Numbered from the stretch's first letter, positions 1 to 64,000 are shown. The stretch is 64,000 nt of DNA from Nitrospirota bacterium (GCA_963790025.1 CAWBMP010000004.1:832001-896000), one strand, 5' to 3'. Notes: generated by a model from the sequence alone, not told the origin. Made by a program: numbers and translations.

Positions 1-177
1 TTCATAAATTTTCATGGCATGCAGCATTTCTTCATGATATTGGACCATGAACCAGTTTGCAAAGCCTTTAAGCCCCTCGTGAGTGAAATGGGCAGACATC
101 GACATATAAAGATAAGCTGAATACATTTCGCGGTTTATTTGCTCATTCAAAGCGTCTATCATTTTTTTACTTAGCAT
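1..177 (-). CDS. ftnA: Non-heme ferritin, N-terminal part (runs off window edge)
   Basis: Manual translation MLSKKMIDALNEQINREMYSAYLYMSMSAHF...GFANWFMVQYHEEMLHAMKIYE, a ferritin ferroxidase pattern; GGAGG SD upstream; not in ORF track. Confidence 0.9.
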   Translation of the reverse strand, partial: MLSKKMIDALNEQINREMYSAYLYMSMSAHFTHEGLKGFANWFMVQYHEEMLHAMKIYE

Positions 178-204
178 AATCAATTTCCTCCACACCAATC
201 CTTA

Positions 205-220
205 ATATAATCTATTATAT
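205..220. promoter_or_regulatory. AT-rich inverted repeat upstream of ferritin, candidate Fur/PerR-family operator
   Basis: ATATAAT-CT-ATTATAT perfect 7-2-7 inverted repeat; regulator identity inferred from context only. Confidence 0.4.
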
Positions 221-246
221 CATAAGCGCCAAATAGTTACACATAG

Positions 247-415
247 GGTAGTGGGTCAGTTTGTACTTGTTCCGGATCACCTGGGTTATCAGCAGGGGTA
301 GGTAACGCCCTGCCCACATATCAAGAAAAGGCTGCCAAAGTAATCTTCGGTACGTACTAATGACTCGAAACGAAAAACTATTCGATCCAGAGCCAAAACA
401 AACTGACCCACTACC
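247..415. mobile_element. MITE-like element with IS1-family-like ends (169 bp)
   Basis: Perfect 18-bp TIR GGTAGTGGGTCAGTTTGT / ACAAACTGACCCACTACC; related copies at 20180 and 63576. Confidence 0.75.
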
Positions 416-542
416 AATTTTTGACTGGTGAGGAGAAATAATTTGGCGTTGACCTGAAACCTCATTTGCACCGTATATAAAAGCCTTGTTATACTGTTAC
501 AGTTTTTTTATCCCATGTTATTAAACGAGGTTACGGGTTCTT

Positions 543-1535
543 ATGTATAGGTCCAAATTATCAGGTGCAGCGTATCGAGGGGTGCTGTTTTTCGTTGGCG
601 GCTTACTGGCAGCGCTATGCATTTTGCCGGGTTGCAGCCGTCCGGACCAGAATCGGGTGCAGGGGTATGTGGAAGGAGAGTTCGTTTACGTCGCTTCACC
701 GCTGGCGGGCGCATTAGAGAAACTACATGTGCAGCGTGGAGATCAGGCGAAGGCGAACGACCTCCTTTTCACTCTGGATCGTGAGCCGGAAAAAGAGTCG
801 AGGGACGAAGCTGAACGACGGCTTACGCAGGCCCGCTCGAATTTGGAGGATGCGAAGAAAGGCAAACGGCCCACAGAAATTGAATCAGCCGAAGCACAAT
901 TGCAGCAGGCACAGGCAGCTCTGGTGCTTTCAGAGAAAGAACTGGCCCGGCAGGAAAAACTCCTGAGGACCGCAGCGTCTTCCATGCAGGACGTTGACCG
1001 CGCACGAGCGACCCGGGACCAGGACCGCCAACGGGTGGCCCAACTCGGGGCCGATCTGGTAACAGCCCATCTCGGCTCCCGCAGCGACCAGATCGCAGCT
1101 GCGGCAGCCAACATGAAGGCGACGGAAGCAACACTGGCCAGGGCGGAATGGGACCTCTCGCAAAAAAGCCAGGCCGCGCCGCAGGCCGGTTTGATTTATG
1201 ACACGCTCTACCGGCAGGGTGAATGGGTCAACGCAGGCCGTCCTGTCGTAGTGCTATTGCCCCCTCAGAATATCAAGGTCCGTGCGTTTGTGCCGGAAAC
1301 GCGAATAAGCGCAATTCACCAGGGCGACAAGGTCAAGGTCACCGTGGACGGCGTGCGCGAGTCGTTCATCGGGAAAGTAAGTTTCATATCGCCTCAGGCG
1401 GAATACACCCCTCCGGTGATTTATAGCCAAGAGAGCAGAGGCAAGCTGGTCTTCATGATAGAGGCGAGATTTGATCCCGAAACCTCGGCCAAATTGCATC
1501 CAGGTCAGCCGGTGGATGTGCAGTTCGGGTTCTGA
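543..1535 (+). CDS. HlyD-family periplasmic adaptor (YbhG-like)
   Basis: Signal/lipobox-like N-terminus, QGYVEGE, long coiled coil, AEYTPPVIYS motif. Confidence 0.9.
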   Translation: MYRSKLSGAAYRGVLFFVGGLLAALCILPGCSRPDQNRVQGYVEGEFVYVASPLAGALEKLHVQRGDQAKANDLLFTLDREPEKESRDEAERRLTQARSNLEDAKKGKRPTEIESAEAQLQQAQAALVLSEKELARQEKLLRTAASSMQDVDRARATRDQDRQRVAQLGADLVTAHLGSRSDQIAAAAANMKATEATLARAEWDLSQKSQAAPQAGLIYDTLYRQGEWVNAGRPVVVLLPPQNIKVRAFVPETRISAIHQGDKVKVTVDGVRESFIGKVSFISPQAEYTPPVIYSQESRGKLVFMIEARFDPETSAKLHPGQPVDVQFGF

Positions 1536-1537
1536 GT

Positions 1538-2464
1538 ATGGCAAAGAACTTCGCCATCGATGTGCATGGAATGACCAAACGTTTCGGCGACTTGACAGCC
1601 GTCAATAATGTCGAACTGCAGGTGGGCACGGGTGAAATATGCGGCTTTCTTGGCCCGAACGGCAGCGGGAAAACAACGTTTATTCGCATGCTCTGCGGTC
1701 TCCTTCGGGCCGACGCAGGCAGCGGCATGTGCCTTGGCTATGACATTATCAGGGAGAGCGAAGAAATAAAACTGCAGGTCGGGTACATGACCCAGCGCTT
1801 CAGTTTTTACGAGGACCTGAGCATTTCAGAGAACCTTGATTTTGTTGCACGTATGTATTCCCTGCCCAATCGCCTTAAAGCCGTGGCCGAAAGCATCGAA
1901 CGGCTCGGCCTATCGGAACGGCGCAACCAACTTGCAGGCCAGCTTTCCGGAGGATGGAAACAGCGGCTCGCGCTTGCCGCATGCATGCTTCATGAACCAA
2001 AGCTCCTCCTTCTCGATGAACCAACCGCCGGCGTGGACCCCAAAGCGCGCCGTGAATTCTGGGAAGAGATCCATGAGCTTGCCGACCAGGGGCTTACATT
2101 CCTTATTGCCACGCATTATATGGATGAGGCCGAACGGTGCCATCGGCTTGCCTTCATTTCTTACGGCGACCTGCTCACTCACGGCACGGTCAGCGAGGTC
2201 ATAGCTCAAGCCCATCTTTCGACCTGGTCGGTCAGCGGACCGGATTTGCTCAAGCTGGCCGGGGAATTGCGAGCACGTCACGGCGTAGAGCAGGCCGTTG
2301 TTTTCGGTAGCACTCTTCATGTAAGTGGCGACGACCGTGCTGCGCTCGAACAGGCCATAGATCCATTCCGCACCGTACAATACAATTGGCGCAGTGTCGA
2401 TTCAAGTCTTGAGGACGTTTTCATCCACCTCATGGACGGATCGAGGGAACGGTCATCGTCGTGA
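1538..2464 (+). CDS. ABC-2 type exporter ATP-binding protein
   Basis: Walker A GPNGSGKT, LSGG signature, LLLDEPT. Confidence 0.93.
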   Translation: MAKNFAIDVHGMTKRFGDLTAVNNVELQVGTGEICGFLGPNGSGKTTFIRMLCGLLRADAGSGMCLGYDIIRESEEIKLQVGYMTQRFSFYEDLSISENLDFVARMYSLPNRLKAVAESIERLGLSERRNQLAGQLSGGWKQRLALAACMLHEPKLLLLDEPTAGVDPKARREFWEEIHELADQGLTFLIATHYMDEAERCHRLAFISYGDLLTHGTVSEVIAQAHLSTWSVSGPDLLKLAGELRARHGVEQAVVFGSTLHVSGDDRAALEQAIDPFRTVQYNWRSVDSSLEDVFIHLMDGSRERSSS

Positions 2465-3603
2465 CACGGAAGCTCAGGATTTCACCCGCGCGATTTTGGG
2501 CCATGGTCGTTAAGGAGTTTATCCAGATGCGCCGTGACCGGGTGACCTTCGCCATTATGATCGTTATCCCGCTGATCCAGCTGACGCTTTTCGGCTTTGC
2601 GATCAATGCGGACCCCAAGCACCTTCCTGCCGCCGTACTCCTGGCCGACAACGGCCCGCAGGCCAGGACCATACTTTACGGTCTTAAGAATAGCGATTAC
2701 TTTGATTTCGTCCGGCAGGTAAAGACCGAATCTGAAGGGCGCGACGTGCTTGCACGCGGCGAAGTCCAGTTCGTCATAAACATTCCGAAGAATTTCAGCC
2801 GAGATCTCCTTCGCGGCGACAGGCCCGCAATTCTGATCGAGGCCGATGCGACCGATCCTATTGCCACCGGTAATTCCCTGGGCGCTCTGCGTACCCTGCT
2901 TGACTCTTCTTTGCAAAATGATCTAAAAGGTCCGTTATCGTTCCTCTCAGGGACTAACGGCCCGGTTGATCTGCGCGTCCATGCCCTTTATAATCCCGAG
3001 GTCATCACGCAATATAACATCGTGCCCGGACTGATGGGCGTTGTCCTCCAGATGACAATGGTCATGGTAACAGCACTCGCCATCACCCGCGAGTTGGAGA
3101 GCGGGACCATGGAAAATCTTCTCTCCATGCCCACGCGGCCGATCGAGGTACTTATAGGCAAGATCGTTCCATATATCCTCGTCGGCTACATTCAGTTGAC
3201 CCTCATTCTTGCCGCAGGCCACTTCATTTTTCATGTTCCGATGTTCGGGAATCTATTCCTGTTACTTCTAGTTGCACTTGTTTTCATCATCGCAAACCTT
3301 GCCATGGGCGTCACCTTTTCCACTCTGGCCACAAACCAGCGCCAGGCCATGCAGATGTCGTTTTTTTTCTTTTTGCCGTCACTGCTGCTGTCAGGCTTTA
3401 TGTTTCCCTTCCGCGGCATGCCCCGCTGGGCCCAGGCACTTGGAGAAATCTTTCCGCTCACCCATTTTCTGCGCATCGCCCGCGGCATCGTACTCAAAGG
3501 CAACGGCATGGGAGATGTCGTACCTCAGCTTTGGCAAATTGTCCTGTTTGCAGTAGTCGCGGTGACAGTCGGCGTAAAGCGCTACCGGAGGACACTGGAT
3601 TGA
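2461..3603 (+). CDS. ABC-2 type exporter permease (YbhS/YbhR-like)
   Basis: KEFIQMRRD start, RE(L)ESGTMENLL motif, LSGFMFP, multiple TM helices. Confidence 0.9.
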   Translation: MTRKLRISPARFWAMVVKEFIQMRRDRVTFAIMIVIPLIQLTLFGFAINADPKHLPAAVLLADNGPQARTILYGLKNSDYFDFVRQVKTESEGRDVLARGEVQFVINIPKNFSRDLLRGDRPAILIEADATDPIATGNSLGALRTLLDSSLQNDLKGPLSFLSGTNGPVDLRVHALYNPEVITQYNIVPGLMGVVLQMTMVMVTALAITRELESGTMENLLSMPTRPIEVLIGKIVPYILVGYIQLTLILAAGHFIFHVPMFGNLFLLLLVALVFIIANLAMGVTFSTLATNQRQAMQMSFFFFLPSLLLSGFMFPFRGMPRWAQALGEIFPLTHFLRIARGIVLKGNGMGDVVPQLWQIVLFAVVAVTVGVKRYRRTLD

Positions 3604-5168
3604 CAATAATTGAACCCACAGAGCACACAGAGAAAATGATTAATTTAAAGAACAAGACTCAAAGACTTAGAGTAACCAGAGAAAAAACTCTGAGCTCTCT
3701 ATGGCTTTGTTTTTTGACGCTACAGGGAAGAATCTCTGTGCACTCTGTGGTTTTAGGTGTTTTACAATGCTCGGTACTTTTGATGCTTTGCTCTTGCGCC
3801 GTCGGGCCAAACTATGAAAGGCCCGATGTAAAGGACCTCACTCCAACGGACTGGCACTGGAAAATTGCAGAGCCAAAGGATGCGATTGCCAAAGGGCAAT
3901 GGTGGACGATTTTCAAAGATCCGGTCCTTGATGAACTGGAAACCGGCGCTGTTGCCAACAATCAAAATCTTCGCGCTGCAGTGGCCCGCGTAGATGAAGC
4001 ACGTGCTGCGGCAAGGCTGAGTCGCAGCCAGTTTTTTCCGGAGCTGTCTCTCAATCCTTCATACAGCCGGCAGCGGACTTCTGCTAACCAGCCGATTGCT
4101 TTCCCGATCCCGCCGCAGTTCAAGTTGACCTCCTTGACCCTGAATTCCTTCAATGCACCATTCGATTTGAGTTATGAAGTCGACCTGTGGGGCCAGGTCC
4201 GCCGCTCTTTGGAATCTGCTCAGGCCCAGGCCCAGGCCAGCCTTGCCGATTATCAAAATGTGCTCCTCACGCTCATTTCCGATGTTGCGGTGAATTATTT
4301 CGCGGCCAGGTCATTTGATGCCGAAATTGCCATATTACGGCGAACTATAGATCTGCGCGATGAATCCGCCCACATTTTGACTGACCGTTTTATCATCGGC
4401 ACTGTTTCAGAAAGCGATCTCGCCCAGGCAAAAACCGAACTTGCGAATGCCAGGGCGGATTTGGCAGATACAATTCGCCAGCGCGCCGAAACCCTCAATG
4501 CCATCGCACTCCTTTGCGGCAAACCCGCAAGTTCATTCGAAATCCGCGAAAACCCGCTGACATCTTCGCCGCCTATTGTCCCGGCAGGACTGCCATCATC
4601 GCTTCTCGAACGGAGGCCGGACATTGCAAGGGCTGAAAGAAACCTGGCTTCAAAAAACGAACAAATAGGGGTCGCGACGGCTGCCTACTTTCCAGTCCTT
4701 CACCTGACGGGGCAGGCCGGATATCTGAGCAACAAAGTGGATAGCCTGTTTGCGGATGCCAGCCGGATCTGGTCGTTTGGGCCTGGCGTCAGCCTGCCGT
4801 TGTTTACCGGAGGACGCATTGCCGCCGGGGTCGATCAGGCAAATGCATCTTACCGGGAATCTCTTGCCGATTACCGGCAAACCGTGCTCACAGCTTTTAA
4901 AGAGGTTGAGGATTCTCTGGCGCAAATTGCCCTCAGAAATGAACAAGCCGCTGCCGAGAACGAGGCCCTTGCCTCAGCGGAACGCGTATATGAACTGGCA
5001 AAAGCACGATACGAGGCGGGTGCAATCAGCCATTTTGAACTGGTGGATGCCGAAAGAAACAAGCTTCAGTACGAACGCCTGAAAGTGCAGATAGAAGGCC
5101 AACGTTTCGCCGCCAGCGTACGGCTGATCAAAGCACTGGGGGGCGGATGGGAAGGAGAAGGACAATAG
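3600..5168 (+). CDS. NodT/TolC-family outer membrane efflux lipoprotein
   Basis: Lipobox LCSC-AVGP, SYEVDLWG, LLERRPDI, LIKALGGGW; TTG start at 3600 has a GGAGGA SD and overlaps the permease stop. Confidence 0.88.
   Translation: MTIIEPTEHTEKMINLKNKTQRLRVTREKTLSSLWLCFLTLQGRISVHSVVLGVLQCSVLLMLCSCAVGPNYERPDVKDLTPTDWHWKIAEPKDAIAKGQWWTIFKDPVLDELETGAVANNQNLRAAVARVDEARAAARLSRSQFFPELSLNPSYSRQRTSANQPIAFPIPPQFKLTSLTLNSFNAPFDLSYEVDLWGQVRRSLESAQAQAQASLADYQNVLLTLISDVAVNYFAARSFDAEIAILRRTIDLRDESAHILTDRFIIGTVSESDLAQAKTELANARADLADTIRQRAETLNAIALLCGKPASSFEIRENPLTSSPPIVPAGLPSSLLERRPDIARAERNLASKNEQIGVATAAYFPVLHLTGQAGYLSNKVDSLFADASRIWSFGPGVSLPLFTGGRIAAGVDQANASYRESLADYRQTVLTAFKEVEDSLAQIALRNEQAAAENEALASAERVYELAKARYEAGAISHFELVDAERNKLQYERLKVQIEGQRFAASVRLIKALGGGWEGEGQ
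3616..3750. repeat. Palindromic element inside the 5' end of the OMF gene
   Basis: CCACAGAGCACACAGAGA ... TCTCTGTGCACTCTGTGG (16/18 inverted), span 135 bp = 45 codons. Confidence 0.7.
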
Positions 5169-5182
5169 TGGAGAGGGAGAAT

Positions 5183-5767
5183 ATGAAACTGAAAATTGGT
5201 GTCATGGGATCAGCAACCGAAAGCTTTTCGAAAAGCTATAATAAGACCGCTTACAAACTCGGACATGCCATAGCTCAAAACAACTGCATTACAATTACAG
5301 GGGCCTGCCCTGGCCTGCCTCTTGAAGCTGCAAAAGGGGCACATGAGGCAGGCGGTCTCGTAGTGGGTATTTCGCCGGCTTTGAGCGAATGGGAACACGT
5401 AAACCAATTTAATTCGCCCCTGGAATACCATGACATCCTCATATTTACGGGAAGCGGACTTATGGGAAGAGAGGTGGTAAATATACGGACCTCTGACATA
5501 GTGATCATTCTGGGTGGCCGTTCAGGCACCCTCGGCGAGTTCTCTATCGCTTACGACGAGGGCAAATTGATAGGAGTTCTTCAAGGCACCGGAGGTATTA
5601 CCTCTGCATTAAAGGATATAGTTAAAATAATAAAAAAGAGGACCGGTACCCATATCATGTATGATAAAGATCCCCTGGTCCTCGTCAAAAGTCTTATTTA
5701 TTATTTCAGGAAAGAGCACTACAAACATCCTAGTGTTCATCACGCCTTGGATCTGGACAATAAATAG
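5183..5767 (+). CDS. LOG/SLOG-family Rossmann-fold protein (TIGR00725-like)
   Basis: KIGVMGS, ITGACPG, GGRSGTLGEFSIAY motifs. Confidence 0.8.
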   Translation: MKLKIGVMGSATESFSKSYNKTAYKLGHAIAQNNCITITGACPGLPLEAAKGAHEAGGLVVGISPALSEWEHVNQFNSPLEYHDILIFTGSGLMGREVVNIRTSDIVIILGGRSGTLGEFSIAYDEGKLIGVLQGTGGITSALKDIVKIIKKRTGTHIMYDKDPLVLVKSLIYYFRKEHYKHPSVHHALDLDNK

Positions 5768-5836
5768 AAAACCTTTGGGTATAAAGTCGACACAGGAGCG
5801 GCCCTATAATGTGCTATTAAAAAGTCGAATATAGAC

Positions 5837-6673
5837 ATGGAAAAGTTTATGCCTTTTGCGATGTCCTTTAATCCCGTAACAAAGTATACCACAGAAGATA
5901 TATGGTTCATTTTCCGTGGAGATAAATTGTTGGTCAAGCCAGCTGTGACCGGCGTTGATATTCCCAAATCAGAAGATATAACGAGGTTAAATCGGAATAT
6001 AACCGGGATGCACTACTACATTGGAGCGTTCTACGGGGCCAAATGTTTTGCGGCTGAAATAGACGGGGATGCGGGTGATCTTAAAGGGATGTTTTTTTAT
6101 GAATTGCGTCAGGTTTTGGGCCTCCTTGATGAGGACCTTTTCCACGTTGCAGGCAGGGCTTTTCAAATTCTCCATTGGGAACGCACCCATCAATTTTGCG
6201 GCAGATGTGGAAGCCGCACCGTACCAAAAGATGAAGAAAGGGCAAAGGCATGTCCGCAGTGCGGTCTTATAATTTACCCGGAAATATTTCCGGCAATCAT
6301 AGTGGCTGTGATTAGAGGACAGAAGATACTTCTCGCCCAATCTCATCGTTTCCGGGGGGTATTTTATAGTGTATTGGCAGGCTTTGTGGAACCCGGTGAA
6401 ACCTTTGAAGAGACTGTGAGAAGAGAAGTGAGGGAAGAGGTGGCAATCGAGGTCAAAAATATACATTACTTCGGAAGCCAGCCCTGGCCGTTTCCCAATT
6501 CGTTAATGGTCGGTTTTACAGCTGACTACGACAGTGGGAAAATTAAGATTGACGAGTCCGAAATTGCAGAGGCCAGGTGGTTTTCGTCAAATAATCTGCC
6601 ACCCCTGCCGCGTAAGGGTACTATTGCGCGCAGGCTTATAGATTACTTTAAAGAAAGGGCGAAGCAACAATAG
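5837..6673 (+). CDS. nudC: NAD(+)/NADH diphosphatase
   Basis: Zn ribbon CGRC...CPQC, Nudix box GFVEPGETFEETVRREVREEV, SQPWPFP. Confidence 0.93.
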   Translation: MEKFMPFAMSFNPVTKYTTEDIWFIFRGDKLLVKPAVTGVDIPKSEDITRLNRNITGMHYYIGAFYGAKCFAAEIDGDAGDLKGMFFYELRQVLGLLDEDLFHVAGRAFQILHWERTHQFCGRCGSRTVPKDEERAKACPQCGLIIYPEIFPAIIVAVIRGQKILLAQSHRFRGVFYSVLAGFVEPGETFEETVRREVREEVAIEVKNIHYFGSQPWPFPNSLMVGFTADYDSGKIKIDESEIAEARWFSSNNLPPLPRKGTIARRLIDYFKERAKQQ

Positions 6674-6744
6674 AGATGATTGAATGGGCTGCAGTCTTCT
6701 TGTCATCAGACCACCAGAAGTCTCGGAACGGAAATACGCCACCC

Positions 6745-6925
6745 TCTTTCATGGTCGCAAACTGATGTTCGAGAGCTTTCGGGTCTTTCGACCGCAATTC
6801 GCTCATTTGTGAAAACATGGGATCCGGAAAAATGTCTTCCTGCCCGCGACGATGCCGTTTAAAATTTTTCCATAGGTACCTGCTGACTGGCTTTAGGCAT
6901 GTCAAGGTTACGGTTCATGTCCCTT
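6745..6925 (-). pseudogene. Frameshifted C-terminal remnant of an SDR-family oxidoreductase
   Basis: Across frames reads DMNRNLDMPKAS / ILNGIV / GQEDIFPDPMFSQMSELRSKDPKALEHQFA, resembling SDR C-termini; no N-terminus; boundaries approximate. Confidence 0.5.
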
Positions 6926-7193
6926 CACATCTGCTTGTATTTTCTGCATATCTCTTATCACAAGAGTAATTTATTGTGCTACTCTTATAATTTCTAATTG
7001 ACAATAATATTTATTATATGATATTAATTATTGGTAATAAATTTTCTTGCTTGGCTTAAAAAACAGAACTGCAGGGCGTTAGGAAGCTATGGATAAGTCG
7101 ACAGTCATTCTGAATTCGGAAAGGACTTTGCAAAAAAAATAATTAATAGTATGACTCAAAATTCGTATGAATAAAAGAAAGGAGGGAGATAAG

Positions 7194-7310
7194 ATGGCAA
7201 AACAAGGAGCACATTACAGTTGTAACATCTGCGGGAATGAGGTACAGGTTATAAAAGAAGGAGCTGGCACCCTCGTCTGCTGCGGACAACCGATGAAGCA
7301 GATGGGCTGA
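7194..7310 (+). CDS. Desulforedoxin (38 aa)
   Basis: [38 protein letters not shown] with CxxC...CC motif; strong GGAGG SD; below ORF track cutoff. Confidence 0.9.
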
Positions 7311-7342
7311 CAATTAACCGAATAAAACAAAAAGGAAAGATT

Positions 7343-7558
7343 ATGAAAAAAGTGCTAGTTGCATACTACAGCAGAACAGGCATGACAGAAAAGATGGCAG
7401 AAAATATTGCCGAGGGCATACGTTTCAGCGGCAATGATGTCGTAATTAAAAAAATCTCCGATCTGAAATCAGAAAAGGATTTCGCGATGAGTATTTTTGA
7501 GGGTGTGGCCTCTCTTTTTTCAGCGGCCATTCCCTGTCTTACCTTGTTCACTGGATAG
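7343..7558 (+). pseudogene. Truncated flavodoxin-like gene
   Basis: VLVAYYSRTGMTEKMAENIAEG FMN P-loop; similarity appears to stop near residue 47; only 71 aa. Confidence 0.65.
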
Positions 7559-7815
7559 CTTTGAAACAGTTTCTCTAGTGTTGATTTTCAAAATAACCCG
7601 ACGGGGTTGACCAAGTTGCGGCTTATATTTGTTTTCAAAAATAATCGAAACCCGGATTTTGGCACTTTCTTTCGGAAATCCCTCCCATTTGCAGCCTTTT
7701 GAACCTATCGCTAATTCAGTTAAATAGGAATCGGGGAGCGGGTGTTTTTTGGTTTGCGGGCAGAAGCGGGGCCGGAATGGGTAAAGCTTATCTGATAATG
7801 TGGTATCATTTAACA

Positions 7816-8451
7816 ATGATTGAATGGACTGTATACATAAAGATATTCACCACCCTGCTGGCGATAGTAAACCCGCTTGGGGTGATTCCGATCTTTGTCA
7901 GCCTTACGAGTGATCTGGCTGATCAGCAGCGTAAGCGAATTGCGCGCACTACAAGTACAGCCGTTGCCGTAATCCTGATCGTGGCCACCCTGTTTGGCAA
8001 GCCGCTGCTTAATTTTTTCGGTGTCAGTATTGCCTCATTCAAGGTCGGCGGCGGGATTCTCTTAATGCTGATGGCTGTCGACATGATGCAGGCCAAATAT
8101 ACACAAGGCAAACAAACCCCTGAAGAGGCAAAAGAAGCCGAGGAGAAGGAGAGCATTGCCGTAGTGCCGATTGCCATGCCGCTATTGGCGGGTCCGGGCG
8201 CAATATCCAGTGTAATAATATACGCTGATCAGGCATTTCAGCCGTTGCATATTAGTCTGATAATCGTCAGCAGCGTGCTGGTTGCGCTGTTAACATTGGG
8301 CGCACTGAGTATCGCTAACCCGGTAAGCAAAGCGCTGAAAAAAACGGGGATCAATATTGCAACGCGTCTGATGGGCCTCCTGCTGGCGGCCATTGCAATA
8401 GAATTTATTACCGGCGGCTTGGTCCATCTGCTTCCGGGACTGGCAAAATAG
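7816..8451 (+). CDS. MarC-family membrane protein
   Basis: IVNPLGVIPIF, VPIAMPLLAGPGAI, RLMGLLLAAIAIE. Confidence 0.92.
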   Translation: MIEWTVYIKIFTTLLAIVNPLGVIPIFVSLTSDLADQQRKRIARTTSTAVAVILIVATLFGKPLLNFFGVSIASFKVGGGILLMLMAVDMMQAKYTQGKQTPEEAKEAEEKESIAVVPIAMPLLAGPGAISSVIIYADQAFQPLHISLIIVSSVLVALLTLGALSIANPVSKALKKTGINIATRLMGLLLAAIAIEFITGGLVHLLPGLAK

Positions 8452-8461
8452 ACCTGTTGGG

Positions 8462-9736
8462 TTATAGATTCCCTCGTAGCCTCTCCGCTTCGAGAACCCG
8501 TCTTATAGCCAGCTGGTAAGCGGATCTTCTCATCCTGCAGCATTTTTCACTGCATGCGGCATACACATCGTTAAAAGCGCTTACCATGATATGTTTCAGG
8601 TTCCGCAGGACCTTTTCTTCCGACCAGTAGCTGCCATTGAGGTTTTGGCTCCATTCAAAATAACTCACTGCCACTCCGCCTGCGTTTGCGAGCACATCCG
8701 GAATAACCATTATATTTTTGTCGAAGAAGATTTTATCCGCATCTATCGTAGTCGGTGCATTGGCCAGTTCGAGGATAATCCCGGACCTTACATTGTCTGC
8801 ATTGCCACTGTGGAGTTGGTCGGAAAGGGCAGCGGGCACAAGGATATCACAATCACATGCCAGCAGTTCCTCATTAGTAATGTTCCTAGTGCTTTTATAA
8901 TTGAGAAGGCTCCCTTTTGATTCCTGGTAATGTATTACCCCCGGCATATCCAGCCCGGCCGGGTCTATGATGCCCCCTTCTATCGCGCTTACCGCAACTA
9001 CTCTGTATCCCATCTCAAAAAAAAGACGCGCCGCATTTTTCCCCACATTGCCGAATCCCTGGATCGCAACTCTGGTCTTGCTTCTTTCCATTCCCGTTTT
9101 CTTCATCGCCTCTTCAAGAACATAGATGCCTCCGAGGGCAGTGGAATAATTCCTCGTCTTCGTTCCTCCCAGCTCAACCGGTTTTCCAGTAACGACAGCC
9201 GGCACATGTTCACTCTGTATTCTTTCGAACTCATCCATGATCCAGACCATTATTTTTTCGTCGGTAAAAACGTCGGGCGCCGGGATGTCCTTGAAGGGGC
9301 CGATAAAGTTATTTATTGCCCGGATGTACCCCCGCGTCAACTGCTCCAGCTCATTTTTGCTGAGTTCCCTTGGGTCCACGACTACCCCGCCCTTTGAACC
9401 TCCGAAAGGAATATTTACCACCGCGCATTTTAGCACCATCAAAAACGCCAGGTCCTTTACGTGATCAATCGTCAAGTCGGGATGAAACCTTATCCCGCCC
9501 TTGGCCGGCCCTCTAGCATCGTTGTACTGAACACGATGCCCTATGAACATCCTCGTTTTCCCCGTGTCCATTCTGACCGGAAAATGCACTGTGAAGGAGC
9601 GCCTCGGCATAGCAAGCAATTCCAGTTCCTCCGCCGCCAGTTCCATGTCGGTATAAAGTTCACTAATTTCCTGCATGAACAGCTTGCAGATGTTTCTATC
9701 ATCGATATGTATTCTTTCATGCAAATTAGTTATCAT
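8462..9736 (-). CDS. gdhA: Glu/Leu/Phe/Val dehydrogenase, probably glutamate dehydrogenase
   Basis: GPAKGGIRF, GGSKGG, DIPAPDV, QGFGNVG, NAGGVAVSYFEW; SD before ATG 9736. Confidence 0.9.
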   Translation of the reverse strand: MITNLHERIHIDDRNICKLFMQEISELYTDMELAAEELELLAMPRRSFTVHFPVRMDTGKTRMFIGHRVQYNDARGPAKGGIRFHPDLTIDHVKDLAFLMVLKCAVVNIPFGGSKGGVVVDPRELSKNELEQLTRGYIRAINNFIGPFKDIPAPDVFTDEKIMVWIMDEFERIQSEHVPAVVTGKPVELGGTKTRNYSTALGGIYVLEEAMKKTGMERSKTRVAIQGFGNVGKNAARLFFEMGYRVVAVSAIEGGIIDPAGLDMPGVIHYQESKGSLLNYKSTRNITNEELLACDCDILVPAALSDQLHSGNADNVRSGIILELANAPTTIDADKIFFDKNIMVIPDVLANAGGVAVSYFEWSQNLNGSYWSEEKVLRNLKHIMVSAFNDVYAACSEKCCRMRRSAYQLAIRRVLEAERLRGNL

Positions 9737-9989
9737 TACCAGGCGCCTCCTTCCTATTCTTCGCTTTGAATATTTTACAGGGAAAAACGGGGTCACCGAA
9801 AATCGAAGGTTTTGGGGGTGCTAGTCGGGGTCCCCACCTTCTTAATTCTCGGTATGATGGGAATTATATAATTATTGCTTGGTTTGTTGTCAATTCAATG
9901 GGAGGGGTTGTGCCTGCACTCGATAAATTGTGCTATTGTTAATTAATCCTTATTTATTGCATTATTAAGACAATCGGGATGGTGCTATT

Positions 9990-10733
9990 TTGATAAAACG
10001 CTTTACGTGGGAAATCGTGATAGGCCTTTCACTGGTAGCGCTATCGGCGGTCCTCTTCCTCGCGCAGATCGGAATTTTCCATAGTTCAAGAGACACCTTC
10101 TTCTATCTCTTGCAGGACCTCGCCTTTCTTCCGATTCAGGTACTGTTGGTCACGACAATTCTCGATCAACTGCTGACCCTGAGGGAAAGGCAGAACATGC
10201 TGAAAAAACTCAACATGGTAATAGGCGTCTTTTTCAACGAGGCGGGTACGGACCTCTTGAGAATTTTATCAGAATTCGGGTCTCTTCCTGATCATCTCAG
10301 CAAGGAGCTTCTCATATCGGATAAATGGGGAAACGGAAGGTTTACCGCATCAATAAATATTTTCAAAACCCATAAGCATCAAATCAATGTGGGAGACGAA
10401 AGGATAGAAAGGCTGCGGCATTTCCTCCTCGACAAAAGGGACTTTCTGCTGGTGCTGCTCGAGAACCCTACCCTTCTTGAGCATGACACTTTCACGGACC
10501 TTTTGCTGGCTGTATTACATATCGCCGACGAACTTGTCCACAGGCAAGATATGTTGGACCTTCCCGAGAGCGACTACAGGCATCTGGCAGGAGACATCCA
10601 AAGGGCTTACCAGTTGCTCATCATCGAATGGCTTTCCTACATGAAGCATTTGAAGGAGGACTATCCTTATCTATTCTCTCTCGCTATCAGGACAAACCCA
10701 TTTGATGCCAAGGCCTCACCGATTGTCAGATGA
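9990..10733 (+). CDS. Hypothetical membrane protein (2 N-terminal TM helices)
   Basis: 247-aa ORF, hydrophobic N-terminus, helical soluble domain. Confidence 0.75.
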   Translation: MIKRFTWEIVIGLSLVALSAVLFLAQIGIFHSSRDTFFYLLQDLAFLPIQVLLVTTILDQLLTLRERQNMLKKLNMVIGVFFNEAGTDLLRILSEFGSLPDHLSKELLISDKWGNGRFTASINIFKTHKHQINVGDERIERLRHFLLDKRDFLLVLLENPTLLEHDTFTDLLLAVLHIADELVHRQDMLDLPESDYRHLAGDIQRAYQLLIIEWLSYMKHLKEDYPYLFSLAIRTNPFDAKASPIVR

Positions 10734-10774
10734 TGTTAAGGATTCAGCATCGCCACTGTTTTTTTATATGCCCC

Positions 10775-11275
10775 TTAATAATGGATGGATGCTACAACAA
10801 ATGTAGCGGAGCCGTTTGGTCTGTTCACGGTGACATCGTCACCCTCTGACTTGCGCAACAGTGCTTTTGCCATAGGCGAATCAATACTGATAAATCCCCT
10901 GTCGGGATCAAATTCATCGGGGCCTACAATACGATACCTGTAAACGTTTCCATCGGCATCCTCAATTTCAACCCATGCGCCAAAAAATACCCTGGAAGTG
11001 TCATCGGGTATCCTATCCACCACAATCAACTCCCCCAGTCGTTTTGAAAGAAAACGTATGCGGGAATCAATCTGCCTCAACTCTTTCTTGCCGTAAATAT
11101 AATCCGCGTTCTCAGACCTGTCCCCCATGGCAGCGGCTTCAGCTACAGCCCGGGTGACCTGGGGACGTTTAATCTTCCAAAGATACGACAGTTCCTCACT
11201 CAAACGCATCTGTCCTTCAGGGGTAATATAGGACGAGACACTCGTTTTTCTATGCAAAGACCGCCGGGCTCTCAA
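10775..11275 (-). CDS. greB: Transcription elongation factor GreB
   Basis: YITPEG, GDRSENADYIYGKK, ISIDSPMAKALL. Confidence 0.93.
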   Translation of the reverse strand: MRARRSLHRKTSVSSYITPEGQMRLSEELSYLWKIKRPQVTRAVAEAAAMGDRSENADYIYGKKELRQIDSRIRFLSKRLGELIVVDRIPDDTSRVFFGAWVEIEDADGNVYRYRIVGPDEFDPDRGFISIDSPMAKALLRKSEGDDVTVNRPNGSATFVVASIHY

Positions 11276-11310
11276 TGGACAATAAAAGCAGGAACAGCAC
11301 TGTTATAAGT

Positions 11311-11670
11311 TTATACGTATTGTATGGCAACTTCGTAAACCATAGCCGAGTGGTCCGCAGACAGGCCGCCTTCACAACGGAGCTCTCCTTTTGATCCCTC
11401 TTTGCGGTTTCCAACCATCGAGGTTATTATCCGGGTGAAATCGAAGCCACCTTCAACACACTCCTTGCTCAAACAGTCTACCGTGAAAAAAGCATAACTG
11501 CTGGGAAAGAAATTAACAGTCCGAGGCATCGATTGCCTTATCCCCCGTTGGCTGTACATAATGCTGATGACGATACCCGAGACTTCAGGGAAGAGAGCGG
11601 CCACTAAGCCTGAATCTATTTTGCGTTGCCTTCTTTCTGTCCTCGCTACCCGCTTCTCAGTGTTAGTCAT
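11311..11670 (-). CDS. Hypothetical protein with spaced Cys/His (possible metal binding)
   Basis: 119-aa ORF with SD; CLSKEC...RCEG...H. Confidence 0.75.
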   Translation of the reverse strand: MTNTEKRVARTERRQRKIDSGLVAALFPEVSGIVISIMYSQRGIRQSMPRTVNFFPSSYAFFTVDCLSKECVEGGFDFTRIITSMVGNRKEGSKGELRCEGGLSADHSAMVYEVAIQYV

Positions 11671-11718
11671 TTCTTGTTCCCCCTTTTACCAAAAAATAAA
11701 ACCATGAAGGACCTCAAT

Positions 11719-11750
11719 AAAAAAGCCGCAAAGATCAGCGTCTTTGTGGC
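11719..11750 (-). terminator. Intrinsic terminator within a 5' leader
   Basis: Minus strand GCCACAAAGA-cgctga-TCTTTGCGGC-TTTTTT. Confidence 0.7.
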
Positions 11751-11787
11751 CTCTCACCAATGCTAATGTCCTTAAAGCTCTAAGTGT

Positions 11788-11816
11788 AGATTAACACATC
11801 CTCCGAAGTTCGTCAA
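11788..11816 (-). promoter_or_regulatory. Sigma70-type promoter
   Basis: TTGACG-N17-TAATCT with TG at the extended -10 position. Confidence 0.55.
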
Positions 11817-11872
11817 TCAGAAGTCCGGGAACGCTTAAGCGCCTGCTCCTTAGTACATGGTCCGTCGACTGT

Positions 11873-12175
11873 TTAATTGTTTGATAATGCGATGGGATAG
11901 CCGAGTATTCTATCCACAGGCGCCGAAATCTTCCTGGCTGAGACACCCTCTTCGTTAAGAAAAGACACAAATTCAATGAATGTACTGAACTTGTGTATAT
12001 TGTATATTTTCCATAAGTCCCTTACAGTTTCAGGTTTGCCATCGAATAGCAAACTGTTTTCTCCCGTATTAATATAAAAAGGCATATCTTTCCCGGCCCT
12101 TAATCTCCAATGCTTAAACTCCCAGAGTCTGACACCATAATCAACTACACCGTTATCGATTTTCATTTTTTCCAC
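11873..12175 (-). CDS. Hypothetical protein
   Basis: 100-aa ORF in an intergenic gap, plausible composition. Confidence 0.6.
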   Translation of the reverse strand: MEKMKIDNGVVDYGVRLWEFKHWRLRAGKDMPFYINTGENSLLFDGKPETVRDLWKIYNIHKFSTFIEFVSFLNEEGVSARKISAPVDRILGYPIALSNN

Positions 12176-12272
12176 CTATATTATTATCGGTTAAACCACG
12201 AAAATACTTAACTCGGGTTTGATTAAAATCACCCCCGCTGCAGCCGCTTCAAGGAGGAAGAAATAAATAGTA

Positions 12273-12596
12273 CTATTGAAGCTCAGTGTGGCTTACTAAT
12301 AATTTCCGTTTTTTCGTGTCTTCCTTTTCTTTGATTACTTTTGTATTTTCGGGACCAGTGCTTTCAGAAAAAGCGATGGGTGAAAATTTGATGCCATTCA
12401 TATAAAAATATTGTTGGCCATCTTTACCGGATTCCTTCATGGCTGATTTAATGTCCAGGAAAGCCATTTTATAGCCTGTTTCAAAAACACCGCTGAAATT
12501 TACCGCTACAACCCACCCTGCTATAAATGCGGGTACCCCTATTGCCAAAAAAACGAACATTACCGCTTTGTATAATTCGAACTTGACTGTTTTCAT
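12273..12596 (-). CDS. Hypothetical protein with one N-terminal TM helix
   Basis: 107-aa ORF with GAGGAGG SD. Confidence 0.7.
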   Translation of the reverse strand: MKTVKFELYKAVMFVFLAIGVPAFIAGWVVAVNFSGVFETGYKMAFLDIKSAMKESGKDGQQYFYMNGIKFSPIAFSESTGPENTKVIKEKEDTKKRKLLVSHTELQ

Positions 12597-12838
12597 TGAT
12601 GACCTCCTCTAATCCTTGTGCTTATTGTCAAAATCTAAAAGGCTAAGCCACCCTCTAGAACACCGCGTAACTCTTTGATAGTAAGAAGTTATTGAAAAAT
12701 CTATAGCAAAAAAGAAAATAATTCTCTCAGTCTTCTTTTGAGAGATTTTCTTTGGAAGTACTCAGGGCTCTTTTACTAAAGAATAGCACTTTATTTTAAA
12801 AAAGCAATATGGGAGTTTTATACTAACATAGGTGTGAC

Positions 12839-14155
12839 TTAATTGTCCAGCAGTATTACCTGTATATCCATGACATTTGTCCCGGTCGGCCCGGTAATAA
12901 CAAGATCATCAATTATCTTGAAAAAAGTATACGAATCGTTATTCTTTAGATACTCCCTTGGGTCAATACCGGCTGATAAGGCTTTTGCCACAGTTTGACC
13001 GTCTGCAACTGCTCCTGCTGCATCCGTCGGTCCATCGGTACCGTCTGTGCCTGCTGAAAGAAAAGTAATACCTGACAGCCCTTCTATTTCCATCCCGAAA
13101 ACAAGGCAGAGTTCCGTATTCCTTCCTCCCTTGCCGTTTCCTTTAACAGTAACGGTTGTTTCTCCTCCTGCGACAAGACATACTTTGTCTCCCGGATTTA
13201 ATGTCTTTTTTAAAGCGATCGCTTTTTTTGCAAGATCCATGGCAACAAGTGACGCTTCCCCGCTCAGTTCGGTGGAAAGAACAGTTGTCTTGTATCCCGC
13301 CGACTCTGCAGCTTCCTTCGCTGCGTACGCGGCTATCTTGTTGCTTCCGATGATGATATTATTTACCCGTTGAAAAAGGGGATTATCGTCTTTTGGAGTC
13401 TCAGGGATGACCCCCTGTAACCCTTTGTTGATTATTTCGGCAACACTTGAGGGTATCCTGGACTCCAACTTATATTTTTGCATGACATTCAGGGTATCAC
13501 GATACGTTGTTTTGTCCGGAGATGTTGGCCCAGACGCAATGACATCGAGCCTGTCACCAATGACATCGGAGAGAATCAGAGATATAATTATTGCAGGATA
13601 GGCTGCTTCAGCAAGCCTGCCTCCTTTTACTGCTGAAAGGTGCTTTCTTACGGCATTAAGCTCAAAAACATCAGCCCCTGCCTTGAGCAGCAGGTCCGTG
13701 ACTTTTTGTTTGTCTGCCAGCGTTATGCCTCTGCAAGGTGATACGAGAAGAGCAGATCCTCCTCCCGATATGAGGCAAATGATCAGTGTATCTTTGTTCG
13801 CATCTTTGAGCAGCCGCATGACTTCCTGAGCGGCTTTTAATCCGTTCTCATCGGGTATCGGATGCCCCGATTCATAGGTCACTATCTTGCCGCTTTCATC
13901 GTTCCACACCGAATGACCGTACTTTGTTACTATTATTCCGCAGTCGATTAAGTCTCCGGCAGCATCTTTGATCGCCCTTGACATGGTTGAAGCCGCCTTG
14001 CCGAAACCTATAAGAATAAGTCTTTTGAACTTGCCGTTCCTGTATGTTGAGAGAACTGTCTCTGAGTGCAGGGCCACTGCTTTATATGGGTCCACTGCCG
14101 ACAGTGATTTGTTGAAAATCTCTCTAATTGCACTTTTGGGAGCATCATTTATCAT
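12839..14155 (-). CDS. Glycerate kinase, MOFRL/GckA-TtuD family
   Basis: GFGKA, HPIPD, LISGGGSAL, KHLSAVKGGRLA, GGET, GGRN, GTDGTDG, TGTNVMD. Confidence 0.92.
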   Translation of the reverse strand: MINDAPKSAIREIFNKSLSAVDPYKAVALHSETVLSTYRNGKFKRLILIGFGKAASTMSRAIKDAAGDLIDCGIIVTKYGHSVWNDESGKIVTYESGHPIPDENGLKAAQEVMRLLKDANKDTLIICLISGGGSALLVSPCRGITLADKQKVTDLLLKAGADVFELNAVRKHLSAVKGGRLAEAAYPAIIISLILSDVIGDRLDVIASGPTSPDKTTYRDTLNVMQKYKLESRIPSSVAEIINKGLQGVIPETPKDDNPLFQRVNNIIIGSNKIAAYAAKEAAESAGYKTTVLSTELSGEASLVAMDLAKKAIALKKTLNPGDKVCLVAGGETTVTVKGNGKGGRNTELCLVFGMEIEGLSGITFLSAGTDGTDGPTDAAGAVADGQTVAKALSAGIDPREYLKNNDSYTFFKIIDDLVITGPTGTNVMDIQVILLDN

Positions 14156-14176
14156 CCAAATATCCTCTCGGCATGC

Positions 14177-15457
14177 TTACGGAACAAACAGCGGTATCAC
14201 GTAAGGTCCTTCGGGAATCACGGCCACGCGAAGGTCACCCTGGGACTTCACGCTTGCAGTGACAGCGGCTGATGGCGATGCGATCATGGCGACACCGGTA
14301 AGTGCCTGCTGATCTTTCGTCAGTCCTTCGGTGTACAGATAAATATTAGCCCTTTTCATCGCCTTGACCTGCATCTCAGTCTGCCATTCATCGATCGCGG
14401 CGTAACGTTTCTCGATAATTCCCTGGAGAAACCTTTCGGGTCCATGGTCAACCAGGCACGTCTGGGCTTCAGCATAGTCGGGTGACCCCATTCCCTCGGA
14501 ACATGCCGAGACAATTATGAGATCCCCGCCAGGCTCCAATATCTCCAGCGCGCCTACCATGCCCTTAACAGTCTGGTAGTAAGTCTTATCCAGCGGATAG
14601 CCCGCAGAACTGGTGACAACAGTTTTGAACCTGCGGTTGAGTGGAATCTCTGCATAGGGCCGCACGAATGAAACGGCTTCAAGATGGCTCTCCCCGATCT
14701 CTCCGAAATTGACGAAGGATATCCGGCGTTCCTCATCGATGACCGTATTTACAGCCAGGCACTTCCCCACCATTCGAACTATCTCCATCTGGGCAGCATG
14801 CAGCGGATTGCCCTCGAGCACGCAGTTGGCAGCCTTGCAATGCTCAAGGACCCGCGCACAATGGAACGCCCGGATCGTGTTCTCATGGGCAATGCCGGGG
14901 GCCGCGATTTTTCTTCCACCGGAATAGCCAGCCATGAAATGCGGCTCCACCAGCCCTACAACTATGCGAAGATCAGCCTGGAGAAACCGTTTGTCGAGCC
15001 TTGCCTCTATTCCGTCCGACGTAGTCCCGATGTACTCGTGATCATCATCCCTGCGTGCGAAGTGGTTGACGACGGACACTGTTTCAAAGACCCAGTCGCT
15101 TCCCACCAGTTCATGAAGTTCATCTCCTTCATTAGGCCGATGAAGACCGGTAGCAACCAGAACAGTGATAGAATCGGGATTCATTCCGGCCTCGATCAGT
15201 TCCTTGATCAAGGGGGGAAGAAGAAGGCCGTTGGGTACCGGCCGGGTTATATCACAAATGAGAATGCAGGCACTGCTGCAGCCTTTCGCCTCTTCACGGA
15301 GAGCTTTGGAGTTCACAGGGTCCGCAAAGGCAGCTTTGATGGCCTTCTCAGGGTCTTTCAAAACAGGCATGGCTTTCTTCTGAATAAGTGTTACGTCGAT
15401 ATTGCCTGGAAGGTCAAGAGATAATCCCTCTTTCCCGTATCTCATGGTTATATTCAT
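14177..15457 (-). CDS. Nickel-pincer-dependent lactate racemase (LarA) family protein
   Basis: DITRP, ATGLHR, EPHFMAGYSGGRK, YYQTVKG motifs. Confidence 0.9.
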   Translation of the reverse strand: MNITMRYGKEGLSLDLPGNIDVTLIQKKAMPVLKDPEKAIKAAFADPVNSKALREEAKGCSSACILICDITRPVPNGLLLPPLIKELIEAGMNPDSITVLVATGLHRPNEGDELHELVGSDWVFETVSVVNHFARRDDDHEYIGTTSDGIEARLDKRFLQADLRIVVGLVEPHFMAGYSGGRKIAAPGIAHENTIRAFHCARVLEHCKAANCVLEGNPLHAAQMEIVRMVGKCLAVNTVIDEERRISFVNFGEIGESHLEAVSFVRPYAEIPLNRRFKTVVTSSAGYPLDKTYYQTVKGMVGALEILEPGGDLIIVSACSEGMGSPDYAEAQTCLVDHGPERFLQGIIEKRYAAIDEWQTEMQVKAMKRANIYLYTEGLTKDQQALTGVAMIASPSAAVTASVKSQGDLRVAVIPEGPYVIPLFVP

Positions 15458-15483
15458 GACTGGTCCTCCCCAAATAGATAGGT

Positions 15484-16188
15484 TCACATGCCAAGGTACG
15501 CTTCTCGGACATGATCACTCTTCAGCAGTTCCTGACCCTGGCCCTCCATGACAATGCGTCCTGTTTGAAGAACATAGGCGCGCCCGGAAATTTCAAGGGC
15601 TTCGTAGACATTCTGCTCTACAAGCAGAACAGTGACACCCCGTGCATTGATCTCCCTGACAATCTTAAAGATGTCCGAGACCAGTTTTGGGCCGAGTCCC
15701 AGGGATGGCTCATCCAGTATTAGCAGCGATGGGTTAGACATAAGACCCCTGGCTATAGCCAATTCCTGCTGTTCGCCGCCGCTGAATGTGTCGGAGCGCT
15801 GACCCTGCCGTTCCTTCAGTATGGGAAACAGATTGAAGACGGTCTGCAGATGCTTTTCGATGTCTGCACTGGATTTGACGGCGTAACCTCCAAGGAGCAG
15901 ATTGTCGAGTACGGACAAGCGACCAAAAAGCTTCCTCCCCTCGGGGATCATGGATATGCCCATCTTAACGATATCATAGGGAGGGGTCTGTTGAATTTGA
16001 GCGCCTTTGAAGATGATCTCTCCTTTCTCCGGGTGAATAAGGCCGGCGATGGTTTTGACCAGAGTGGATTTTCCCGCGCCGTTGGAACCGATAAGGCTGA
16101 CAATCTCTCCTTCGTTGATCTTGAAAGACACATCCTGAATGGCAAGGAGACCCTTATAACCAACGGAAATGTTATTTAGAGATAGCAC
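15484..16188 (-). CDS. Branched-chain-type ABC transporter ATPase (LivF-like)
   Basis: GSNGAGKST, FSGGEQQ, DEPSLGL, VEQN. Confidence 0.9.
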   Translation of the reverse strand: MLSLNNISVGYKGLLAIQDVSFKINEGEIVSLIGSNGAGKSTLVKTIAGLIHPEKGEIIFKGAQIQQTPPYDIVKMGISMIPEGRKLFGRLSVLDNLLLGGYAVKSSADIEKHLQTVFNLFPILKERQGQRSDTFSGGEQQELAIARGLMSNPSLLILDEPSLGLGPKLVSDIFKIVREINARGVTVLLVEQNVYEALEISGRAYVLQTGRIVMEGQGQELLKSDHVREAYLGM

Positions 16189-16936
16189 AGTATTTTTCCC
16201 CTAAATAGGCTTGAATAACTTCCCGGTCGGAGCACACTTCCTTCGGGGTGCCTTCCATTATTTTCTTGCCGCAATTCAGGACAATAACACGGTCGGAGAT
16301 CTGCATCACGGCTTCCATCACATGCTCGACTACGATCAGGGTCATTCCTTTGTCCCGGATTTTCCTTAAGAGATCTATGATCTCGCGCAATTCGACTTTC
16401 GTGAGTCCAGCCATGGATTCGTCCAGCATCAGCAACCGCGGCTGCGTGGCAAGTGCCATAGAGACCTCCAGCCGCTTCTTATCAGCAATTGTGAGCTGGG
16501 TCGCCAGAAAATCCTTCTTCCCGTAAAGACCCGTGAAGGTCAATATCTCGCCGGCCTTTTCCATGGCCTGCTGGACAAGGTGATAACGCAGGAGCGCACC
16601 TGTCATCACGTTTTCGAGGACCGTCATGTCGCTTATAGTCTCAACGATCTGGAAGGTGCGCGCTACGCCAAGTTTGCAGACCTTGTCGGCCCGCAGGCGT
16701 GTGATGTCCTTGCCATAGAAGAAAACCTTGCCGTTGTCCGGCTTATAAAAGCCGGTCACACAGTTGAACAGTGTGGATTTCCCCGCCCCGTTCGGACCTA
16801 TAACACTGACGATTTCCCCTTCCTCAACAGAGAAGTGGATATCGTTGTTTGCCGCAAGGCCGCCAAACCGCTTCGACAACCCCTCGACTTTCAAACAGAT
16901 CGTCTTGTTCATTTTGATTTCCCGCTCATCCTGCAA
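16172..16936 (-). CDS. Branched-chain-type ABC transporter ATPase (LivG-like)
   Basis: GPNGAGKST, VARTFQ, VEH, AYLG. Confidence 0.9.
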   Translation of the reverse strand: MQDEREIKMNKTICLKVEGLSKRFGGLAANNDIHFSVEEGEIVSVIGPNGAGKSTLFNCVTGFYKPDNGKVFFYGKDITRLRADKVCKLGVARTFQIVETISDMTVLENVMTGALLRYHLVQQAMEKAGEILTFTGLYGKKDFLATQLTIADKKRLEVSMALATQPRLLMLDESMAGLTKVELREIIDLLRKIRDKGMTLIVVEHVMEAVMQISDRVIVLNCGKKIMEGTPKEVCSDREVIQAYLGEKYCAISK

Positions 16937-17874
16937 ATAAGCTTCCAGACCCCTTCGGGATAGTACATGGAAATAAGCGTGATCAATAAACCGTATATCA
17001 GCATATCTATTCCTGTTCCCTTGTAACCGAGGGCGACACGCGTGTATTCCGAGGCGGGTATCAGTATGGCAGCGCCGATTACAGGTCCCATTATGCTTCC
17101 GGCCCCCCCCAGCATTGAGATGAGAACTATCTGGATCGATATGGCAAGAAGCATGACGCTCCCAGGGTCAATGTAAAGAATATACTGGGCGTAAAAAGTG
17201 CCAGCCATGGCGCTCAGAAAAGCGCTTATCATAATGGCGATCAAACGGTACCTGACAACATCTACCCCGAGGACTTGTGCGATTTTATGGCTCTCCTTGA
17301 TAGCGCGGAAATAGTAGCCCATTTTAGAGGTGGCAACAAAATAGCAGACGGCCAAAGAAATGAGAAGGAAGACAAGCATTATATAGTAGTAAGGCAATTT
17401 TGAAGAGTTGAACAGGAAATTGGAGAAGGACTCGTTCTGCATGGGCAGGGAGAGGCCTTCTGCCGCTCCCACCATCTGCCAGTTATTGAATACAATTCTG
17501 ACGATTTCAGCAAAGGCGATGCTGGCAATTGCAAAATAGTGGCCCCTCAGGTTCGAACAGGGATAACCGATAGATGCCGCTACCAGTGCCGCAGCGCAGC
17601 CCCCTGCGACAAGTCCTATCCACGGGTTAATCCCGAAAGTGATGGACAGATAGGAAGAAGTATAAGCGCCGATGCCGAAAAAGGCCGCCTGTCCGAAAGA
17701 AAACATGCCGGCATAGCCTCCCATGATGTTCCACGCGACTCCCAGCATGCCGAACATGAACACGAGGATCATTACGTGAATATGAAAGGACTGCTGAACA
17801 ACCAGGGGAAAGACAAGCAGCAGCATTAGAAAGACAACTCCCGGAATAATCTGTCGAATCGTTAAATTACGCAA
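16909..17874 (-). CDS. Branched-chain-type ABC permease (LivM-like)
   Basis: SFGQAAFFGIGAY, LRGHYFAI, LGGAGSIMGP. Confidence 0.9.
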   Translation of the reverse strand: MRNLTIRQIIPGVVFLMLLLVFPLVVQQSFHIHVMILVFMFGMLGVAWNIMGGYAGMFSFGQAAFFGIGAYTSSYLSITFGINPWIGLVAGGCAAALVAASIGYPCSNLRGHYFAIASIAFAEIVRIVFNNWQMVGAAEGLSLPMQNESFSNFLFNSSKLPYYYIMLVFLLISLAVCYFVATSKMGYYFRAIKESHKIAQVLGVDVVRYRLIAIMISAFLSAMAGTFYAQYILYIDPGSVMLLAISIQIVLISMLGGAGSIMGPVIGAAILIPASEYTRVALGYKGTGIDMLIYGLLITLISMYYPEGVWKLICRMSGKSK

Positions 17875-17877
17875 TGG

Positions 17878-18738
17878 CTACCATCCCAGGAGGCCCTGCG
17901 GTCTTATCCAGATTGTAATGAGATATATCATGAACACAACAGCATACTTGTAAGACGGGTCAAAAAAGAAACCGCCCAAGGTCTGTGCCAGCCCTACGAG
18001 GATTCCAGCGATAAAGGCCCCTTCGATACTGCCGAACCCGCCCAGGGCCACAACACAAAAAGCGATAGTGCCGAACAGGCCGCCCACTTGCGGATAGATG
18101 TAGTAATAAGTTGACAGGAAGGCCCCCGCCACTCCGACGAGGGCCGCACCGATTCCAAAAGAAAGGGAGTTGATGCGCTCGGTATTGATACCCATAAGAA
18201 GGGCCGCCTCGCGGTCCATTTCCGTTGCTAGAATCGCCTTGCCGGTTTTAGTCTTCTTCAGGAAAAAAAACATGGAGACAGACGCGATTACGCTCCCTAT
18301 CGAAGCTGCAACTTTTGGGATGCTCAGGTCGACGCCCCCGAATTGCCACGTGCCCTGGAGTATTGTGGCAGGCAGAAGCCTGAAATCCGGGGTCCAGAAA
18401 TAAACGGCCAGATTAGAGATAAATATGCTCACCCCAAAGGTAACTACCAGTTGCGCCAGCATGGGCCCCTTCATCACCTTGCTTACAATGAAGCGATAGA
18501 TCAGCGTACCCATGATAAACATGAGGAAGAAACATATGGGAATCGAAAAAATTGGGTCGATACCGAACAGGGTAAAGAGCCAGAACGAGGTAAACATCCC
18601 GAGCATCAGGAATTCGCCGTGGGCGAAATTAACGATGTTCATGACGCCCCATATGAGTGTCAACCCGATAGCGATCAGTGAATACATCAGGCCGATTAAT
18701 AAACCATCGGCAAGCTGCTGAAGCAATTGGTCAGGCAT
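17878..18738 (-). CDS. Branched-chain-type ABC permease (LivH-like)
   Basis: GLTLIWGVMNIVNFAHGEF, LGGFGSIEGA, RPQGLLG. Confidence 0.9.
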   Translation of the reverse strand: MPDQLLQQLADGLLIGLMYSLIAIGLTLIWGVMNIVNFAHGEFLMLGMFTSFWLFTLFGIDPIFSIPICFFLMFIMGTLIYRFIVSKVMKGPMLAQLVVTFGVSIFISNLAVYFWTPDFRLLPATILQGTWQFGGVDLSIPKVAASIGSVIASVSMFFFLKKTKTGKAILATEMDREAALLMGINTERINSLSFGIGAALVGVAGAFLSTYYYIYPQVGGLFGTIAFCVVALGGFGSIEGAFIAGILVGLAQTLGGFFFDPSYKYAVVFMIYLITIWIRPQGLLGW

Positions 18739-18753
18739 AAATTGGTCGGGTTC

Positions 18754-20034
18754 CTATTTTCTTCCTTTCCATGCCGGGAACGGCCAGACCACCGGTTTGG
18801 ATGCGGAGTCAAAAGGCCAGATAGTTACATATTCCTGATTGAGTATCTGTACCAGTGTCCCGCGTGCATAAATGTTCTGGTGTGATCTCGTGTCGAACTT
18901 GATACCCTGCCATGGGTAGATAGTCTGGTCGCCTGGTATGTTAGTCTCACCCAGAGCTTTTACAATTGCCTCAGGATCTGTGGACTTGGCCCGGTTGATG
19001 GCCTCGGCAAGCACAAATGGCGCCATAAAGCTCCGTGCAGCGTTTTCACTCATATCTATACCGTATTTCTTTTTGAAAAGTTCGTTGACCTTGCCCACGA
19101 GCGGTTTTTTCTTGGCAAGATCGAGAGCAAAGGTCGACCGGACAATTATGTAGTTCCCATCAGCCTTTATCGCCGCCAGGTAGCCGGGCTCGATATAACC
19201 TGCCATAGTTAAAATCCCTTTAGGTTGAAAACCCATTTCCTTGAACGTCTTGGTAAAGAGTATGGCATCAGTGATATACGAGGCATGCATCAATACGTCC
19301 GGTTTGCTCACAATGAGCTTGCCCACCTCGCTGGTCACATCTGTTGCATTGGCCGGGTATGCTATATCGGCGACCACTTTATACCCGAATTCAGAGGCAT
19401 ATTTCTTGTATGCCTTGCCGGCATTGGAGCCGAATTCCGTATTTTCGTAAAGCACAGCTATGTTATGAACTCTCTGCCCGGTCTTCTTTTCCAGGTCTTT
19501 CAGGAACTGGAACTGGTCCCGGGCAAAAATATCATCATGAGGGCTCACCCTGAAAAAGTATTTGAATCCCCTTTCAGTAAGTGTGGGAGAGGAAGAATCC
19601 GAGCAGACATAAGGAATTTTCAGCCTTTCGGTAATCTGGCTGGCGGTTTTCGTCACAGCACTCTGGTAGGCCCCCAGCATGGCAACTACCTTTTCCGAGG
19701 TGATCAGTCTTTCGGCCTCGGACATTCCGTTTTTCGGGTCCCCCTTGGTATCGGCATAAACGATCTCGATTTTTGCGCCGCCCAGGTTAGGCAGGCCCGC
19801 ACTCTTTGCCAGTGGGAGATCAAGGTCGTACTTACCGTTAATGATATCGACCGCCAGATCGACACCCCTTTTACAATCCAGACCGGTTGAAGCGATATTG
19901 CCGGTCAGGGGATAGACCCCACCGATCTTAATGACCTTCTGCTCTGACTGCACGGATAAGGAAAAACCCAGGATTAGCGACAACGATAATACGACGATTA
20001 AAACTCTCATGAAAGGTTTCGATGCCATCTCCAT
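18754..20034 (-). CDS. Branched-chain-type ABC substrate-binding protein (LivK-like)
   Basis: Signal peptide, IKIGGVYPLTG, GAYQSAVT, YFFRVSP; AGGAGG SD. Confidence 0.9.
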   Translation of the reverse strand: MEMASKPFMRVLIVVLSLSLILGFSLSVQSEQKVIKIGGVYPLTGNIASTGLDCKRGVDLAVDIINGKYDLDLPLAKSAGLPNLGGAKIEIVYADTKGDPKNGMSEAERLITSEKVVAMLGAYQSAVTKTASQITERLKIPYVCSDSSSPTLTERGFKYFFRVSPHDDIFARDQFQFLKDLEKKTGQRVHNIAVLYENTEFGSNAGKAYKKYASEFGYKVVADIAYPANATDVTSEVGKLIVSKPDVLMHASYITDAILFTKTFKEMGFQPKGILTMAGYIEPGYLAAIKADGNYIIVRSTFALDLAKKKPLVGKVNELFKKKYGIDMSENAARSFMAPFVLAEAINRAKSTDPEAIVKALGETNIPGDQTIYPWQGIKFDTRSHQNIYARGTLVQILNQEYVTIWPFDSASKPVVWPFPAWKGRK

Positions 20035-20179
20035 TTTCCTCCTGTTTGTCTTTTTTTCTGTTAATGGAATAGTTCGATTGTTTAGGGCAGAAACATTGAC
20101 TTTTCGCATGTGGTCGGAATTGTTCATCGCTTAAAAAATACCACATTAATGTGCGAAAATACAATCGCAATACGTGGAG

Positions 20180-20252
20180 GGTAGTGGGCCATGGCCCCGA
20201 TTGGAAACAAAAGACTATTTGAGCCAGAGAAAAAACAAACTGGCCCACTACC
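20180..20252. mobile_element. Shortened copy of the IS1-like MITE (73 bp)
   Basis: 12-bp TIR GGTAGTGGGCCA/TGGCCCACTACC; right ~45 bp similar to 368-415. Confidence 0.7.
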
Positions 20253-20267
20253 ATCGGGAGAACATAA

Positions 20268-21712
20268 TGTCGCGCCAAAATGATAATGTCCTATAGTACC
20301 AATTTAGAAATGTCCTATTGAGGTAATGCTATACTGCCTCTTTTTGAGAGGGAGGCGGGATGGCAGAAGGGGACATTATCATGGTACGGCAGAAGGAATT
20401 GAGGATATTGCATGTAATTCACAAAGTAATCGAAGGAGAGATAACTCAGAGGCTGGCAGCCGAAATTATTTCAATGAGTGAAAGACAGATAAGGAGAATA
20501 GTTAAACGTATAAGCGAGGAAGGGGATACAGGAATAAGGCACCGATCTCGCGGCAGACAATCGAACAGACAAAGGCCAAGGAAGCTCAAAGAAAGGGTTA
20601 TCAAGTTATATAAGGAGCGGTATAAAGGATTTGGGCCTACTCTGGCAGCAGAAAAGCTCTTTGAGATAGACGAAATAAAGATAAGTGATGAGACCTTACG
20701 CTTATGGCTTATTGAGGCAGGAGAATGGCAGAAAAGACGAAAAAGAAAGATACATAGACAATGGCGTCCACGGAAAATGAATTGTGGGGAAATGTTGCAG
20801 ATGGATGGCTCACATCACAAATGGTTTGAAGACAGAGGCCCACAATGTGTTCTAATGGCCTATATAGATGACGCAACGGGCAGAGTATATGGCAGGTTTT
20901 ATGAATACGAGGGCACAATCCCTGCGATGGACAGTTTTAAGCGGTACATAAGGAAATATGGCATTCCTATGAGCGTATATTTTGATAGGCACAAGACCTA
21001 TAAATCTTCATCTGAGCCCTCCATAGACGACGAGATTAACGGCACTGAACCCTTGAGCGAGTTTGGCAGAGCATTGGCAGAACTTGGAGTAAAACGCATT
21101 CATGCTTATTCTCCTCAGGCGAAAGGGCGCGTGGAGAGGCTGTATGAAACGTTACAGGACCGACTGGTAAAGGAACTGCGACTGCGCGGAATCAACACAA
21201 TAGAAGAAGCAAACATGTTCATGGAAGAACATTATTGGGCTGACTTTAATAAGAAATTTATGGTTCATCCGCATCATAAGGAAGATATTCATAGGGCTAT
21301 TCCAAAGGGACTTAACCTCAACAGGATATTATGTATACGGTCAGAGCATACAGTAGGAAATGACAATACTATACGGCACAATAAAAAAATCTATCAGCTT
21401 AAAGAGGCGTTTCCAAAGAAAACGAGAGTAATAGTCGAAGAACGCATTGACGGCACGATGTTAGTAATGTACCAGGATAGACGCATTAAGTATAAAGAAA
21501 TTGATGCCCGGCCGGAAAAGATGAATAAAGAGAAAAGCACCATTAGACGATATTCACAAAATAGCGTGCCGGCAAAAGATCATCTCTGGAGAACATCACA
21601 AGACCTTATATTCAAAAGGCAAGAGTTGAGGAAAAGGTTGAGGAAAGCAGCAGCGTAAAAACCGGACATTTCTATTTTGGTAAAAATAGGACATTTCTAA
21701 ATTGGCTTGACA
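20268..21712 (+). mobile_element. IS1202-family (formerly ISNCY) insertion sequence, 1445 bp
   Basis: TGT...ACA ends; repeated AATGTCC/GGACATT sub-terminal sites; exact 17-bp direct repeat CCATCGGGAGAACATAA at 20251-20267 and 21713-21729. Confidence 0.88.
20360..21658 (+). CDS. DDE transposase (IS1202/IS481-like, rve-type)
   Basis: N-terminal HTH, GFGPTLAAEKL, QMDGS, IDDATG, YFDRH, SPQAKGRVER, QDRLVKEL. Confidence 0.93.
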   Translation: MAEGDIIMVRQKELRILHVIHKVIEGEITQRLAAEIISMSERQIRRIVKRISEEGDTGIRHRSRGRQSNRQRPRKLKERVIKLYKERYKGFGPTLAAEKLFEIDEIKISDETLRLWLIEAGEWQKRRKRKIHRQWRPRKMNCGEMLQMDGSHHKWFEDRGPQCVLMAYIDDATGRVYGRFYEYEGTIPAMDSFKRYIRKYGIPMSVYFDRHKTYKSSSEPSIDDEINGTEPLSEFGRALAELGVKRIHAYSPQAKGRVERLYETLQDRLVKELRLRGINTIEEANMFMEEHYWADFNKKFMVHPHHKEDIHRAIPKGLNLNRILCIRSEHTVGNDNTIRHNKKIYQLKEAFPKKTRVIVEERIDGTMLVMYQDRRIKYKEIDARPEKMNKEKSTIRRYSQNSVPAKDHLWRTSQDLIFKRQELRKRLRKAAA

Positions 21713-21729
21713 CCATCGGGAGAACATAA

Positions 21730-21758
21730 TTGACAGAACTTGTTAAAAAATGTAGATT
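21730..21758 (+). promoter_or_regulatory. Sigma70-type promoter of the kinase-USP pair
   Basis: TTGACA-N17-TAGATT immediately after the right target duplication. Confidence 0.55.
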
Positions 21759-21804
21759 TTAATCTGGAGCATATCCAAACCACGTTTGGACGTAACACGG
21801 CATT

Positions 21805-22830
21805 ATGGACGAGAGCAACAAAACAGAAAAAACAGATCCGGCGGGTGCAGCCCTGGAGACACCTGTTAACGAACATGACCTGAGGGACATGATCGCCCGA
21901 TGGGTAGAGCCCTGCAGGGTGCCTAAAGTCCCGAGGATTGTTACAGACACATCGGACTTCTTCAAGGTTGATTATGACGATGTGGTAATTCTTGAGACCC
22001 ATCCTTACTTTATCAGGAACTATGAACGTGAGGGCCGTTTTGGCATTGATGAAGAGCCAAAGTTCTGGGTAAGAAGAGCGATAGATTTAACTGATGGAAG
22101 TATAAAAATCATTAAAATGGTCTTTCATGAACAGTTCAAGGGAAGGGTTGGCGATATAACATTTGATTGCGTTAGAAGTCCCCGGAAAGAGGCCCTTATC
22201 CTTGACATGGTCAGAGGGCACCCCAATTTCATGCAGGGCTTTTCCGTAAGTGACTCATCGGGAAACATAATCAGGATAATCGATTTTATCAAAGGTAAGA
22301 CACTGGCTGATCATGTACTGGGACTTGGTGAAGACCATGAAGACTATTTCTGCAACTTTTTTCCGTCCGTACTGGATGAATATATGGATTTGGTCATAGC
22401 AATAAAGTTCCTTCACGAGCGTGGCGAGAAACACGGCGACATCAGGCGTGATCACATCATAAAGGAAAAAGATACCGGCTTGTGCCGCTGGATAGATTTT
22501 GATTTTAACTATCTGCATGCGGCGAATATGTTTGGATATGATCTGTTCGGCCTGGGCAACATCCTGATATACCTTGCGGGCCGGGGCGACGTGACCTTTC
22601 AACGTCTTAAAGAAGATAATTCACCCGTTGTCAATGATTTAACCGCAGATGACATGAATATCATTTTTAACAACAGGCTGGTGAATCTGAAAAAGGTCTA
22701 CCCGTACATTCCGGAGGCCCTGAATATATCTCTACTGCACTTTTCACTGGGAGCAAATGTCTTCTACGATGATACCAGCCAACTCCTCGCCGACCTGGGT
22801 GAAGTGAGGGAGCAAATTTCGCATTCGTAA
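21805..22830 (+). CDS. Protein kinase-like (Hanks-type fold) protein with atypical motifs
   Basis: IIK, KE, HGDIRRDH, IDFD, YDLFGLG in kinase subdomain order. Confidence 0.75.
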   Translation: MDESNKTEKTDPAGAALETPVNEHDLRDMIARWVEPCRVPKVPRIVTDTSDFFKVDYDDVVILETHPYFIRNYEREGRFGIDEEPKFWVRRAIDLTDGSIKIIKMVFHEQFKGRVGDITFDCVRSPRKEALILDMVRGHPNFMQGFSVSDSSGNIIRIIDFIKGKTLADHVLGLGEDHEDYFCNFFPSVLDEYMDLVIAIKFLHERGEKHGDIRRDHIIKEKDTGLCRWIDFDFNYLHAANMFGYDLFGLGNILIYLAGRGDVTFQRLKEDNSPVVNDLTADDMNIIFNNRLVNLKKVYPYIPEALNISLLHFSLGANVFYDDTSQLLADLGEVREQISHS

Positions 22831-22845
22831 TTAAGGAGAAATTTT

Positions 22846-23325
22846 ATGACGACAAACGAGACGAGTTGCCCTGCTGAAGACAGGCACATTCTTATTGCTG
22901 CGGATGAATCTGAAAATGCGAGGCGCGCTGTACTCTATGTTGCGGATTTTTTGGGATGCGTCCCGCGCGTCTTTGTGACCTTGCTCCGTGTCATACCTGA
23001 ACCTCCGGTGGATTATTTCAAAACCGGAGAAGAGCGAAGCTCCTGGATAGAGCTACAAAAATCTCAAGCGGCAGTGATGCTCGATAATTACAGCCGTATA
23101 CTTGTCCAGGCTGGGTTCACGGAAAACAAAGTCGAACAGCGCGTCGAAATCAGCAGTTGTCCGTTTATCGCGGATTGCATACTTAATGCGCAGCAGAGGC
23201 TCAAATGCGGCACTCTCGTCATAGGACGCCGGGGCATATCAAAAAAAGAGGAGTTCCTGTTCGGCAGCACATCAAGCAAAATCGTACAATCCGCCAGGAA
23301 CTGCGCCGTATGGGTAATCGAGTAG
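22846..23325 (+). CDS. Universal stress protein
   Basis: ILIAADESENARRA, VIGRRG...FLFGSTSSKI. Confidence 0.9.
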   Translation: MTTNETSCPAEDRHILIAADESENARRAVLYVADFLGCVPRVFVTLLRVIPEPPVDYFKTGEERSSWIELQKSQAAVMLDNYSRILVQAGFTENKVEQRVEISSCPFIADCILNAQQRLKCGTLVIGRRGISKKEEFLFGSTSSKIVQSARNCAVWVIE

Positions 23326-23342
23326 TCGAAAAAATGCTATCG

Positions 23343-26018
23343 TTAACAAAAAACTCTCAATGCCTCGAAGAGGCCCTCTGCTCGCTGTCTTACTTCCTCG
23401 ATATCTCCTGCAGTTTTCAGCAACCCGTTCAGCTCGGATGCAAGCATCGCCTGTTTCTCGAGCCCGCTGTTCAGCAGGCCGTCTATCAGCGCATGCAGGA
23501 CCCTCTGAATGAAATCAATTTCACCTGATGCAATCGCCTCTTCCAAGGCCTTCAGTGACGTCCGCACCGAATCAATAGAGCTCAGGAGCATGGCCCGGGC
23601 TCTTTCTTCTCCACAACCGAGATTTTCCATGAAATAGCGGACTGCAGTCTCCTTCATGTCCCCCGGCTCTGCCGCCGGCGTGTCCGTCACGTGGACTGCC
23701 GCATTATCTGTCATATTGCCTCTCCCGGCAAAAGAGAGCTTGCTCAGGGCCTCTTCGATTGCCTCTTTTTTGAGTGGCTTGGTGATGTAATCGTTCATCC
23801 CTGCATCTAATGCCCTGCTGATTTCATCCGACAGGGCGTTAGCTGACACGGCAATTATGGGGATCTGTATACCCGCTTTCCGTATCTCCTTTGTAGCAGT
23901 GATTCCGTCCATAAAAGGCATCTGCATGTCCATAAGGATTACGTCGTAGGTTGCTGCCTTTGCCATTTTGACCGCCTCGACTCCGTCATGAGCAATGTCC
24001 GGCCTGATGGAAAAGAAGGTCTGCAACATCGCTTGCGCCAAAAGGACATTCATCTCAACATCTTCAACAACAAGTACCTTCAACGCACTGAACCTGTCTG
24101 CGGCAACCTCCCACCGCCTCGCAGCTGTTTCTTTTCCCGATGGCTTAGGAATAGTCCCCAGCACAAAACTGACATAAAACTTAGTCCCCACTCCCTCTTT
24201 GCTTACAACCTCGATATCACCGTCCATCATCCTGGCAATTGACCTTGAAAGGTAAAGGCCAAGACCTGTCCCGCCATATCTGGACGAATGCATCTGTTTG
24301 AAGGGCGTAAAGAGATACTGTATTCTGTCCTCTGGGATACCGATACCCGTGTCCTCTACGCAGAATCTGAATGCAGCGCCGTCGGTACCAATATCTTCAT
24401 CGGCCATCAAAGAGAGCTTAACATATCCATTTTCAGTAAATTTAGCCGCGTTGCCAAGGAGATTTAGGAAAATCTGCTTAATACGCATCGCATCTCCAAC
24501 CACAAGAAAATCCATTTTGGGTATTTCATGCAAAAACTTCACCGTCTTCTGCCCGCGTGAGGAGATTATGGCCAGACATTCCACCATAATTTCCCGGAGA
24601 TCGAAGGGTTCCATCTTCAGATTCAATTGTCCTGCATCGATCTTCGAGACATCGAGCACATCGTTGATAAGAGAAAGGAGGTGATCGGCACTCTTCTGCG
24701 TATATTGCAGCAACTGGCGCTGGTATGCGTCGAGCGAAGTGGTAGACAGGACGTCGCCGAACCCGATGATTGAGTTCAGCGGCGTCCTGATCTCGTGGCT
24801 CATAGAGGCAAGGAAGCGCTTCTGGGACTCGAGCGCATGTCGGCGACTTTCAGATGTTTCCGCAAGTTCCTCTGTTTTCCGCCTCAGCTCCTCCTCCGTC
24901 TTGATACGCCCGGTAATGTCTTTTGCCACACAGACTATCCCGTACATTTTGTTCTTAACATACATGGTGGACCCTGAAAAGAGCATAGGGACCTTTGCAC
25001 CGTCTTTCGTTATGTACTTGGTTTCGTAGCTGCTGATGAGGCCCTTAGATATCACTTCATCAATAATCGGCTCACTCGTGGTCGCGCCACCATCCAGAAT
25101 CACTGCAATGGGTTTACCGATAAGTTCTTTTTCCTCGTAGCCCAATAGTGCAGCCGTCGCGTCATTCGCCATGATAATATTTTTATCCGGAGATAGAACA
25201 ATGAGCGTATCGATTATGCTCTTGATTATCGTATCCACATAATCTTTAGAGACGGTCACTTTCTCCAAACTGCTGAGCATTTGATTAAACCTGTCAGCCA
25301 GCAGCTTCACCTCGCCAATCGTGTCGACCTTTACACGTGTAGAGAGATCGCCATCAGCAAGTACGGATGTTGCCCGAGTGAGCTCCGCTATTGGGTCTAA
25401 TAAAATTTTCTTTGAAGCGACAAACATCATGACGCCGAGCACGAGCGCTACCGCCGCATTCAGAGAGACGATAAACAGTATCACACGCGCAACCTGCTTG
25501 TTAAGCCTATATTCCGACATACCAATAGTAACTTCGCCGACAGGTGTAACCCCCACCATGACTGGAACAGAGATTTCCATGATAGGTTCCATTTTTTTGA
25601 CGCCATCCACAATATCCTGAAGCCCGCTGTCTCTTGGTAACTGTGAGAGGATTTTATTGAACCTTGGAAACTGGTAGTTTACGCTGGCAAATTGAGAAGT
25701 CAGAAGGTTCCCTTGTTCATCGCGGATAACGGAATAGACAATGTCTTCCTTGTGCAAATCGTTCACAAGGACATCCAGGTGCAGATAATCCTTCAGGACC
25801 AGACTGTCCCTGCTCTGTCGGGCCAATAAGGAAGCGAGACTTTGCCCATGCTCCAACAAGGTGTTCTTTTGCTCTCTCCGTTCATTTATTGCGATAACGA
25901 TACTTAATCCAAGTGTACCGATGAAGAGGATAGCGAATAATATACTCAGGAATCTGAAGCGGATGCTATTTTGAAATCGTTCTTTGACCATGACTATCGG
26001 CCCATTCCGTCCCAACAA
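23343..26018 (-). CDS. Hybrid sensor histidine kinase (TM sensor-HAMP-PAS-HisKA-HATPase-REC-degenerate Hpt)
   Basis: SHEIRTPL, NLLGNAAKFT, DTGIGI, GTGLGL, DMQMP, KP; C-terminal LHALIDG. Confidence 0.92.
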   Translation of the reverse strand: MLGRNGPIVMVKERFQNSIRFRFLSILFAILFIGTLGLSIVIAINERREQKNTLLEHGQSLASLLARQSRDSLVLKDYLHLDVLVNDLHKEDIVYSVIRDEQGNLLTSQFASVNYQFPRFNKILSQLPRDSGLQDIVDGVKKMEPIMEISVPVMVGVTPVGEVTIGMSEYRLNKQVARVILFIVSLNAAVALVLGVMMFVASKKILLDPIAELTRATSVLADGDLSTRVKVDTIGEVKLLADRFNQMLSSLEKVTVSKDYVDTIIKSIIDTLIVLSPDKNIIMANDATAALLGYEEKELIGKPIAVILDGGATTSEPIIDEVISKGLISSYETKYITKDGAKVPMLFSGSTMYVKNKMYGIVCVAKDITGRIKTEEELRRKTEELAETSESRRHALESQKRFLASMSHEIRTPLNSIIGFGDVLSTTSLDAYQRQLLQYTQKSADHLLSLINDVLDVSKIDAGQLNLKMEPFDLREIMVECLAIISSRGQKTVKFLHEIPKMDFLVVGDAMRIKQIFLNLLGNAAKFTENGYVKLSLMADEDIGTDGAAFRFCVEDTGIGIPEDRIQYLFTPFKQMHSSRYGGTGLGLYLSRSIARMMDGDIEVVSKEGVGTKFYVSFVLGTIPKPSGKETAARRWEVAADRFSALKVLVVEDVEMNVLLAQAMLQTFFSIRPDIAHDGVEAVKMAKAATYDVILMDMQMPFMDGITATKEIRKAGIQIPIIAVSANALSDEISRALDAGMNDYITKPLKKEAIEEALSKLSFAGRGNMTDNAAVHVTDTPAAEPGDMKETAVRYFMENLGCGEERARAMLLSSIDSVRTSLKALEEAIASGEIDFIQRVLHALIDGLLNSGLEKQAMLASELNGLLKTAGDIEEVRQRAEGLFEALRVFC

Positions 26019-26032
26019 CGTGTTCCCACGAT

Positions 26033-26995
26033 TTATTTTAGCTTCTTGGTTACCTTATTCATTATTTTCTGAGGTATCTGAAACCGCCCGGCCCTTAATG
26101 TCTCCATGTTAAGCACCATCTCATATTTTCCTGGAGATTCTATAGGGATAGATGACGGCTTTGCGCCTTTTAAAATCCTTATCGCTTTTTCTCCTGCCAT
26201 ACGGCCACCCTTATAGGAATCATCGCATATGCCGAGAAGTGCCCCTTTTCTCACCAGGTCTTCGAGATGGGTCATAGTGACAACTCCTGCCTTAGTTGCC
26301 ATATCCGCGATCATTGAAATATTGCTGTCGACAAGGTTGCTGCCGGTAAAATAAATCGCATCCGATGTCCGGACAACTGCCGTCATGATTTCAGGAATAT
26401 CCTCAGCCTTAGTCAAGGGGACCGGCTGAATTTTGATAGTATAATTCTTCTGAATATTCAGCATATCTCTAAGTATTGACTCGGAATTCTTTTCATCTGG
26501 AGTATAGAGAACAGCCAGTTTTTTTATCGTCCCGAACTCTTGCACGGTGTCAAGGAGCTTTGATACGGGAAATTTTGTGGTAGTGCCCGTTGTGTTGTTG
26601 CCCGAGCTCTTCCAAGACTTTGCTATTCCTGCCTCCACAGGATCGTAGACGACAGCAAATACTATCGGGGTTGTTTTAATCTCTCTGGCGGTAGCTACAG
26701 TCGCAGAGGTGCCTATGGTAAAGATCAAATCCATTTTTAATGCAGCAAACGTCTTTACCAACTCCGCTGCCCTCGCCTTGTTGGCATCAGCTTGTTCAAT
26801 AATGAACATTGTTTCGGGTCCTTTGAAGCCGGCTTCCTTGAGCACATCGATAAAGCCTTTGACAGCGTCATCATAGCGGGTCTGTCCACTGAAAGCAAGG
26901 ATACCTATCTTTTTTTCCGCTCTCGCTTCCGCAGAAAGAAGGGCGATGCTTGCAACAAAAAAAGCAAGGACCAGAATCTTTTTAACTGTCTGCAT
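26033..26995 (-). CDS. Orphan ABC_sub_bind-type periplasmic binding protein
   Basis: Signal peptide, PIVFAVVYDPV.AG, GNNTTG, LYTPDEKNS, ILKGAKPSSIP. Confidence 0.85.
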   Translation of the reverse strand: MQTVKKILVLAFFVASIALLSAEARAEKKIGILAFSGQTRYDDAVKGFIDVLKEAGFKGPETMFIIEQADANKARAAELVKTFAALKMDLIFTIGTSATVATAREIKTTPIVFAVVYDPVEAGIAKSWKSSGNNTTGTTTKFPVSKLLDTVQEFGTIKKLAVLYTPDEKNSESILRDMLNIQKNYTIKIQPVPLTKAEDIPEIMTAVVRTSDAIYFTGSNLVDSNISMIADMATKAGVVTMTHLEDLVRKGALLGICDDSYKGGRMAGEKAIRILKGAKPSSIPIESPGKYEMVLNMETLRAGRFQIPQKIMNKVTKKLK

Positions 26996-27055
26996 TGTCT
27001 TATCTTATACTCGTCCGGCAATTTTGTCCATCCGGATTTAAGGAAATTAATTATT

Positions 27056-27090
27056 AAAAAAGGGCGAAGGAAACTCCTGCGCCCTTTTTT
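27056..27090. terminator. Intrinsic terminator after the cytochrome gene
   Basis: AAAAAAGGGCG-aaggaaactcctg-CGCCCTTTTTT. Confidence 0.75.
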
Positions 27091-27114
27091 AAACCGTGTT
27101 TCCCCGTCCGCTAT

Positions 27115-27984
27115 TTACTTATGGCACTTGTCGCACTCCGTAACCGCTACCGCAATTTTTCCGTTGTGGCACGTGCCGCAGTATTTGCCATTGTTCATTG
27201 CATCCATAGTCATCTTACCATTGGTCTTCTTCATTGCAAACAGTCTTGGGTGGCATTTTTCGCAGGAGAACTGAGCAGTGTGCACCTGATGGCTGAATTG
27301 AACAGGGCCGGCGTCTTTAGGCTTATATGCAAGCGGCGTCTTCGGCGGGGTCATCTTGGCATGGCATTTGGTGCATTCAGTGGAAGCAAAGGCAGTTTTT
27401 CCGTTATGGCATGAGCCGCAGTATTTGCCGCCGTACAGATCGCTCATGGAGATCTTGTCCGCTCCCTTTTTCGGTGCAAAGAGCTTCGAATGGCAGTCCG
27501 CACATTTATAGTTCCTTGCGTGCAATTCATGCACAAAACTTACCGCTGAATCACCGCTTCCCATGACAATCGCACCTTTAGGTCCCTGTATTGATTTAGC
27601 AATGGGTTTGGGCTTTCCTTCGACTGCCGTAAACTCCTTTACGCCGCCATGACAGCGGGCGCATTGCGTGTTTGAAGCAAAAGCCGCCTTGCCATTATGG
27701 CATGCGCCGCAGTATTTGCCGCTGTACAGTCCCTCCATGTTAAAATCCGCTTTCCCCTGTGCTGCCAATGCCTTCATTTCAAAAAGGTTCGTGTGGCACA
27801 CATCGCAGCTCAGCCCTTTTTCATCCACATGCAACTTATGGCTGAAAAGCACGGACTTGAGGGGTTTCGTATACATGATGTCCCCTCCCCCTGCAGCCGC
27901 TTCGTCAGCAAAGGCATTGCCAGAACCAAGGAGGAAAACCGTTGTCACAATAATGAGGAAGCAGGAATAACCTATTTTGTTCAT
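27115..27984 (-). CDS. Periplasmic 9-heme cytochrome c, three c7-type repeats
   Basis: Signal peptide; 9 CxxCH; thrice repeated F.H..H...CxxCH...M....GKYCGxCHNGK...CxxCH. Confidence 0.92.
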   Translation of the reverse strand: MNKIGYSCFLIIVTTVFLLGSGNAFADEAAAGGGDIMYTKPLKSVLFSHKLHVDEKGLSCDVCHTNLFEMKALAAQGKADFNMEGLYSGKYCGACHNGKAAFASNTQCARCHGGVKEFTAVEGKPKPIAKSIQGPKGAIVMGSGDSAVSFVHELHARNYKCADCHSKLFAPKKGADKISMSDLYGGKYCGSCHNGKTAFASTECTKCHAKMTPPKTPLAYKPKDAGPVQFSHQVHTAQFSCEKCHPRLFAMKKTNGKMTMDAMNNGKYCGTCHNGKIAVAVTECDKCHK

Positions 27985-28032
27985 TAATAACCCCTCTTAA
28001 ATGTAGTTAAGAAATTAAGATAGTAATAGGTG

Positions 28033-28099
28033 TAATGAAGGATGTGTCTCTGGAGCGAATCACGGACTCTTGGTAACAGTTCTCGGCGATCCTTCATTA
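28033..28099. repeat. Internally deleted copy of the long palindromic element at 38730
   Basis: Shares GATGTGTCTCTGGAGCGAATC and TCTTGGTAACAGTTCT; 11-bp TIR TAATGAAGGAT/ATCCTTCATTA. Confidence 0.75.
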
Positions 28100-28123
28100 A
28101 TCTCTCAATTGCAATATATCGTA

Positions 28124-28879
28124 TTATCCCTTTGTGTAAAAAACATTGGGTTTTGCTCCGACTTCAGGACGTAACATCCATACTGCTTTTTCGAGCTGGT
28201 GCACCATCTTGTAGACCTCGCTTCCGGGGTCCGACAAATCACCAAAATTCCTGACGCTGGCGGGACATGCCGCAGCGCAGGCAGTCAGCTTTTCACCTTT
28301 GGAAATCCGGGTATCGTAACAGAAATTGCACTTGTCAATGGCGTGTCGCTCCTCATTGAAATACCGCGCGTTATAAGGGCAAGCCAGCATGCAGTTCTTG
28401 CAGCCTATGCATTTATAGCTTTGCATCAAAACAATACCGGTTTTCTCATCCTTTATAGTCGCCCTGGTCGGGCAGGCCCTCACACACGGCGGGTTGTTGC
28501 ATTGATTGCAGAGCACCGGGATAAATTCCCTCTTTCTACCTATGTCGTCGGGGACGTCTTTCTCCAATATCCTTGTCCGGTAGCCATATGAGGGCACATC
28601 GTTCGTAATGATGCAGGCATCTATGCAGCGCTCGCAGTCTATGCACCTGTCCTGCCGCAGGACCATGGTGTAATGCGGCTTGTACGGATATTTTTTTGCC
28701 GCCTCCTCGGGGGAAGCGAAGACACTGTTGAAATTCGACATTGCAGATAAGACCGTACCTCCCGCAAACACACCGGTTATAATAAGTCCGATCTTCAGGA
28801 ATTCCCTTCGCTCCATCGGAGATACCGAATCCATACTCTCTCTTTTCAAATTATCCAAATCTATTTTGACGTTCTTCAC
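28124..28879 (-). CDS. Tat-exported 4Fe-4S protein (NrfC/PsrB/DmsB-like)
   Basis: RREFLK Tat motif; CIDCERC..AC, CNQC...PC..CP, CIGCKNC..ACP, CNFC...C...CP. Confidence 0.9.
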   Translation of the reverse strand: MKNVKIDLDNLKRESMDSVSPMERREFLKIGLIITGVFAGGTVLSAMSNFNSVFASPEEAAKKYPYKPHYTMVLRQDRCIDCERCIDACIITNDVPSYGYRTRILEKDVPDDIGRKREFIPVLCNQCNNPPCVRACPTRATIKDEKTGIVLMQSYKCIGCKNCMLACPYNARYFNEERHAIDKCNFCYDTRISKGEKLTACAAACPASVRNFGDLSDPGSEVYKMVHQLEKAVWMLRPEVGAKPNVFYTKG

Positions 28880-28901
28880 TGCGCAGCCTCCGTTTCAGTA
28901 G

Positions 28902-30155
28902 TTAATGTATCTCGCTCTTGTGCCCCCGGAACACTTTCTCTCCTATCATGAATGTCGTCACGCAAATCCCAAGACCTGCCACAACCACCGAGATTTCATG
29001 AAAGGTAGGGGTGTACGTCAGCAACGACGGATATTCCCTGACACCCAGATCGTAAGCCATAGGCACAACCTGCCCGAGTACCACGAGATCGTATCTCATG
29101 AAGAAGATCGATACCAGCATCATTGCCGAAGCCAGGAAACCCAGGCCGACGCTTCTGCATTTGGAGAAGAGAAAGAGCACGAAGGGTATTACCAATCCTA
29201 TCAATATCTCCACGACCCAAAAATTGAAGGCAAAAGGTCCGGTCATCATGGCCTTGAGGGCGATCACCTTGTCGGGTCTGCCGGTGAGGCCTGTAATGAT
29301 ATTCCATCCAGTAAGGAAAAGTACTATTACAATCATAAGCATACAGAGCTTCGATACGGCTTCGAGGGCCCGGAGCATGGGCCTGTCCATCTTCTCGTCA
29401 GTGATCTTGTACGCCAGCCAAGTGAAAAAAATTATTGCCGCACACCCCGATACAATGGCCAGCGCTATAAAATAAACCGGCACATAAGGCCCATACCATA
29501 ATCCACGGCCGTTCAGCATGCCAAAGATGGCGCCCAGGTTGCTTTGCGCTGCAACACCGGCGATCAACCCGAGGAGACCGAAATACGTTGCAAATTTGTG
29601 GTTTTCCACCAAAATAAAAGTAAACTCCACTATCATAAAAAACATATACACGCCGTAAAGGGTGCCCATCCACCAGATGTTGGAGGTCAATCCGGGTGAA
29701 ATCACATTATAAAGGGCCATCCTGAAAGGGTTCTCTATATCAAAAAAAATGATGGTAAACCCCGGGATGATAGTTGCGATAGAGAGGAATACCGAGCGCT
29801 TCGCGATCGGCATAAAATCTTTCACCCCGAAAACATGCCCGATGGCTGAAACTATGCAAAGACCGGTCGTTGTCGCCACAAAGAAGATGTATGTGGAGAT
29901 CAATAAACCCCACGGTATTTCCCTGGTTACTCCATACGCGTGCCGGTACCCCATGCGGAACGCATCAAAAGCCCCAAGAGTTCCGGCGTAAACAATAGCG
30001 ATGCCCAGACCCAACAGTATGTAAAAGGATTTGCTGCCTGATAAAAACCCGATCAAAGTGGAGGACCACTCCACCAAAAACGAGGATTTTAAAGATTTTG
30101 TCAGGCCACTAACTATCTCCGAAGTCTTTATATCCGGTTTTGACTCATTCTCCAT
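28902..30155 (-). CDS. NrfD/PsrC-family membrane quinol-interacting subunit
   Basis: PWGLLISTYIFF, ENPFR, SNIWWMGTLY, RYDLV, YTPT; about 10 TM helices. Confidence 0.9.
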   Translation of the reverse strand: MENESKPDIKTSEIVSGLTKSLKSSFLVEWSSTLIGFLSGSKSFYILLGLGIAIVYAGTLGAFDAFRMGYRHAYGVTREIPWGLLISTYIFFVATTTGLCIVSAIGHVFGVKDFMPIAKRSVFLSIATIIPGFTIIFFDIENPFRMALYNVISPGLTSNIWWMGTLYGVYMFFMIVEFTFILVENHKFATYFGLLGLIAGVAAQSNLGAIFGMLNGRGLWYGPYVPVYFIALAIVSGCAAIIFFTWLAYKITDEKMDRPMLRALEAVSKLCMLMIVIVLFLTGWNIITGLTGRPDKVIALKAMMTGPFAFNFWVVEILIGLVIPFVLFLFSKCRSVGLGFLASAMMLVSIFFMRYDLVVLGQVVPMAYDLGVREYPSLLTYTPTFHEISVVVAGLGICVTTFMIGEKVFRGHKSEIH

Positions 30156-30178
30156 TATCCCTCCTTGATCTCAAACCA

Positions 30179-30532
30179 TTATCCTTTTTTGCCCTGGATG
30201 ATTATTTCCTTGTTCACTTCTTTATAGGGTGAACTGTCCGAAATGATGATATCGCCATATTTGCTCTGAAAGGACAACAGTTGATCAAGGCTGTTGATCT
30301 CGATAACCCATTGTTTTACCTTAGTCTTCTTATCGCATACAATCATCCCGTTTTCTTCCCGGTGATTTTCGCCTTCGGCTATCCAGTCCTTATACCAGAT
30401 CTTTCCTTTCGCTTCTTCAAGCGTTTTGACATCTCTGTAATCCAGGGGGACCAACTCATACTCCTTAGCCTCATCACAGGGACTTCTACTTTCTCTCAGA
30501 GATATCCTCTTCCCGCTTACAACAAAGAGCAT
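30179..30532 (-). CDS. Hypothetical soluble protein
   Basis: 117-aa ORF with AGGAGG SD inside the operon. Confidence 0.75.
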   Translation of the reverse strand: MLFVVSGKRISLRESRSPCDEAKEYELVPLDYRDVKTLEEAKGKIWYKDWIAEGENHREENGMIVCDKKTKVKQWVIEINSLDQLLSFQSKYGDIIISDSSPYKEVNKEIIIQGKKG

Positions 30533-30553
30533 TATTTTTATCCTCCTGCTTTT

Positions 30554-30919
30554 TTAGGCATTTTTTTCCGAAGTCTCTGTCACCGTAACCTTGCCGGTCT
30601 TGACCGCATCTGCTATAAAACCTACTGTCCAGCCCAGCACTCCGGACCCGACAATAAAAACAACCGCCGACATAAGCAGCCCCAGTATCATGGAAAAGGC
30701 AACAATCAGTCTCGGCATTATCGCCCCGGCTGATACGGCCCCGAACAGTATCTCCCCGATCTTCAATCCGCCCATGCCCCCGATAAATATTCCAGGAAGC
30801 AGCCCCACCAGGACAAACAGTATCAGTCCCATTCCCGTTCCTATATACAATCCCTTTTTTGCCATCTCGTTCTCGCTTCCGTGCCTGCTGTTGGTTGACA
30901 TTTTATTTTCCTCCTTCAT
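30554..30919 (-). CDS. Gly-rich small membrane protein, paralog 2
   Basis: MAKKGLYIGTGMGLILF.L.GLLPG.FIGG; clear paralog of 30934-31260. Confidence 0.8.
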   Translation of the reverse strand: MKEENKMSTNSRHGSENEMAKKGLYIGTGMGLILFVLVGLLPGIFIGGMGGLKIGEILFGAVSAGAIMPRLIVAFSMILGLLMSAVVFIVGSGVLGWTVGFIADAVKTGKVTVTETSEKNA

Positions 30920-30933
30920 TGTGTTGTATTTTA

Positions 30934-31260
30934 TTATTCGCTTTTAATTGTATGTTCCACGACAACGGTCCTGCCTTCCCTAACAACATCAACAGCATGA
31001 CCTACGAGCCAGCCGATCAATGCACTGCCCACAACAAATACCACCCCGGCCAGCATCACTCCCATTACCATAGATGCTCCAACTATGATCCTCGGCAGCA
31101 CCGTTGCTTCCAGTGGCAGCCCAAAAATACTGCCCGCTATGTTGATCCCGATGACGCCGCCTATAAATGACCCGGGCAGCAACCCCATAAGTGCAAATAA
31201 GACCAATCCTGCTCCTGCTCCGGTATATAATCCCTTTTTTGCCATCTCACCCTTTTTCAT
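30934..31260 (-). CDS. Gly-rich small membrane protein, paralog 1
   Basis: MAKKGLYTGAGAGLVLFALMGLLPGSFIGG; AAGGAGG SD. Confidence 0.82.
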   Translation of the reverse strand: MKKGEMAKKGLYTGAGAGLVLFALMGLLPGSFIGGVIGINIAGSIFGLPLEATVLPRIIVGASMVMGVMLAGVVFVVGSALIGWLVGHAVDVVREGRTVVVEHTIKSE

Positions 31261-31309
31261 CTCTTTGTACCTCCTTCTTGTACTCTTGTCTGCATCTTAC
31301 CTTTATATA

Positions 31310-31325
31310 TGCATTCCTCATGCCA
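31310..31325 (-). promoter_or_regulatory. Sigma54 (-24/-12) promoter
   Basis: Minus strand TGGCATGAGGAATGCA fits TGGCACG-N4-TTGCW spacing; upstream inverted repeat TGCAAAAG-N9-CTTTTGCA at 31379-31403. Confidence 0.7.
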
Positions 31326-31423
31326 ATGATGAATGGGTTGATTTTCAAAGGGTTTAATCCATCAATCTTTGGCATAATTGCAAAAGGGGACGTTTCTTTT
31401 GCATAACTGCAAAAATGAATCTC

Positions 31424-32314
31424 TTAATCTGTAAACTGTTGCGGGTTTTTAGACCGGTGGCATTTGCCGCACAGTTTTTTTGCAATGCCCTTGCCTATAA
31501 CCCAGGAATGCGGCTTATGGCAGTACATACAGTCCAGACCTTTCTGTAAATGCAGGGCATGCTGACCCGTAGACGCCTCCTTCTGGTGGCACTTGCTTAC
31601 GCATGTCGGGGCCGTAGCTTTGATGCCATGGGGATTGTGGCACTGGTGACAGAGAAAGTCCGACATCGGACCCTTTTCCGGAATAAGAGTGTGGCACCTG
31701 GTGCAGCGGTCCCTGGGTATCATTGAGGGTGTTTTTTCAGAAAAAGAATGGCACTTGAGACATGACAACGGCTCCCTGTTGAGACCATGCACGCCCTTGT
31801 TCTTATGGCAGTTCCAGCACGCTGTTTGATCAGGAGCGAAATTATGCAGCGCTACTGCGTGACACACCTTGCATTCCAGTTTCTGCATAAAAACATGTCT
31901 GGCATGGCCGTATGATTTCCTCATCGTCAGAGATCCCTGGTCAATATTATCCATGTGGCAATCCCTGCAAGCTTTCCACGGTTTTTCACGGCCATGCGTC
32001 TGCGCCAACGGCTGGTTTCCCTTTAGAACATACGCAATAAGGAGACGGTTTTTCTCAAGAATGCTCAACTGGTGGCACTTCTGGCAGACCACGTCCCAGT
32101 GCTTCCCTTTTTGCCATTCGTTATAGGCCTCCTTCATCAAGTGGCATGATGCGCAAAACCGCGGATCGTCCTCCGAATAGCTGTAGTAACGGTAACCGAC
32201 AATGGCACTGAGAACAGCAACAGTTACGAATGCGGCCAGAACAACTCCCTTGAAATGTTCCAGTACGTTTTCGACCGCTTCATCAAGTTTTCTGCGTATT
32301 TTATCAGAGGTCAT
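31424..32314 (-). CDS. Membrane-anchored multiheme cytochrome c (NapC/NirT-like N-terminus)
   Basis: One TM helix, FCASCHLM...W....H; 10 CxxCH plus 1 CxxxCH (CVSKCH). Confidence 0.88.
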   Translation of the reverse strand: MTSDKIRRKLDEAVENVLEHFKGVVLAAFVTVAVLSAIVGYRYYSYSEDDPRFCASCHLMKEAYNEWQKGKHWDVVCQKCHQLSILEKNRLLIAYVLKGNQPLAQTHGREKPWKACRDCHMDNIDQGSLTMRKSYGHARHVFMQKLECKVCHAVALHNFAPDQTACWNCHKNKGVHGLNREPLSCLKCHSFSEKTPSMIPRDRCTRCHTLIPEKGPMSDFLCHQCHNPHGIKATAPTCVSKCHQKEASTGQHALHLQKGLDCMYCHKPHSWVIGKGIAKKLCGKCHRSKNPQQFTD

Positions 32315-32795
32315 TGATTTGAGCGGCAATCTCCTTTAATAAACACACCGCTTGAGCTGCTATCCCCTCTCCCCTGCCGGTAAATCCCATACCTTCGTTG
32401 GTCTTTGCCTTAATATTGATGCCCGGTGAGGGTATTCCTGCCGCAGCAAAAGATGCTTTCATTGAATCTATAAATGGAGCGAGTTTCGGTCTTTCTGCAA
32501 TAACGACAGCGTCAACCCATGCAACTGCATAGCCGGAAGAACGCACGAGCTCCAAAATATGCCGCAAGAGCAGCATGCTTGAGGCATCTTTCCATCTTTC
32601 GTCGGTATCAGGAAAATGCTTCCCTATGTCTCCGGCGCCAAGCGCGCCGATAAGCGCATCGATAACGGCATGGCAAAGGACATCTGCGTCGGAATGGCCA
32701 AGCAGTCCTTTTTCAAAAGGGACATCCACACCGCCGATTGTCAGGCGCCTGCCTGCAACAAGCCGGTGAGAATCGTATCCAATGCCTATACGCAT
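32304..32795 (-). CDS. ispF: MECDP synthase
   Basis: RIGIGYDSH, HSDADV, DIGKHFPD, KAKTNE. Confidence 0.96.
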   Translation of the reverse strand: MRIGIGYDSHRLVAGRRLTIGGVDVPFEKGLLGHSDADVLCHAVIDALIGALGAGDIGKHFPDTDERWKDASSMLLLRHILELVRSSGYAVAWVDAVVIAERPKLAPFIDSMKASFAAAGIPSPGINIKAKTNEGMGFTGRGEGIAAQAVCLLKEIAAQINDL

Positions 32796-33538
32796 GATTT
32801 CAAATACAGGGCCTCTGCAATATAGATATCTTCCAGCGTGGTGATTTTTAAATTCAAATATGAGCCCTCAATAACCTTTACGCGTCCCCCGTAATGCTCG
32901 ATCAGAGCGGCATCGTCAGTTGCATAAAACCCTTCGGCACGGGCCCGCTCATGGGCATCTCTCAGCTTTACAGACCTGAAAGTCTGCGGCGTTTGTATAG
33001 CACGGAGCACCTGCCGGTCCAATGTCCTTTTCACTAAGCTGCCTTTTCCATTGCCGCCCAGTTTACAACCTTTAACAGTCTTTCCGCGTGGTTTCACCTC
33101 TTTTATTGTATCCTTCACAGGAACACCTGCAATAATACCGTCGACACCCCGCAGTCCCGATATGGTCGCCCTGATCAGCAAACTGTCCACAAGCGGCCTG
33201 GCGCCGTCATGGATAACGACTATAGAAGTACCTTCATCAAGGGCACTGAGCCCGTTATAAACGGAATCCTGCCGTTCCCGCCCCCCCGGCACAATGAGCC
33301 TGACTTTGGCAATTTTATAGTGTGCTACCAGTTCGGCAGCAGCCTTCAAATCCTCTTCCTTGACTACAGGGACAATCTCGCCGATCTCCTCAACCGCCTG
33401 GAGCGCCTGGAGCGCCCAGACAATGAGAGGTTTGCCCAAAAGCACATACATCGGCTTGTTTTCTCCAGTCCCGAAACGCCTGCCGAGTCCTGCGGCAGGA
33501 ACGATTGCAGCAATCTTATTTGTTTTATTTCTTTTCAT
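32786..33538 (-). CDS. ispD: MEP cytidylyltransferase
   Basis: PAAGLGRR, GGRERQDSV, IHDGARP, QTPQ, TDD. Confidence 0.95.
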   Translation of the reverse strand: MKRNKTNKIAAIVPAAGLGRRFGTGENKPMYVLLGKPLIVWALQALQAVEEIGEIVPVVKEEDLKAAAELVAHYKIAKVRLIVPGGRERQDSVYNGLSALDEGTSIVVIHDGARPLVDSLLIRATISGLRGVDGIIAGVPVKDTIKEVKPRGKTVKGCKLGGNGKGSLVKRTLDRQVLRAIQTPQTFRSVKLRDAHERARAEGFYATDDAALIEHYGGRVKVIEGSYLNLKITTLEDIYIAEALYLKSCV

Positions 33539-33569
33539 AGACGCTATAACGCCTTATGCTCAACGCGCT

Positions 33570-34556
33570 TTATTGTTCCTCTTCCTTTAACTTAGCAAAA
33601 ATCATTCTTCCGGCAGTTGTCTGCAAAACGCTCGTTACCACCACTTCTACATTCTTTCCAATAAGCTTTCTGGCATTTTCAATTACTACCATAGTCCCGT
33701 CATCCAGGTAAGCAACACCCTGGTTGTATTCCTTCCCCTCTTTGACTATGAAGAGGCCGAGGGTCTCTCCGGGGAGCACTACAGGCTTAAGCACATTTGC
33801 AAGCTCATTGATGTTCAGTACGGACACTCCCTGCAATTGCGCCACCTTGTTCAGGTTGAAATCATTGGTGATGATCTTGCCGTTCAGAAGCCGGGCCAGG
33901 GAAATGAGTTTGGCATCGACCTCTTTTATTTTCGGGAAATCCTCTTCTACAATCCTGACCTTTATGTTCGACATTTTCTGAATGCGGTGCAGAACGTCAA
34001 GGCCGCGCCTTCCCTTCGATCTCCTCATGGGATCAGGAGAATCCGCGATGTACTGAAGTTCCTGAAGTATAAACTGGGCGATAATGAACGTGCCCTCAAG
34101 AAAGCCTGCTTCGATGACCTCCGCTATTCGGCCGTCGATAATTACGCTGGTATCAAGGACCTTCAGTCCTTCTTCGAGTTCCTGTCCCTTGAACAGCCTC
34201 ATCGTCGCCGGGATGGTAAGATTTTTCCCCCTGTAAAGCCCCACAAAAAGACCTCCGTACCCAAGTATCGCACTCAGGGCAAACGCAGATACTGTCCAAT
34301 TCTCACCGACTATGATTGCGTGAAGTGGAAATAAAAGGAGGTTGGCGAATAAGAGCCCTATCACCAGGCCCAGAAGTCCTCCAAGCACTGACCCGAAAGA
34401 GACCTTGCTCAGCCTCATTTCTACAACTATAGTGATTAAACCCAGGACAAGACCGGTAACTAATCCCTGCGCAATAAAATCATATTTTAATCCGTAAAAA
34501 TATCCTGCCAACAAAAAGACCGCTAATGTGATAATCCGTGCAAGTAGCGTAGACAC
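33570..34556 (-). CDS. PIN/TRAM domain membrane protein (YacL-like)
   Basis: TM helices, [36 protein letters not shown]; typical position before ispDF. Confidence 0.92.
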
Positions 34557-34584
34557 ATGTTCTCACCTCCTTTCCATTGAAAAT

Positions 34585-34693
34585 CAGTAAGCAGTAAGCA
34601 GTAGGAAGTAGGCAGCAAAAGATTAAAGACTCAACTAATTTTTTTACTGCTTTACTGCTTACTGCTTATTGCCTACTGTTTACTGTCTATTGC
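34585..34693. repeat. Inverted heptamer tandem arrays
   Basis: CAGTAAG-like units at 34585-34615 facing TTACTGC-like units at 34644-34693. Confidence 0.8.
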
Positions 34694-36141
34694 GGTGATA
34701 ATGCGACGTAAAACTTTTTACCGCTGCGATTAACGAACAGCAAGACAGTATCACTCGGCTTCACTTTGGCCGCAGCCTTGCTGAATTCATTCAGATTCGA
34801 TATCTTCTGCCTGTCAACCTCTTGCACGATGTCACCCTTTTTAAGACCGGCCTCTTCCGCAGGCGAGCCCGCTTCTATTTTGACCACAACTACTCCCTTC
34901 TCGTCCTTTTCAATACCAAGCTGCTTCATAACAGCTCGATTAAGGTCCATGGCTGCCATGCCGGAGAGGGCATTTCCGTCAGATTCCTGTTTCGAAGATG
35001 TGCTCAGTACTGTATCGCTGCCATCCGCCGGCAGTTCGACAATATGCACAGCAGCAGCCAGTATCTTATCTCTTCTCAACAATTTGATGCTGACCTGCGA
35101 ACCAATACTGCTTTGGGCCACAATATTTCTGAGGACACCCACATCTGCGACCTTTTTCCCGTCAAATTCAAGAATTATATCTCCCCTGACTATGCCGGCC
35201 ATTTGTGCGGGACTCCCTTGCGCAACGTCACTGACAAGGGCGCCTTCCGAGAGTTTAAGGCCAAACTTCTGCGCCAGCTCAGGCGTAAGTTCCTGGATAG
35301 TCACACCTATCCACCCGCGGAGCACCTTGCCCCTTTTCAACAGTTGGTCCATAACGAGGCGAACCATGTTACTCGGCACAGCAAATCCGATGCCCTGGTA
35401 ACCGCCTGTTTTGGAGAAAATTGCAGTATTTATTCCGATCAATTCGCCTTTTATATTCACCAGAGGGCCTCCCGAATTGCCGGGATTTATAGCGGCATCC
35501 GTCTGGATAAAATTCTCGTAATCGGCAATTCCGACATCAGCACGCCCGATAGCGCTTACGATGCCCATTGTAACTGTGTGACTCAATGCAAAAGGGTTGC
35601 CGATGGCAAGAACAAATTCACCTACCTGGAGTTTTTCGGAATCGCCCCATGGGATAACTGGCAGGTCTTTGGCATCGATTCGTATGACAGCAAGATCTGT
35701 TTTTGGATCGGACCCGATTATTTTTGCCCTGAAACTCCTCTTGTCAAAGAGGATCACCTTAATCTCATCCGACTGCTCAACCACGTGGTTATTCGTTACA
35801 ATATAGCCATCAGGAGAGGCGATAAGTCCTGAGCCCAAGCTTTGCTCTTTCCATTTTTTAGAGCGGTCATCAGGGAAGGGATACAGAAAATCAAAAAACT
35901 CGTCAAAGGGTGTCGGCTGCCGTTTAAGGGTCTTGATACTGGAAATATTGACAACCGCCGGCGAAACTGCCCTCACTATGTCGGCAAAACCACGAGAGGT
36001 CTCTGTAACTGAGCCGGACACGCTGGGAGTAAAAGGTCTATACGATGGAGCGGTGTTCTTGCTCAAGATATGGTAGGTAACGCCTCCCAGAAGGAATCCT
36101 ATCAGCAGAAGTACCGGTATCCAGAGAATTTGTTTCTTCAT
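34687..36141 (-). CDS. DegP/DegQ serine endoprotease with two PDZ domains
   Basis: TNNHV, DLAV, QTDAAINPGNSGGPL. Confidence 0.94.
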   Translation of the reverse strand: MKKQILWIPVLLLIGFLLGGVTYHILSKNTAPSYRPFTPSVSGSVTETSRGFADIVRAVSPAVVNISSIKTLKRQPTPFDEFFDFLYPFPDDRSKKWKEQSLGSGLIASPDGYIVTNNHVVEQSDEIKVILFDKRSFRAKIIGSDPKTDLAVIRIDAKDLPVIPWGDSEKLQVGEFVLAIGNPFALSHTVTMGIVSAIGRADVGIADYENFIQTDAAINPGNSGGPLVNIKGELIGINTAIFSKTGGYQGIGFAVPSNMVRLVMDQLLKRGKVLRGWIGVTIQELTPELAQKFGLKLSEGALVSDVAQGSPAQMAGIVRGDIILEFDGKKVADVGVLRNIVAQSSIGSQVSIKLLRRDKILAAAVHIVELPADGSDTVLSTSSKQESDGNALSGMAAMDLNRAVMKQLGIEKDEKGVVVVKIEAGSPAEEAGLKKGDIVQEVDRQKISNLNEFSKAAAKVKPSDTVLLFVNRSGKKFYVALSPQ

Positions 36142-36146
36142 ATCTG

Positions 36147-38075
36147 TTATTTTAACATTAATCTTCTTATATCCCCAACCCGCAGGGTGATTTTTTTAGA
36201 GTCGAGATACTCAGCAAAAGGAAGGGCATATTTGCGAGTGGTGCCGAGCATGTCTCTGAATTCAGCAATGGACATTTCGCTTTTTCCGGCATAGAACTTC
36301 TTGAGCAAGCCGATCATTGTATCGTATCGCTCCTTGGTTATGAAGATAGAATCGTTGATTCTTACCAGCAAGTTCTCTTTGGTTAGGAGCATTAGAAGAT
36401 CATTGAGTTCTTTTTCCCTGATTGACAATTTCTGGGCAATCTCATTCTTGAGCGAGGGCTGAAAGCCCTCTTCACCGAGTGCAGTCAGTATCTTCTGCTT
36501 TGTCCCTTCGTCCACATTTGAGAGAGCAACGCTAAAGCCGGCAAGACGCACAATATCCTTGTCTGCCGTCAGGTCCTTTATCATGGCGACAAGACCGTCA
36601 AAGACCTTTTCATCCTCTTTCCGGCCAACCCTTACCCTGGCCCTCAACTCCTCCCTTGGCACCCCCTGTCTCAAAGGATTTTCCTTGTGAAAACAGCTAA
36701 TTTCGGACAATACAGCTTCCCTGAACTCATCAAAACTGTCTTTGTGGAAAAGAAGGTCATGACTTTTAACCAGGACCTTCTCCCTTAAAAGTTTTTCAAC
36801 AGCCGATCCTATTTCCTTGAGATTTCCCTGCACCCAACCGATAATCTCATCGGTGGAAACCCCTCTAAGCCGGGCACGCCTGACTTTCATTCCGATCTTG
36901 TCCTCAAGCGCTCCCTGCTTTAAAACCACAAGGTCATCCATACCAGCATTTCTTCTCCTCCGGACAGGAAAGGGATCAAGGATTTCACCGCCTCCGATTG
37001 TCTCCAGCGGCGAGAACCTGCGGATGATGTACCGGTCGCCGGAAAGCACTACTACAGGATCTTCAAGGCGGAACTGGCAGTAGCAGGAACCACCGGGTTT
37101 TACATCCCTGCCGGCCTCCCTGCTGTTGTAAATAATAATCCGCGCTATAGTCTCGGAGGTGCCTGTATAAAAATGAACGCGGTCCCTATTCTTGATTACA
37201 GGCGCATCCTTCAGCATTTGAAGTTCGGCATCGAGCGCCCGTGTAGGCAGAAGTTTATCGGAATCAACTACCACATCTCCCCTCTTGAGTAACTCCCGGT
37301 CCACGCCCTGGAGATTAATCCCTATCCTCTGTCCGGCATATGCCTTTTCGGTGCCCCTGCCGTGAGTTTGAAGCCCCCTCACCCTCGTCGCAATTTTCGA
37401 AGGGAGTATCTCTATGGGACTGTCCAGGGTCAGGGCCCCGGATAGGGCGGTCCCAGTAACCACTGTCCCGAATCCTTTTAGCGTAAAAACCCTGTCGATA
37501 GGCATTCTGAAAAGCCCTTCGGTAAGTTTGGGCTGCACTTTCAACGCAATCTCCCTGATCCGGTCTTTCAGAGTGTCGATATGCAGTCCCGTTTTTGCAG
37601 AAACCGGGATTATCTCAGCATGCTCGAGAAAAGTGCCTTTCACAAAACCCCGTATATCGTCAATCACAAGGCCCAGCCAGTCCTGCTCAACAAGGTCCGT
37701 CTTCGTTAGAGCGATGATCCCAGCCTTGATTTTCAGCAACTCACATATGGCAAGATGCTCCCTGCTCTGGGGCATTATTCCTTCATCGGCGGCTATTGCC
37801 ATCAGGAGAATATCAATGCCGCCGGCACCCGCCAGCATATTTTTAATAAGCCGTTCGTGGCCGGGAACATCCACAATTCCGACAGTGAGGCCGTCAGGGT
37901 AAACGAGACTGGCAAACCCGAGGTCGATGGTAATGCCACGCTCCTTCTCTTCTTTAAGCCTGTCGGGATCTATGCCGGTGAGCGCCTTTACAAGAGAACT
38001 CTTGCCGTGATCAATATGACCGGCTGTGCCGAGGACAATACTTTTGGAACTATGAACGACCGACAAATTCATCAA
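36147..38075 (-). CDS. selB: Selenocysteine-specific elongation factor
   Basis: [27 protein letters not shown]-terminal winged helices with RKYA. Confidence 0.95.
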
Positions 38076-38688
38076 AGCCCTTGAGTATTTTCAGGCCGAG
38101 TTCCTGGCTCTTTTCGGGATGGAACTGTGTTGCAAAGATGTTGTCTTTCCACACCATCGAGACAAAATCAACTCCGTAATCCGTCCGTGCCGCAACAACA
38201 CCGCCGTCTTCCGGTACAACATAAAATGAGTGAACAAAATAGAAATATGCATTATCCTGAATGCCGTTAAATATGGGCGGCTTTCTGAGCAGCCTCGCAT
38301 TATTCCACCCCATGTGGGGGATTTTCAAAGTGGTACTGTCTTCCGTCTTCTGTACGTCAAACCTGAACTTGACGACCCTCCCTCTGAAAACATCCATCCC
38401 CTTGCACAAACCGAACTCTTCCGATTCCGTGAATAGTATTTGCAGACCAAGACATATGCCGAGATAGGGTTTGCCTTTTCCAATTTCCCTCACAATACAG
38501 TCGAGGAGGCGCAAGTCATCGAGATTTTGCATACAGTCCTTGAAAGCGCCCACTCCCGGCAGCACAATACCCTTTGCGTCGGCAATGACCTTCGGGTCAG
38601 CAGTTATTCTGACATCAGCGCCGATTTTTATAAATGCCTTCTCGACACTCCTGATGTTTCCCATGCCATAATCAACAATAGCGATCAT
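38050..38688 (-). CDS. hisH: Imidazole glycerol phosphate synthase glutaminase subunit
   Basis: DYGMGN, LPGVGAF, GICLG, PHMGWN, FVHS, QFHPEKS. Confidence 0.96.
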   Translation of the reverse strand: MIAIVDYGMGNIRSVEKAFIKIGADVRITADPKVIADAKGIVLPGVGAFKDCMQNLDDLRLLDCIVREIGKGKPYLGICLGLQILFTESEEFGLCKGMDVFRGRVVKFRFDVQKTEDSTTLKIPHMGWNNARLLRKPPIFNGIQDNAYFYFVHSFYVVPEDGGVVAARTDYGVDFVSMVWKDNIFATQFHPEKSQELGLKILKGFDEFVGRS

Positions 38689-38729
38689 TTTTGAATCTCC
38701 CCAGCAAGTAATTCACACAGTGGTTAATG

Positions 38730-38905
38730 TAGTGAACGATGTGTCTCTGGAGCGAATCGCGTGGTCTTGGTAACAGTTCTTGGCGAAGTGAGCGTTAAGC
38801 AGTCGCAATATCTGAGCCCAACGGGCGGGTTTTGCGACTGCAGCGAACAAGCCTTTAGAACTGTCAAGACGCAGCGTCTGAGCGGAAGAGATACATCGTT
38901 CACTA
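38730..38905. repeat. Long imperfect palindromic element (176 bp), MITE/REP-like or structured RNA
   Basis: Nested stems TAGTGAACGATGTGTCTCT/AGAGATACATCGTTCACTA, ACAGTTCT/AGAACTGT, GCAGTCGCAA/TTGCGACTGC, GCCC/GGGC. Confidence 0.8.
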
Positions 38906-38981
38906 AACTGTCCGGTTACAGAAAAAGCATCTGACCAACCTGTTTTTAAATTATAATACAATAAAATGGAGGGAACAGTAT

Positions 38982-40121
38982 ATGAATAATCCATTCCCGA
39001 TTAATAAAGAACGGCTGATAAATACCTTTATCGAACTCATCAAAGTCAACTCCCCATCGTTTGACGAACGAGCGATAGGAGAATTGCTTGCGGGGAAATT
39101 ACGCGGCGCCGGCTGCAGCGTAACCATGCAGGACTACGGCGACTCTTTTAATCTTATCGCTTTTAAGGAAGGTGTAACCCGTGCCGTACCTCCACTCATT
39201 TTGAGCGCGCACATGGATACAATAGAGCCTACCGAAGGCATCACGTTCTCAATTGAAGACAACATCATCAGGACAACGGGCCCAACAATTCTCGGTGCTG
39301 ACGACAAGAGCGCCATTGCCCAGATAATTGAAGCGCTTCTCGTCCTGCAGGAACAAGACATTCCTCACGGTCACATTGAAATTATCTTAACATCGGCAGA
39401 AGAAAAAGGACTCCACGGCGCAAGGAACCTTGATTTTGGCTCGATAAGGAGCAAACATGCCATAGTTCTGGATTCGAGCGGCAGCGTCGGCAGTCTGGTC
39501 GTCGCAGCCCCTACCCACATCACCTATGAAATCCTTATTGAAGGCAAATCGGCCCATGCCGGAATAGAGCCCGAGCGGGGCATTAATGCCATTCGGGTCG
39601 CCTCCCGCATTATTGCCGAAATCCCTGATGGAAGGATCGATCCCGAAACAACTGCAAACATAGGTATTATCAAAGGAGGAACAGCAACCAATGTTGTCCC
39701 TCAAGAGGTGGTCATAAAGGGAGAGGTGAGAGGACACAACGTTGAGAAAATTGAACAGACAAAAAACGTAATTTTTCAGACTGCCAGACACATTACCGAA
39801 CAGGATCATGCCGGGATTAACATAACGGAGCAGGAAGAATATGCTGCCTACACTATTAGCCGCGAGTCGCCCTTTCTACGTTATCTCGGCAGCATTTTTA
39901 AAAAATGTGCCTTATCGCCGACGCACACGGTTACAGGAGGGGGCTCGGATGCAAATATCTTCAACCAAAGAGGCATACAGGCTATCACTATCTCCACAGG
40001 CATGCAGAAAGTGCATTCAACGGATGAGTTTATACGCATCACAGACCTTTATAACGGCTGCCTCGTTGTTATCAATGCAATAGCAGACTTTGACAAATTT
40101 GGAGAAGCCGCCACTTCCTGA
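38982..40121 (+). CDS. M20 family peptidase T-like metallohydrolase
   Basis: AHMDT, LGADDK, EEKG, AHAGIEPE.G, GGSDAN, VHS. Confidence 0.9.
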   Translation: MNNPFPINKERLINTFIELIKVNSPSFDERAIGELLAGKLRGAGCSVTMQDYGDSFNLIAFKEGVTRAVPPLILSAHMDTIEPTEGITFSIEDNIIRTTGPTILGADDKSAIAQIIEALLVLQEQDIPHGHIEIILTSAEEKGLHGARNLDFGSIRSKHAIVLDSSGSVGSLVVAAPTHITYEILIEGKSAHAGIEPERGINAIRVASRIIAEIPDGRIDPETTANIGIIKGGTATNVVPQEVVIKGEVRGHNVEKIEQTKNVIFQTARHITEQDHAGINITEQEEYAAYTISRESPFLRYLGSIFKKCALSPTHTVTGGGSDANIFNQRGIQAITISTGMQKVHSTDEFIRITDLYNGCLVVINAIADFDKFGEAATS

Positions 40122-40130
40122 CGCCGAAAT

Positions 40131-40586
40131 CTACCTCCTTTTGCACAGACTTCCGGGCGGCGGTTCGTTGATGATCGCCCAGAAACCACCTATCTGTTTA
40201 ATGGCGTCAACAAACTTGTGGAAATCGACCGGCTTTACAACGTAGGCACTTGTGCCGGACTTGTACCCCTCGACTATATCCTTTTCTTCACTGGATGAGG
40301 TGAGGATCACCACCGGTATGACCCTGAGCCTCTCGTCTGCCTTAACCTGCCTGAGAACTTCGAGGCCTCCCACCTTGGGAAGCTTAAGGTCGAGCAAAAC
40401 AACGGCGGGATTACCGTCAGTCCTGCCCGAAAACTTTCCGCGGCAGTAAAAGAAATCCAACGCTTCTTCCCCATCCCGGGCAACTACAATCTCATTGGCA
40501 AAATTGTTTGAAGCAAGGCTTGCAATGATAAGTTCTACATCGTATGGATCATCTTCGACCAGCAAAATACGTTTCAGTTTCGGCAT
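40131..40586 (-). CDS. Single-domain response regulator
   Basis: LLVEDD, LLDLKLP, LTSS, KP. Confidence 0.92.
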   Translation of the reverse strand: MPKLKRILLVEDDPYDVELIIASLASNNFANEIVVARDGEEALDFFYCRGKFSGRTDGNPAVVLLDLKLPKVGGLEVLRQVKADERLRVIPVVILTSSSEEKDIVEGYKSGTSAYVVKPVDFHKFVDAIKQIGGFWAIINEPPPGSLCKRR

Positions 40587-40753
40587 AATATTTCCTTTCT
40601 CTTAATTTAAAAGCCAGGGCAAAATGCTGCACCCCGCAGTGCATTTCTATCGCCGGTTCTTTTTTGGTCCATACTATACCCATATCATATATAAAGATAA
40701 AATACAACAAGGCGCACCCGAATTCCTTAAACGTGGGTTATACTAAAAAGACA

Positions 40754-42637
40754 ATGATACTGGACGGTCTCAATCCACAACAAAGAGAAGCAGTAGAGCA
40801 TTTTGGCTCACCCCTCCTGGTGCTTGCAGGGGCAGGTTCAGGCAAAACAAAGGTCATCACACATAAGATTGCCTGGCTTGTGAAGGAAAAAGGGATAAAG
40901 GCCGACAGGATTCTCGCCATCACTTTTACCAGGAAGGCCGCGCGTGAAATGCAGGAGAGGGTCGAGCATATCCTTGGAATCAGGCCTAAGTGGATTTCGA
41001 CATTCCACGCTTTTTGCGTGAGAGTGCTCCGGGAAAATATCGCCGACCTTGAGAGAAGTTTCGACAGGCGTTTTAATATTTACGACGAAAAAGACAGCCT
41101 GAAGGTGCTCAAGGATGTCCTTAGAAATCTGAATAGGGACATAAAGAATGCGGAAACTGCTAAGGCGATTATTTCTAAAGCAAAACAGGAATACAGGGAC
41201 AATATAACCGGCTACATTGCCGGGCTCCCCTACCCCGCATCAGCTTATGCCCAGGTGGCCGAAAAGTATCAGGCCGAACTGGAACAGAGCAATGCAATGG
41301 ACTACGATGATCTGATTTACTTCGTTGTTCACCTATTCATAAAAAAACCCGGCGTCAGAAAGCGATGGCAGGACCATTTTGACTATATACTTGTCGATGA
41401 ATACCAGGATACAAACAAGATCCAGTATTTGCTGATAAATCTCGTCGTAAGAGAGGCGGGGGCTGTTTGTGTCGTGGGTGATCCACAGCAATGCATCTAT
41501 ACATGGCGGGGAGCACACCCCATGAATATCATTAATTTTGCGGAGGACCATGGTGCACGCAAGACAAAGCTGGAAATAAACTACCGTTCTACAAAAAAGA
41601 TATTGGACATCGCCAACAAGATCATAGCCGGGGCCGACCGCATATGGGAGGGCAAGATCCTTGAACTCAGCACTGTAAAAAGCGACACGGGAGAAGTACG
41701 GTATATGAGGAATGACAGCGGTACTGCCGAATCATCGTCTATAGCAGAGAAAATCCGGACGCTTAGCAGGCAGGGGTACCGCTACTCGGATATTGCCATT
41801 CTCATGAGGATGTCATTTGTGTCGAGGGGGATAGAGCATGCCTTCATCAATTACGGCATCCCTTATGAAATTATAGGAGGGCCTGCATTCTATGACAGGG
41901 CGGAGATCAAAGATATGCTCTCCTATCTCCGCCTCATAACAAACAGAAAAGACAAGGCCGCCTTCTGGAGGATAATTAACGTGCCGCCCAGGTCTATAGG
42001 GGCGCAAACACTTCTTAAGGTTACGAGCAACTATGTAACGGACTGGATACAGGCACTCAAAGATACAAAACTGCCGGCAAGACAGCGTGCCCGGGCAGAC
42101 CATTTTATGACCGCTATTAAATCATACGGGGACAGTATCGAGGAAAAACCATATGCAGTACTGATGGAACTACTTCGAGATTTGGGATACACAGAATACC
42201 TTGCCGAGCATTACAAAGACGACTATGAGGACCGCAAAGGCAACATATCGGAACTGGCGAACGTCCTGAAAACAGTGGAAACAGAAGGGAAGCCTTTTTC
42301 AGAATTTCTGGAAGATACTATCCTTTCCTCAGACCAGGACAGGATCGGGAGTTCCGATTCGGTAAAAGTGATGACCATCCACGCCGCCAAGGGTCTGGAA
42401 TTTCCGGTTGTCTTTGTAATGGCCCTTGAGGAAGAGATATTCCCGTCGGGCCGGTCAATGGAAAACTCGGCCGCACTCGAAGAGGAGAGACGACTTTTTT
42501 ATGTAGCGGTAACCAGGGCAAAGGAAAGGCTTTATCTCAGCTCAGCAGAATACAGGATGCGGTTCGGCGACGCAATGTTCGCCCCGGAATCCCGGTATAT
42601 TGGTGAAATTAGGGAAGAATTAAGGGCTGGCAAATAA
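40754..42637 (+). CDS. UvrD/PcrA-family SF1 DNA helicase
   Basis: AGAGSGKT, TFT, DEYQD, VGDPQQ, NYRS, TIHAAKGLEF, EERRLFYVAVTRAK. Confidence 0.93.
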   Translation: MILDGLNPQQREAVEHFGSPLLVLAGAGSGKTKVITHKIAWLVKEKGIKADRILAITFTRKAAREMQERVEHILGIRPKWISTFHAFCVRVLRENIADLERSFDRRFNIYDEKDSLKVLKDVLRNLNRDIKNAETAKAIISKAKQEYRDNITGYIAGLPYPASAYAQVAEKYQAELEQSNAMDYDDLIYFVVHLFIKKPGVRKRWQDHFDYILVDEYQDTNKIQYLLINLVVREAGAVCVVGDPQQCIYTWRGAHPMNIINFAEDHGARKTKLEINYRSTKKILDIANKIIAGADRIWEGKILELSTVKSDTGEVRYMRNDSGTAESSSIAEKIRTLSRQGYRYSDIAILMRMSFVSRGIEHAFINYGIPYEIIGGPAFYDRAEIKDMLSYLRLITNRKDKAAFWRIINVPPRSIGAQTLLKVTSNYVTDWIQALKDTKLPARQRARADHFMTAIKSYGDSIEEKPYAVLMELLRDLGYTEYLAEHYKDDYEDRKGNISELANVLKTVETEGKPFSEFLEDTILSSDQDRIGSSDSVKVMTIHAAKGLEFPVVFVMALEEEIFPSGRSMENSAALEEERRLFYVAVTRAKERLYLSSAEYRMRFGDAMFAPESRYIGEIREELRAGK

Positions 42638-42807
42638 ATAACTTGTGCATTCAGGCGCTCAGATTTGGGTTAGATTTTATAACACTGCTTGACAGTGCTG
42701 ACAGTATCGGATAAAGGTTTATATAGGACTTGACCGTCCAGTGATTAGCTTGCTAAACTTGAGTCATAAAGGTAAGTTACAAATCCTGATATTAAAAGGA
42801 GTCTGCC

Positions 42808-43290
42808 ATGCCCAAGTTCAAGTGGATACTCGTTGCGGTTTTATTTCTGGTTGCGGTGCAACCGGGTTTCGCTGATGATAGATCTCAGGTTCAAGGTATA
42901 TGGAAACTGGTTTCCTACAAAGTCGAGATTCAAGCCACTGGCCAAAAAGAATCCCCCATGGGACAAAACCCGACTGGTTATGTGATTTTTACACCCGAGG
43001 GGAGGGTATTTTTTATCCTTGCGGCAGAAGGACGGAAACCGGCTAAAACCGTTCAGAATCGTGCCGACTTGCTGAACAGCCTAGTTGCATATACCGGTAC
43101 GTACAGCATGAAAGGAGATAAGTGGATTACAAAGGTCGAGGTTGCCTGGAATCCTGAATGGATCGGCACTGAACAAGAACGTTTTTTTAAGGTGGATCAG
43201 GACCAACTTCAAGTCTTCACTCCGTGGCGAGTTATGCCTAACTGGGCAGAAAAGGGGATGACCAGGAGCATTATTATCTTCGAACGATAG
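42808..43290 (+). CDS. Exported lipocalin-like domain protein
   Basis: Signal peptide, GIWKLVS, P.GY.IFTPEG, AYTGTY. Confidence 0.75.
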   Translation: MPKFKWILVAVLFLVAVQPGFADDRSQVQGIWKLVSYKVEIQATGQKESPMGQNPTGYVIFTPEGRVFFILAAEGRKPAKTVQNRADLLNSLVAYTGTYSMKGDKWITKVEVAWNPEWIGTEQERFFKVDQDQLQVFTPWRVMPNWAEKGMTRSIIIFER

Positions 43291-43366
43291 CATTGACATA
43301 AAATTATGGCAATCTAACAAGGCCATCAAGCGGCCTGTCGGTACAACTTTGCTGTGAGCACATGTT

Positions 43367-43400
43367 AAAAAAAGGGCAGGTCTGTTATGCAGACCCGCCC
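43367..43400 (-). terminator. Intrinsic terminator
   Basis: Minus strand GGGCGGGTCTG-cataa-CAGACCTGCCC-TTTTTTT. Confidence 0.75.
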
Positions 43401-43421
43401 CCTAGCACAACGCTCCGGTTT

Positions 43422-43877
43422 TTATGGAATCTTCGCAGTAATTCTTAATTTCAATTCGTTCATTTGAGTGGCCATTTTCTTGTGTTTCTTTTCATCTTCC
43501 AGTATAAGCCTCAGCATCTGGGTAACTATGGTGTCATGGCTTAATGCAATTGCTTTTGTAGCAGTGTCAATCGATTTCTTCTCAAGCGCGATATGTTTGT
43601 TCAGCAGAGATGAAACGCCTGCAAGGTCTTCCGGGGCAAGCACAAAACCCTGCTTGGTCAAACCATCTATAACCATCTGCAGGATAGATTTATGTTTTTC
43701 CGAATCGTTCTTGATCGCGGCAGTTAAAGTTCCAATGATCGGGTTCTTTGCCTTATTAAGGATTGCCGTGCAACTTCTTATTGTTTGGTCCTCGATGCTT
43801 ACCCAACTCTTGAGCAACCTGAGCAGTTCCCTGTCGATGGATGCCCTTTTTTCCGGAGTTACTTTTTGCAATGCCAT
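43422..43877 (-). CDS. Ferritin-like four-helix bundle protein
   Basis: Internally repeated E...DSEKH and E...DEKKH helical pattern; AGGAGG SD. Confidence 0.65.
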   Translation of the reverse strand: MALQKVTPEKRASIDRELLRLLKSWVSIEDQTIRSCTAILNKAKNPIIGTLTAAIKNDSEKHKSILQMVIDGLTKQGFVLAPEDLAGVSSLLNKHIALEKKSIDTATKAIALSHDTIVTQMLRLILEDEKKHKKMATQMNELKLRITAKIP

Positions 43878-44028
43878 ACTACCTCCTATAATAAAGAATT
43901 TATTTCCCGGACTATATATTCCGGGCTATGATGTTTCATTGAATTTACAGCTCCACATTGCCAAGCCCCTTCCGTTCGTTTTTTAACATTTTATCACGAA
44001 ACCATCCAAAATAACAGCCGCTATGGCG

Positions 44029-44283
44029 TTATTCGACCGCGGGCTCATCCTCGTCAGTCAGCGGACTGCCTTCATCCGGATTAGCCTCTATCTCGGCCAA
44101 AACTTTTTTAACTTGATCCTCTGCATTCCTCAGTCTTGTTTTGCAAAGCTTCACCAGAAAGGCCGCCCTTTTAATCTTCTCTGCAAGCATGTCTACATCG
44201 ATGTCTTCAGCTTCTATCTCACTGATTATCTGTTCCAGCTCCATCAAAGCCTGGGAGTAAGCGGCTTGTTTGCTCGCGCTCAT
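44029..44283 (-). CDS. xseB: Exodeoxyribonuclease VII small subunit
   Basis: YSQALMELEQII...C...L..AE..V; follows xseA. Confidence 0.9.
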   Translation of the reverse strand: MSASKQAAYSQALMELEQIISEIEAEDIDVDMLAEKIKRAAFLVKLCKTRLRNAEDQVKKVLAEIEANPDEGSPLTDEDEPAVE

Positions 44284-45547
44284 GGCTCCTTGTCCCCCTT
44301 TGTGTTCTTATAACACTTACAATACTTCCTTTATAAAGCGTTGTATCTATCGCAACCCCATTCCCGACAAAAGAAGCATCTTTCAGGACTTTACCGTTGT
44401 GGCGGGTAATGCTATAGCCCCTTTTGAGCACGTTCACAGGGTCCAGAAGTCTCAGCGCCTGCTCCATCGTATTGAGTGTATGCGTCCCCCGTTGTAAGCG
44501 CTGTCTTGCAGCATTCCCCATGGTACTTTGAAGCAGGAGCAGCCTGTTGATCCGGCCCGAAAGCGCCTGTCCCGGGAGGTATACAAGATGCCGGGCAAGA
44601 GAATTCAGCTTGTGGCGGAAATCCTGCAGCAGCCTTCCGGCGTATATCCTGATTCTGTTGTCAAGGTCCATAACGTTATCTTCAAAACTTCTGAGTCCCG
44701 AGACAAGGAATTCAGCAACCGCTGTAGGTGTCTTCATTCTGGTATGGGCGACAATATCCGCAACCGTGTCATCTTTTTCATGGCCTATCCCGGTAATAAC
44801 CGGAAGAGGGCATCCGGCTATATGAGCTGAGAGCGCATAATCGTCAAAACAATTCAGATCGACAGCGGAACCCCCGCCCCTGATAATGGCCACAACATCA
44901 AACAAATGCCGGTATTTCCCGATCTTTTGTAATGCTGCAACAATAGACCCCACAGCATCCTGCCCCTGCACCAGTGCAGGGAAAAGAATATGGACAAACT
45001 TATAGCCGTATGGATTGGCATCGAGCTGGTTAAAGAAATCGCCATATCCCGCAGCCGTCGGGGACGATATGACCGCAATCCTCTGTGGAACTGCAGGCAG
45101 CAGCAGGCTTTTATTCAGTTCGAGAAGGCCCTCTTTCCTCAGCCTCTCGATGACCTCCTTCCTCTTTCGCGCCATCTCCCCGAGAGTATATGTGGGATCA
45201 ATGTCTCTGATATTGAGGCTCAACCCATAGACCTCATGGAAATTCACTGAAGCAAGGAACATAATTTTCATGCCAGGCCGCAGTGACTCATTCGTAGCGG
45301 ACTGGAATTTATGGCTGATTTTCCGGTACTCATAAACCCATATGGTGGCCTTGTTTTGCGCTATAGTTCTATCATCAGCCTTTTCCACCAGTTCAAGATA
45401 GCAGTGTCCCCTCTGGTTGGATTTAAGTTCGGCTATTTCAGCAGTGACCCAGCAGGCATCAGGAAAGACACTGCCGATGGCTGACTTGATGGCAGTATTC
45501 AGTTCGTAGAGACTGAAGGCGGCATTATTCATTGATACTTCTTTCAT
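44219..45547 (-). CDS. xseA: Exodeoxyribonuclease VII large subunit
   Basis: WVTAEI, GHCYL, RGGGS, TGIGHE.D, TPTAVAE, LKRGYS. Confidence 0.94.
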   Translation of the reverse strand: MKEVSMNNAAFSLYELNTAIKSAIGSVFPDACWVTAEIAELKSNQRGHCYLELVEKADDRTIAQNKATIWVYEYRKISHKFQSATNESLRPGMKIMFLASVNFHEVYGLSLNIRDIDPTYTLGEMARKRKEVIERLRKEGLLELNKSLLLPAVPQRIAVISSPTAAGYGDFFNQLDANPYGYKFVHILFPALVQGQDAVGSIVAALQKIGKYRHLFDVVAIIRGGGSAVDLNCFDDYALSAHIAGCPLPVITGIGHEKDDTVADIVAHTRMKTPTAVAEFLVSGLRSFEDNVMDLDNRIRIYAGRLLQDFRHKLNSLARHLVYLPGQALSGRINRLLLLQSTMGNAARQRLQRGTHTLNTMEQALRLLDPVNVLKRGYSITRHNGKVLKDASFVGNGVAIDTTLYKGSIVSVIRTQRGTRSHEREQTSRLLPGFDGAGTDNQ

Positions 45548-45606
45548 TAAGTAATTATACTATAACCTGACGACAAAACTATTTAAGCACGAGGAGAGCG
45601 GTCGCG

Positions 45607-47277
45607 ATGGGCGCAGAAATCAATAAAGTAATCTACTCAATGGTAGGCGTCAGCAAGTATTATGATAAAAAGCCGGTATTAAAAGATATTTATCTCTCAT
45701 ATTTCTATGGCGCAAAAATAGGCGTCCTCGGACTCAACGGTTCGGGGAAAAGCTCGCTTTTACGCATTCTGGCGGGAGCGGACAAAGACTTTGGCGGAGA
45801 GACGGTCGTTTCACCCGGCTACACTATCGGCTTCCTTGAACAGGAGCCGGTCCTTGACGGGAACAAAACCGTACGTGACATTGTAGAGGAAGGCATCCAG
45901 GAAATTGTTACTGCGCTCAATGAATACAATGCAATTAACGAGAAATTCTCTGAACCCATGTCCGACGATGAGATGAACAAACTGATCGAGCGTCAGGGTA
46001 GTGTCCAGGAGAAACTTGATGCACTGGATGCATGGAACCTTGATTCACATCTGGAAATGGCAATGGATGCTTTACGCTGCCCTCCGGGAGATACTCTTGT
46101 AAAGGTGCTGTCTGGAGGTGAAAGGCGCCGAGTAGCACTCTGCAGACTTTTGCTGCAAAAACCCGACATACTCCTGCTTGATGAACCGACCAACCATCTT
46201 GATGCGGAATCGGTCGCCTGGCTTGAGCACCACCTCCAAAACTATGCCGGTACCATTATTGCCGTAACGCACGACCGCTATTTTCTCGATAACGTGGCAG
46301 AATGGATACTCGAACTGGACAGAGGACAAGGTATTCCATGGAAGGGGAATTATTCGTCATGGCTTGAGCAGAAAAAGAACAGGCTAGCCCTGGAAGAGAA
46401 AAGCGAAAGCGAGCGCCAGAAAACTCTCCAGCGGGAACTTGAATGGATCCGGATGTCTCCCAAGGGACGACATGCGAAATCAAAGGCACGCATAAATTCC
46501 TATGAGTCCCTTTTCGGCCAGGACAAGGAAAAACAGGAAAAGGAACTTGAGATTTATATACCGCCGGGACCGCGTTTGGGAGATACAGTCATCGAGGCGG
46601 AAAATCTGGGCAAGGCATACGGTGATCAGGTCCTTTTTGAAGGGATGTCTTTTTCCCTGCCTCCCGGTGGGATAGTAGGTATCATCGGCCCCAACGGGGC
46701 AGGGAAAACTACACTTTTTCGCATTATTACAGGACAGGAAAAACCCGATTCAGGAACAATCAAAATCGGTGAGACAGTAAAGCTGGGCTATGTTGACCAA
46801 AGCCGCGATTACCTCGATCCCGATAAGTCCATATGGGAGACAATTTCACATGGAGAAGATACCATCCAACTCGGCAAAAAACAGGTCAGCTCCCGCGGTT
46901 ATGTGGCGCGCTTCAATTTTTCCGGTTCAGACCAGCAGAAAAAAGTGGGCACGTTGTCAGGAGGAGAAAGAAACCGCGTTCACATGGCGAGTATGCTTAA
47001 GGACGGGGCGAATGTGCTGCTGCTTGATGAGCCGACTAATGATCTTGATGTGCATACCATGCGAGCTCTTGAGGAAGCATTGGAGATTTTTGCCGGGTGT
47101 TCGGTAGTAATAAGTCATGACCGATGGTTTCTCGACAGGATTGCAACACATATTCTATCATTCGAGGGAGACGGCAAGGTTGTGTGGTTCGAAGGAAATT
47201 ATACGGATTTCGAAAGTGCCGGAGGCGGAATCGAAGAAATGTGTAAAAAAAGAGTAAGGACCCGACTGACAAGATAG
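45607..47277 (+). CDS. ettA: Energy-dependent translational throttle protein (ABC-F)
   Basis: Two ABC domains, GAKIGVLGLNGSGKS, ELEWIR.SPKGRHAKSKARI, IPPGPRLG. Confidence 0.93.
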   Translation: MGAEINKVIYSMVGVSKYYDKKPVLKDIYLSYFYGAKIGVLGLNGSGKSSLLRILAGADKDFGGETVVSPGYTIGFLEQEPVLDGNKTVRDIVEEGIQEIVTALNEYNAINEKFSEPMSDDEMNKLIERQGSVQEKLDALDAWNLDSHLEMAMDALRCPPGDTLVKVLSGGERRRVALCRLLLQKPDILLLDEPTNHLDAESVAWLEHHLQNYAGTIIAVTHDRYFLDNVAEWILELDRGQGIPWKGNYSSWLEQKKNRLALEEKSESERQKTLQRELEWIRMSPKGRHAKSKARINSYESLFGQDKEKQEKELEIYIPPGPRLGDTVIEAENLGKAYGDQVLFEGMSFSLPPGGIVGIIGPNGAGKTTLFRIITGQEKPDSGTIKIGETVKLGYVDQSRDYLDPDKSIWETISHGEDTIQLGKKQVSSRGYVARFNFSGSDQQKKVGTLSGGERNRVHMASMLKDGANVLLLDEPTNDLDVHTMRALEEALEIFAGCSVVISHDRWFLDRIATHILSFEGDGKVVWFEGNYTDFESAGGGIEEMCKKRVRTRLTR

Positions 47278-47423
47278 AATAAATCATACTACGGGAAATA
47301 AGGGGGCTTCGGGAGTATGCCAAAACCCAAAGTTTTAGTCAAATAAGGTAAAATAATGCCATATTGTACGGTAATGGTGGGACCTCTTTTCCCATGATAC
47401 CGGAACAGGAAAGGATGGATGAA

Positions 47424-48398
47424 ATGATGTGGATGGCAAAAAAGCTTCTGGTTCTCGCAGTGCTTCTTTTAAGTATTCCTCTGCTTTGTATTGATGCAAG
47501 GGCGGATAAGAGGATATGTGTTCTCATGTCTACTGGAGTAGACCGCTATATGGAGACCCAAAAAGGCGTTATAGACCAGCTTGCGACTGACGGCTTTAAA
47601 GAGCCGTCAGTAAAGTACATAATAGAAAATGCATTGGGCAATAAAGCGAAAGCAGCACGATTGGCCCAGAAAATTAAGTCGGAAAAACCGGATTTGATTG
47701 TTGCTATAGGCACCATTGCTGCCGTGGAACTTGCAAAGGCTATTAAGGATACGCCGATAGTCTTTGCGATGGTTTATGACCCTGTGGCAGCAGGAATAGC
47801 CAGGGACTGGAATAGTTCGGGCAATAACACTACCGGCGTCAGTCCTTCAGTGCCAATGTCACTGATTTTTAAGACCCTTAAAGAGTTTGCTCAGGTGAAG
47901 AAGTTAGCGGTACTTTACACGCCCGGTGAAAAAAATTCAGAGACCCAACTACTGGATCTTCAAAATAATCGACCTGGCTCTCAACTCAGTATAGTCCCGG
48001 TCATTCTGGCTGATAGGGACGATGTGTCCCGGAAACTCCCAAAAGTAGCGCTTGAAGCAGATGCAATTTATCTCACGGGCAGCAGTATCGTCGATTCAAC
48101 AGTGCCGATGATCTTAGATATAGCGAATAAGGCAAAAGTGATTACAATCACGCACCTGGAAGATATAGTAGAAAGGGGGGCGCTTTTGGGGATATGCTCA
48201 AATTCATATATTGTTGGCCGGCTGGGGGGCAGGAAGGCAGGAAAAATTTTGAAGGGTGCAAAACCATCATCCATTCATATAGAACGGCTGATGCAGCTGG
48301 CACAGATGGAAGTGATCTTAAACCTGAAGACCGCAAAGAGAGGAGCATTTCAAATTCCACCCGATTTTATGAAAAAAGTGACAAGGACAATTGAATGA
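47424..48398 (+). CDS. Orphan ABC_sub_bind-type periplasmic binding protein (paralog of 26033-26995)
   Basis: PIVFAMVYDPVAAG, SSGNNTTG, LYTPGEKNS, THLED.V..GALLGIC; start approximate. Confidence 0.85.
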   Translation: MMWMAKKLLVLAVLLLSIPLLCIDARADKRICVLMSTGVDRYMETQKGVIDQLATDGFKEPSVKYIIENALGNKAKAARLAQKIKSEKPDLIVAIGTIAAVELAKAIKDTPIVFAMVYDPVAAGIARDWNSSGNNTTGVSPSVPMSLIFKTLKEFAQVKKLAVLYTPGEKNSETQLLDLQNNRPGSQLSIVPVILADRDDVSRKLPKVALEADAIYLTGSSIVDSTVPMILDIANKAKVITITHLEDIVERGALLGICSNSYIVGRLGGRKAGKILKGAKPSSIHIERLMQLAQMEVILNLKTAKRGAFQIPPDFMKKVTRTIE

Positions 48399-48464
48399 AG
48401 CGGAAGACTGCTATCTTTTTTGGAAGATATTTACGGTTTTTATGCTTGCTCACCTGTCGATACA

Positions 48465-49421
48465 CTACTTCACAACTGTTGCCATGTGCAGCACCTGCAC
48501 CGGAATAGTTACACCGATTTTTTTTGCGGTCGTAATGTTGATCCGGATATGCAACCGTTCAGGACGACTGGAGGGTATCTCATTCGGTTTCTTTCCATCA
48601 AGAATAGCCAGCGTCTTGACAGCAGCCATTCTCCCTAATTCTTTGTAGTCCGGGCCTATTCCCATCAATGCCTTGAAATCACTTACCATTTCCGGGAGTG
48701 AGGCAACAGTAGGAATATGAAGTTCGTTAAGCCGCGGAATAATATCTTTCGCCCTGGACATGATAAAAGAATCAGCCGGAAAAAGCACTGCATCTACTTT
48801 TTCATTAAGAGCCTTCTGAACAGCAATGGGTATCGCCTTGTCGCTATCAACAGGAATAGGTATTAATGAATACTTAAAGTCATTCTGAGACATCAACACG
48901 TCGGTAAGCTGAACTGCTGCATTCGGCTCCTTCGGGTTATACATAAAGCCAAGGCGATCGATGTGCAACACCTTGCGCATAATGATAAAAAGGCTTTCTA
49001 TCGGAACGACATTGGAAACCCCCGTCACATTGTTGCCTGAATTTTGCCAACTCTTGATTAGTCCGACTTCGACCGGCCGGGAGACGGCGTTGTACACAAT
49101 AGGGGTGTTTTTGAAGTTATCTTTTAGTTCATCAGTTACTATTGTTCCAAATGCATACAATACCCCATATTTTCTTGGTTCGATGTCGTGGATGATTTTG
49201 GCCAGTTTATTCCTGTCTTGCTTTGCATCAAAAACAGCGAACTGGAAGGCATACTTATCGGATTTCTTCAACCTTTCCAGATATGCTGTTTCCGCGTCTG
49301 TCATCCCGCGCCACAGGATCAAGGCGACAGCCGCATGCTCTTTCGACCATGATGGAACAGCGCTTACTGCAGTCAGCATCACGGCAAAAAGCAAAACACA
49401 TAACCTTAGACGTGATTTCAT
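48465..49421 (-). CDS. Orphan ABC_sub_bind-type periplasmic binding protein (paralog of 59361-60317)
   Basis: ILWRGMT, YAFGTIVT, SGNNVTGVSN, ILDGKKP; GGAGG SD. Confidence 0.85.
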   Translation of the reverse strand: MKSRLRLCVLLFAVMLTAVSAVPSWSKEHAAVALILWRGMTDAETAYLERLKKSDKYAFQFAVFDAKQDRNKLAKIIHDIEPRKYGVLYAFGTIVTDELKDNFKNTPIVYNAVSRPVEVGLIKSWQNSGNNVTGVSNVVPIESLFIIMRKVLHIDRLGFMYNPKEPNAAVQLTDVLMSQNDFKYSLIPIPVDSDKAIPIAVQKALNEKVDAVLFPADSFIMSRAKDIIPRLNELHIPTVASLPEMVSDFKALMGIGPDYKELGRMAAVKTLAILDGKKPNEIPSSRPERLHIRINITTAKKIGVTIPVQVLHMATVVK

Positions 49422-49493
49422 ACAGCCTCCACCGTATTTTGTCGACAATTGACCTGGGGCTTATCTGCTTCTTGTCTTTTCTTGCCCTGTGTC

Positions 49494-51017
49494 CTATGTC
49501 GTCTTGATCTCATTCTCACTAAGATACTTAAGCATAGCATCTACACAGTCTCGATCAAACTGGGTCCCGGCCATATTTTTGAGTTCCTTCACTGCACTGC
49601 CTATATCAAGCGCACGCCGATATGTCCTGTTCGAGGTCATCGCATCAAATGCATCTGCAACCGCCATAATCCGCGCTCCGATATGAATTTCTTCCGCTTT
49701 CAGTCCGTCGGGATATCCGGTGCCGTCATACCTCTCATGATGACTGCGCACAACCATTCCGACTTCCTGCAGGGAAGATATCGATCTCACGATGTAGCTG
49801 CTGATCTCCGGATGTTTTCTCATCTCGAGGACTTCCTCATGGGTCAGGATACCCGCCTTGAGCAGTATATCATCCCTGACCCCGATTTTTCCAATATCAT
49901 GAAGAATAGCAGCGTCCTTTAATAAGCGCATCATATCCTCACTGAGCTTTAAATACTTTGCAATACCAATAGAATAGTTCATAACGCGCATCGAGTGTCC
50001 TCTTGTATACTCATCTCTGGACTCGAGTGCCGCAATCAAAGCCTGCACCGTATCCAGGTAACTCTGTTCCAATTTCTGGAGGCTATACTGATTATTTACA
50101 GCAATGGATGCGGTATTGGTTATAAAGGATAGAATCTGCAAGTCCTGACTGCTGAATTCTGCATTATTGACCTTATTGGTCACGTTGATCACTCCGAGAG
50201 AAATATCGCCGGCGCAAAGTTCAGCACATATCAGAGGCGCACTGATAAAGGACTTGAACTCGGCGTTGAATTTGTTTTCTACCCAGGGAGTCTCATTAAT
50301 GTCCTGAACAAGCATGGGCTTTCTATCTTGCAGTACCCTGCCCGATACATTTTTTCCAAGGGGTATTCTTATCTGGGCAGCGATATCTTCAGAAATTCCC
50401 ACGCCGGCTTTGAAGACCAGTTCCCCCTCTTCGAGCAGTAAAATCGATATTCTCTCACATTGCAGAGACTTGCGGGTAAAATCTATTGTATGATCCAGAA
50501 TTTTCTCCATACTTTTGAGGGAATTCAGCAAGTTGGCAAATTCGTAGAGGGACAGGATAGTCCGGTTTTGGGTTTCTACGACATTTTTCATATGAAACTC
50601 ATTGAGCAGCCGTTTAAGGGTAACTACAAGATCATTATGATCGGTAATCGGCTTTGTCAAATATTTATCAAGCAGATTCTCATTAATTGCGAACACGGCC
50701 GACTCCATTCCCGCGTAACCTGTGAGGAGTACTCTCATGGATGAGGGTGTTATATCACTGGCCGCTTTCAGGAAATCAAGGCCCCGCATTTTCGGCATCA
50801 TCTGATCTGTTAAGAGAAGAGCAATATTTTGGTCCTGTTTCACCAGTTCCTTTATAGTTTCCAACGCCTCGAGGGGGTTATCAAGGAACAGAAGGTTGTA
50901 TTCGTGCCCATTTTGTAATTTGCCTGAAAGCAAAACCTTGAGTGAAGTCAGGAAGTCCCTGTCATCGTCCAGGCAGACGATGAAAGATTCGTGCTTGTCA
51001 TTGTAATCATTGCTCAT
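49494..51017 (-). CDS. REC-GAF-HD-GYP cyclic dinucleotide phosphodiesterase
   Basis: LDDD, TDQMMP, TGY, TKP; GAF; YTRGHS, HDIGK, HHERYDGTGYP. Confidence 0.92.
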   Translation of the reverse strand: MSNDYNDKHESFIVCLDDDRDFLTSLKVLLSGKLQNGHEYNLLFLDNPLEALETIKELVKQDQNIALLLTDQMMPKMRGLDFLKAASDITPSSMRVLLTGYAGMESAVFAINENLLDKYLTKPITDHNDLVVTLKRLLNEFHMKNVVETQNRTILSLYEFANLLNSLKSMEKILDHTIDFTRKSLQCERISILLLEEGELVFKAGVGISEDIAAQIRIPLGKNVSGRVLQDRKPMLVQDINETPWVENKFNAEFKSFISAPLICAELCAGDISLGVINVTNKVNNAEFSSQDLQILSFITNTASIAVNNQYSLQKLEQSYLDTVQALIAALESRDEYTRGHSMRVMNYSIGIAKYLKLSEDMMRLLKDAAILHDIGKIGVRDDILLKAGILTHEEVLEMRKHPEISSYIVRSISSLQEVGMVVRSHHERYDGTGYPDGLKAEEIHIGARIMAVADAFDAMTSNRTYRRALDIGSAVKELKNMAGTQFDRDCVDAMLKYLSENEIKTT

Positions 51018-52560
51018 ATATTACATCCGAATATGAAAATTCTACCCTGTTTTTCCCCTCGGCCTTGGCCTTATACAAGGCCTTATCCGCCCTGGCAAGC
51101 AGTTTTTCCGGGCTGTCTCCGCAGCCTGGATTATATCGCGCCACCCCTATACTTACTGTCAGGCGAACTGAATCTGGAAATTCATGGTCCTGGACCCTGA
51201 CCCGGATCCGTTCAAAAAGACCCCCGATACTTCTTTCATCCCCGCCGCTTATAAGCAATGCAAATTCCTCGCCGCCAAAACGGGCAATGATATCGGACAT
51301 CCTGGCTGCCTTCTTGCACAACATGCCGAGTTCTGCCAAAACTTTATCACCCACCAGGTGCCCGTGAGTGTCATTAATCTCTTTGAAATCGTCTATATCA
51401 GTCATGGCTAAAAACAGCGGGGCCGCGGAGCGCTCGCTGTAAGAGCATTCCCGCTCCATAAGCGAATTTAGTATAAACTTATTATAAAGGCCTGTCAAAT
51501 TATCAAAAAGAGCAAGCTGCTGCGTCTTTTGATACAGCCGCGCATTCAGAATATTGATGCCCAGTATATTCCGTATGAGTGAAGCGGCATATTGTACGAC
51601 GTCCTTGTCCTCCATAGAAGTAATACTTCCCATATTGAGCACGCCTTTAGCCACTTCACACTTATTAATAATATCAGTGGAACCGCTTGCATCGCCCACA
51701 CTGAAAGGAATAATTATTAAAGACTTACCCAGAGATTCTTTATTCAGGAAATCATAAGGTGCCTGCGTGATTTCAGGTAAAACAATAATCCTGTCTTCTC
51801 GAAATGCACACATCATCGGACTTCTGGAATCGGTATCAATCGGTATCGTGTAACTTTCTTCCAGATAGTTGCTTCTTACCATGCACAGTGCGTTTTTCTC
51901 CTCGTCCAGAAGAAATAAAGATGCATACCGCGAATTGAAAATATCCGGTATTTTGGCAATAATAAGGTCCAGGACGTCATCCAGATCCAGTCTTTTAAAG
52001 CCCTGAGACAGATAAGCAATCCTTTCAGCTGCAGAGTGCATGTCCCTTATCCTTTCGTTTTTCAGCTCGAGTTCCTTCACATACTGCTCGATCTCCTTTT
52101 CTGCGCGCTCCTTCTCTTCGTAGAAATGAAAGGTTTTTGCCGCATTAATGATAAGTGTTGCAAAACTGTCATGGTCCTCTATAGGCTTTGCTACATAATA
52201 ATCGAGAATTTTGTTATTGATGGCATATCTGGCAGATTCGACAGATGCATAGCCCGTAAGCAATATTTTTACGGCATTGGGAACTATTACATTGGCCTTC
52301 TCGATTAACTCTATGCCCGTCATTGACGGCATCATCTGGTCACTGACAATTACTGCTATTTTTTCATCTTCTTCCTTAAGTTCCTGGATAAACGCCAGGC
52401 CCTCGTTTGCGTCATTTATCAAATGCCTATCGAGCTCCAAAAACTTAGAATTCGCAATGAGTCGATTGGATAATGCGATATTCAGAGAATTAAGAAAATC
52501 CTTGTCATCATCGATGAACAAGATATGATAAGGACAATTATTCAATTTTCCATCCTCCAT
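51007..52560 (-). CDS. REC-GAF-GGDEF diguanylate cyclase
   Basis: IDDD, SDQMMP, AKP; GAF; DNLTGLYN, DIDDFK, I-site RMSD, GGEEF; start could instead be TTG at 52545. Confidence 0.92.
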   Translation of the reverse strand: MEDGKLNNCPYHILFIDDDKDFLNSLNIALSNRLIANSKFLELDRHLINDANEGLAFIQELKEEDEKIAVIVSDQMMPSMTGIELIEKANVIVPNAVKILLTGYASVESARYAINNKILDYYVAKPIEDHDSFATLIINAAKTFHFYEEKERAEKEIEQYVKELELKNERIRDMHSAAERIAYLSQGFKRLDLDDVLDLIIAKIPDIFNSRYASLFLLDEEKNALCMVRSNYLEESYTIPIDTDSRSPMMCAFREDRIIVLPEITQAPYDFLNKESLGKSLIIIPFSVGDASGSTDIINKCEVAKGVLNMGSITSMEDKDVVQYAASLIRNILGINILNARLYQKTQQLALFDNLTGLYNKFILNSLMERECSYSERSAAPLFLAMTDIDDFKEINDTHGHLVGDKVLAELGMLCKKAARMSDIIARFGGEEFALLISGGDERSIGGLFERIRVRVQDHEFPDSVRLTVSIGVARYNPGCGDSPEKLLARADKALYKAKAEGKNRVEFSYSDVIYEQ

Positions 52561-54388
52561 TCCCATGTTCCCGCGGCAGCAAGACAGTAAATACGGTTTT
52601 CCCCGGAACACTGTCTACTGAAATACGCCCTTCATGTTTCTTGACAATGCCTGACACAATTGAAAGTCCGAGCCCGGTGCCCTTGCCGATTCCCTTTGTT
52701 GTGAAAAAAGGATCAAATAGTCTGGATACATTTTCTCCTGAGATACCGCTACCATTATCCATAACTTGGACACTTATCCATTCCCCTTGCTCCCTGGTCT
52801 CTATTCTTATCAAGCCCTTTTTGGCTTCCATATCGACCTCCTTTATTGCATCATATGAGTTGCTGATCAGATTCGTCCAGACCTGGCTGATTTCACTGGT
52901 GCATCGAATGAGCGGCAGCGGCCCCAGCTCTTTTTCCACTTTAACGTCATATTTAAGTTTGTTGTTCATAAGCAGGAGGACATTCTCAATATTTTCGTTA
53001 ATATCTATGGAAGCGATTTTATCCATATCGGTATAAGCATAATATTTCAAAGCCCTGACAATATCAGTGATCTTCTTTATGCTGGAGTCGCATATCTTAA
53101 TCCCCAAATTGATCGTGCCTATCGAGTCTGACAACTCCATTACCCAGGGTTGCTTGAGCAGGTCTTCGTATTGAGCCAATTTGCCTTTATCGAGAAGATT
53201 ATATTTCGCGAGAATGGCAGCTACTTCCCTTTTATTTTGCACGCCTGCCTCTGTGAGCCATTTACCGATCTCGCTGCTCTTCTTCCACTGCATTCCACTA
53301 TCCATATTGAATTCATTAATGGAAAATTCATCAACGAATGCACAAAACCTGGGCAATTCTTTTTCCGGTAGTCTGTGAATATTGATCAGCAAATCAGTGA
53401 TTTTCCTGGTTCGGTCTCGCAGGTCGCTTGCCACATTGGCGATCGCACCGGCAGGTGTATTGATTTCATGAGCAATCCCCGAGATCAGGACGCCAAGAGA
53501 AGCCATTTTCTCGTTGAGAACTAGTTGCGCCTGGGCATCTTTCAATTTGTTTTCCCTCAACAGAATCTTCTCCCGGGCTGAATGCAGTTCGTTGAAAGAA
53601 CTCTCAAGTCGTTCAGCCATCTCATTGAAGGACTCTGCAAGGAATCCGATCTCATTGTTTTCAGTGACGTTCGCACGGACTGACAGATCGCCCTTTCCGA
53701 GCTGCATCGCATTATCGGCCAATAGCTCAAGAGGCTTAGTCGCACGCTTTATGTTCCAGTAAAGCACAGCAAGCGTGAACAGGATGAAGATGACAAAGGT
53801 GATAAAAGAATAGAGCATCGTACCGAGGGCCTTATTATAGACCGAGTGCCTCGAAACCCCGATATTGATGCCGCCCACAACCCTCTGGTACAGTGGGTCT
53901 ATGACGGGAATAAATGTGTAGAAAGTGGAATATGTCGCGAATGTCTTCCGTACATTTTTTTTAATAAGGGAGCTGATATATTCCGGATAAAATAACTTAC
54001 CTTTTTCTGCCGTGGGGTAGCTGTACAGGACTTTGCAATTTTCATCCACCACATTGGCATAAATTACATCTTTATCTACTTTGACGTCCTTTTCCAGCTC
54101 TTTTTCTATCCCGTCCAGGGAGTTAATCTGCAAACGAAGGCTCAGCAGATCTTCGATAAAAATCTTCATATTACTCCCCGCAACATCTACCCTGGACTCT
54201 ATGAGTGAAAGATATTCATTGCTAAAACAATAAGTTGTAATCACTACGGCAATACATGTATTAATCAAAAGAACAACAGACAAAAATACGGTAAACTGAT
54301 GAGACATGCGGTTCTTTTTTGCCCTGCCATTTACCCGGGCATAAGACTTGTCTTCTGTAATTATCTGTTCTGTCGTTTCAGCCATCAT
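52538..54388 (-). CDS. Membrane sensor histidine kinase (periplasmic sensor-HAMP-HisKA-HATPase)
   Basis: 2 TM, HAMP, EKMASLG...GIAHEINTP, NLISNS, DNGSG, FDPFFTTK, GTGLGL. Confidence 0.92.
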   Translation of the reverse strand: MMAETTEQIITEDKSYARVNGRAKKNRMSHQFTVFLSVVLLINTCIAVVITTYCFSNEYLSLIESRVDVAGSNMKIFIEDLLSLRLQINSLDGIEKELEKDVKVDKDVIYANVVDENCKVLYSYPTAEKGKLFYPEYISSLIKKNVRKTFATYSTFYTFIPVIDPLYQRVVGGINIGVSRHSVYNKALGTMLYSFITFVIFILFTLAVLYWNIKRATKPLELLADNAMQLGKGDLSVRANVTENNEIGFLAESFNEMAERLESSFNELHSAREKILLRENKLKDAQAQLVLNEKMASLGVLISGIAHEINTPAGAIANVASDLRDRTRKITDLLINIHRLPEKELPRFCAFVDEFSINEFNMDSGMQWKKSSEIGKWLTEAGVQNKREVAAILAKYNLLDKGKLAQYEDLLKQPWVMELSDSIGTINLGIKICDSSIKKITDIVRALKYYAYTDMDKIASIDINENIENVLLLMNNKLKYDVKVEKELGPLPLIRCTSEISQVWTNLISNSYDAIKEVDMEAKKGLIRIETREQGEWISVQVMDNGSGISGENVSRLFDPFFTTKGIGKGTGLGLSIVSGIVKKHEGRISVDSVPGKTVFTVLLPREHGNGGWKIE

Positions 54389-54498
54389 GTCACCGTAACT
54401 TTAATCATCCCTTCCTACTGCAAAATAGCCCTCTGCATCGTTACAATACGTTATCGGCGGAAAAAGCAATAAATTGAGCATGCGCCATCTGCCGGGGA

Positions 54499-56517
54499 TT
54501 ATTCGACTTTTCCGGCCCCGCAGGAAGGAAAGAACTTTTCAAAGATGCTTTCTATAGCTTCTTTTTTAACCGGCTTCGTAATATAATCATTTATTCCGGC
54601 AGCAAGCGAATTATTGACATCAACAGAGAGGGCATTGGCAGAAACGGCAATAATAGGGGCCTTTATACCGGACTTACGCATCTCCTGCGTTGCCTCAATC
54701 CCATCCATTTCAGGCATCTGAACATCCATGAGGATTATATCATAAGTTGTCTTCTTCACCATTTCAAGGGCCTCTCTGCCGTTTTGAGCCACATCCGGCC
54801 TGATGGAAAAAAAGGTCTGCAACATCGCTTGCGCCAAAAGGATATTAATCTCAACATCTTCAACAACAAGCACCTTCAAAGCACTGAACCTGTCTGCGGC
54901 AGCCTCCCACCGCCTCGAAGCTGTATCTTTTTTCGACGGCTTCTGAATGGTCCCCAGCACAAAACTGACATAAAACTTAGTCCCAACTCCCTCTTTACTA
55001 ATAACCTCTATATCACCACCCATCAACCTCACAAATGACCTTGACAGGTAAAGGCCAAGACCTGTCCCTCCGTATTTTGAGGAATGCATCTGTTTGAATG
55101 GAACAAAAAGATGATGCATCTTATCAGCCGGGATACCTCTGCCGGTATCCTCCACGCAAAATTTGAACACAGAGGTTCCGGAATAGATGCCGTCCTGGAC
55201 CACCATGGAAAGCTTTATAAAGCCTCTCTCCGTAAATTTTGCCGCATTGCCGAGAAGGTTCAGGAATACTTGTTTGATCCTCATCGGATCTCCCATTACA
55301 TGAAAATCCATTTCCGGGATATCGCTCAGAAATTCAACTGCCTTATTCAGTCTGGAAGAAATTGCCGTCATACATTCCATCAGGAGTTCCCTGAGATCAA
55401 AGGACTCTGTCTTCAGGTCCAATTGTCCGGCATCTATCTTCGAGACATCGAGCACATCGCAGATGAGAGAAAGGAGGTGATCTGCACTCTTCTGCGTATA
55501 TTGCAGCAACTGGCGCTGGTGTGCATCGAGTGAAGTGGTCGACAGGATATCGCCGAACCCTATGATTGAGTTCAGCGGCGTCCTGATTTCGTGGCTCATA
55601 GAGGCAAGAAAGCGCTTCTGCGATTCCAGCGCATGACGGAGATCCTCCGATACCTTAACGAGTTCCTCCGACTTCTGTTTCAAGTCCGCCTCGGCCCTGA
55701 TCCGTTCCGCCAGTTCCTCCTGCGTTTTCGTGTTCGCCTCTTCGAGCTGTTCGGCCATGAAGTTGAAAGACTGTGCGAGAGAGCCGATCTCATTGTTTTC
55801 GCAGACGTCCATGCGGACTGCCAGGTCGCCTTTTCCGAGTGACAGCGCCTTACCGGCCAATACCTCAAGCGGCTTTGTTTTGCGTTTTATGCTCCAGTAC
55901 AGCACCGAGAGCGTGACAAGAATGAAAGCTGCAAAGGTGAAAATAAGATAGCTAAGAGTCCTGGCGGCTTTATTATAAACGGATCGCTTTAAAATCCCTA
56001 TATTTAGACCGCCCACAACTTTCTTGCTCTGAGGGTCTCTGATAGGAATAAATGTATTATAAGAGGAATGCGTGGTGAATGTATTTTGAACTCCGCTTCT
56101 TAGAAGAGGAATAATTTCATCACCATGGAACATCAGACCTTTCTCTGCCTCAGGGAAGCTGTATATAATACGGCTCTTGTCATCCACCACATTTGCATAT
56201 AATGCATTCAGGTCGCCTGTGACATGCTTTTCGAGCTCTCTTGGAACTCCTTCCAATGAGCTGATAGGCAAGCCAAGATTTATGATATCTTCAATAAACG
56301 TTTTTAGATTGTTACCGGCAACTGCCACCCGGGATTGTATTAAAAAAAAATATTCATTCTTAATGTGAATACCCGCAATCGCCACGGCAACACATGTATT
56401 AATGAATAGGACAATGAACAAAAAAGTGATGAATTGATGAGACAGGCGACCCTTTTTCTTTTCCACACTTTTGGACTGAAGACCGGAATTCCCTTGCCGA
56501 GTCGTATGCTCTACCAT
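54499..56517 (-). CDS. Hybrid sensor histidine kinase (periplasmic sensor-HAMP-HisKA-HATPase-REC)
   Basis: 2 TM, HAMP, SHEIRTPL, NAAKFT, GTGLGL, DVQMP, KP. Confidence 0.92.
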   Translation of the reverse strand: MVEHTTRQGNSGLQSKSVEKKKGRLSHQFITFLFIVLFINTCVAVAIAGIHIKNEYFFLIQSRVAVAGNNLKTFIEDIINLGLPISSLEGVPRELEKHVTGDLNALYANVVDDKSRIIYSFPEAEKGLMFHGDEIIPLLRSGVQNTFTTHSSYNTFIPIRDPQSKKVVGGLNIGILKRSVYNKAARTLSYLIFTFAAFILVTLSVLYWSIKRKTKPLEVLAGKALSLGKGDLAVRMDVCENNEIGSLAQSFNFMAEQLEEANTKTQEELAERIRAEADLKQKSEELVKVSEDLRHALESQKRFLASMSHEIRTPLNSIIGFGDILSTTSLDAHQRQLLQYTQKSADHLLSLICDVLDVSKIDAGQLDLKTESFDLRELLMECMTAISSRLNKAVEFLSDIPEMDFHVMGDPMRIKQVFLNLLGNAAKFTERGFIKLSMVVQDGIYSGTSVFKFCVEDTGRGIPADKMHHLFVPFKQMHSSKYGGTGLGLYLSRSFVRLMGGDIEVISKEGVGTKFYVSFVLGTIQKPSKKDTASRRWEAAADRFSALKVLVVEDVEINILLAQAMLQTFFSIRPDVAQNGREALEMVKKTTYDIILMDVQMPEMDGIEATQEMRKSGIKAPIIAVSANALSVDVNNSLAAGINDYITKPVKKEAIESIFEKFFPSCGAGKVE

Positions 56518-56609
56518 CCTTCATACCTCATACCTGATTTTCTTTCAAAAAACTGGCAGAACAACCCGGAAATATATTTTGGAGTCCGGTCAATACAACA
56601 TCGCCGGGA

Positions 56610-57206
56610 TCATCCAAAAGACCCCCATTTATCCAAATCAACCGCTTCAGTCCTTGAAGAAATATAGTTTATGAGATTTTGGAGGAATCCCGTCAATAAT
56701 TCATCAGTTCTTACAAACTTAACACCTACATGAAGCACTTTATTCTCATCTCCAGACCGTGTCCAGCAAACTTTAACTTCAACAAAAATAGGCTGGACAA
56801 AGATTGGGAAATCAACCTCGACCACAAAACTTTGCCCTGGAAATACCTCTCTTGACTTTTCATCCGCTCTCACGAAAAAACCCATTCCGCCCTCACCCAG
56901 GTCAAGCAAGGGGACATGGCTTGACCGTTTAAGGAGAAATTCTGCCGGGGGAACTTCTGTATACATGACACGATAAAGAGGGGGCGACGAAGCTTGCAAA
57001 AGAGATTCAGGCAATGGCCGGAAGAAGCTGCTCTCACCTGCGAGTGCCCGCGCATGTTTCCGTTTCTGACGTAAAACCGGATCCGGCATAGTGAGCGTGG
57101 TTCCGCAAAAGGGGCACTTGCCTGTCTTGCCGGTCTCTTCAGTTTTGCTTCTAAGCACCTTACGGCATTTTTCGCAGCGAAAAGTGGTGATACTATCCAT
57201 GAGCAT
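56610..57206 (-). CDS. Zn-ribbon plus PilZ domain protein
   Basis: CEKC...CPFC; RKHAR; DLGEGGMGF; V.W...GVKF. Confidence 0.75.
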   Translation of the reverse strand: MLMDSITTFRCEKCRKVLRSKTEETGKTGKCPFCGTTLTMPDPVLRQKRKHARALAGESSFFRPLPESLLQASSPPLYRVMYTEVPPAEFLLKRSSHVPLLDLGEGGMGFFVRADEKSREVFPGQSFVVEVDFPIFVQPIFVEVKVCWTRSGDENKVLHVGVKFVRTDELLTGFLQNLINYISSRTEAVDLDKWGSFG

Positions 57207-57245
57207 TAACCCCTATTGCAAGGAAGATTTTTTCTTTCCGACATG

Positions 57246-58328
57246 TTAAACCATAAAACGTTTAATGTCGCCATCTAATTCCCTCGCTTTTTTCAGTTGA
57301 AGGGATATGTATGATTTCTTGAGAACGACTGCAATTTCCGAAGCAATCTTGCTTAATAGCTCCATGTCTTCCTCGGAAAAAGTCTGTCCATCCTTCCGGT
57401 TGTTAACGTTTATCACACCTATGACTTCACCTTGTGTAACGAGCGGGACGCTTAGCAGCGAGTTAGTACGGAAGTTTTCCTTGTTCTGGACAAGACTGCT
57501 AAGATGTTCCTCTGCAGACAGGTCCTTTATCAGCAAGGGTCGGGTCCCCATTGCAACATATCCTGAAATTCCTACGCCCAGGGGGATCTTGACCTTGCTG
57601 ATATCTACGTCAGGTATCCCTATTGTTTTTTTAATTTTCAGGTTCTTACGTTCCTCGTCCATAATCATCAGAGAACAGCGGTCAACCTGTAAATATTTCT
57701 CTATTAACTGCAGTACGGTTTCAAGGAGCTGATCTTCGTCCCTGATACTGCTGAGTTTGTTGCCAATTTCATAGAGCAGCTCAAGCGACCTTGCTTTCTC
57801 TTCCAGTTTCCGTTTTTCCACAAAGCTTTCAAAAAGGAAAGAGAGCTGGTCAAGGAAAACATTGATCAGTTCCATCGTGTCGTTATCCATAACGGTGTAT
57901 GCTTCACCGTACTCGCAGAGAAATAATCCAAGTATTTTGGAGAAAGACGAAATGGGAACAACCGCAATAAATACATCGTCAAATACGAAGGTCTTCTTTT
58001 CTGTCTGCACCGTTATGTTCTCCGAATGGGCCGCTTTGAGGCTGAATTCGCCCAATGACCGCAGATCACCTTGAAAAAAACCTCCTGCATACCTGTACGC
58101 CTGCTTTCCGGCCGCGGCACGAAATCGAAACCGTTCGGACTTCTCGTCAATCAAAAAAAGTGCTGTCTCCTCTGCGCCGGAAATCTTTTTAAAATGGCTG
58201 CATATTAATTCCTCTTTCTGTTCCCGGGATGCCTGGGCTACTATATTCATTAGTGTGCGATGATTGTCGCGAAAACCTTCCAGTCGTTTGATCAAACTTT
58301 CAGTTTTATTTTCGATATTGTTGTTCAT
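57246..58328 (-). CDS. Tandem-GAF protein with no output domain
   Basis: Two GAF-like repeats; second has SLLSVPL...IGVINVNNRKDGQTFSEED. Confidence 0.8.
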   Translation of the reverse strand: MNNNIENKTESLIKRLEGFRDNHRTLMNIVAQASREQKEELICSHFKKISGAEETALFLIDEKSERFRFRAAAGKQAYRYAGGFFQGDLRSLGEFSLKAAHSENITVQTEKKTFVFDDVFIAVVPISSFSKILGLFLCEYGEAYTVMDNDTMELINVFLDQLSFLFESFVEKRKLEEKARSLELLYEIGNKLSSIRDEDQLLETVLQLIEKYLQVDRCSLMIMDEERKNLKIKKTIGIPDVDISKVKIPLGVGISGYVAMGTRPLLIKDLSAEEHLSSLVQNKENFRTNSLLSVPLVTQGEVIGVINVNNRKDGQTFSEEDMELLSKIASEIAVVLKKSYISLQLKKARELDGDIKRFMV

Positions 58329-58358
58329 GCTCCTTTTGGCTCCGTCACAAATTTAATT

Positions 58359-59324
58359 TTATAAACCCATAATATATTTCTGGGATAATGCCAGAATAAC
58401 GGGAATAGTTACAATCCCGAACAAAGTCCCTATGAGGACCATCGATGCAGCTATTCCGGGGCAATCATCAAATTTTTCGTTCAACAGAAAGCTGGTAATA
58501 GGTGCCGGCATGGCCGCCATGAGCATAATAACAGCCTCTGTTATTCTTGCATCCTTAAATAAAACAGCGTTATAGCCGGATGCAACCGGTGACCAGCCCA
58601 CTTGCCGATAAAAAAGAATAAGGCCAAAAGCAATTATCGGTCCCAGGAATACGCGCATGCTTGCTCCGGCCAGGCCATGTTTCAGATCCGCAAGTTTTGT
58701 CCGTTTGAGGGAATATCCGAGGCTTATGATAAGCAGGGGGATTGCCCCTTTTCCAAGGATATCGATCGCTTTACCGAGCATATCCAGATAAAATTTTGTA
58801 TTTTCCGGCACTCTTATCGGAGCCATGGCGACGATAAGGCCGGCCGCAGCCGCATAAACAAAGGGAATCTTGAAGAATTCTTTTATATCGGTTTTCTTGC
58901 TCACCATAAAAACACCCATCGTATAAAGAAACAATACATTTACGACATGGAATATGATGGCCTTGGACAACCCGTCCTTACCATAAAGGAATAATGCCAT
59001 GGGCAAAGCGATGTTCCCGGTGTTCATGAAAATAATCGGCAGATAGATGCCTCTTTGACGTAGTCCAGCAATCCTCATATAAAAATAAGTGATGATCATT
59101 AAAGAGAAAATCAGTATAATCACTGACGAGCCAAGCAGTATAAACTCATTGGCCTGGAATCTATGCTCGGCCAGGGAAGAATAAACCATACACGGAGAAA
59201 ATATATAATAAATCAGATTGGCGATGCTTTTCAGATCCAGTTTGGTATCCTTCTTGGAATAATAATAGCCCACGAAGGCAATAATAAAAGAGGGCAGTAC
59301 CGCTGCAAGTATATTCATTTTCAT
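58359..59324 (-). CDS. AEC (auxin efflux carrier/MdcF-MleP) family transporter
   Basis: About 10 TM; YIFSPC, FMNTGNIALP, AIPLLIISLG, AMPAP. Confidence 0.87.
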   Translation of the reverse strand: MKMNILAAVLPSFIIAFVGYYYSKKDTKLDLKSIANLIYYIFSPCMVYSSLAEHRFQANEFILLGSSVIILIFSLMIITYFYMRIAGLRQRGIYLPIIFMNTGNIALPMALFLYGKDGLSKAIIFHVVNVLFLYTMGVFMVSKKTDIKEFFKIPFVYAAAAGLIVAMAPIRVPENTKFYLDMLGKAIDILGKGAIPLLIISLGYSLKRTKLADLKHGLAGASMRVFLGPIIAFGLILFYRQVGWSPVASGYNAVLFKDARITEAVIMLMAAMPAPITSFLLNEKFDDCPGIAASMVLIGTLFGIVTIPVILALSQKYIMGL

Positions 59325-59360
59325 AAACTTAAATCCTTTTTCGTTAAGATGTTTTTTCCG

Positions 59361-60317
59361 TTACTTTACCACCGTCGCGATGCGCAATATCTGCACCGGC
59401 ACATTTACACCGATTTTTTTTGATGTCTTAAGGTTCACCCTGATATGCAACCGTTCGAGATGGCTGGTAGGTATGTCTTTCGGTTTCTTGCCATCGAGAA
59501 TAGCCAGAGTCTTATAAGCAGCCAGTTGTCCAAGTTCGGTGTAATCCGGTCCCACACCAATAAAGGCCCCGGGGTCTTCCACCAGATCAGGGAGTAAGGC
59601 AACAGTCGGAATTTTAAGATTGTTAAACTGTGTAACAATAATCTTCGCCTGGGACATTATAAGAGAATCCGCAGGAAGAAGCACTGCATCAACTTTTTCA
59701 TCAGCAAGCTTCTTTATAACGGCAGGTATTGCTTTAAAGTGCTCAATCGGAGCCGCAAACATGGTAAACTTATATGCCTTTTGAAGTTGCTGTGCCTCAG
59801 CGAGCTGAATGACCGAGTTGGGCTCTTCAGGGTTGTATAAAAAGCCAAGGCGGTTAATCCGCATTACCATGGAGATAGTATTAAGAATGCTGGCCATAGA
59901 AACCATATTGGAAACTCCTGTCACGTTGTTGCCTGAATGTTCCCAACTCTTAATGAGCCCGGCTTCGACCGGCCTGGCTACAGCATTGAACACAATGGGG
60001 GTGTCCTTGATCTTCTTTTTCAATTCAGCGGTCACGATAGTTCCAAATGCATAGATAAGCTTATATTTCTTATAATCAAGTTTATTGATGATCCTGTCCA
60101 GTTTACCCCTGTCCTGATTTGCATCAATAACTGTGAACCGGAACGCATAGTTACCGGACTCATTCAACTTGGCCTGATACCCTATTTCCCCTTCAGTCAT
60201 CCCTCGCCACAGTATCATGGCTATATCAACTGTCCCTTTGGACCATGCCAGAAAGGCGCTTGCTGCAAGAACTAATACGACAACAAGCACAGCAAGCAGT
60301 CTGGGGTATAATTTCAT
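59361..60317 (-). CDS. Orphan ABC_sub_bind-type periplasmic binding protein
   Basis: Signal peptide, ILWRGMT, YAFGTIVT, SGNNVTGVSN; AAGGAGG SD. Confidence 0.85.
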   Translation of the reverse strand: MKLYPRLLAVLVVVLVLAASAFLAWSKGTVDIAMILWRGMTEGEIGYQAKLNESGNYAFRFTVIDANQDRGKLDRIINKLDYKKYKLIYAFGTIVTAELKKKIKDTPIVFNAVARPVEAGLIKSWEHSGNNVTGVSNMVSMASILNTISMVMRINRLGFLYNPEEPNSVIQLAEAQQLQKAYKFTMFAAPIEHFKAIPAVIKKLADEKVDAVLLPADSLIMSQAKIIVTQFNNLKIPTVALLPDLVEDPGAFIGVGPDYTELGQLAAYKTLAILDGKKPKDIPTSHLERLHIRVNLKTSKKIGVNVPVQILRIATVVK

Positions 60318-60498
60318 GGCCCTCCTTCCGTGCTGTGAAAAGAACTGAAAACATGAATATAATAAAGAAATGAAAAGAATATTTCCACTATTTCATTATT
60401 TTATTATTTGATATCTTCCGTTTTGTCTGACGCGTCATGACATAAACAGGCTGCAGACTTCCATACCTGATTCTTAGTACAAAGTAAACATTTTTACT

Positions 60499-60687
60499 CT
60501 AAGCCCACTCCTTGCATTCGAAAGTACAACGGGCCTTTAATTTGACGCATTTGATATACAAGGTATTATTCTTTTTGTCATCCACAAAAGACGATGAGAG
60601 GCATTGAAGAGGGTCCTCACCACAGATTCCCTTCGCCTTCTCCTTCAGCCATTCTTCGGTCAAGTCATTGAGACTCTTATTTTCCAT
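60499..60687 (-). CDS. Small Cys-rich hypothetical protein (62 aa)
   Basis: GGAGGGGG SD; 5 Cys. Confidence 0.6.
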   Translation of the reverse strand: MENKSLNDLTEEWLKEKAKGICGEDPLQCLSSSFVDDKKNNTLYIKCVKLKARCTFECKEWA

Positions 60688-60750
60688 AAGCCCCCCTCCC
60701 GCAGTAAAGACCTCACCACAGTATTTTTGTGGTTGAACACTTTAAAGCGG

Positions 60751-61359
60751 TCATTTTTCAGTAAGCTTCTTCAGGTCGTCGCAGGCATTCTGATTACCCA
60801 TATCGCACGCCTTTTTATAATCAGCCAACGCCTTCCTTATGAGAGCATACCCCCTCGAAGCATAAGCTTCCATAAAAGCCGGCCTTATTGAAAGCGCCTG
60901 GTTGAAATCCGCGACCGCGTCATCATATTGCTCTTTTCTGGAATAAGCAATACCGCGTACCTGATAGGCAGCGGCAAATCTGGGGCTCAGGGAAATGGCC
61001 TTTGTCTCGTCTTCTATCGCTTTGCCGTATAATTCTTTTCTGAAATAAGCAAGGCCCCGTTCATTGTACATATCGGGATCGTCGGATTTGATGAGAATAG
61101 CTTTATTCAAATCCTCGATCGCTTCATCGTATTTACCTAATTTGTTATAGGCCTTGCCGCGATAATAGTAAGGTTCCGGGACCTGAGGGACCAGGGAAAT
61201 TACCTTGCTGTATTCTTTAACGGCACTGGCGTATAGTCCATCATTGTAAAACCTGGTTGCGTCGTCAAAGATAGCTTGTGGATCAGCGCAGAGGATTGAT
61301 GCTGCACTGCAAACTATAAGCAGGGCTGCAGAGAACATCATCGCAAGTAATAGTTTCAT
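60751..61359 (-). CDS. Exported tetratricopeptide repeat protein
   Basis: Signal peptide; repeated Y..RG.AY...Y..A..D...A. Confidence 0.9.
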   Translation of the reverse strand: MKLLLAMMFSAALLIVCSAASILCADPQAIFDDATRFYNDGLYASAVKEYSKVISLVPQVPEPYYYRGKAYNKLGKYDEAIEDLNKAILIKSDDPDMYNERGLAYFRKELYGKAIEDETKAISLSPRFAAAYQVRGIAYSRKEQYDDAVADFNQALSIRPAFMEAYASRGYALIRKALADYKKACDMGNQNACDDLKKLTEK

Positions 61360-61404
61360 GTCTTATTACCTCTTCTTTATTAATGCAATTTATATTACCT
61401 GATT

Positions 61405-62526
61405 TCACCAAAAAATGGTAAGTGGATGGGGTGAGGATTCTGTTGCAATGAGTGACAGGTATTCCTTCGCCAACGCCGGATAGAGCATCGGATTGAACAG
61501 AATGTTGGTCATGAAATAACATTCGTGAGTGCAATAACATTTTTTATCTGTTATTAAACGGATAACGCTCCTCGCTCCATCACTGCGCAACAGCCTTCGA
61601 ACGTCACCGTCATAGTCTCTCACATTTCCCAACTTTTGGTTAAGTATTTCGCATGGAAAGACATCTCCGCACTCGGTCAGCACAAGGTTCAGCCTTCCGG
61701 CGTAACAAGAAATAAGCCTTTTCTTTTCATGCACTGTCCTGTGTATCAGACGGCGCTGCACAATATCCTGGGCCGCTTTGATACGGGCTCCCCTGAACCG
61801 GTATCTTCTGGCGCAACTGTTCTTCAAATCGCTTTCGAGCCGGCCTATCGCACGATTGTAAAGCCCGATGTCGACATTCTTATAATGCCCGTTCATCAGA
61901 TCTCCGCGCACGAGTGAAATCGTATGGGTATTTATATGCTCCAGGTCCTTTACAAAATCGATTATCCCGTCCATGGCCCCCTGATTCTCCGAGCAGAACA
62001 CTGTATTGACACCGAGTTCGAAGTTCGGATACTGCGCAATAAGCTCTCCGAGCATCCTGTATGTCTGCATCGTTTTTTCAAAGCTGCCCGGCGTGTTGCG
62101 CAAGACGTCATGCGCTAGGCCCAGGCCGTCGATGGATAGCTTTACAGCAATTACGCTATTTTTGCAGCACTTCAGTATCTGCTCCGTCCTGGACCTGATG
62201 ACCGCAGGCAGCAGGCCGTTTGTAGGATAAAGCATTATGGCTGGTTTGTTGTTGCTGTAAAATACCCTGCTTATTTCGACAAGATCGTCCCTCAGGTAAA
62301 TTTCGCCACCCGAGAAAGCAAGCCACAGGAGGCTCCCCAGGGAGTGCGAAATTTTTTCAATTTCATTGAGATTGAGTTCCAAGTGAGAGTTCCATCGTTG
62401 CTTGCCTTTCAGATAGAAACAAAAAGGGCATTGTCCATTACATCTGCCGGTCAGAAAAAAAGTGAGATGAATCGGCCTGGTTTTCATGAATATCTGCCCG
62501 ATGTGCCGTGCCGGTGAGTACATCAT
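61405..62526 (-). CDS. Radical SAM protein with SPASM/twitch domain
   Basis: CNGQCPFC, SGGE, CYAG...GDVFPCE...LGN, CYCTHEC. Confidence 0.9.
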   Translation of the reverse strand: MMYSPARHIGQIFMKTRPIHLTFFLTGRCNGQCPFCFYLKGKQRWNSHLELNLNEIEKISHSLGSLLWLAFSGGEIYLRDDLVEISRVFYSNNKPAIMLYPTNGLLPAVIRSRTEQILKCCKNSVIAVKLSIDGLGLAHDVLRNTPGSFEKTMQTYRMLGELIAQYPNFELGVNTVFCSENQGAMDGIIDFVKDLEHINTHTISLVRGDLMNGHYKNVDIGLYNRAIGRLESDLKNSCARRYRFRGARIKAAQDIVQRRLIHRTVHEKKRLISCYAGRLNLVLTECGDVFPCEILNQKLGNVRDYDGDVRRLLRSDGARSVIRLITDKKCYCTHECYFMTNILFNPMLYPALAKEYLSLIATESSPHPLTIFW

Positions 62527-63522
62527 TTATAATAACTTAAATTTACTCCTCAAATATTCTATAACACCAGCAGCCGTACCCGCCCATACGGGCGCAGGAT
62601 AGAGCAGCAGATAATATAGAGCTGCAAGCAGAGAGAACTGAAAACCCCTTGTTTTATAAAATTCAGCGAAAAGCCCCCGGCTTACAAGAAAAGCGAATCC
62701 AACAAAAACTGCCAGAAGGATAAGCCAGATCGTGGAGCCGGTCAGGGCGGAAAGAAGTGAACATGCCAGGCATGCCAGATAGACGATACCATTGATCTTA
62801 AGCTCTTTTGAAGCGGTGCCTGAATCGGTAAGCATATCTCTGTTCATAATCGAGTAGATGATCCAGTATCGCGACTTCCTGTAAGCGTTCAGTATGGACC
62901 GCTTCAACGTGAAATTGAATATATGACGGACCGTGATCTCAGGGTCCATTATCAGCCGGCAGCCTCCCCTATACAGCCGGTGACTGAAATCCACATCTTC
63001 GAGAATGGGCAGGAAGTCTTCTCTGAAGCCGCCCGACTTTCTGAATGTTTCAGCCCAAATTACCATTGCATGCGTTGCTATATAATCCGGTCTGCAGGTG
63101 TTTTTCATTTCCGAATAATGGATGAAAATCGACTGGAAAGTGCTGAAGAAGTTGTTATCATAAGGTATTCGGGTATAAGTGCCGCCGATTACAGTGTCGG
63201 CGCCGGCTTCGGTAATCGCTCTGTTTGCTAAAGACAGGGCATCAATTGATAACAGGCAGTCGGCGTCGGTAAAAAAGAGCACCTCCCCCATGCTGTGCAT
63301 CACCCCCGCGTTCCTTGCTTTTGCAGCGCCTCCATGCGTTTCAAGTTTTACAAGCCTGCAAGGAAACCGTTTTATGATCGCCACTGAATTGTCGCTCGAA
63401 CAGTCATCGATAACAACAACCTCAAAGTTCCCATAATCGGACGCAAAAGCCGCTTCCAGGCATTTGCCGATTGTAGAGCTTCCGTTATGGTTGGGGATGA
63501 TTATAGAGATGAACTTTTCCAC
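62527..63522 (-). CDS. GT2 glycosyltransferase with C-terminal TM helices
   Basis: SIIIPNHN, DDCSSD, ARNAG, FTDAD, GGF, EDVD. Confidence 0.92.
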   Translation of the reverse strand: MEKFISIIIPNHNGSSTIGKCLEAAFASDYGNFEVVVIDDCSSDNSVAIIKRFPCRLVKLETHGGAAKARNAGVMHSMGEVLFFTDADCLLSIDALSLANRAITEAGADTVIGGTYTRIPYDNNFFSTFQSIFIHYSEMKNTCRPDYIATHAMVIWAETFRKSGGFREDFLPILEDVDFSHRLYRGGCRLIMDPEITVRHIFNFTLKRSILNAYRKSRYWIIYSIMNRDMLTDSGTASKELKINGIVYLACLACSLLSALTGSTIWLILLAVFVGFAFLVSRGLFAEFYKTRGFQFSLLAALYYLLLYPAPVWAGTAAGVIEYLRSKFKLL

Positions 63523-63575
63523 AGGCTGATATGAAATTAACGTATCACATCGGGCAGTAACCGGTCAATATGGAC

Positions 63576-63592
63576 GGTAGTGGGCCACTGCC
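63576..63592. mobile_element. 17-bp end-to-end scar of the IS1-like MITE family
   Basis: GGTAGTGGGCCACTGCC flanked by exact 8-bp direct repeat ATATGGAC (63568-63575 and 63593-63600). Confidence 0.7.
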
Positions 63593-63646
63593 ATATGGAC
63601 GGCAACATTGACATGTCCCGCATACTATTGTTATAAATAATATCCT

Positions 63647-64000
63647 ATGATTCAGAAAACTGAAAAAATATGGATGGACGGCAAATTGGTGCCGTGGGAA
63701 CAGGCGAACGTGCATATTATGACGCACACACTGCATTACGGCCTCGGGGCCTTCGAGGGTATCAGGTGTTACAACACGCCCAAAGGACCTGCCATCTTCA
63801 AATTGGATGAGCACATAAAAAGACTCTTCCAATCTGCACATATATTCCTTCTGAACATACCGTTCACGGAACAGGAAATCAGGAAAGCGGTAATCGAGAC
63901 GGTCAGGGCAAACAAACTCAAGGAATGCTATATACGGCCCCTGGTGTATATCGGTTACGGGGCTATGGGACTCTACCCGAAAGACAACCCGATATCCGTG
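63647..64000 (+). CDS. ilvE: Branched-chain amino acid aminotransferase, N-terminal part (runs off window edge)
   Basis: Manual translation [42 protein letters not shown]...YIRPL. Confidence 0.93.

Follow-up and report, generated by a model that had tools for sequence, protein, structure and literature searches.

Genes for periplasmic binding proteins (SBPs), sensor kinases and c-di-GMP enzymes lie side by side in a Nitrospirota genome (GCA_963790025.1), and we wondered whether they form one functional unit and, if so, how that unit might work. We analyzed the surrounding 64,000 nucleotides of DNA, here called the window. An ORF check and Pfam scanning recovered the nine minus-strand genes described in a sequence-only reading of this DNA, with the positions and domains claimed there, apart from the corrections given below. 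A tenth gene, SBP3, lies on the plus strand, convergent with SBP2, and encodes a third binding protein (PF04392). As the same reading had noted, the ten genes gave no Pfam match to an ABC permease, a transporter ATPase or a DNA-binding domain. The observations made in that reading were confirmed, and its interpretation was supported in part only.

To locate the borders of the block, we compared the window by blastn with loci L199 (G002) and L200 (G004) from two genomes of the same genus. On the left, homology stopped at 47216/47218 and restarted on the right at 60496 (G002) or 60750 (G004), and 108 or 272 bases, respectively, separate the two flanks in these genomes. The intervening 13.3-kb block, or island (47217..60495), holds all ten genes and is missing between the matching flanking genes of both genomes. 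Its GC content is 0.43 to 0.46, compared with 0.47 to 0.48 in the flanks. An ABC-F gene at 45607-47277 is counted as outside the block. We think it probable, at roughly 0.6, that horizontal transfer brought in the block as a c-di-GMP signaling cassette with a binding-protein front end, the mechanism proposed below included.

The cassette and its components

Gene comparison identifies the core of the block as a seven-gene cassette encoding a histidine kinase (HK), a REC-GGDEF diguanylate cyclase (DGC), a REC-GAF-HD-GYP phosphodiesterase (PDE), an SBP, an AEC permease, a tandem-GAF protein and a zinc-ribbon PilZ protein. When we ran the gene-neighborhood check that the earlier reading had proposed, this gene set recurred elsewhere: among 390 genomes in the class, it was complete in three further genomes and partial in a fourth. 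The order is HK-DGC-PDE-SBP-AEC-GAFGAF-PilZ, on one strand, in L016 (G347), L017 (G346) and L107 (G357), although two of the genes look split in L017. In the fourth genome (G370, 91% complete), locus L015 keeps porin-SBP-HK-DGC-PDE together without an AEC gene, and no tandem-GAF or PilZ orthologue was found. Translational coupling links the HK, DGC and PDE genes in each of the five genomes; in L016 the HK/DGC and DGC/PDE overlaps are 11 to 20 nt, and the window has similar overlaps. True orthologues of the HK2 sensor (E ~1e-78) occur in just 4 of the 390 genomes. Tandem-GAF orthologues are present in 3 of these 4, among the 390, AEC orthologues in the identical 3, and PilZ orthologues in the same 3 in a search limited to the 4 genomes with the HK2 sensor. 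Its recurrence elsewhere means that the arrangement goes beyond chance, and supports reading the block as a functional unit that has been conserved and not as a chance run of signaling genes.

The cyclase gene (51007..52611, minus strand) encodes REC (33.1 bits) and GGDEF (132.7 bits) domains. Its true start is probably M16 or M18 (~52560-52566), since the orthologues begin at the equivalent of residue ~23. Translation bore out the claim that the motifs are intact: RMSD (the RxxD I-site), a five-residue spacer (IIARF) and GGEEF. The RxxD was kept in 4/4. GGEEF was found in two and GGEEI in two orthologues, the latter a point against the proposed mechanism. The GAF domain claimed between REC and GGDEF was not detected by Pfam (E>0.01), and hhalign of this middle region against the GAF of the neighboring protein gave an E value of 0.0093 with a probability of 4%. 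A language-model look-up placed the region among GAF clusters with a score of 0.94, and it is probably a divergent GAF.

The phosphodiesterase gene (49494..51017, minus strand), whose first 11 nt overlap the end of the cyclase gene, encodes REC (40.6 bits), GAF (49 bits) and HD_5 (124 bits) domains. Its motifs were also as claimed (ILHDIGK and HHERYDGTGYP), and the HD and HHERYDGxGYP were invariant in 5/5 sequences. Against the NosR-family REC phosphodiesterase model (NCBIfam NF053512) it scored 230.8 bits, below the required 400, with the best stretch confined to the HD-GYP half. The cyclase and the phosphodiesterase both have invariant REC residues D34-D36, D91, T119 and K142. The two REC domains are paralogous, with 39% identity to each other, which fits the idea of one cognate kinase.

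The remaining three cassette proteins are an AEC permease, a GAF protein and a PilZ protein. The permease (58359..59324, minus strand) belongs to the AEC/Mem_trans family (PF03547; TC 2.A.69; 74.7 bits against a cutoff of 25.7) and fell below the threshold for the TIGR00946 subfamily (43.7 against 246 bits). It is conserved better than any other cassette protein; its orthologues (66 to 68% identity) were found only in G346, G347 and G357 among the 390 class genomes, always adjoining an SBP gene. The GAF protein (57246..58328, minus strand) has 360 residues and no output domain. Pfam placed a GAF at residues 197 to 336, and the first half gave neither a Pfam match nor an hhalign signal. Its AlphaFold model (pLDDT 70.8) was matched by Foldseek to tandem-GAF structures along the entire length (1mc0, E 1.6e-13 over 356 columns; 1ykd, E 3.9e-12; 3lfv, TMq 0.59), so that the GAF-GAF assignment held, with the first GAF drawn from the model and Foldseek and the second from Pfam. 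As modeled, the protein is two consecutive GAF folds. Its structural relatives include the tandem GAFs of PDE2A, CyaB2 and PDE5A and the single GAF of Lcd1 with cAMP (30% identity). Mean column identity in the C-terminal half was 88% among three orthologues.

The PilZ protein (56610..57206, minus strand; 198 residues) scored 32.3 bits against a cutoff of 22.5, the match spanning only profile positions 24 to 92. Ahead of the PilZ domain lie four invariant cysteines (C11, C14, C31 and C34; CxxC...CxxC). Within the domain, R49-K-x-x-R53 and D102-x-(S/G)-x-x-G107 are invariant; the serine of the DxSxxG-like motif is present in 2/4 sequences, and the window copy has glycine (DLGEGG). Because the RxxxR sits 48 residues ahead of this motif, compared with the usual ~20 to 30, c-di-GMP binding by this protein is only plausible.

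Binding proteins and sensor modules

All three SBPs of the block scored well above the PF04392 (ABC_sub_bind) gathering cutoff of 25.9 bits. SBP1 (59361..60317, minus strand; 158 bits), which has a signal peptide (ending ..LAWS before KG), is of the cassette type, with 53 to 54% identity to the cassette SBPs of L016, L017 and L107. SBP2 (48465..49448, minus strand; 142.4 bits) belongs to the SBP1 subfamily and is its paralogue, as claimed (56% identity). The idea that bracketing by two SBPs is a design feature was not supported, as the other cassettes carry one SBP. SBP3 (47364..48398, plus strand; 166.2 bits) belongs to a subfamily that accompanies receptors elsewhere. It is 51% identical to SBP4 (26033..26995, minus strand; PF04392), which lies outside the block. 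Matches to 6hni, 3lkv and 3lft had E values of 2.7e-21 to 3.4e-19, and the three SBPs scored 142, 125 and 155 bits with the NCBIfam TrpX equivalog model (NF041285), below its 390-bit cutoff.

These proteins might be ordinary ABC components that use a distant permease, such as one of the four Liv-type systems of the genome, their placement here reflecting co-regulation. The three PF04392 proteins with solved structures all bind aromatic amino acids and belong to import systems, according to the accounts in PMC6816091 and PMC10443332. The genome contains eight PF02653 permease genes, in four adjacent pairs, and a search of longer proteins returned two PF04392 fusions, to a PF02653 permease (the natural fusion P0033) or other binding-protein domains only; none to a kinase or GGDEF domain was found in that search, which is weak evidence against a signaling role. 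However, none of the six PF04392 genes in the whole genome adjoins an ABC permease, nor did we see a PF04392-type operon with a single permease there. Three of the four pairs are each accompanied by a Peripla_BP_6 protein of their own and by two ATPases. No Peripla_BP_6 gene was seen near the fourth pair (C4:329-331 kb), where the scan was confined to the permeases and a single ATPase. Transport is also hard to square with the close, overlapping gene pairs of SBP and receptor in five families, described below, and we regard a role in ABC import as very unlikely.

The cassette kinase, HK2 (52538..54388, minus strand; Pfam HAMP-HATPase), consists of a transmembrane (TM) segment, a PDC/sCache-like periplasmic domain (residues ~56 to 190), a second TM segment, HAMP, DHp and HATPase. 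In the AF2 model the periplasmic domain forms helices followed by five strands. The DHp carries H307 (AHEINTP) and an insertion of ~110 residues. About 20 full-length orthologues share 44 to 52% identity over residues 1 to 300; 12 aligned orthologues share 51 to 59% over the full length, and H307 is invariant in the orthologue alignment. Pfam did not match PF17203 (sCache_3_2) to HK1 or HK2 at E<=0.01, and an HK2 orthologue fragment (P0004) carries a precomputed PF17203 annotation.

HK1 (54499..56517, minus strand) is a hybrid kinase (TM-sensor-TM-HAMP-HisKA-HATPase-REC; Pfam HAMP-HisKA-HATPase-REC). Residues 21 to 318 are 50% identical to HK2, an identity limited to the sensor and HAMP region; the transmitter halves of the two kinases are of unrelated types. 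Residues 267 to 662 are 72.7% identical to a resident hybrid kinase encoded outside the block (23343..26018, minus strand; 891 residues, Pfam), directly downstream of SBP4. The transmitter of this resident kinase is of the donor type for HK1. The N terminus of the resident kinase shows 24% identity to HK1 residues 19 to 260 (E 1.4e-5). From these alignments, HK1 is a local, window-specific chimera. Twin kinases as a design feature were not supported; orthologous cassettes hold one HK2-type kinase. No HPt domain was detected by Pfam in the ten genes, leaving HK1 without an HPt partner there.

Does the sensor module travel with a binding protein beyond the cassette? We collected 27 loci encoding distant homologues (21 to 28% identity) of the HK1/HK2 sensor plus HAMP, 7 from a first search of the class and the next 20 by rank that spanned the whole module (tblastn E 1e-11 to 1e-20). 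In 25 of the 27, a PF04392-like gene lay directly upstream on the same strand, and SBP3 was the best tblastn match for 23 of these 25 SBPs. Of the other two loci, L101 had no SBP gene in the 1.5 kb upstream and L102 was too short to tell. The 25 positive loci come from five families of the class (f2, f6, f9, f11 and f12), with 15 from one family; many are kin, so that they represent far fewer than 25 independent events. Pfam scanning of five loci identified the receptor as an sCache_3_2-HAMP-MCP chemoreceptor (PF17203 matches at 7e-12 to 5e-8) and the SBP as PF04392 in 5/5. Some formed triads of porin, SBP and sCache_3_2 chemoreceptor in which the SBP and receptor genes overlap, without a transporter. 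Further pairs are SBP4 with the hybrid kinase in the window, SBP-HK in L015, and a Planctomycetaceae MAG (L019). This comparison, with a PF04392 gene beside the sensor module at 25 of 27 loci, gives the strongest new evidence, and the binding-protein/receptor partnership put forward in the sequence-only reading is well supported as a recurrent gene pair.

In the full cassettes, the SBP gene lies two genes downstream of the kinase gene and immediately precedes AEC (the latter in 4/4: the window, L016, L017 and L107), so the SBP could serve the permease instead. The two would then form a binding-protein-dependent secondary transporter, as in TRAP and TTT systems, with the kinase sensing through its own sCache domain and c-di-GMP and PilZ regulating transport. 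An sCache domain can bind a ligand alone, without a binding protein, and Cache domains commonly bind ligands directly. The strong conservation of AEC also fits this proposal, as does a decayed remnant in same-genus G008 that still holds an SBP-SBP-AEC fragment together. Against it, no AEC gene was found within the ±2.6 kb examined around the 25 SBP-receptor loci, L015 keeps its SBP with HK-DGC-PDE in the absence of AEC, and AEC-family transporters are not known to depend on a binding protein. We consider such a transporter unlikely.

The earlier reading had also suggested a quorum-like or metabolite-sensing switch, with AEC exporting or clearing the ligand. In an autoinducer version, the signal would be made by the cell itself, exported by AEC and detected by the SBP and kinase, with c-di-GMP toggled in response. 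Efflux carriers occur among the AEC relatives, as the family name says, and SBP-sensed autoinducers have precedents in LuxPQ and in ScrABC, the latter acting on c-di-GMP (PMC8050422). Neither the ten genes nor the orthologous cassettes yielded a signal synthase or biosynthetic gene, however, and the export role for AEC was not supported. Chemoreceptors are what this SBP-sensor front end mostly drives, so an environmental cue fits better, and an autoinducer seems to us a remote prospect.

Proposed mechanism

From the anatomy of the block and family knowledge, we infer every step of the following scheme, including the binding of SBP to sensor, the partners in phosphotransfer, whether regulation is positive or negative, the binding of c-di-GMP to PilZ and the parts played by AEC and the tandem-GAF protein. 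A small periplasmic ligand would be bound by an orphan PF04392 protein, SBP1 and possibly also SBP2 and SBP3. The loaded SBP would dock on the PDC/sCache-like domain of HK2 and, in this genome, perhaps on chimeric HK1 as well, which has the same sensor. HK2 would autophosphorylate at H307 and pass the phosphate to the paralogous REC domains of the cyclase and the HD-GYP phosphodiesterase, shifting the local c-di-GMP level, with the zinc-ribbon PilZ protein as the readout. Because the block lacks a transcription factor, the output would be post-translational, and the most economical target would be the co-conserved AEC permease or tandem-GAF protein. The GAF domains of three of the proteins may also let a small molecule of the cytoplasm, perhaps a cyclic nucleotide, feed into the circuit. 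One kinase activating both a cyclase and a phosphodiesterase needs an extra rule, such as opposite signs or GAF gating, that is invisible in the sequence.

Comparison with known systems

SBP-stimulated kinases and GGDEF/EAL proteins are established, as in LuxP/LuxQ, TorT/TorS, NspS/MbaA and ScrB/ScrC (PMC8050422), and such kinases are often encoded beside their own sbp gene, according to PMC11113362. Like LuxP/LuxQ, TorT/TorS, XylFII/LytS and AioX/AioS, as described in PMC8050422, the cassette encodes a probably transporter-independent SBP near a membrane kinase with a periplasmic sensor. The sensors of those kinases are PAS/Cache-like or helical, that of AioS being sCache-like, and the SBPs tabulated in PMC8050422 belong to Peripla_BP_4, Peripla_BP_1, SBP_bac_11, SBP_bac_5, SBP_bac_1 and other families, whereas the family here is PF04392. 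Those systems end in transcription; the cassette leads to c-di-GMP enzymes, and none of its genes encodes a DNA-binding regulator. In NspS/MbaA of Vibrio cholerae and ScrB/ScrC of V. parahaemolyticus, an SBP likewise controls c-di-GMP synthesis and breakdown (PMC8050422), there by acting directly on one membrane GGDEF-EAL protein. In the cassette, by contrast, a two-component step from HK to two REC enzymes would intervene, the enzymes are separate and soluble, and the phosphodiesterase is of the HD-GYP type.

RpfC/RpfG and the H-NOX network HnoK/HnoB/HnoD likewise have a sensor kinase whose targets are c-di-GMP enzymes with a REC domain; RpfG has the REC-HD-GYP architecture, and several c-di-GMP regulators are served together by HnoK. 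To our knowledge, neither uses a periplasmic SBP or has AEC, tandem-GAF or PilZ genes in the operon, and the cassette differs further in that adjacent genes encode a cyclase and a phosphodiesterase whose REC-GAF modules are paralogous. TrpX, CD0873, VC_1101 and SP1069, aromatic-amino-acid SBPs of ABC importers, share the PF04392 family with the cassette SBPs, which fall below the TrpX cutoff, adjoin no cognate permease or ATPase gene and are encoded with signaling genes. The porin-SBP-sCache_3_2 triads look like dedicated versions of the principle seen in Tar-MBP, Tsr-LsrB and CtpL-PstS. There the SBP is shared with a transporter and usually not encoded beside the receptor, whereas in the triads the SBP and receptor genes overlap and no transporter accompanies them.

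We found no description of such a binding-protein/kinase/c-di-GMP cassette in the literature searched, and within that literature it is binding-protein-assisted signaling in a form not previously described. Most likely, transporter-less periplasmic binding proteins feed a membrane kinase that steers a pair of enzymes, one making and one breaking c-di-GMP.

Genes of the block and its insertion

Reading of the open reading frames and Pfam together bore out the nine minus-strand genes, and their domains, that a sequence-only reading had placed here. These encode two PF04392 (ABC_sub_bind) binding proteins, SBP1 (59361-60317) and SBP2 (48465-49448), and between them an AEC permease (PF03547, 58359-59324), a tandem-GAF protein in which Pfam recognized GAF in the second half (57246-58328), a PilZ protein (56610-57206), a hybrid kinase, HK1 (HAMP-HisKA-HATPase-REC, 54499-56517), a second kinase, HK2 (HAMP-HATPase, 52538-54388), a REC-GGDEF cyclase (51007-52611), and a REC-GAF-HD-GYP phosphodiesterase (49494-51017). 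A tenth gene, absent from that reading, lies on the plus strand and encodes a further PF04392 protein, SBP3 (47364-48398). The catalytic motifs it had reported are readable in the translations: RMSD at I-site distance before GGEEF, HDIGK, and HHERYDGTGYP.

The cyclase and the phosphodiesterase have REC domains 39% identical to each other, and residues D34-36, D91, T119, and K142 are invariant across the orthologues of both enzymes. The middle region of the cyclase is weakly GAF-like (hhalign E value, 0.0093; language-model look-up, 0.94 among GAF clusters), and an invariant zinc ribbon, CxxC...CxxC, opens the PilZ protein. In the tandem-GAF protein, the first half gave no Pfam match and no hhalign signal, and hhalign between the N- and C-terminal halves returned a probability of 0.3%, from alignments of 3 rows. 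The AlphaFold model of the protein (pLDDT 70.8) matches tandem-GAF structures over the full length (1mc0, E value 1.6e-13; 1ykd; 3lfv, TMq 0.59), and it is this fold search, not the shallow hhalign comparison, that settles the tandem-GAF fold of both halves. Since the second GAF is nearly invariant among orthologues (88% mean column identity) and the model resembles the cAMP-bound GAF of Lcd1 (5w10, 30% identity), the structure points to a cyclic nucleotide or other small molecule as a candidate ligand.

The dimerization/phospho-acceptor region of HK2 had no match to Pfam HisKA. Within residues ~300 to 450 (window 53000-53500), an H-box, AHEINTPAG, is followed by ~110 extra, mostly helical residues before the second helix. 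Kinases of this type are widespread: of 599 stretches matched by pattern in the species collection, 582 encode relatives. Rfam gave no match over 44000-64000. Promoter-like sites numbered 40, against 26.7±5.4 expected, and terminator-like sites 8, against 12.6 expected; the same scan gave no internal minus-strand terminator that was convincing. A look for RNA reads bearing on co-transcription listed no RNA run; one DNA run contained 0.42 of the words.

The ABC-F gene and the TPR/radical-SAM genes that flank the block are neighbors in two genomes of the same genus, G002 and G004. In blastn comparisons, homology of these loci to the window runs to 47216/47218 and resumes from 60496 (G002) or 60750 (G004), with 108 or 272 bases, respectively, in place of the block. 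Because flank homology breaks and resumes at these points, window 47217-60495 (13.3 kb, ten genes) is extra DNA. GC content is slightly lower inside (0.43 to 0.46) than in the flanks (0.47 to 0.48), and no att-like direct repeats were found at the borders. Just within each border (47349-47366 and 60386-60403) there is one arm of an 18-nt inverted pair, AT-rich and 83% complementary; the pair is weak and may be due to chance.

A seven-gene cassette in related genomes

We found no orthologue of the HK2 sensor half (residues 1 to 300) among 40 relatives, nine of them from the same genus. A large protein collection held about 20 full-length orthologues, with 44 to 52% identity over residues 1 to 300, and 12 aligned orthologues were 51 to 59% identical over the full length. 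Among 390 genomes of the class, true orthologues (E value, ~1e-78; 50 to 51% identity) were present in four, G346, G347, G357, and G370, which belong to one family, in another order than the window. A one-genome-per-species scan gave full-length matches in three MAGs, at loci L015 to L017; L017, L016, and L015 are the same contigs as G346, G347, and G370, so the other carrier genomes number four, not seven. A metagenome scan with the HK2 alignment returned at least 80 loci, all matching the kinase core only (from residue ~105 or later); no full-length orthologue was among the matches listed, the peptide patterns being too generic.

The sequence-only reading had proposed a set of SBP, AEC, kinase, GGDEF, and HD-GYP genes, and this set recurs in all four genomes, three times in full and once in part. 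In G347 (L016), Pfam identified seven genes on a single strand, in the order HK, REC-GGDEF, REC-GAF-HD-GYP, SBP, AEC, tandem-GAF, and PilZ. G346 (L017) has the same order by Pfam, although its cyclase gene and its GAF gene appear to be split, and G357 (L107) has the same seven genes with a CHASE hybrid kinase in front. The partial locus in G370 (L015) comprises an MtrB/PioB-like porin, SBP, HK, REC-GGDEF, and REC-GAF-HD-GYP, again by Pfam. The window order, SBP1-AEC-GAFGAF-PilZ-[HK1]-HK2-DGC-PDE-SBP2 (DGC, cyclase; PDE, phosphodiesterase), corresponds to a circularly permuted cassette, as cutting one stretch from a tandem duplication would give.

Among the 390 genomes, orthologues of the tandem-GAF protein (57 to 63% identity) and of the AEC permease (66 to 68%) occur in exactly G346, G347, and G357. 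PilZ orthologues (47 to 48%) were found in the same three of four genomes searched, with none found in G370 (91% complete). This phyletic pattern agrees with a functional unit, as judged from gene distribution. A fortuitous clustering of signaling genes is ruled out by the conserved cassette at L015 to L017 and L107 and by the shared distribution of the GAF and AEC genes.

Other features of the block are particular to the window. HK1 is a chimera: residues 21 to 318 are 50% identical to HK2, and residues 267 to 662 match the transmitter and REC of a hybrid kinase resident in the window (23343-26018; 891 aa, HAMP-PAS-HisKA-HATPase-REC) at 72.7% identity. Directly upstream of that kinase lies a fourth PF04392 gene, SBP4 (26033-26995). 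Given the 72.7% transmitter identity, the resident kinase is the likely donor of the kinase half of HK1. Identity is 51% between SBP3 and SBP4 and 56% between SBP1 and SBP2; at two other places in the genome, SBP1 has copies of 58% identity, each following a 158-residue secreted sCache_2 protein. The sequence-only reading had pointed to the twin kinases and the bracketing SBPs. Since the HK1 chimera and the extra SBP copies are window specific, both features are local history and stand outside the conserved design.

The sCache_2/PF04392 gene pair is present in two near-identical copies (L001:8943-10534 on contig C5 and L002:8411-10002 on contig C4), one adjoined by an IS200-like transposase, and amounts to a free periplasmic Cache domain matched with a binding protein. 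A decayed remnant in G008, of the same genus (L198:9673-12138), retains genes resembling SBP2 and SBP3 plus part of an AEC gene (81% identity over residues 1 to 95, one TGA stop), flanked by Mutator-type, IS110, and resolvase fragments, a transposase context. In G357, the CHASE hybrid kinase (L107:7050-9533) lies directly upstream of the cassette kinase, the place that HK1 has in the window. A hybrid kinase beside a kinase of the HK2 type thus occurs twice, with different sensors.

Binding-protein genes beside receptor genes

If the SBPs served an ABC permease encoded elsewhere, PF02653 would be the permease kind to look for, since P0033, a natural PF04392-PF02653 fusion, confirms it as the usual partner of the family. 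None of the six PF04392 genes of the genome lies beside a permease. Its eight PF02653 matches form four adjacent pairs, of which three come with a Peripla_BP_6 protein and two branched-chain-type ATPases; the fourth has one such ATPase and no Peripla_BP_6 gene in the stretch scanned. We regard this explanation as very unlikely. Tyr, Phe, and Trp are the ligands of the three PF04392 proteins with solved structures (passages of PMC6816091; PMC10443332, Table 1); the window proteins score far below the TrpX cut-off.

A class-level search also gave many weaker matches (21 to 29% identity) to the sensor-plus-HAMP module of the kinase, in proteins of ~700 residues. We examined 27 receptor loci, 7 returned by the search and the next 20 by rank covering the whole module, skipping partial matches (e.g., G045:C120). 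At 25 of the 27, the gene immediately preceding the receptor, in the same orientation, is PF04392-like. Relative to the first aligned base of the receptor, the end of the SBP alignment fell anywhere from 412 bases ahead to 27 bases within; the commonest case was 51 bases ahead of an alignment starting at residue 32, so the two genes abut or overlap. The exceptions were L101 and L102, the latter on a contig of 1976 bases with just 544 ahead of the receptor. The positives span five families of the class; 15 belong to one family, and independent events are therefore much fewer than 25. Pfam on five positives identified an sCache_3_2-HAMP-MCP chemoreceptor and a PF04392 protein in all five, with an MtrB/PioB-like or porin-like protein upstream in four and 4-base gene overlaps in four.

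The triad of porin, PF04392 protein, and sCache_3_2-HAMP-MCP receptor recurs in several families of the class (L201 to L220 and L100 to L106; e.g., L204:38-4643, L210:35-4697, and L218:1281-5890). Its domains suggest a dedicated chemoreceptor that depends on a binding protein and comes with a porin of its own. L015 has the porin-SBP-receptor order of these triads with a kinase as output, SBP4 and the resident hybrid kinase form a further SBP/receptor pair within the window, and in a MAG of the Planctomycetaceae (L019) an HK2-like kinase is preceded, at ~1.2 kb, by a PF04392 gene. In terms of gene order, a single putative front end, made up of an SBP and an sCache_3_2 receptor and in many cases a porin, is joined to outputs of three types (chemotaxis, kinase, and hybrid kinase), as expected if the SBP is the ligand adaptor of the receptor. 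P0021 (818 aa) carries an HK2-type sensor and HAMP fused to HPt (PF01627) and HATPase in place of the HK2 core and is, by its domains, another apparent output swap on this front end.

The central proposal of the sequence-only reading, that the SBPs may be co-receptors in a self-contained c-di-GMP circuit, thus draws support from comparative genomics rather than from experiment. A complex prediction for SBP1 (residues 27 to 318) with the periplasmic domain of HK2 (residues 56 to 190) scored 0.18 against a mark of 0.32, which is evidence neither way.

A candidate path to c-di-GMP

Our preferred reading, to which we assign a probability of roughly 60%, is a circuit running from a PF04392 protein through HK2 to the cyclase and phosphodiesterase and on to PilZ, with every step past gene content inferred. 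The PF04392 protein would bind a periplasmic ligand and, when loaded, act on the sCache-like domain of HK2 and, in this genome, of HK1. H307 would be phosphorylated and pass its phosphate to the cyclase and the phosphodiesterase by way of their paralogous REC domains; the c-di-GMP level would shift, with the PilZ protein as the readout. Since no DNA-binding protein is present, the output would be posttranslational. Opposite effects of phosphorylation, or GAF gating, are the obvious ways in which one kinase could drive opposing enzymes.

Several points count against this circuit. Cache domains can sense ligands unaided. Neither of the 2 hits of a fusion search joined PF04392 to a kinase or GGDEF domain, the block encodes no HPt partner for HK1, the spacing of the PilZ motifs is unusually wide (the window copy reads DLGEGG), and two orthologous cyclases (L016:11814-13355 and L107:11699-13261) have GGEEI in place of GGEEF, with the RxxD site kept. 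In the full cassettes, moreover, the SBP gene adjoins the AEC gene, not the kinase. The SBP might then serve the AEC permease, which we think unlikely. Export of the ligand by AEC, as first proposed, is not supported, nor is a quorum-like signal: no cassette encodes a signal synthase, and we consider an autoinducer loop very improbable.

Binding-protein-assisted receptors are thought to be common, and few have been characterized. Among networks in which a kinase feeds c-di-GMP enzymes, RpfC/RpfG and HnoK/HnoB/HnoD come nearest. The circuit proposed here would share the principle of a binding-protein-stimulated kinase with LuxP/LuxQ, TorT/TorS, XylFII/LytS, and AioX/AioS, and the inferred control of c-di-GMP enzymes by a binding protein with NspS/MbaA and ScrB/ScrC (available part of PMC8050422). 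It differs from all six in its binding-protein family, in a two-component step between sensor and enzymes, in its separate REC-GAF cyclase and REC-GAF-HD-GYP pair, and in its coconserved AEC, tandem-GAF, and Zn-ribbon PilZ genes. None of the systems listed in that part of PMC8050422 uses a PF04392 protein. A full-text literature search, covering few subscription journals, turned up no account of PF04392 proteins working together with kinases, chemoreceptors, or c-di-GMP enzymes, and searches on ABC_sub_bind/PF04392/COG2984 with kinases and on sCache_3_2 found no such pairing described.

A wider four-step reading, which as a whole we consider decidedly unlikely, would make the cassette a transcription-free transport-control loop on a so far undescribed receptor class. 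Orphan PF04392 proteins would be obligate ligand adaptors for sCache_3_2 receptors, often with their own outer-membrane porin, and this front end would serve chemoreceptors, kinases, and hybrid kinases alike, both within Thermodesulfovibrionia and outside it. The ligand, perhaps an aromatic or indole-like acid, as the known ligands of the family suggest, would set c-di-GMP via the paired enzymes; the Zn-ribbon PilZ protein would gate the AEC permease for that same ligand, and the tandem-GAF protein would report the cytoplasmic pool or a cyclic nucleotide.

The comparison yields a concrete rule that can be tested, namely, that the gene directly preceding an sCache_3_2 receptor is a PF04392 gene. 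Sensory front ends appear to be reshuffled, the core of a resident hybrid kinase having probably been fused to an incoming sensor here. Seven genes, a compact set with no transcription factor, would hold the whole path from periplasmic ligand through a two-component step to c-di-GMP synthesis, breakdown, and readout. With the cassette reconstructed in a model host, one could ask how a single kinase governs enzymes of opposing action.
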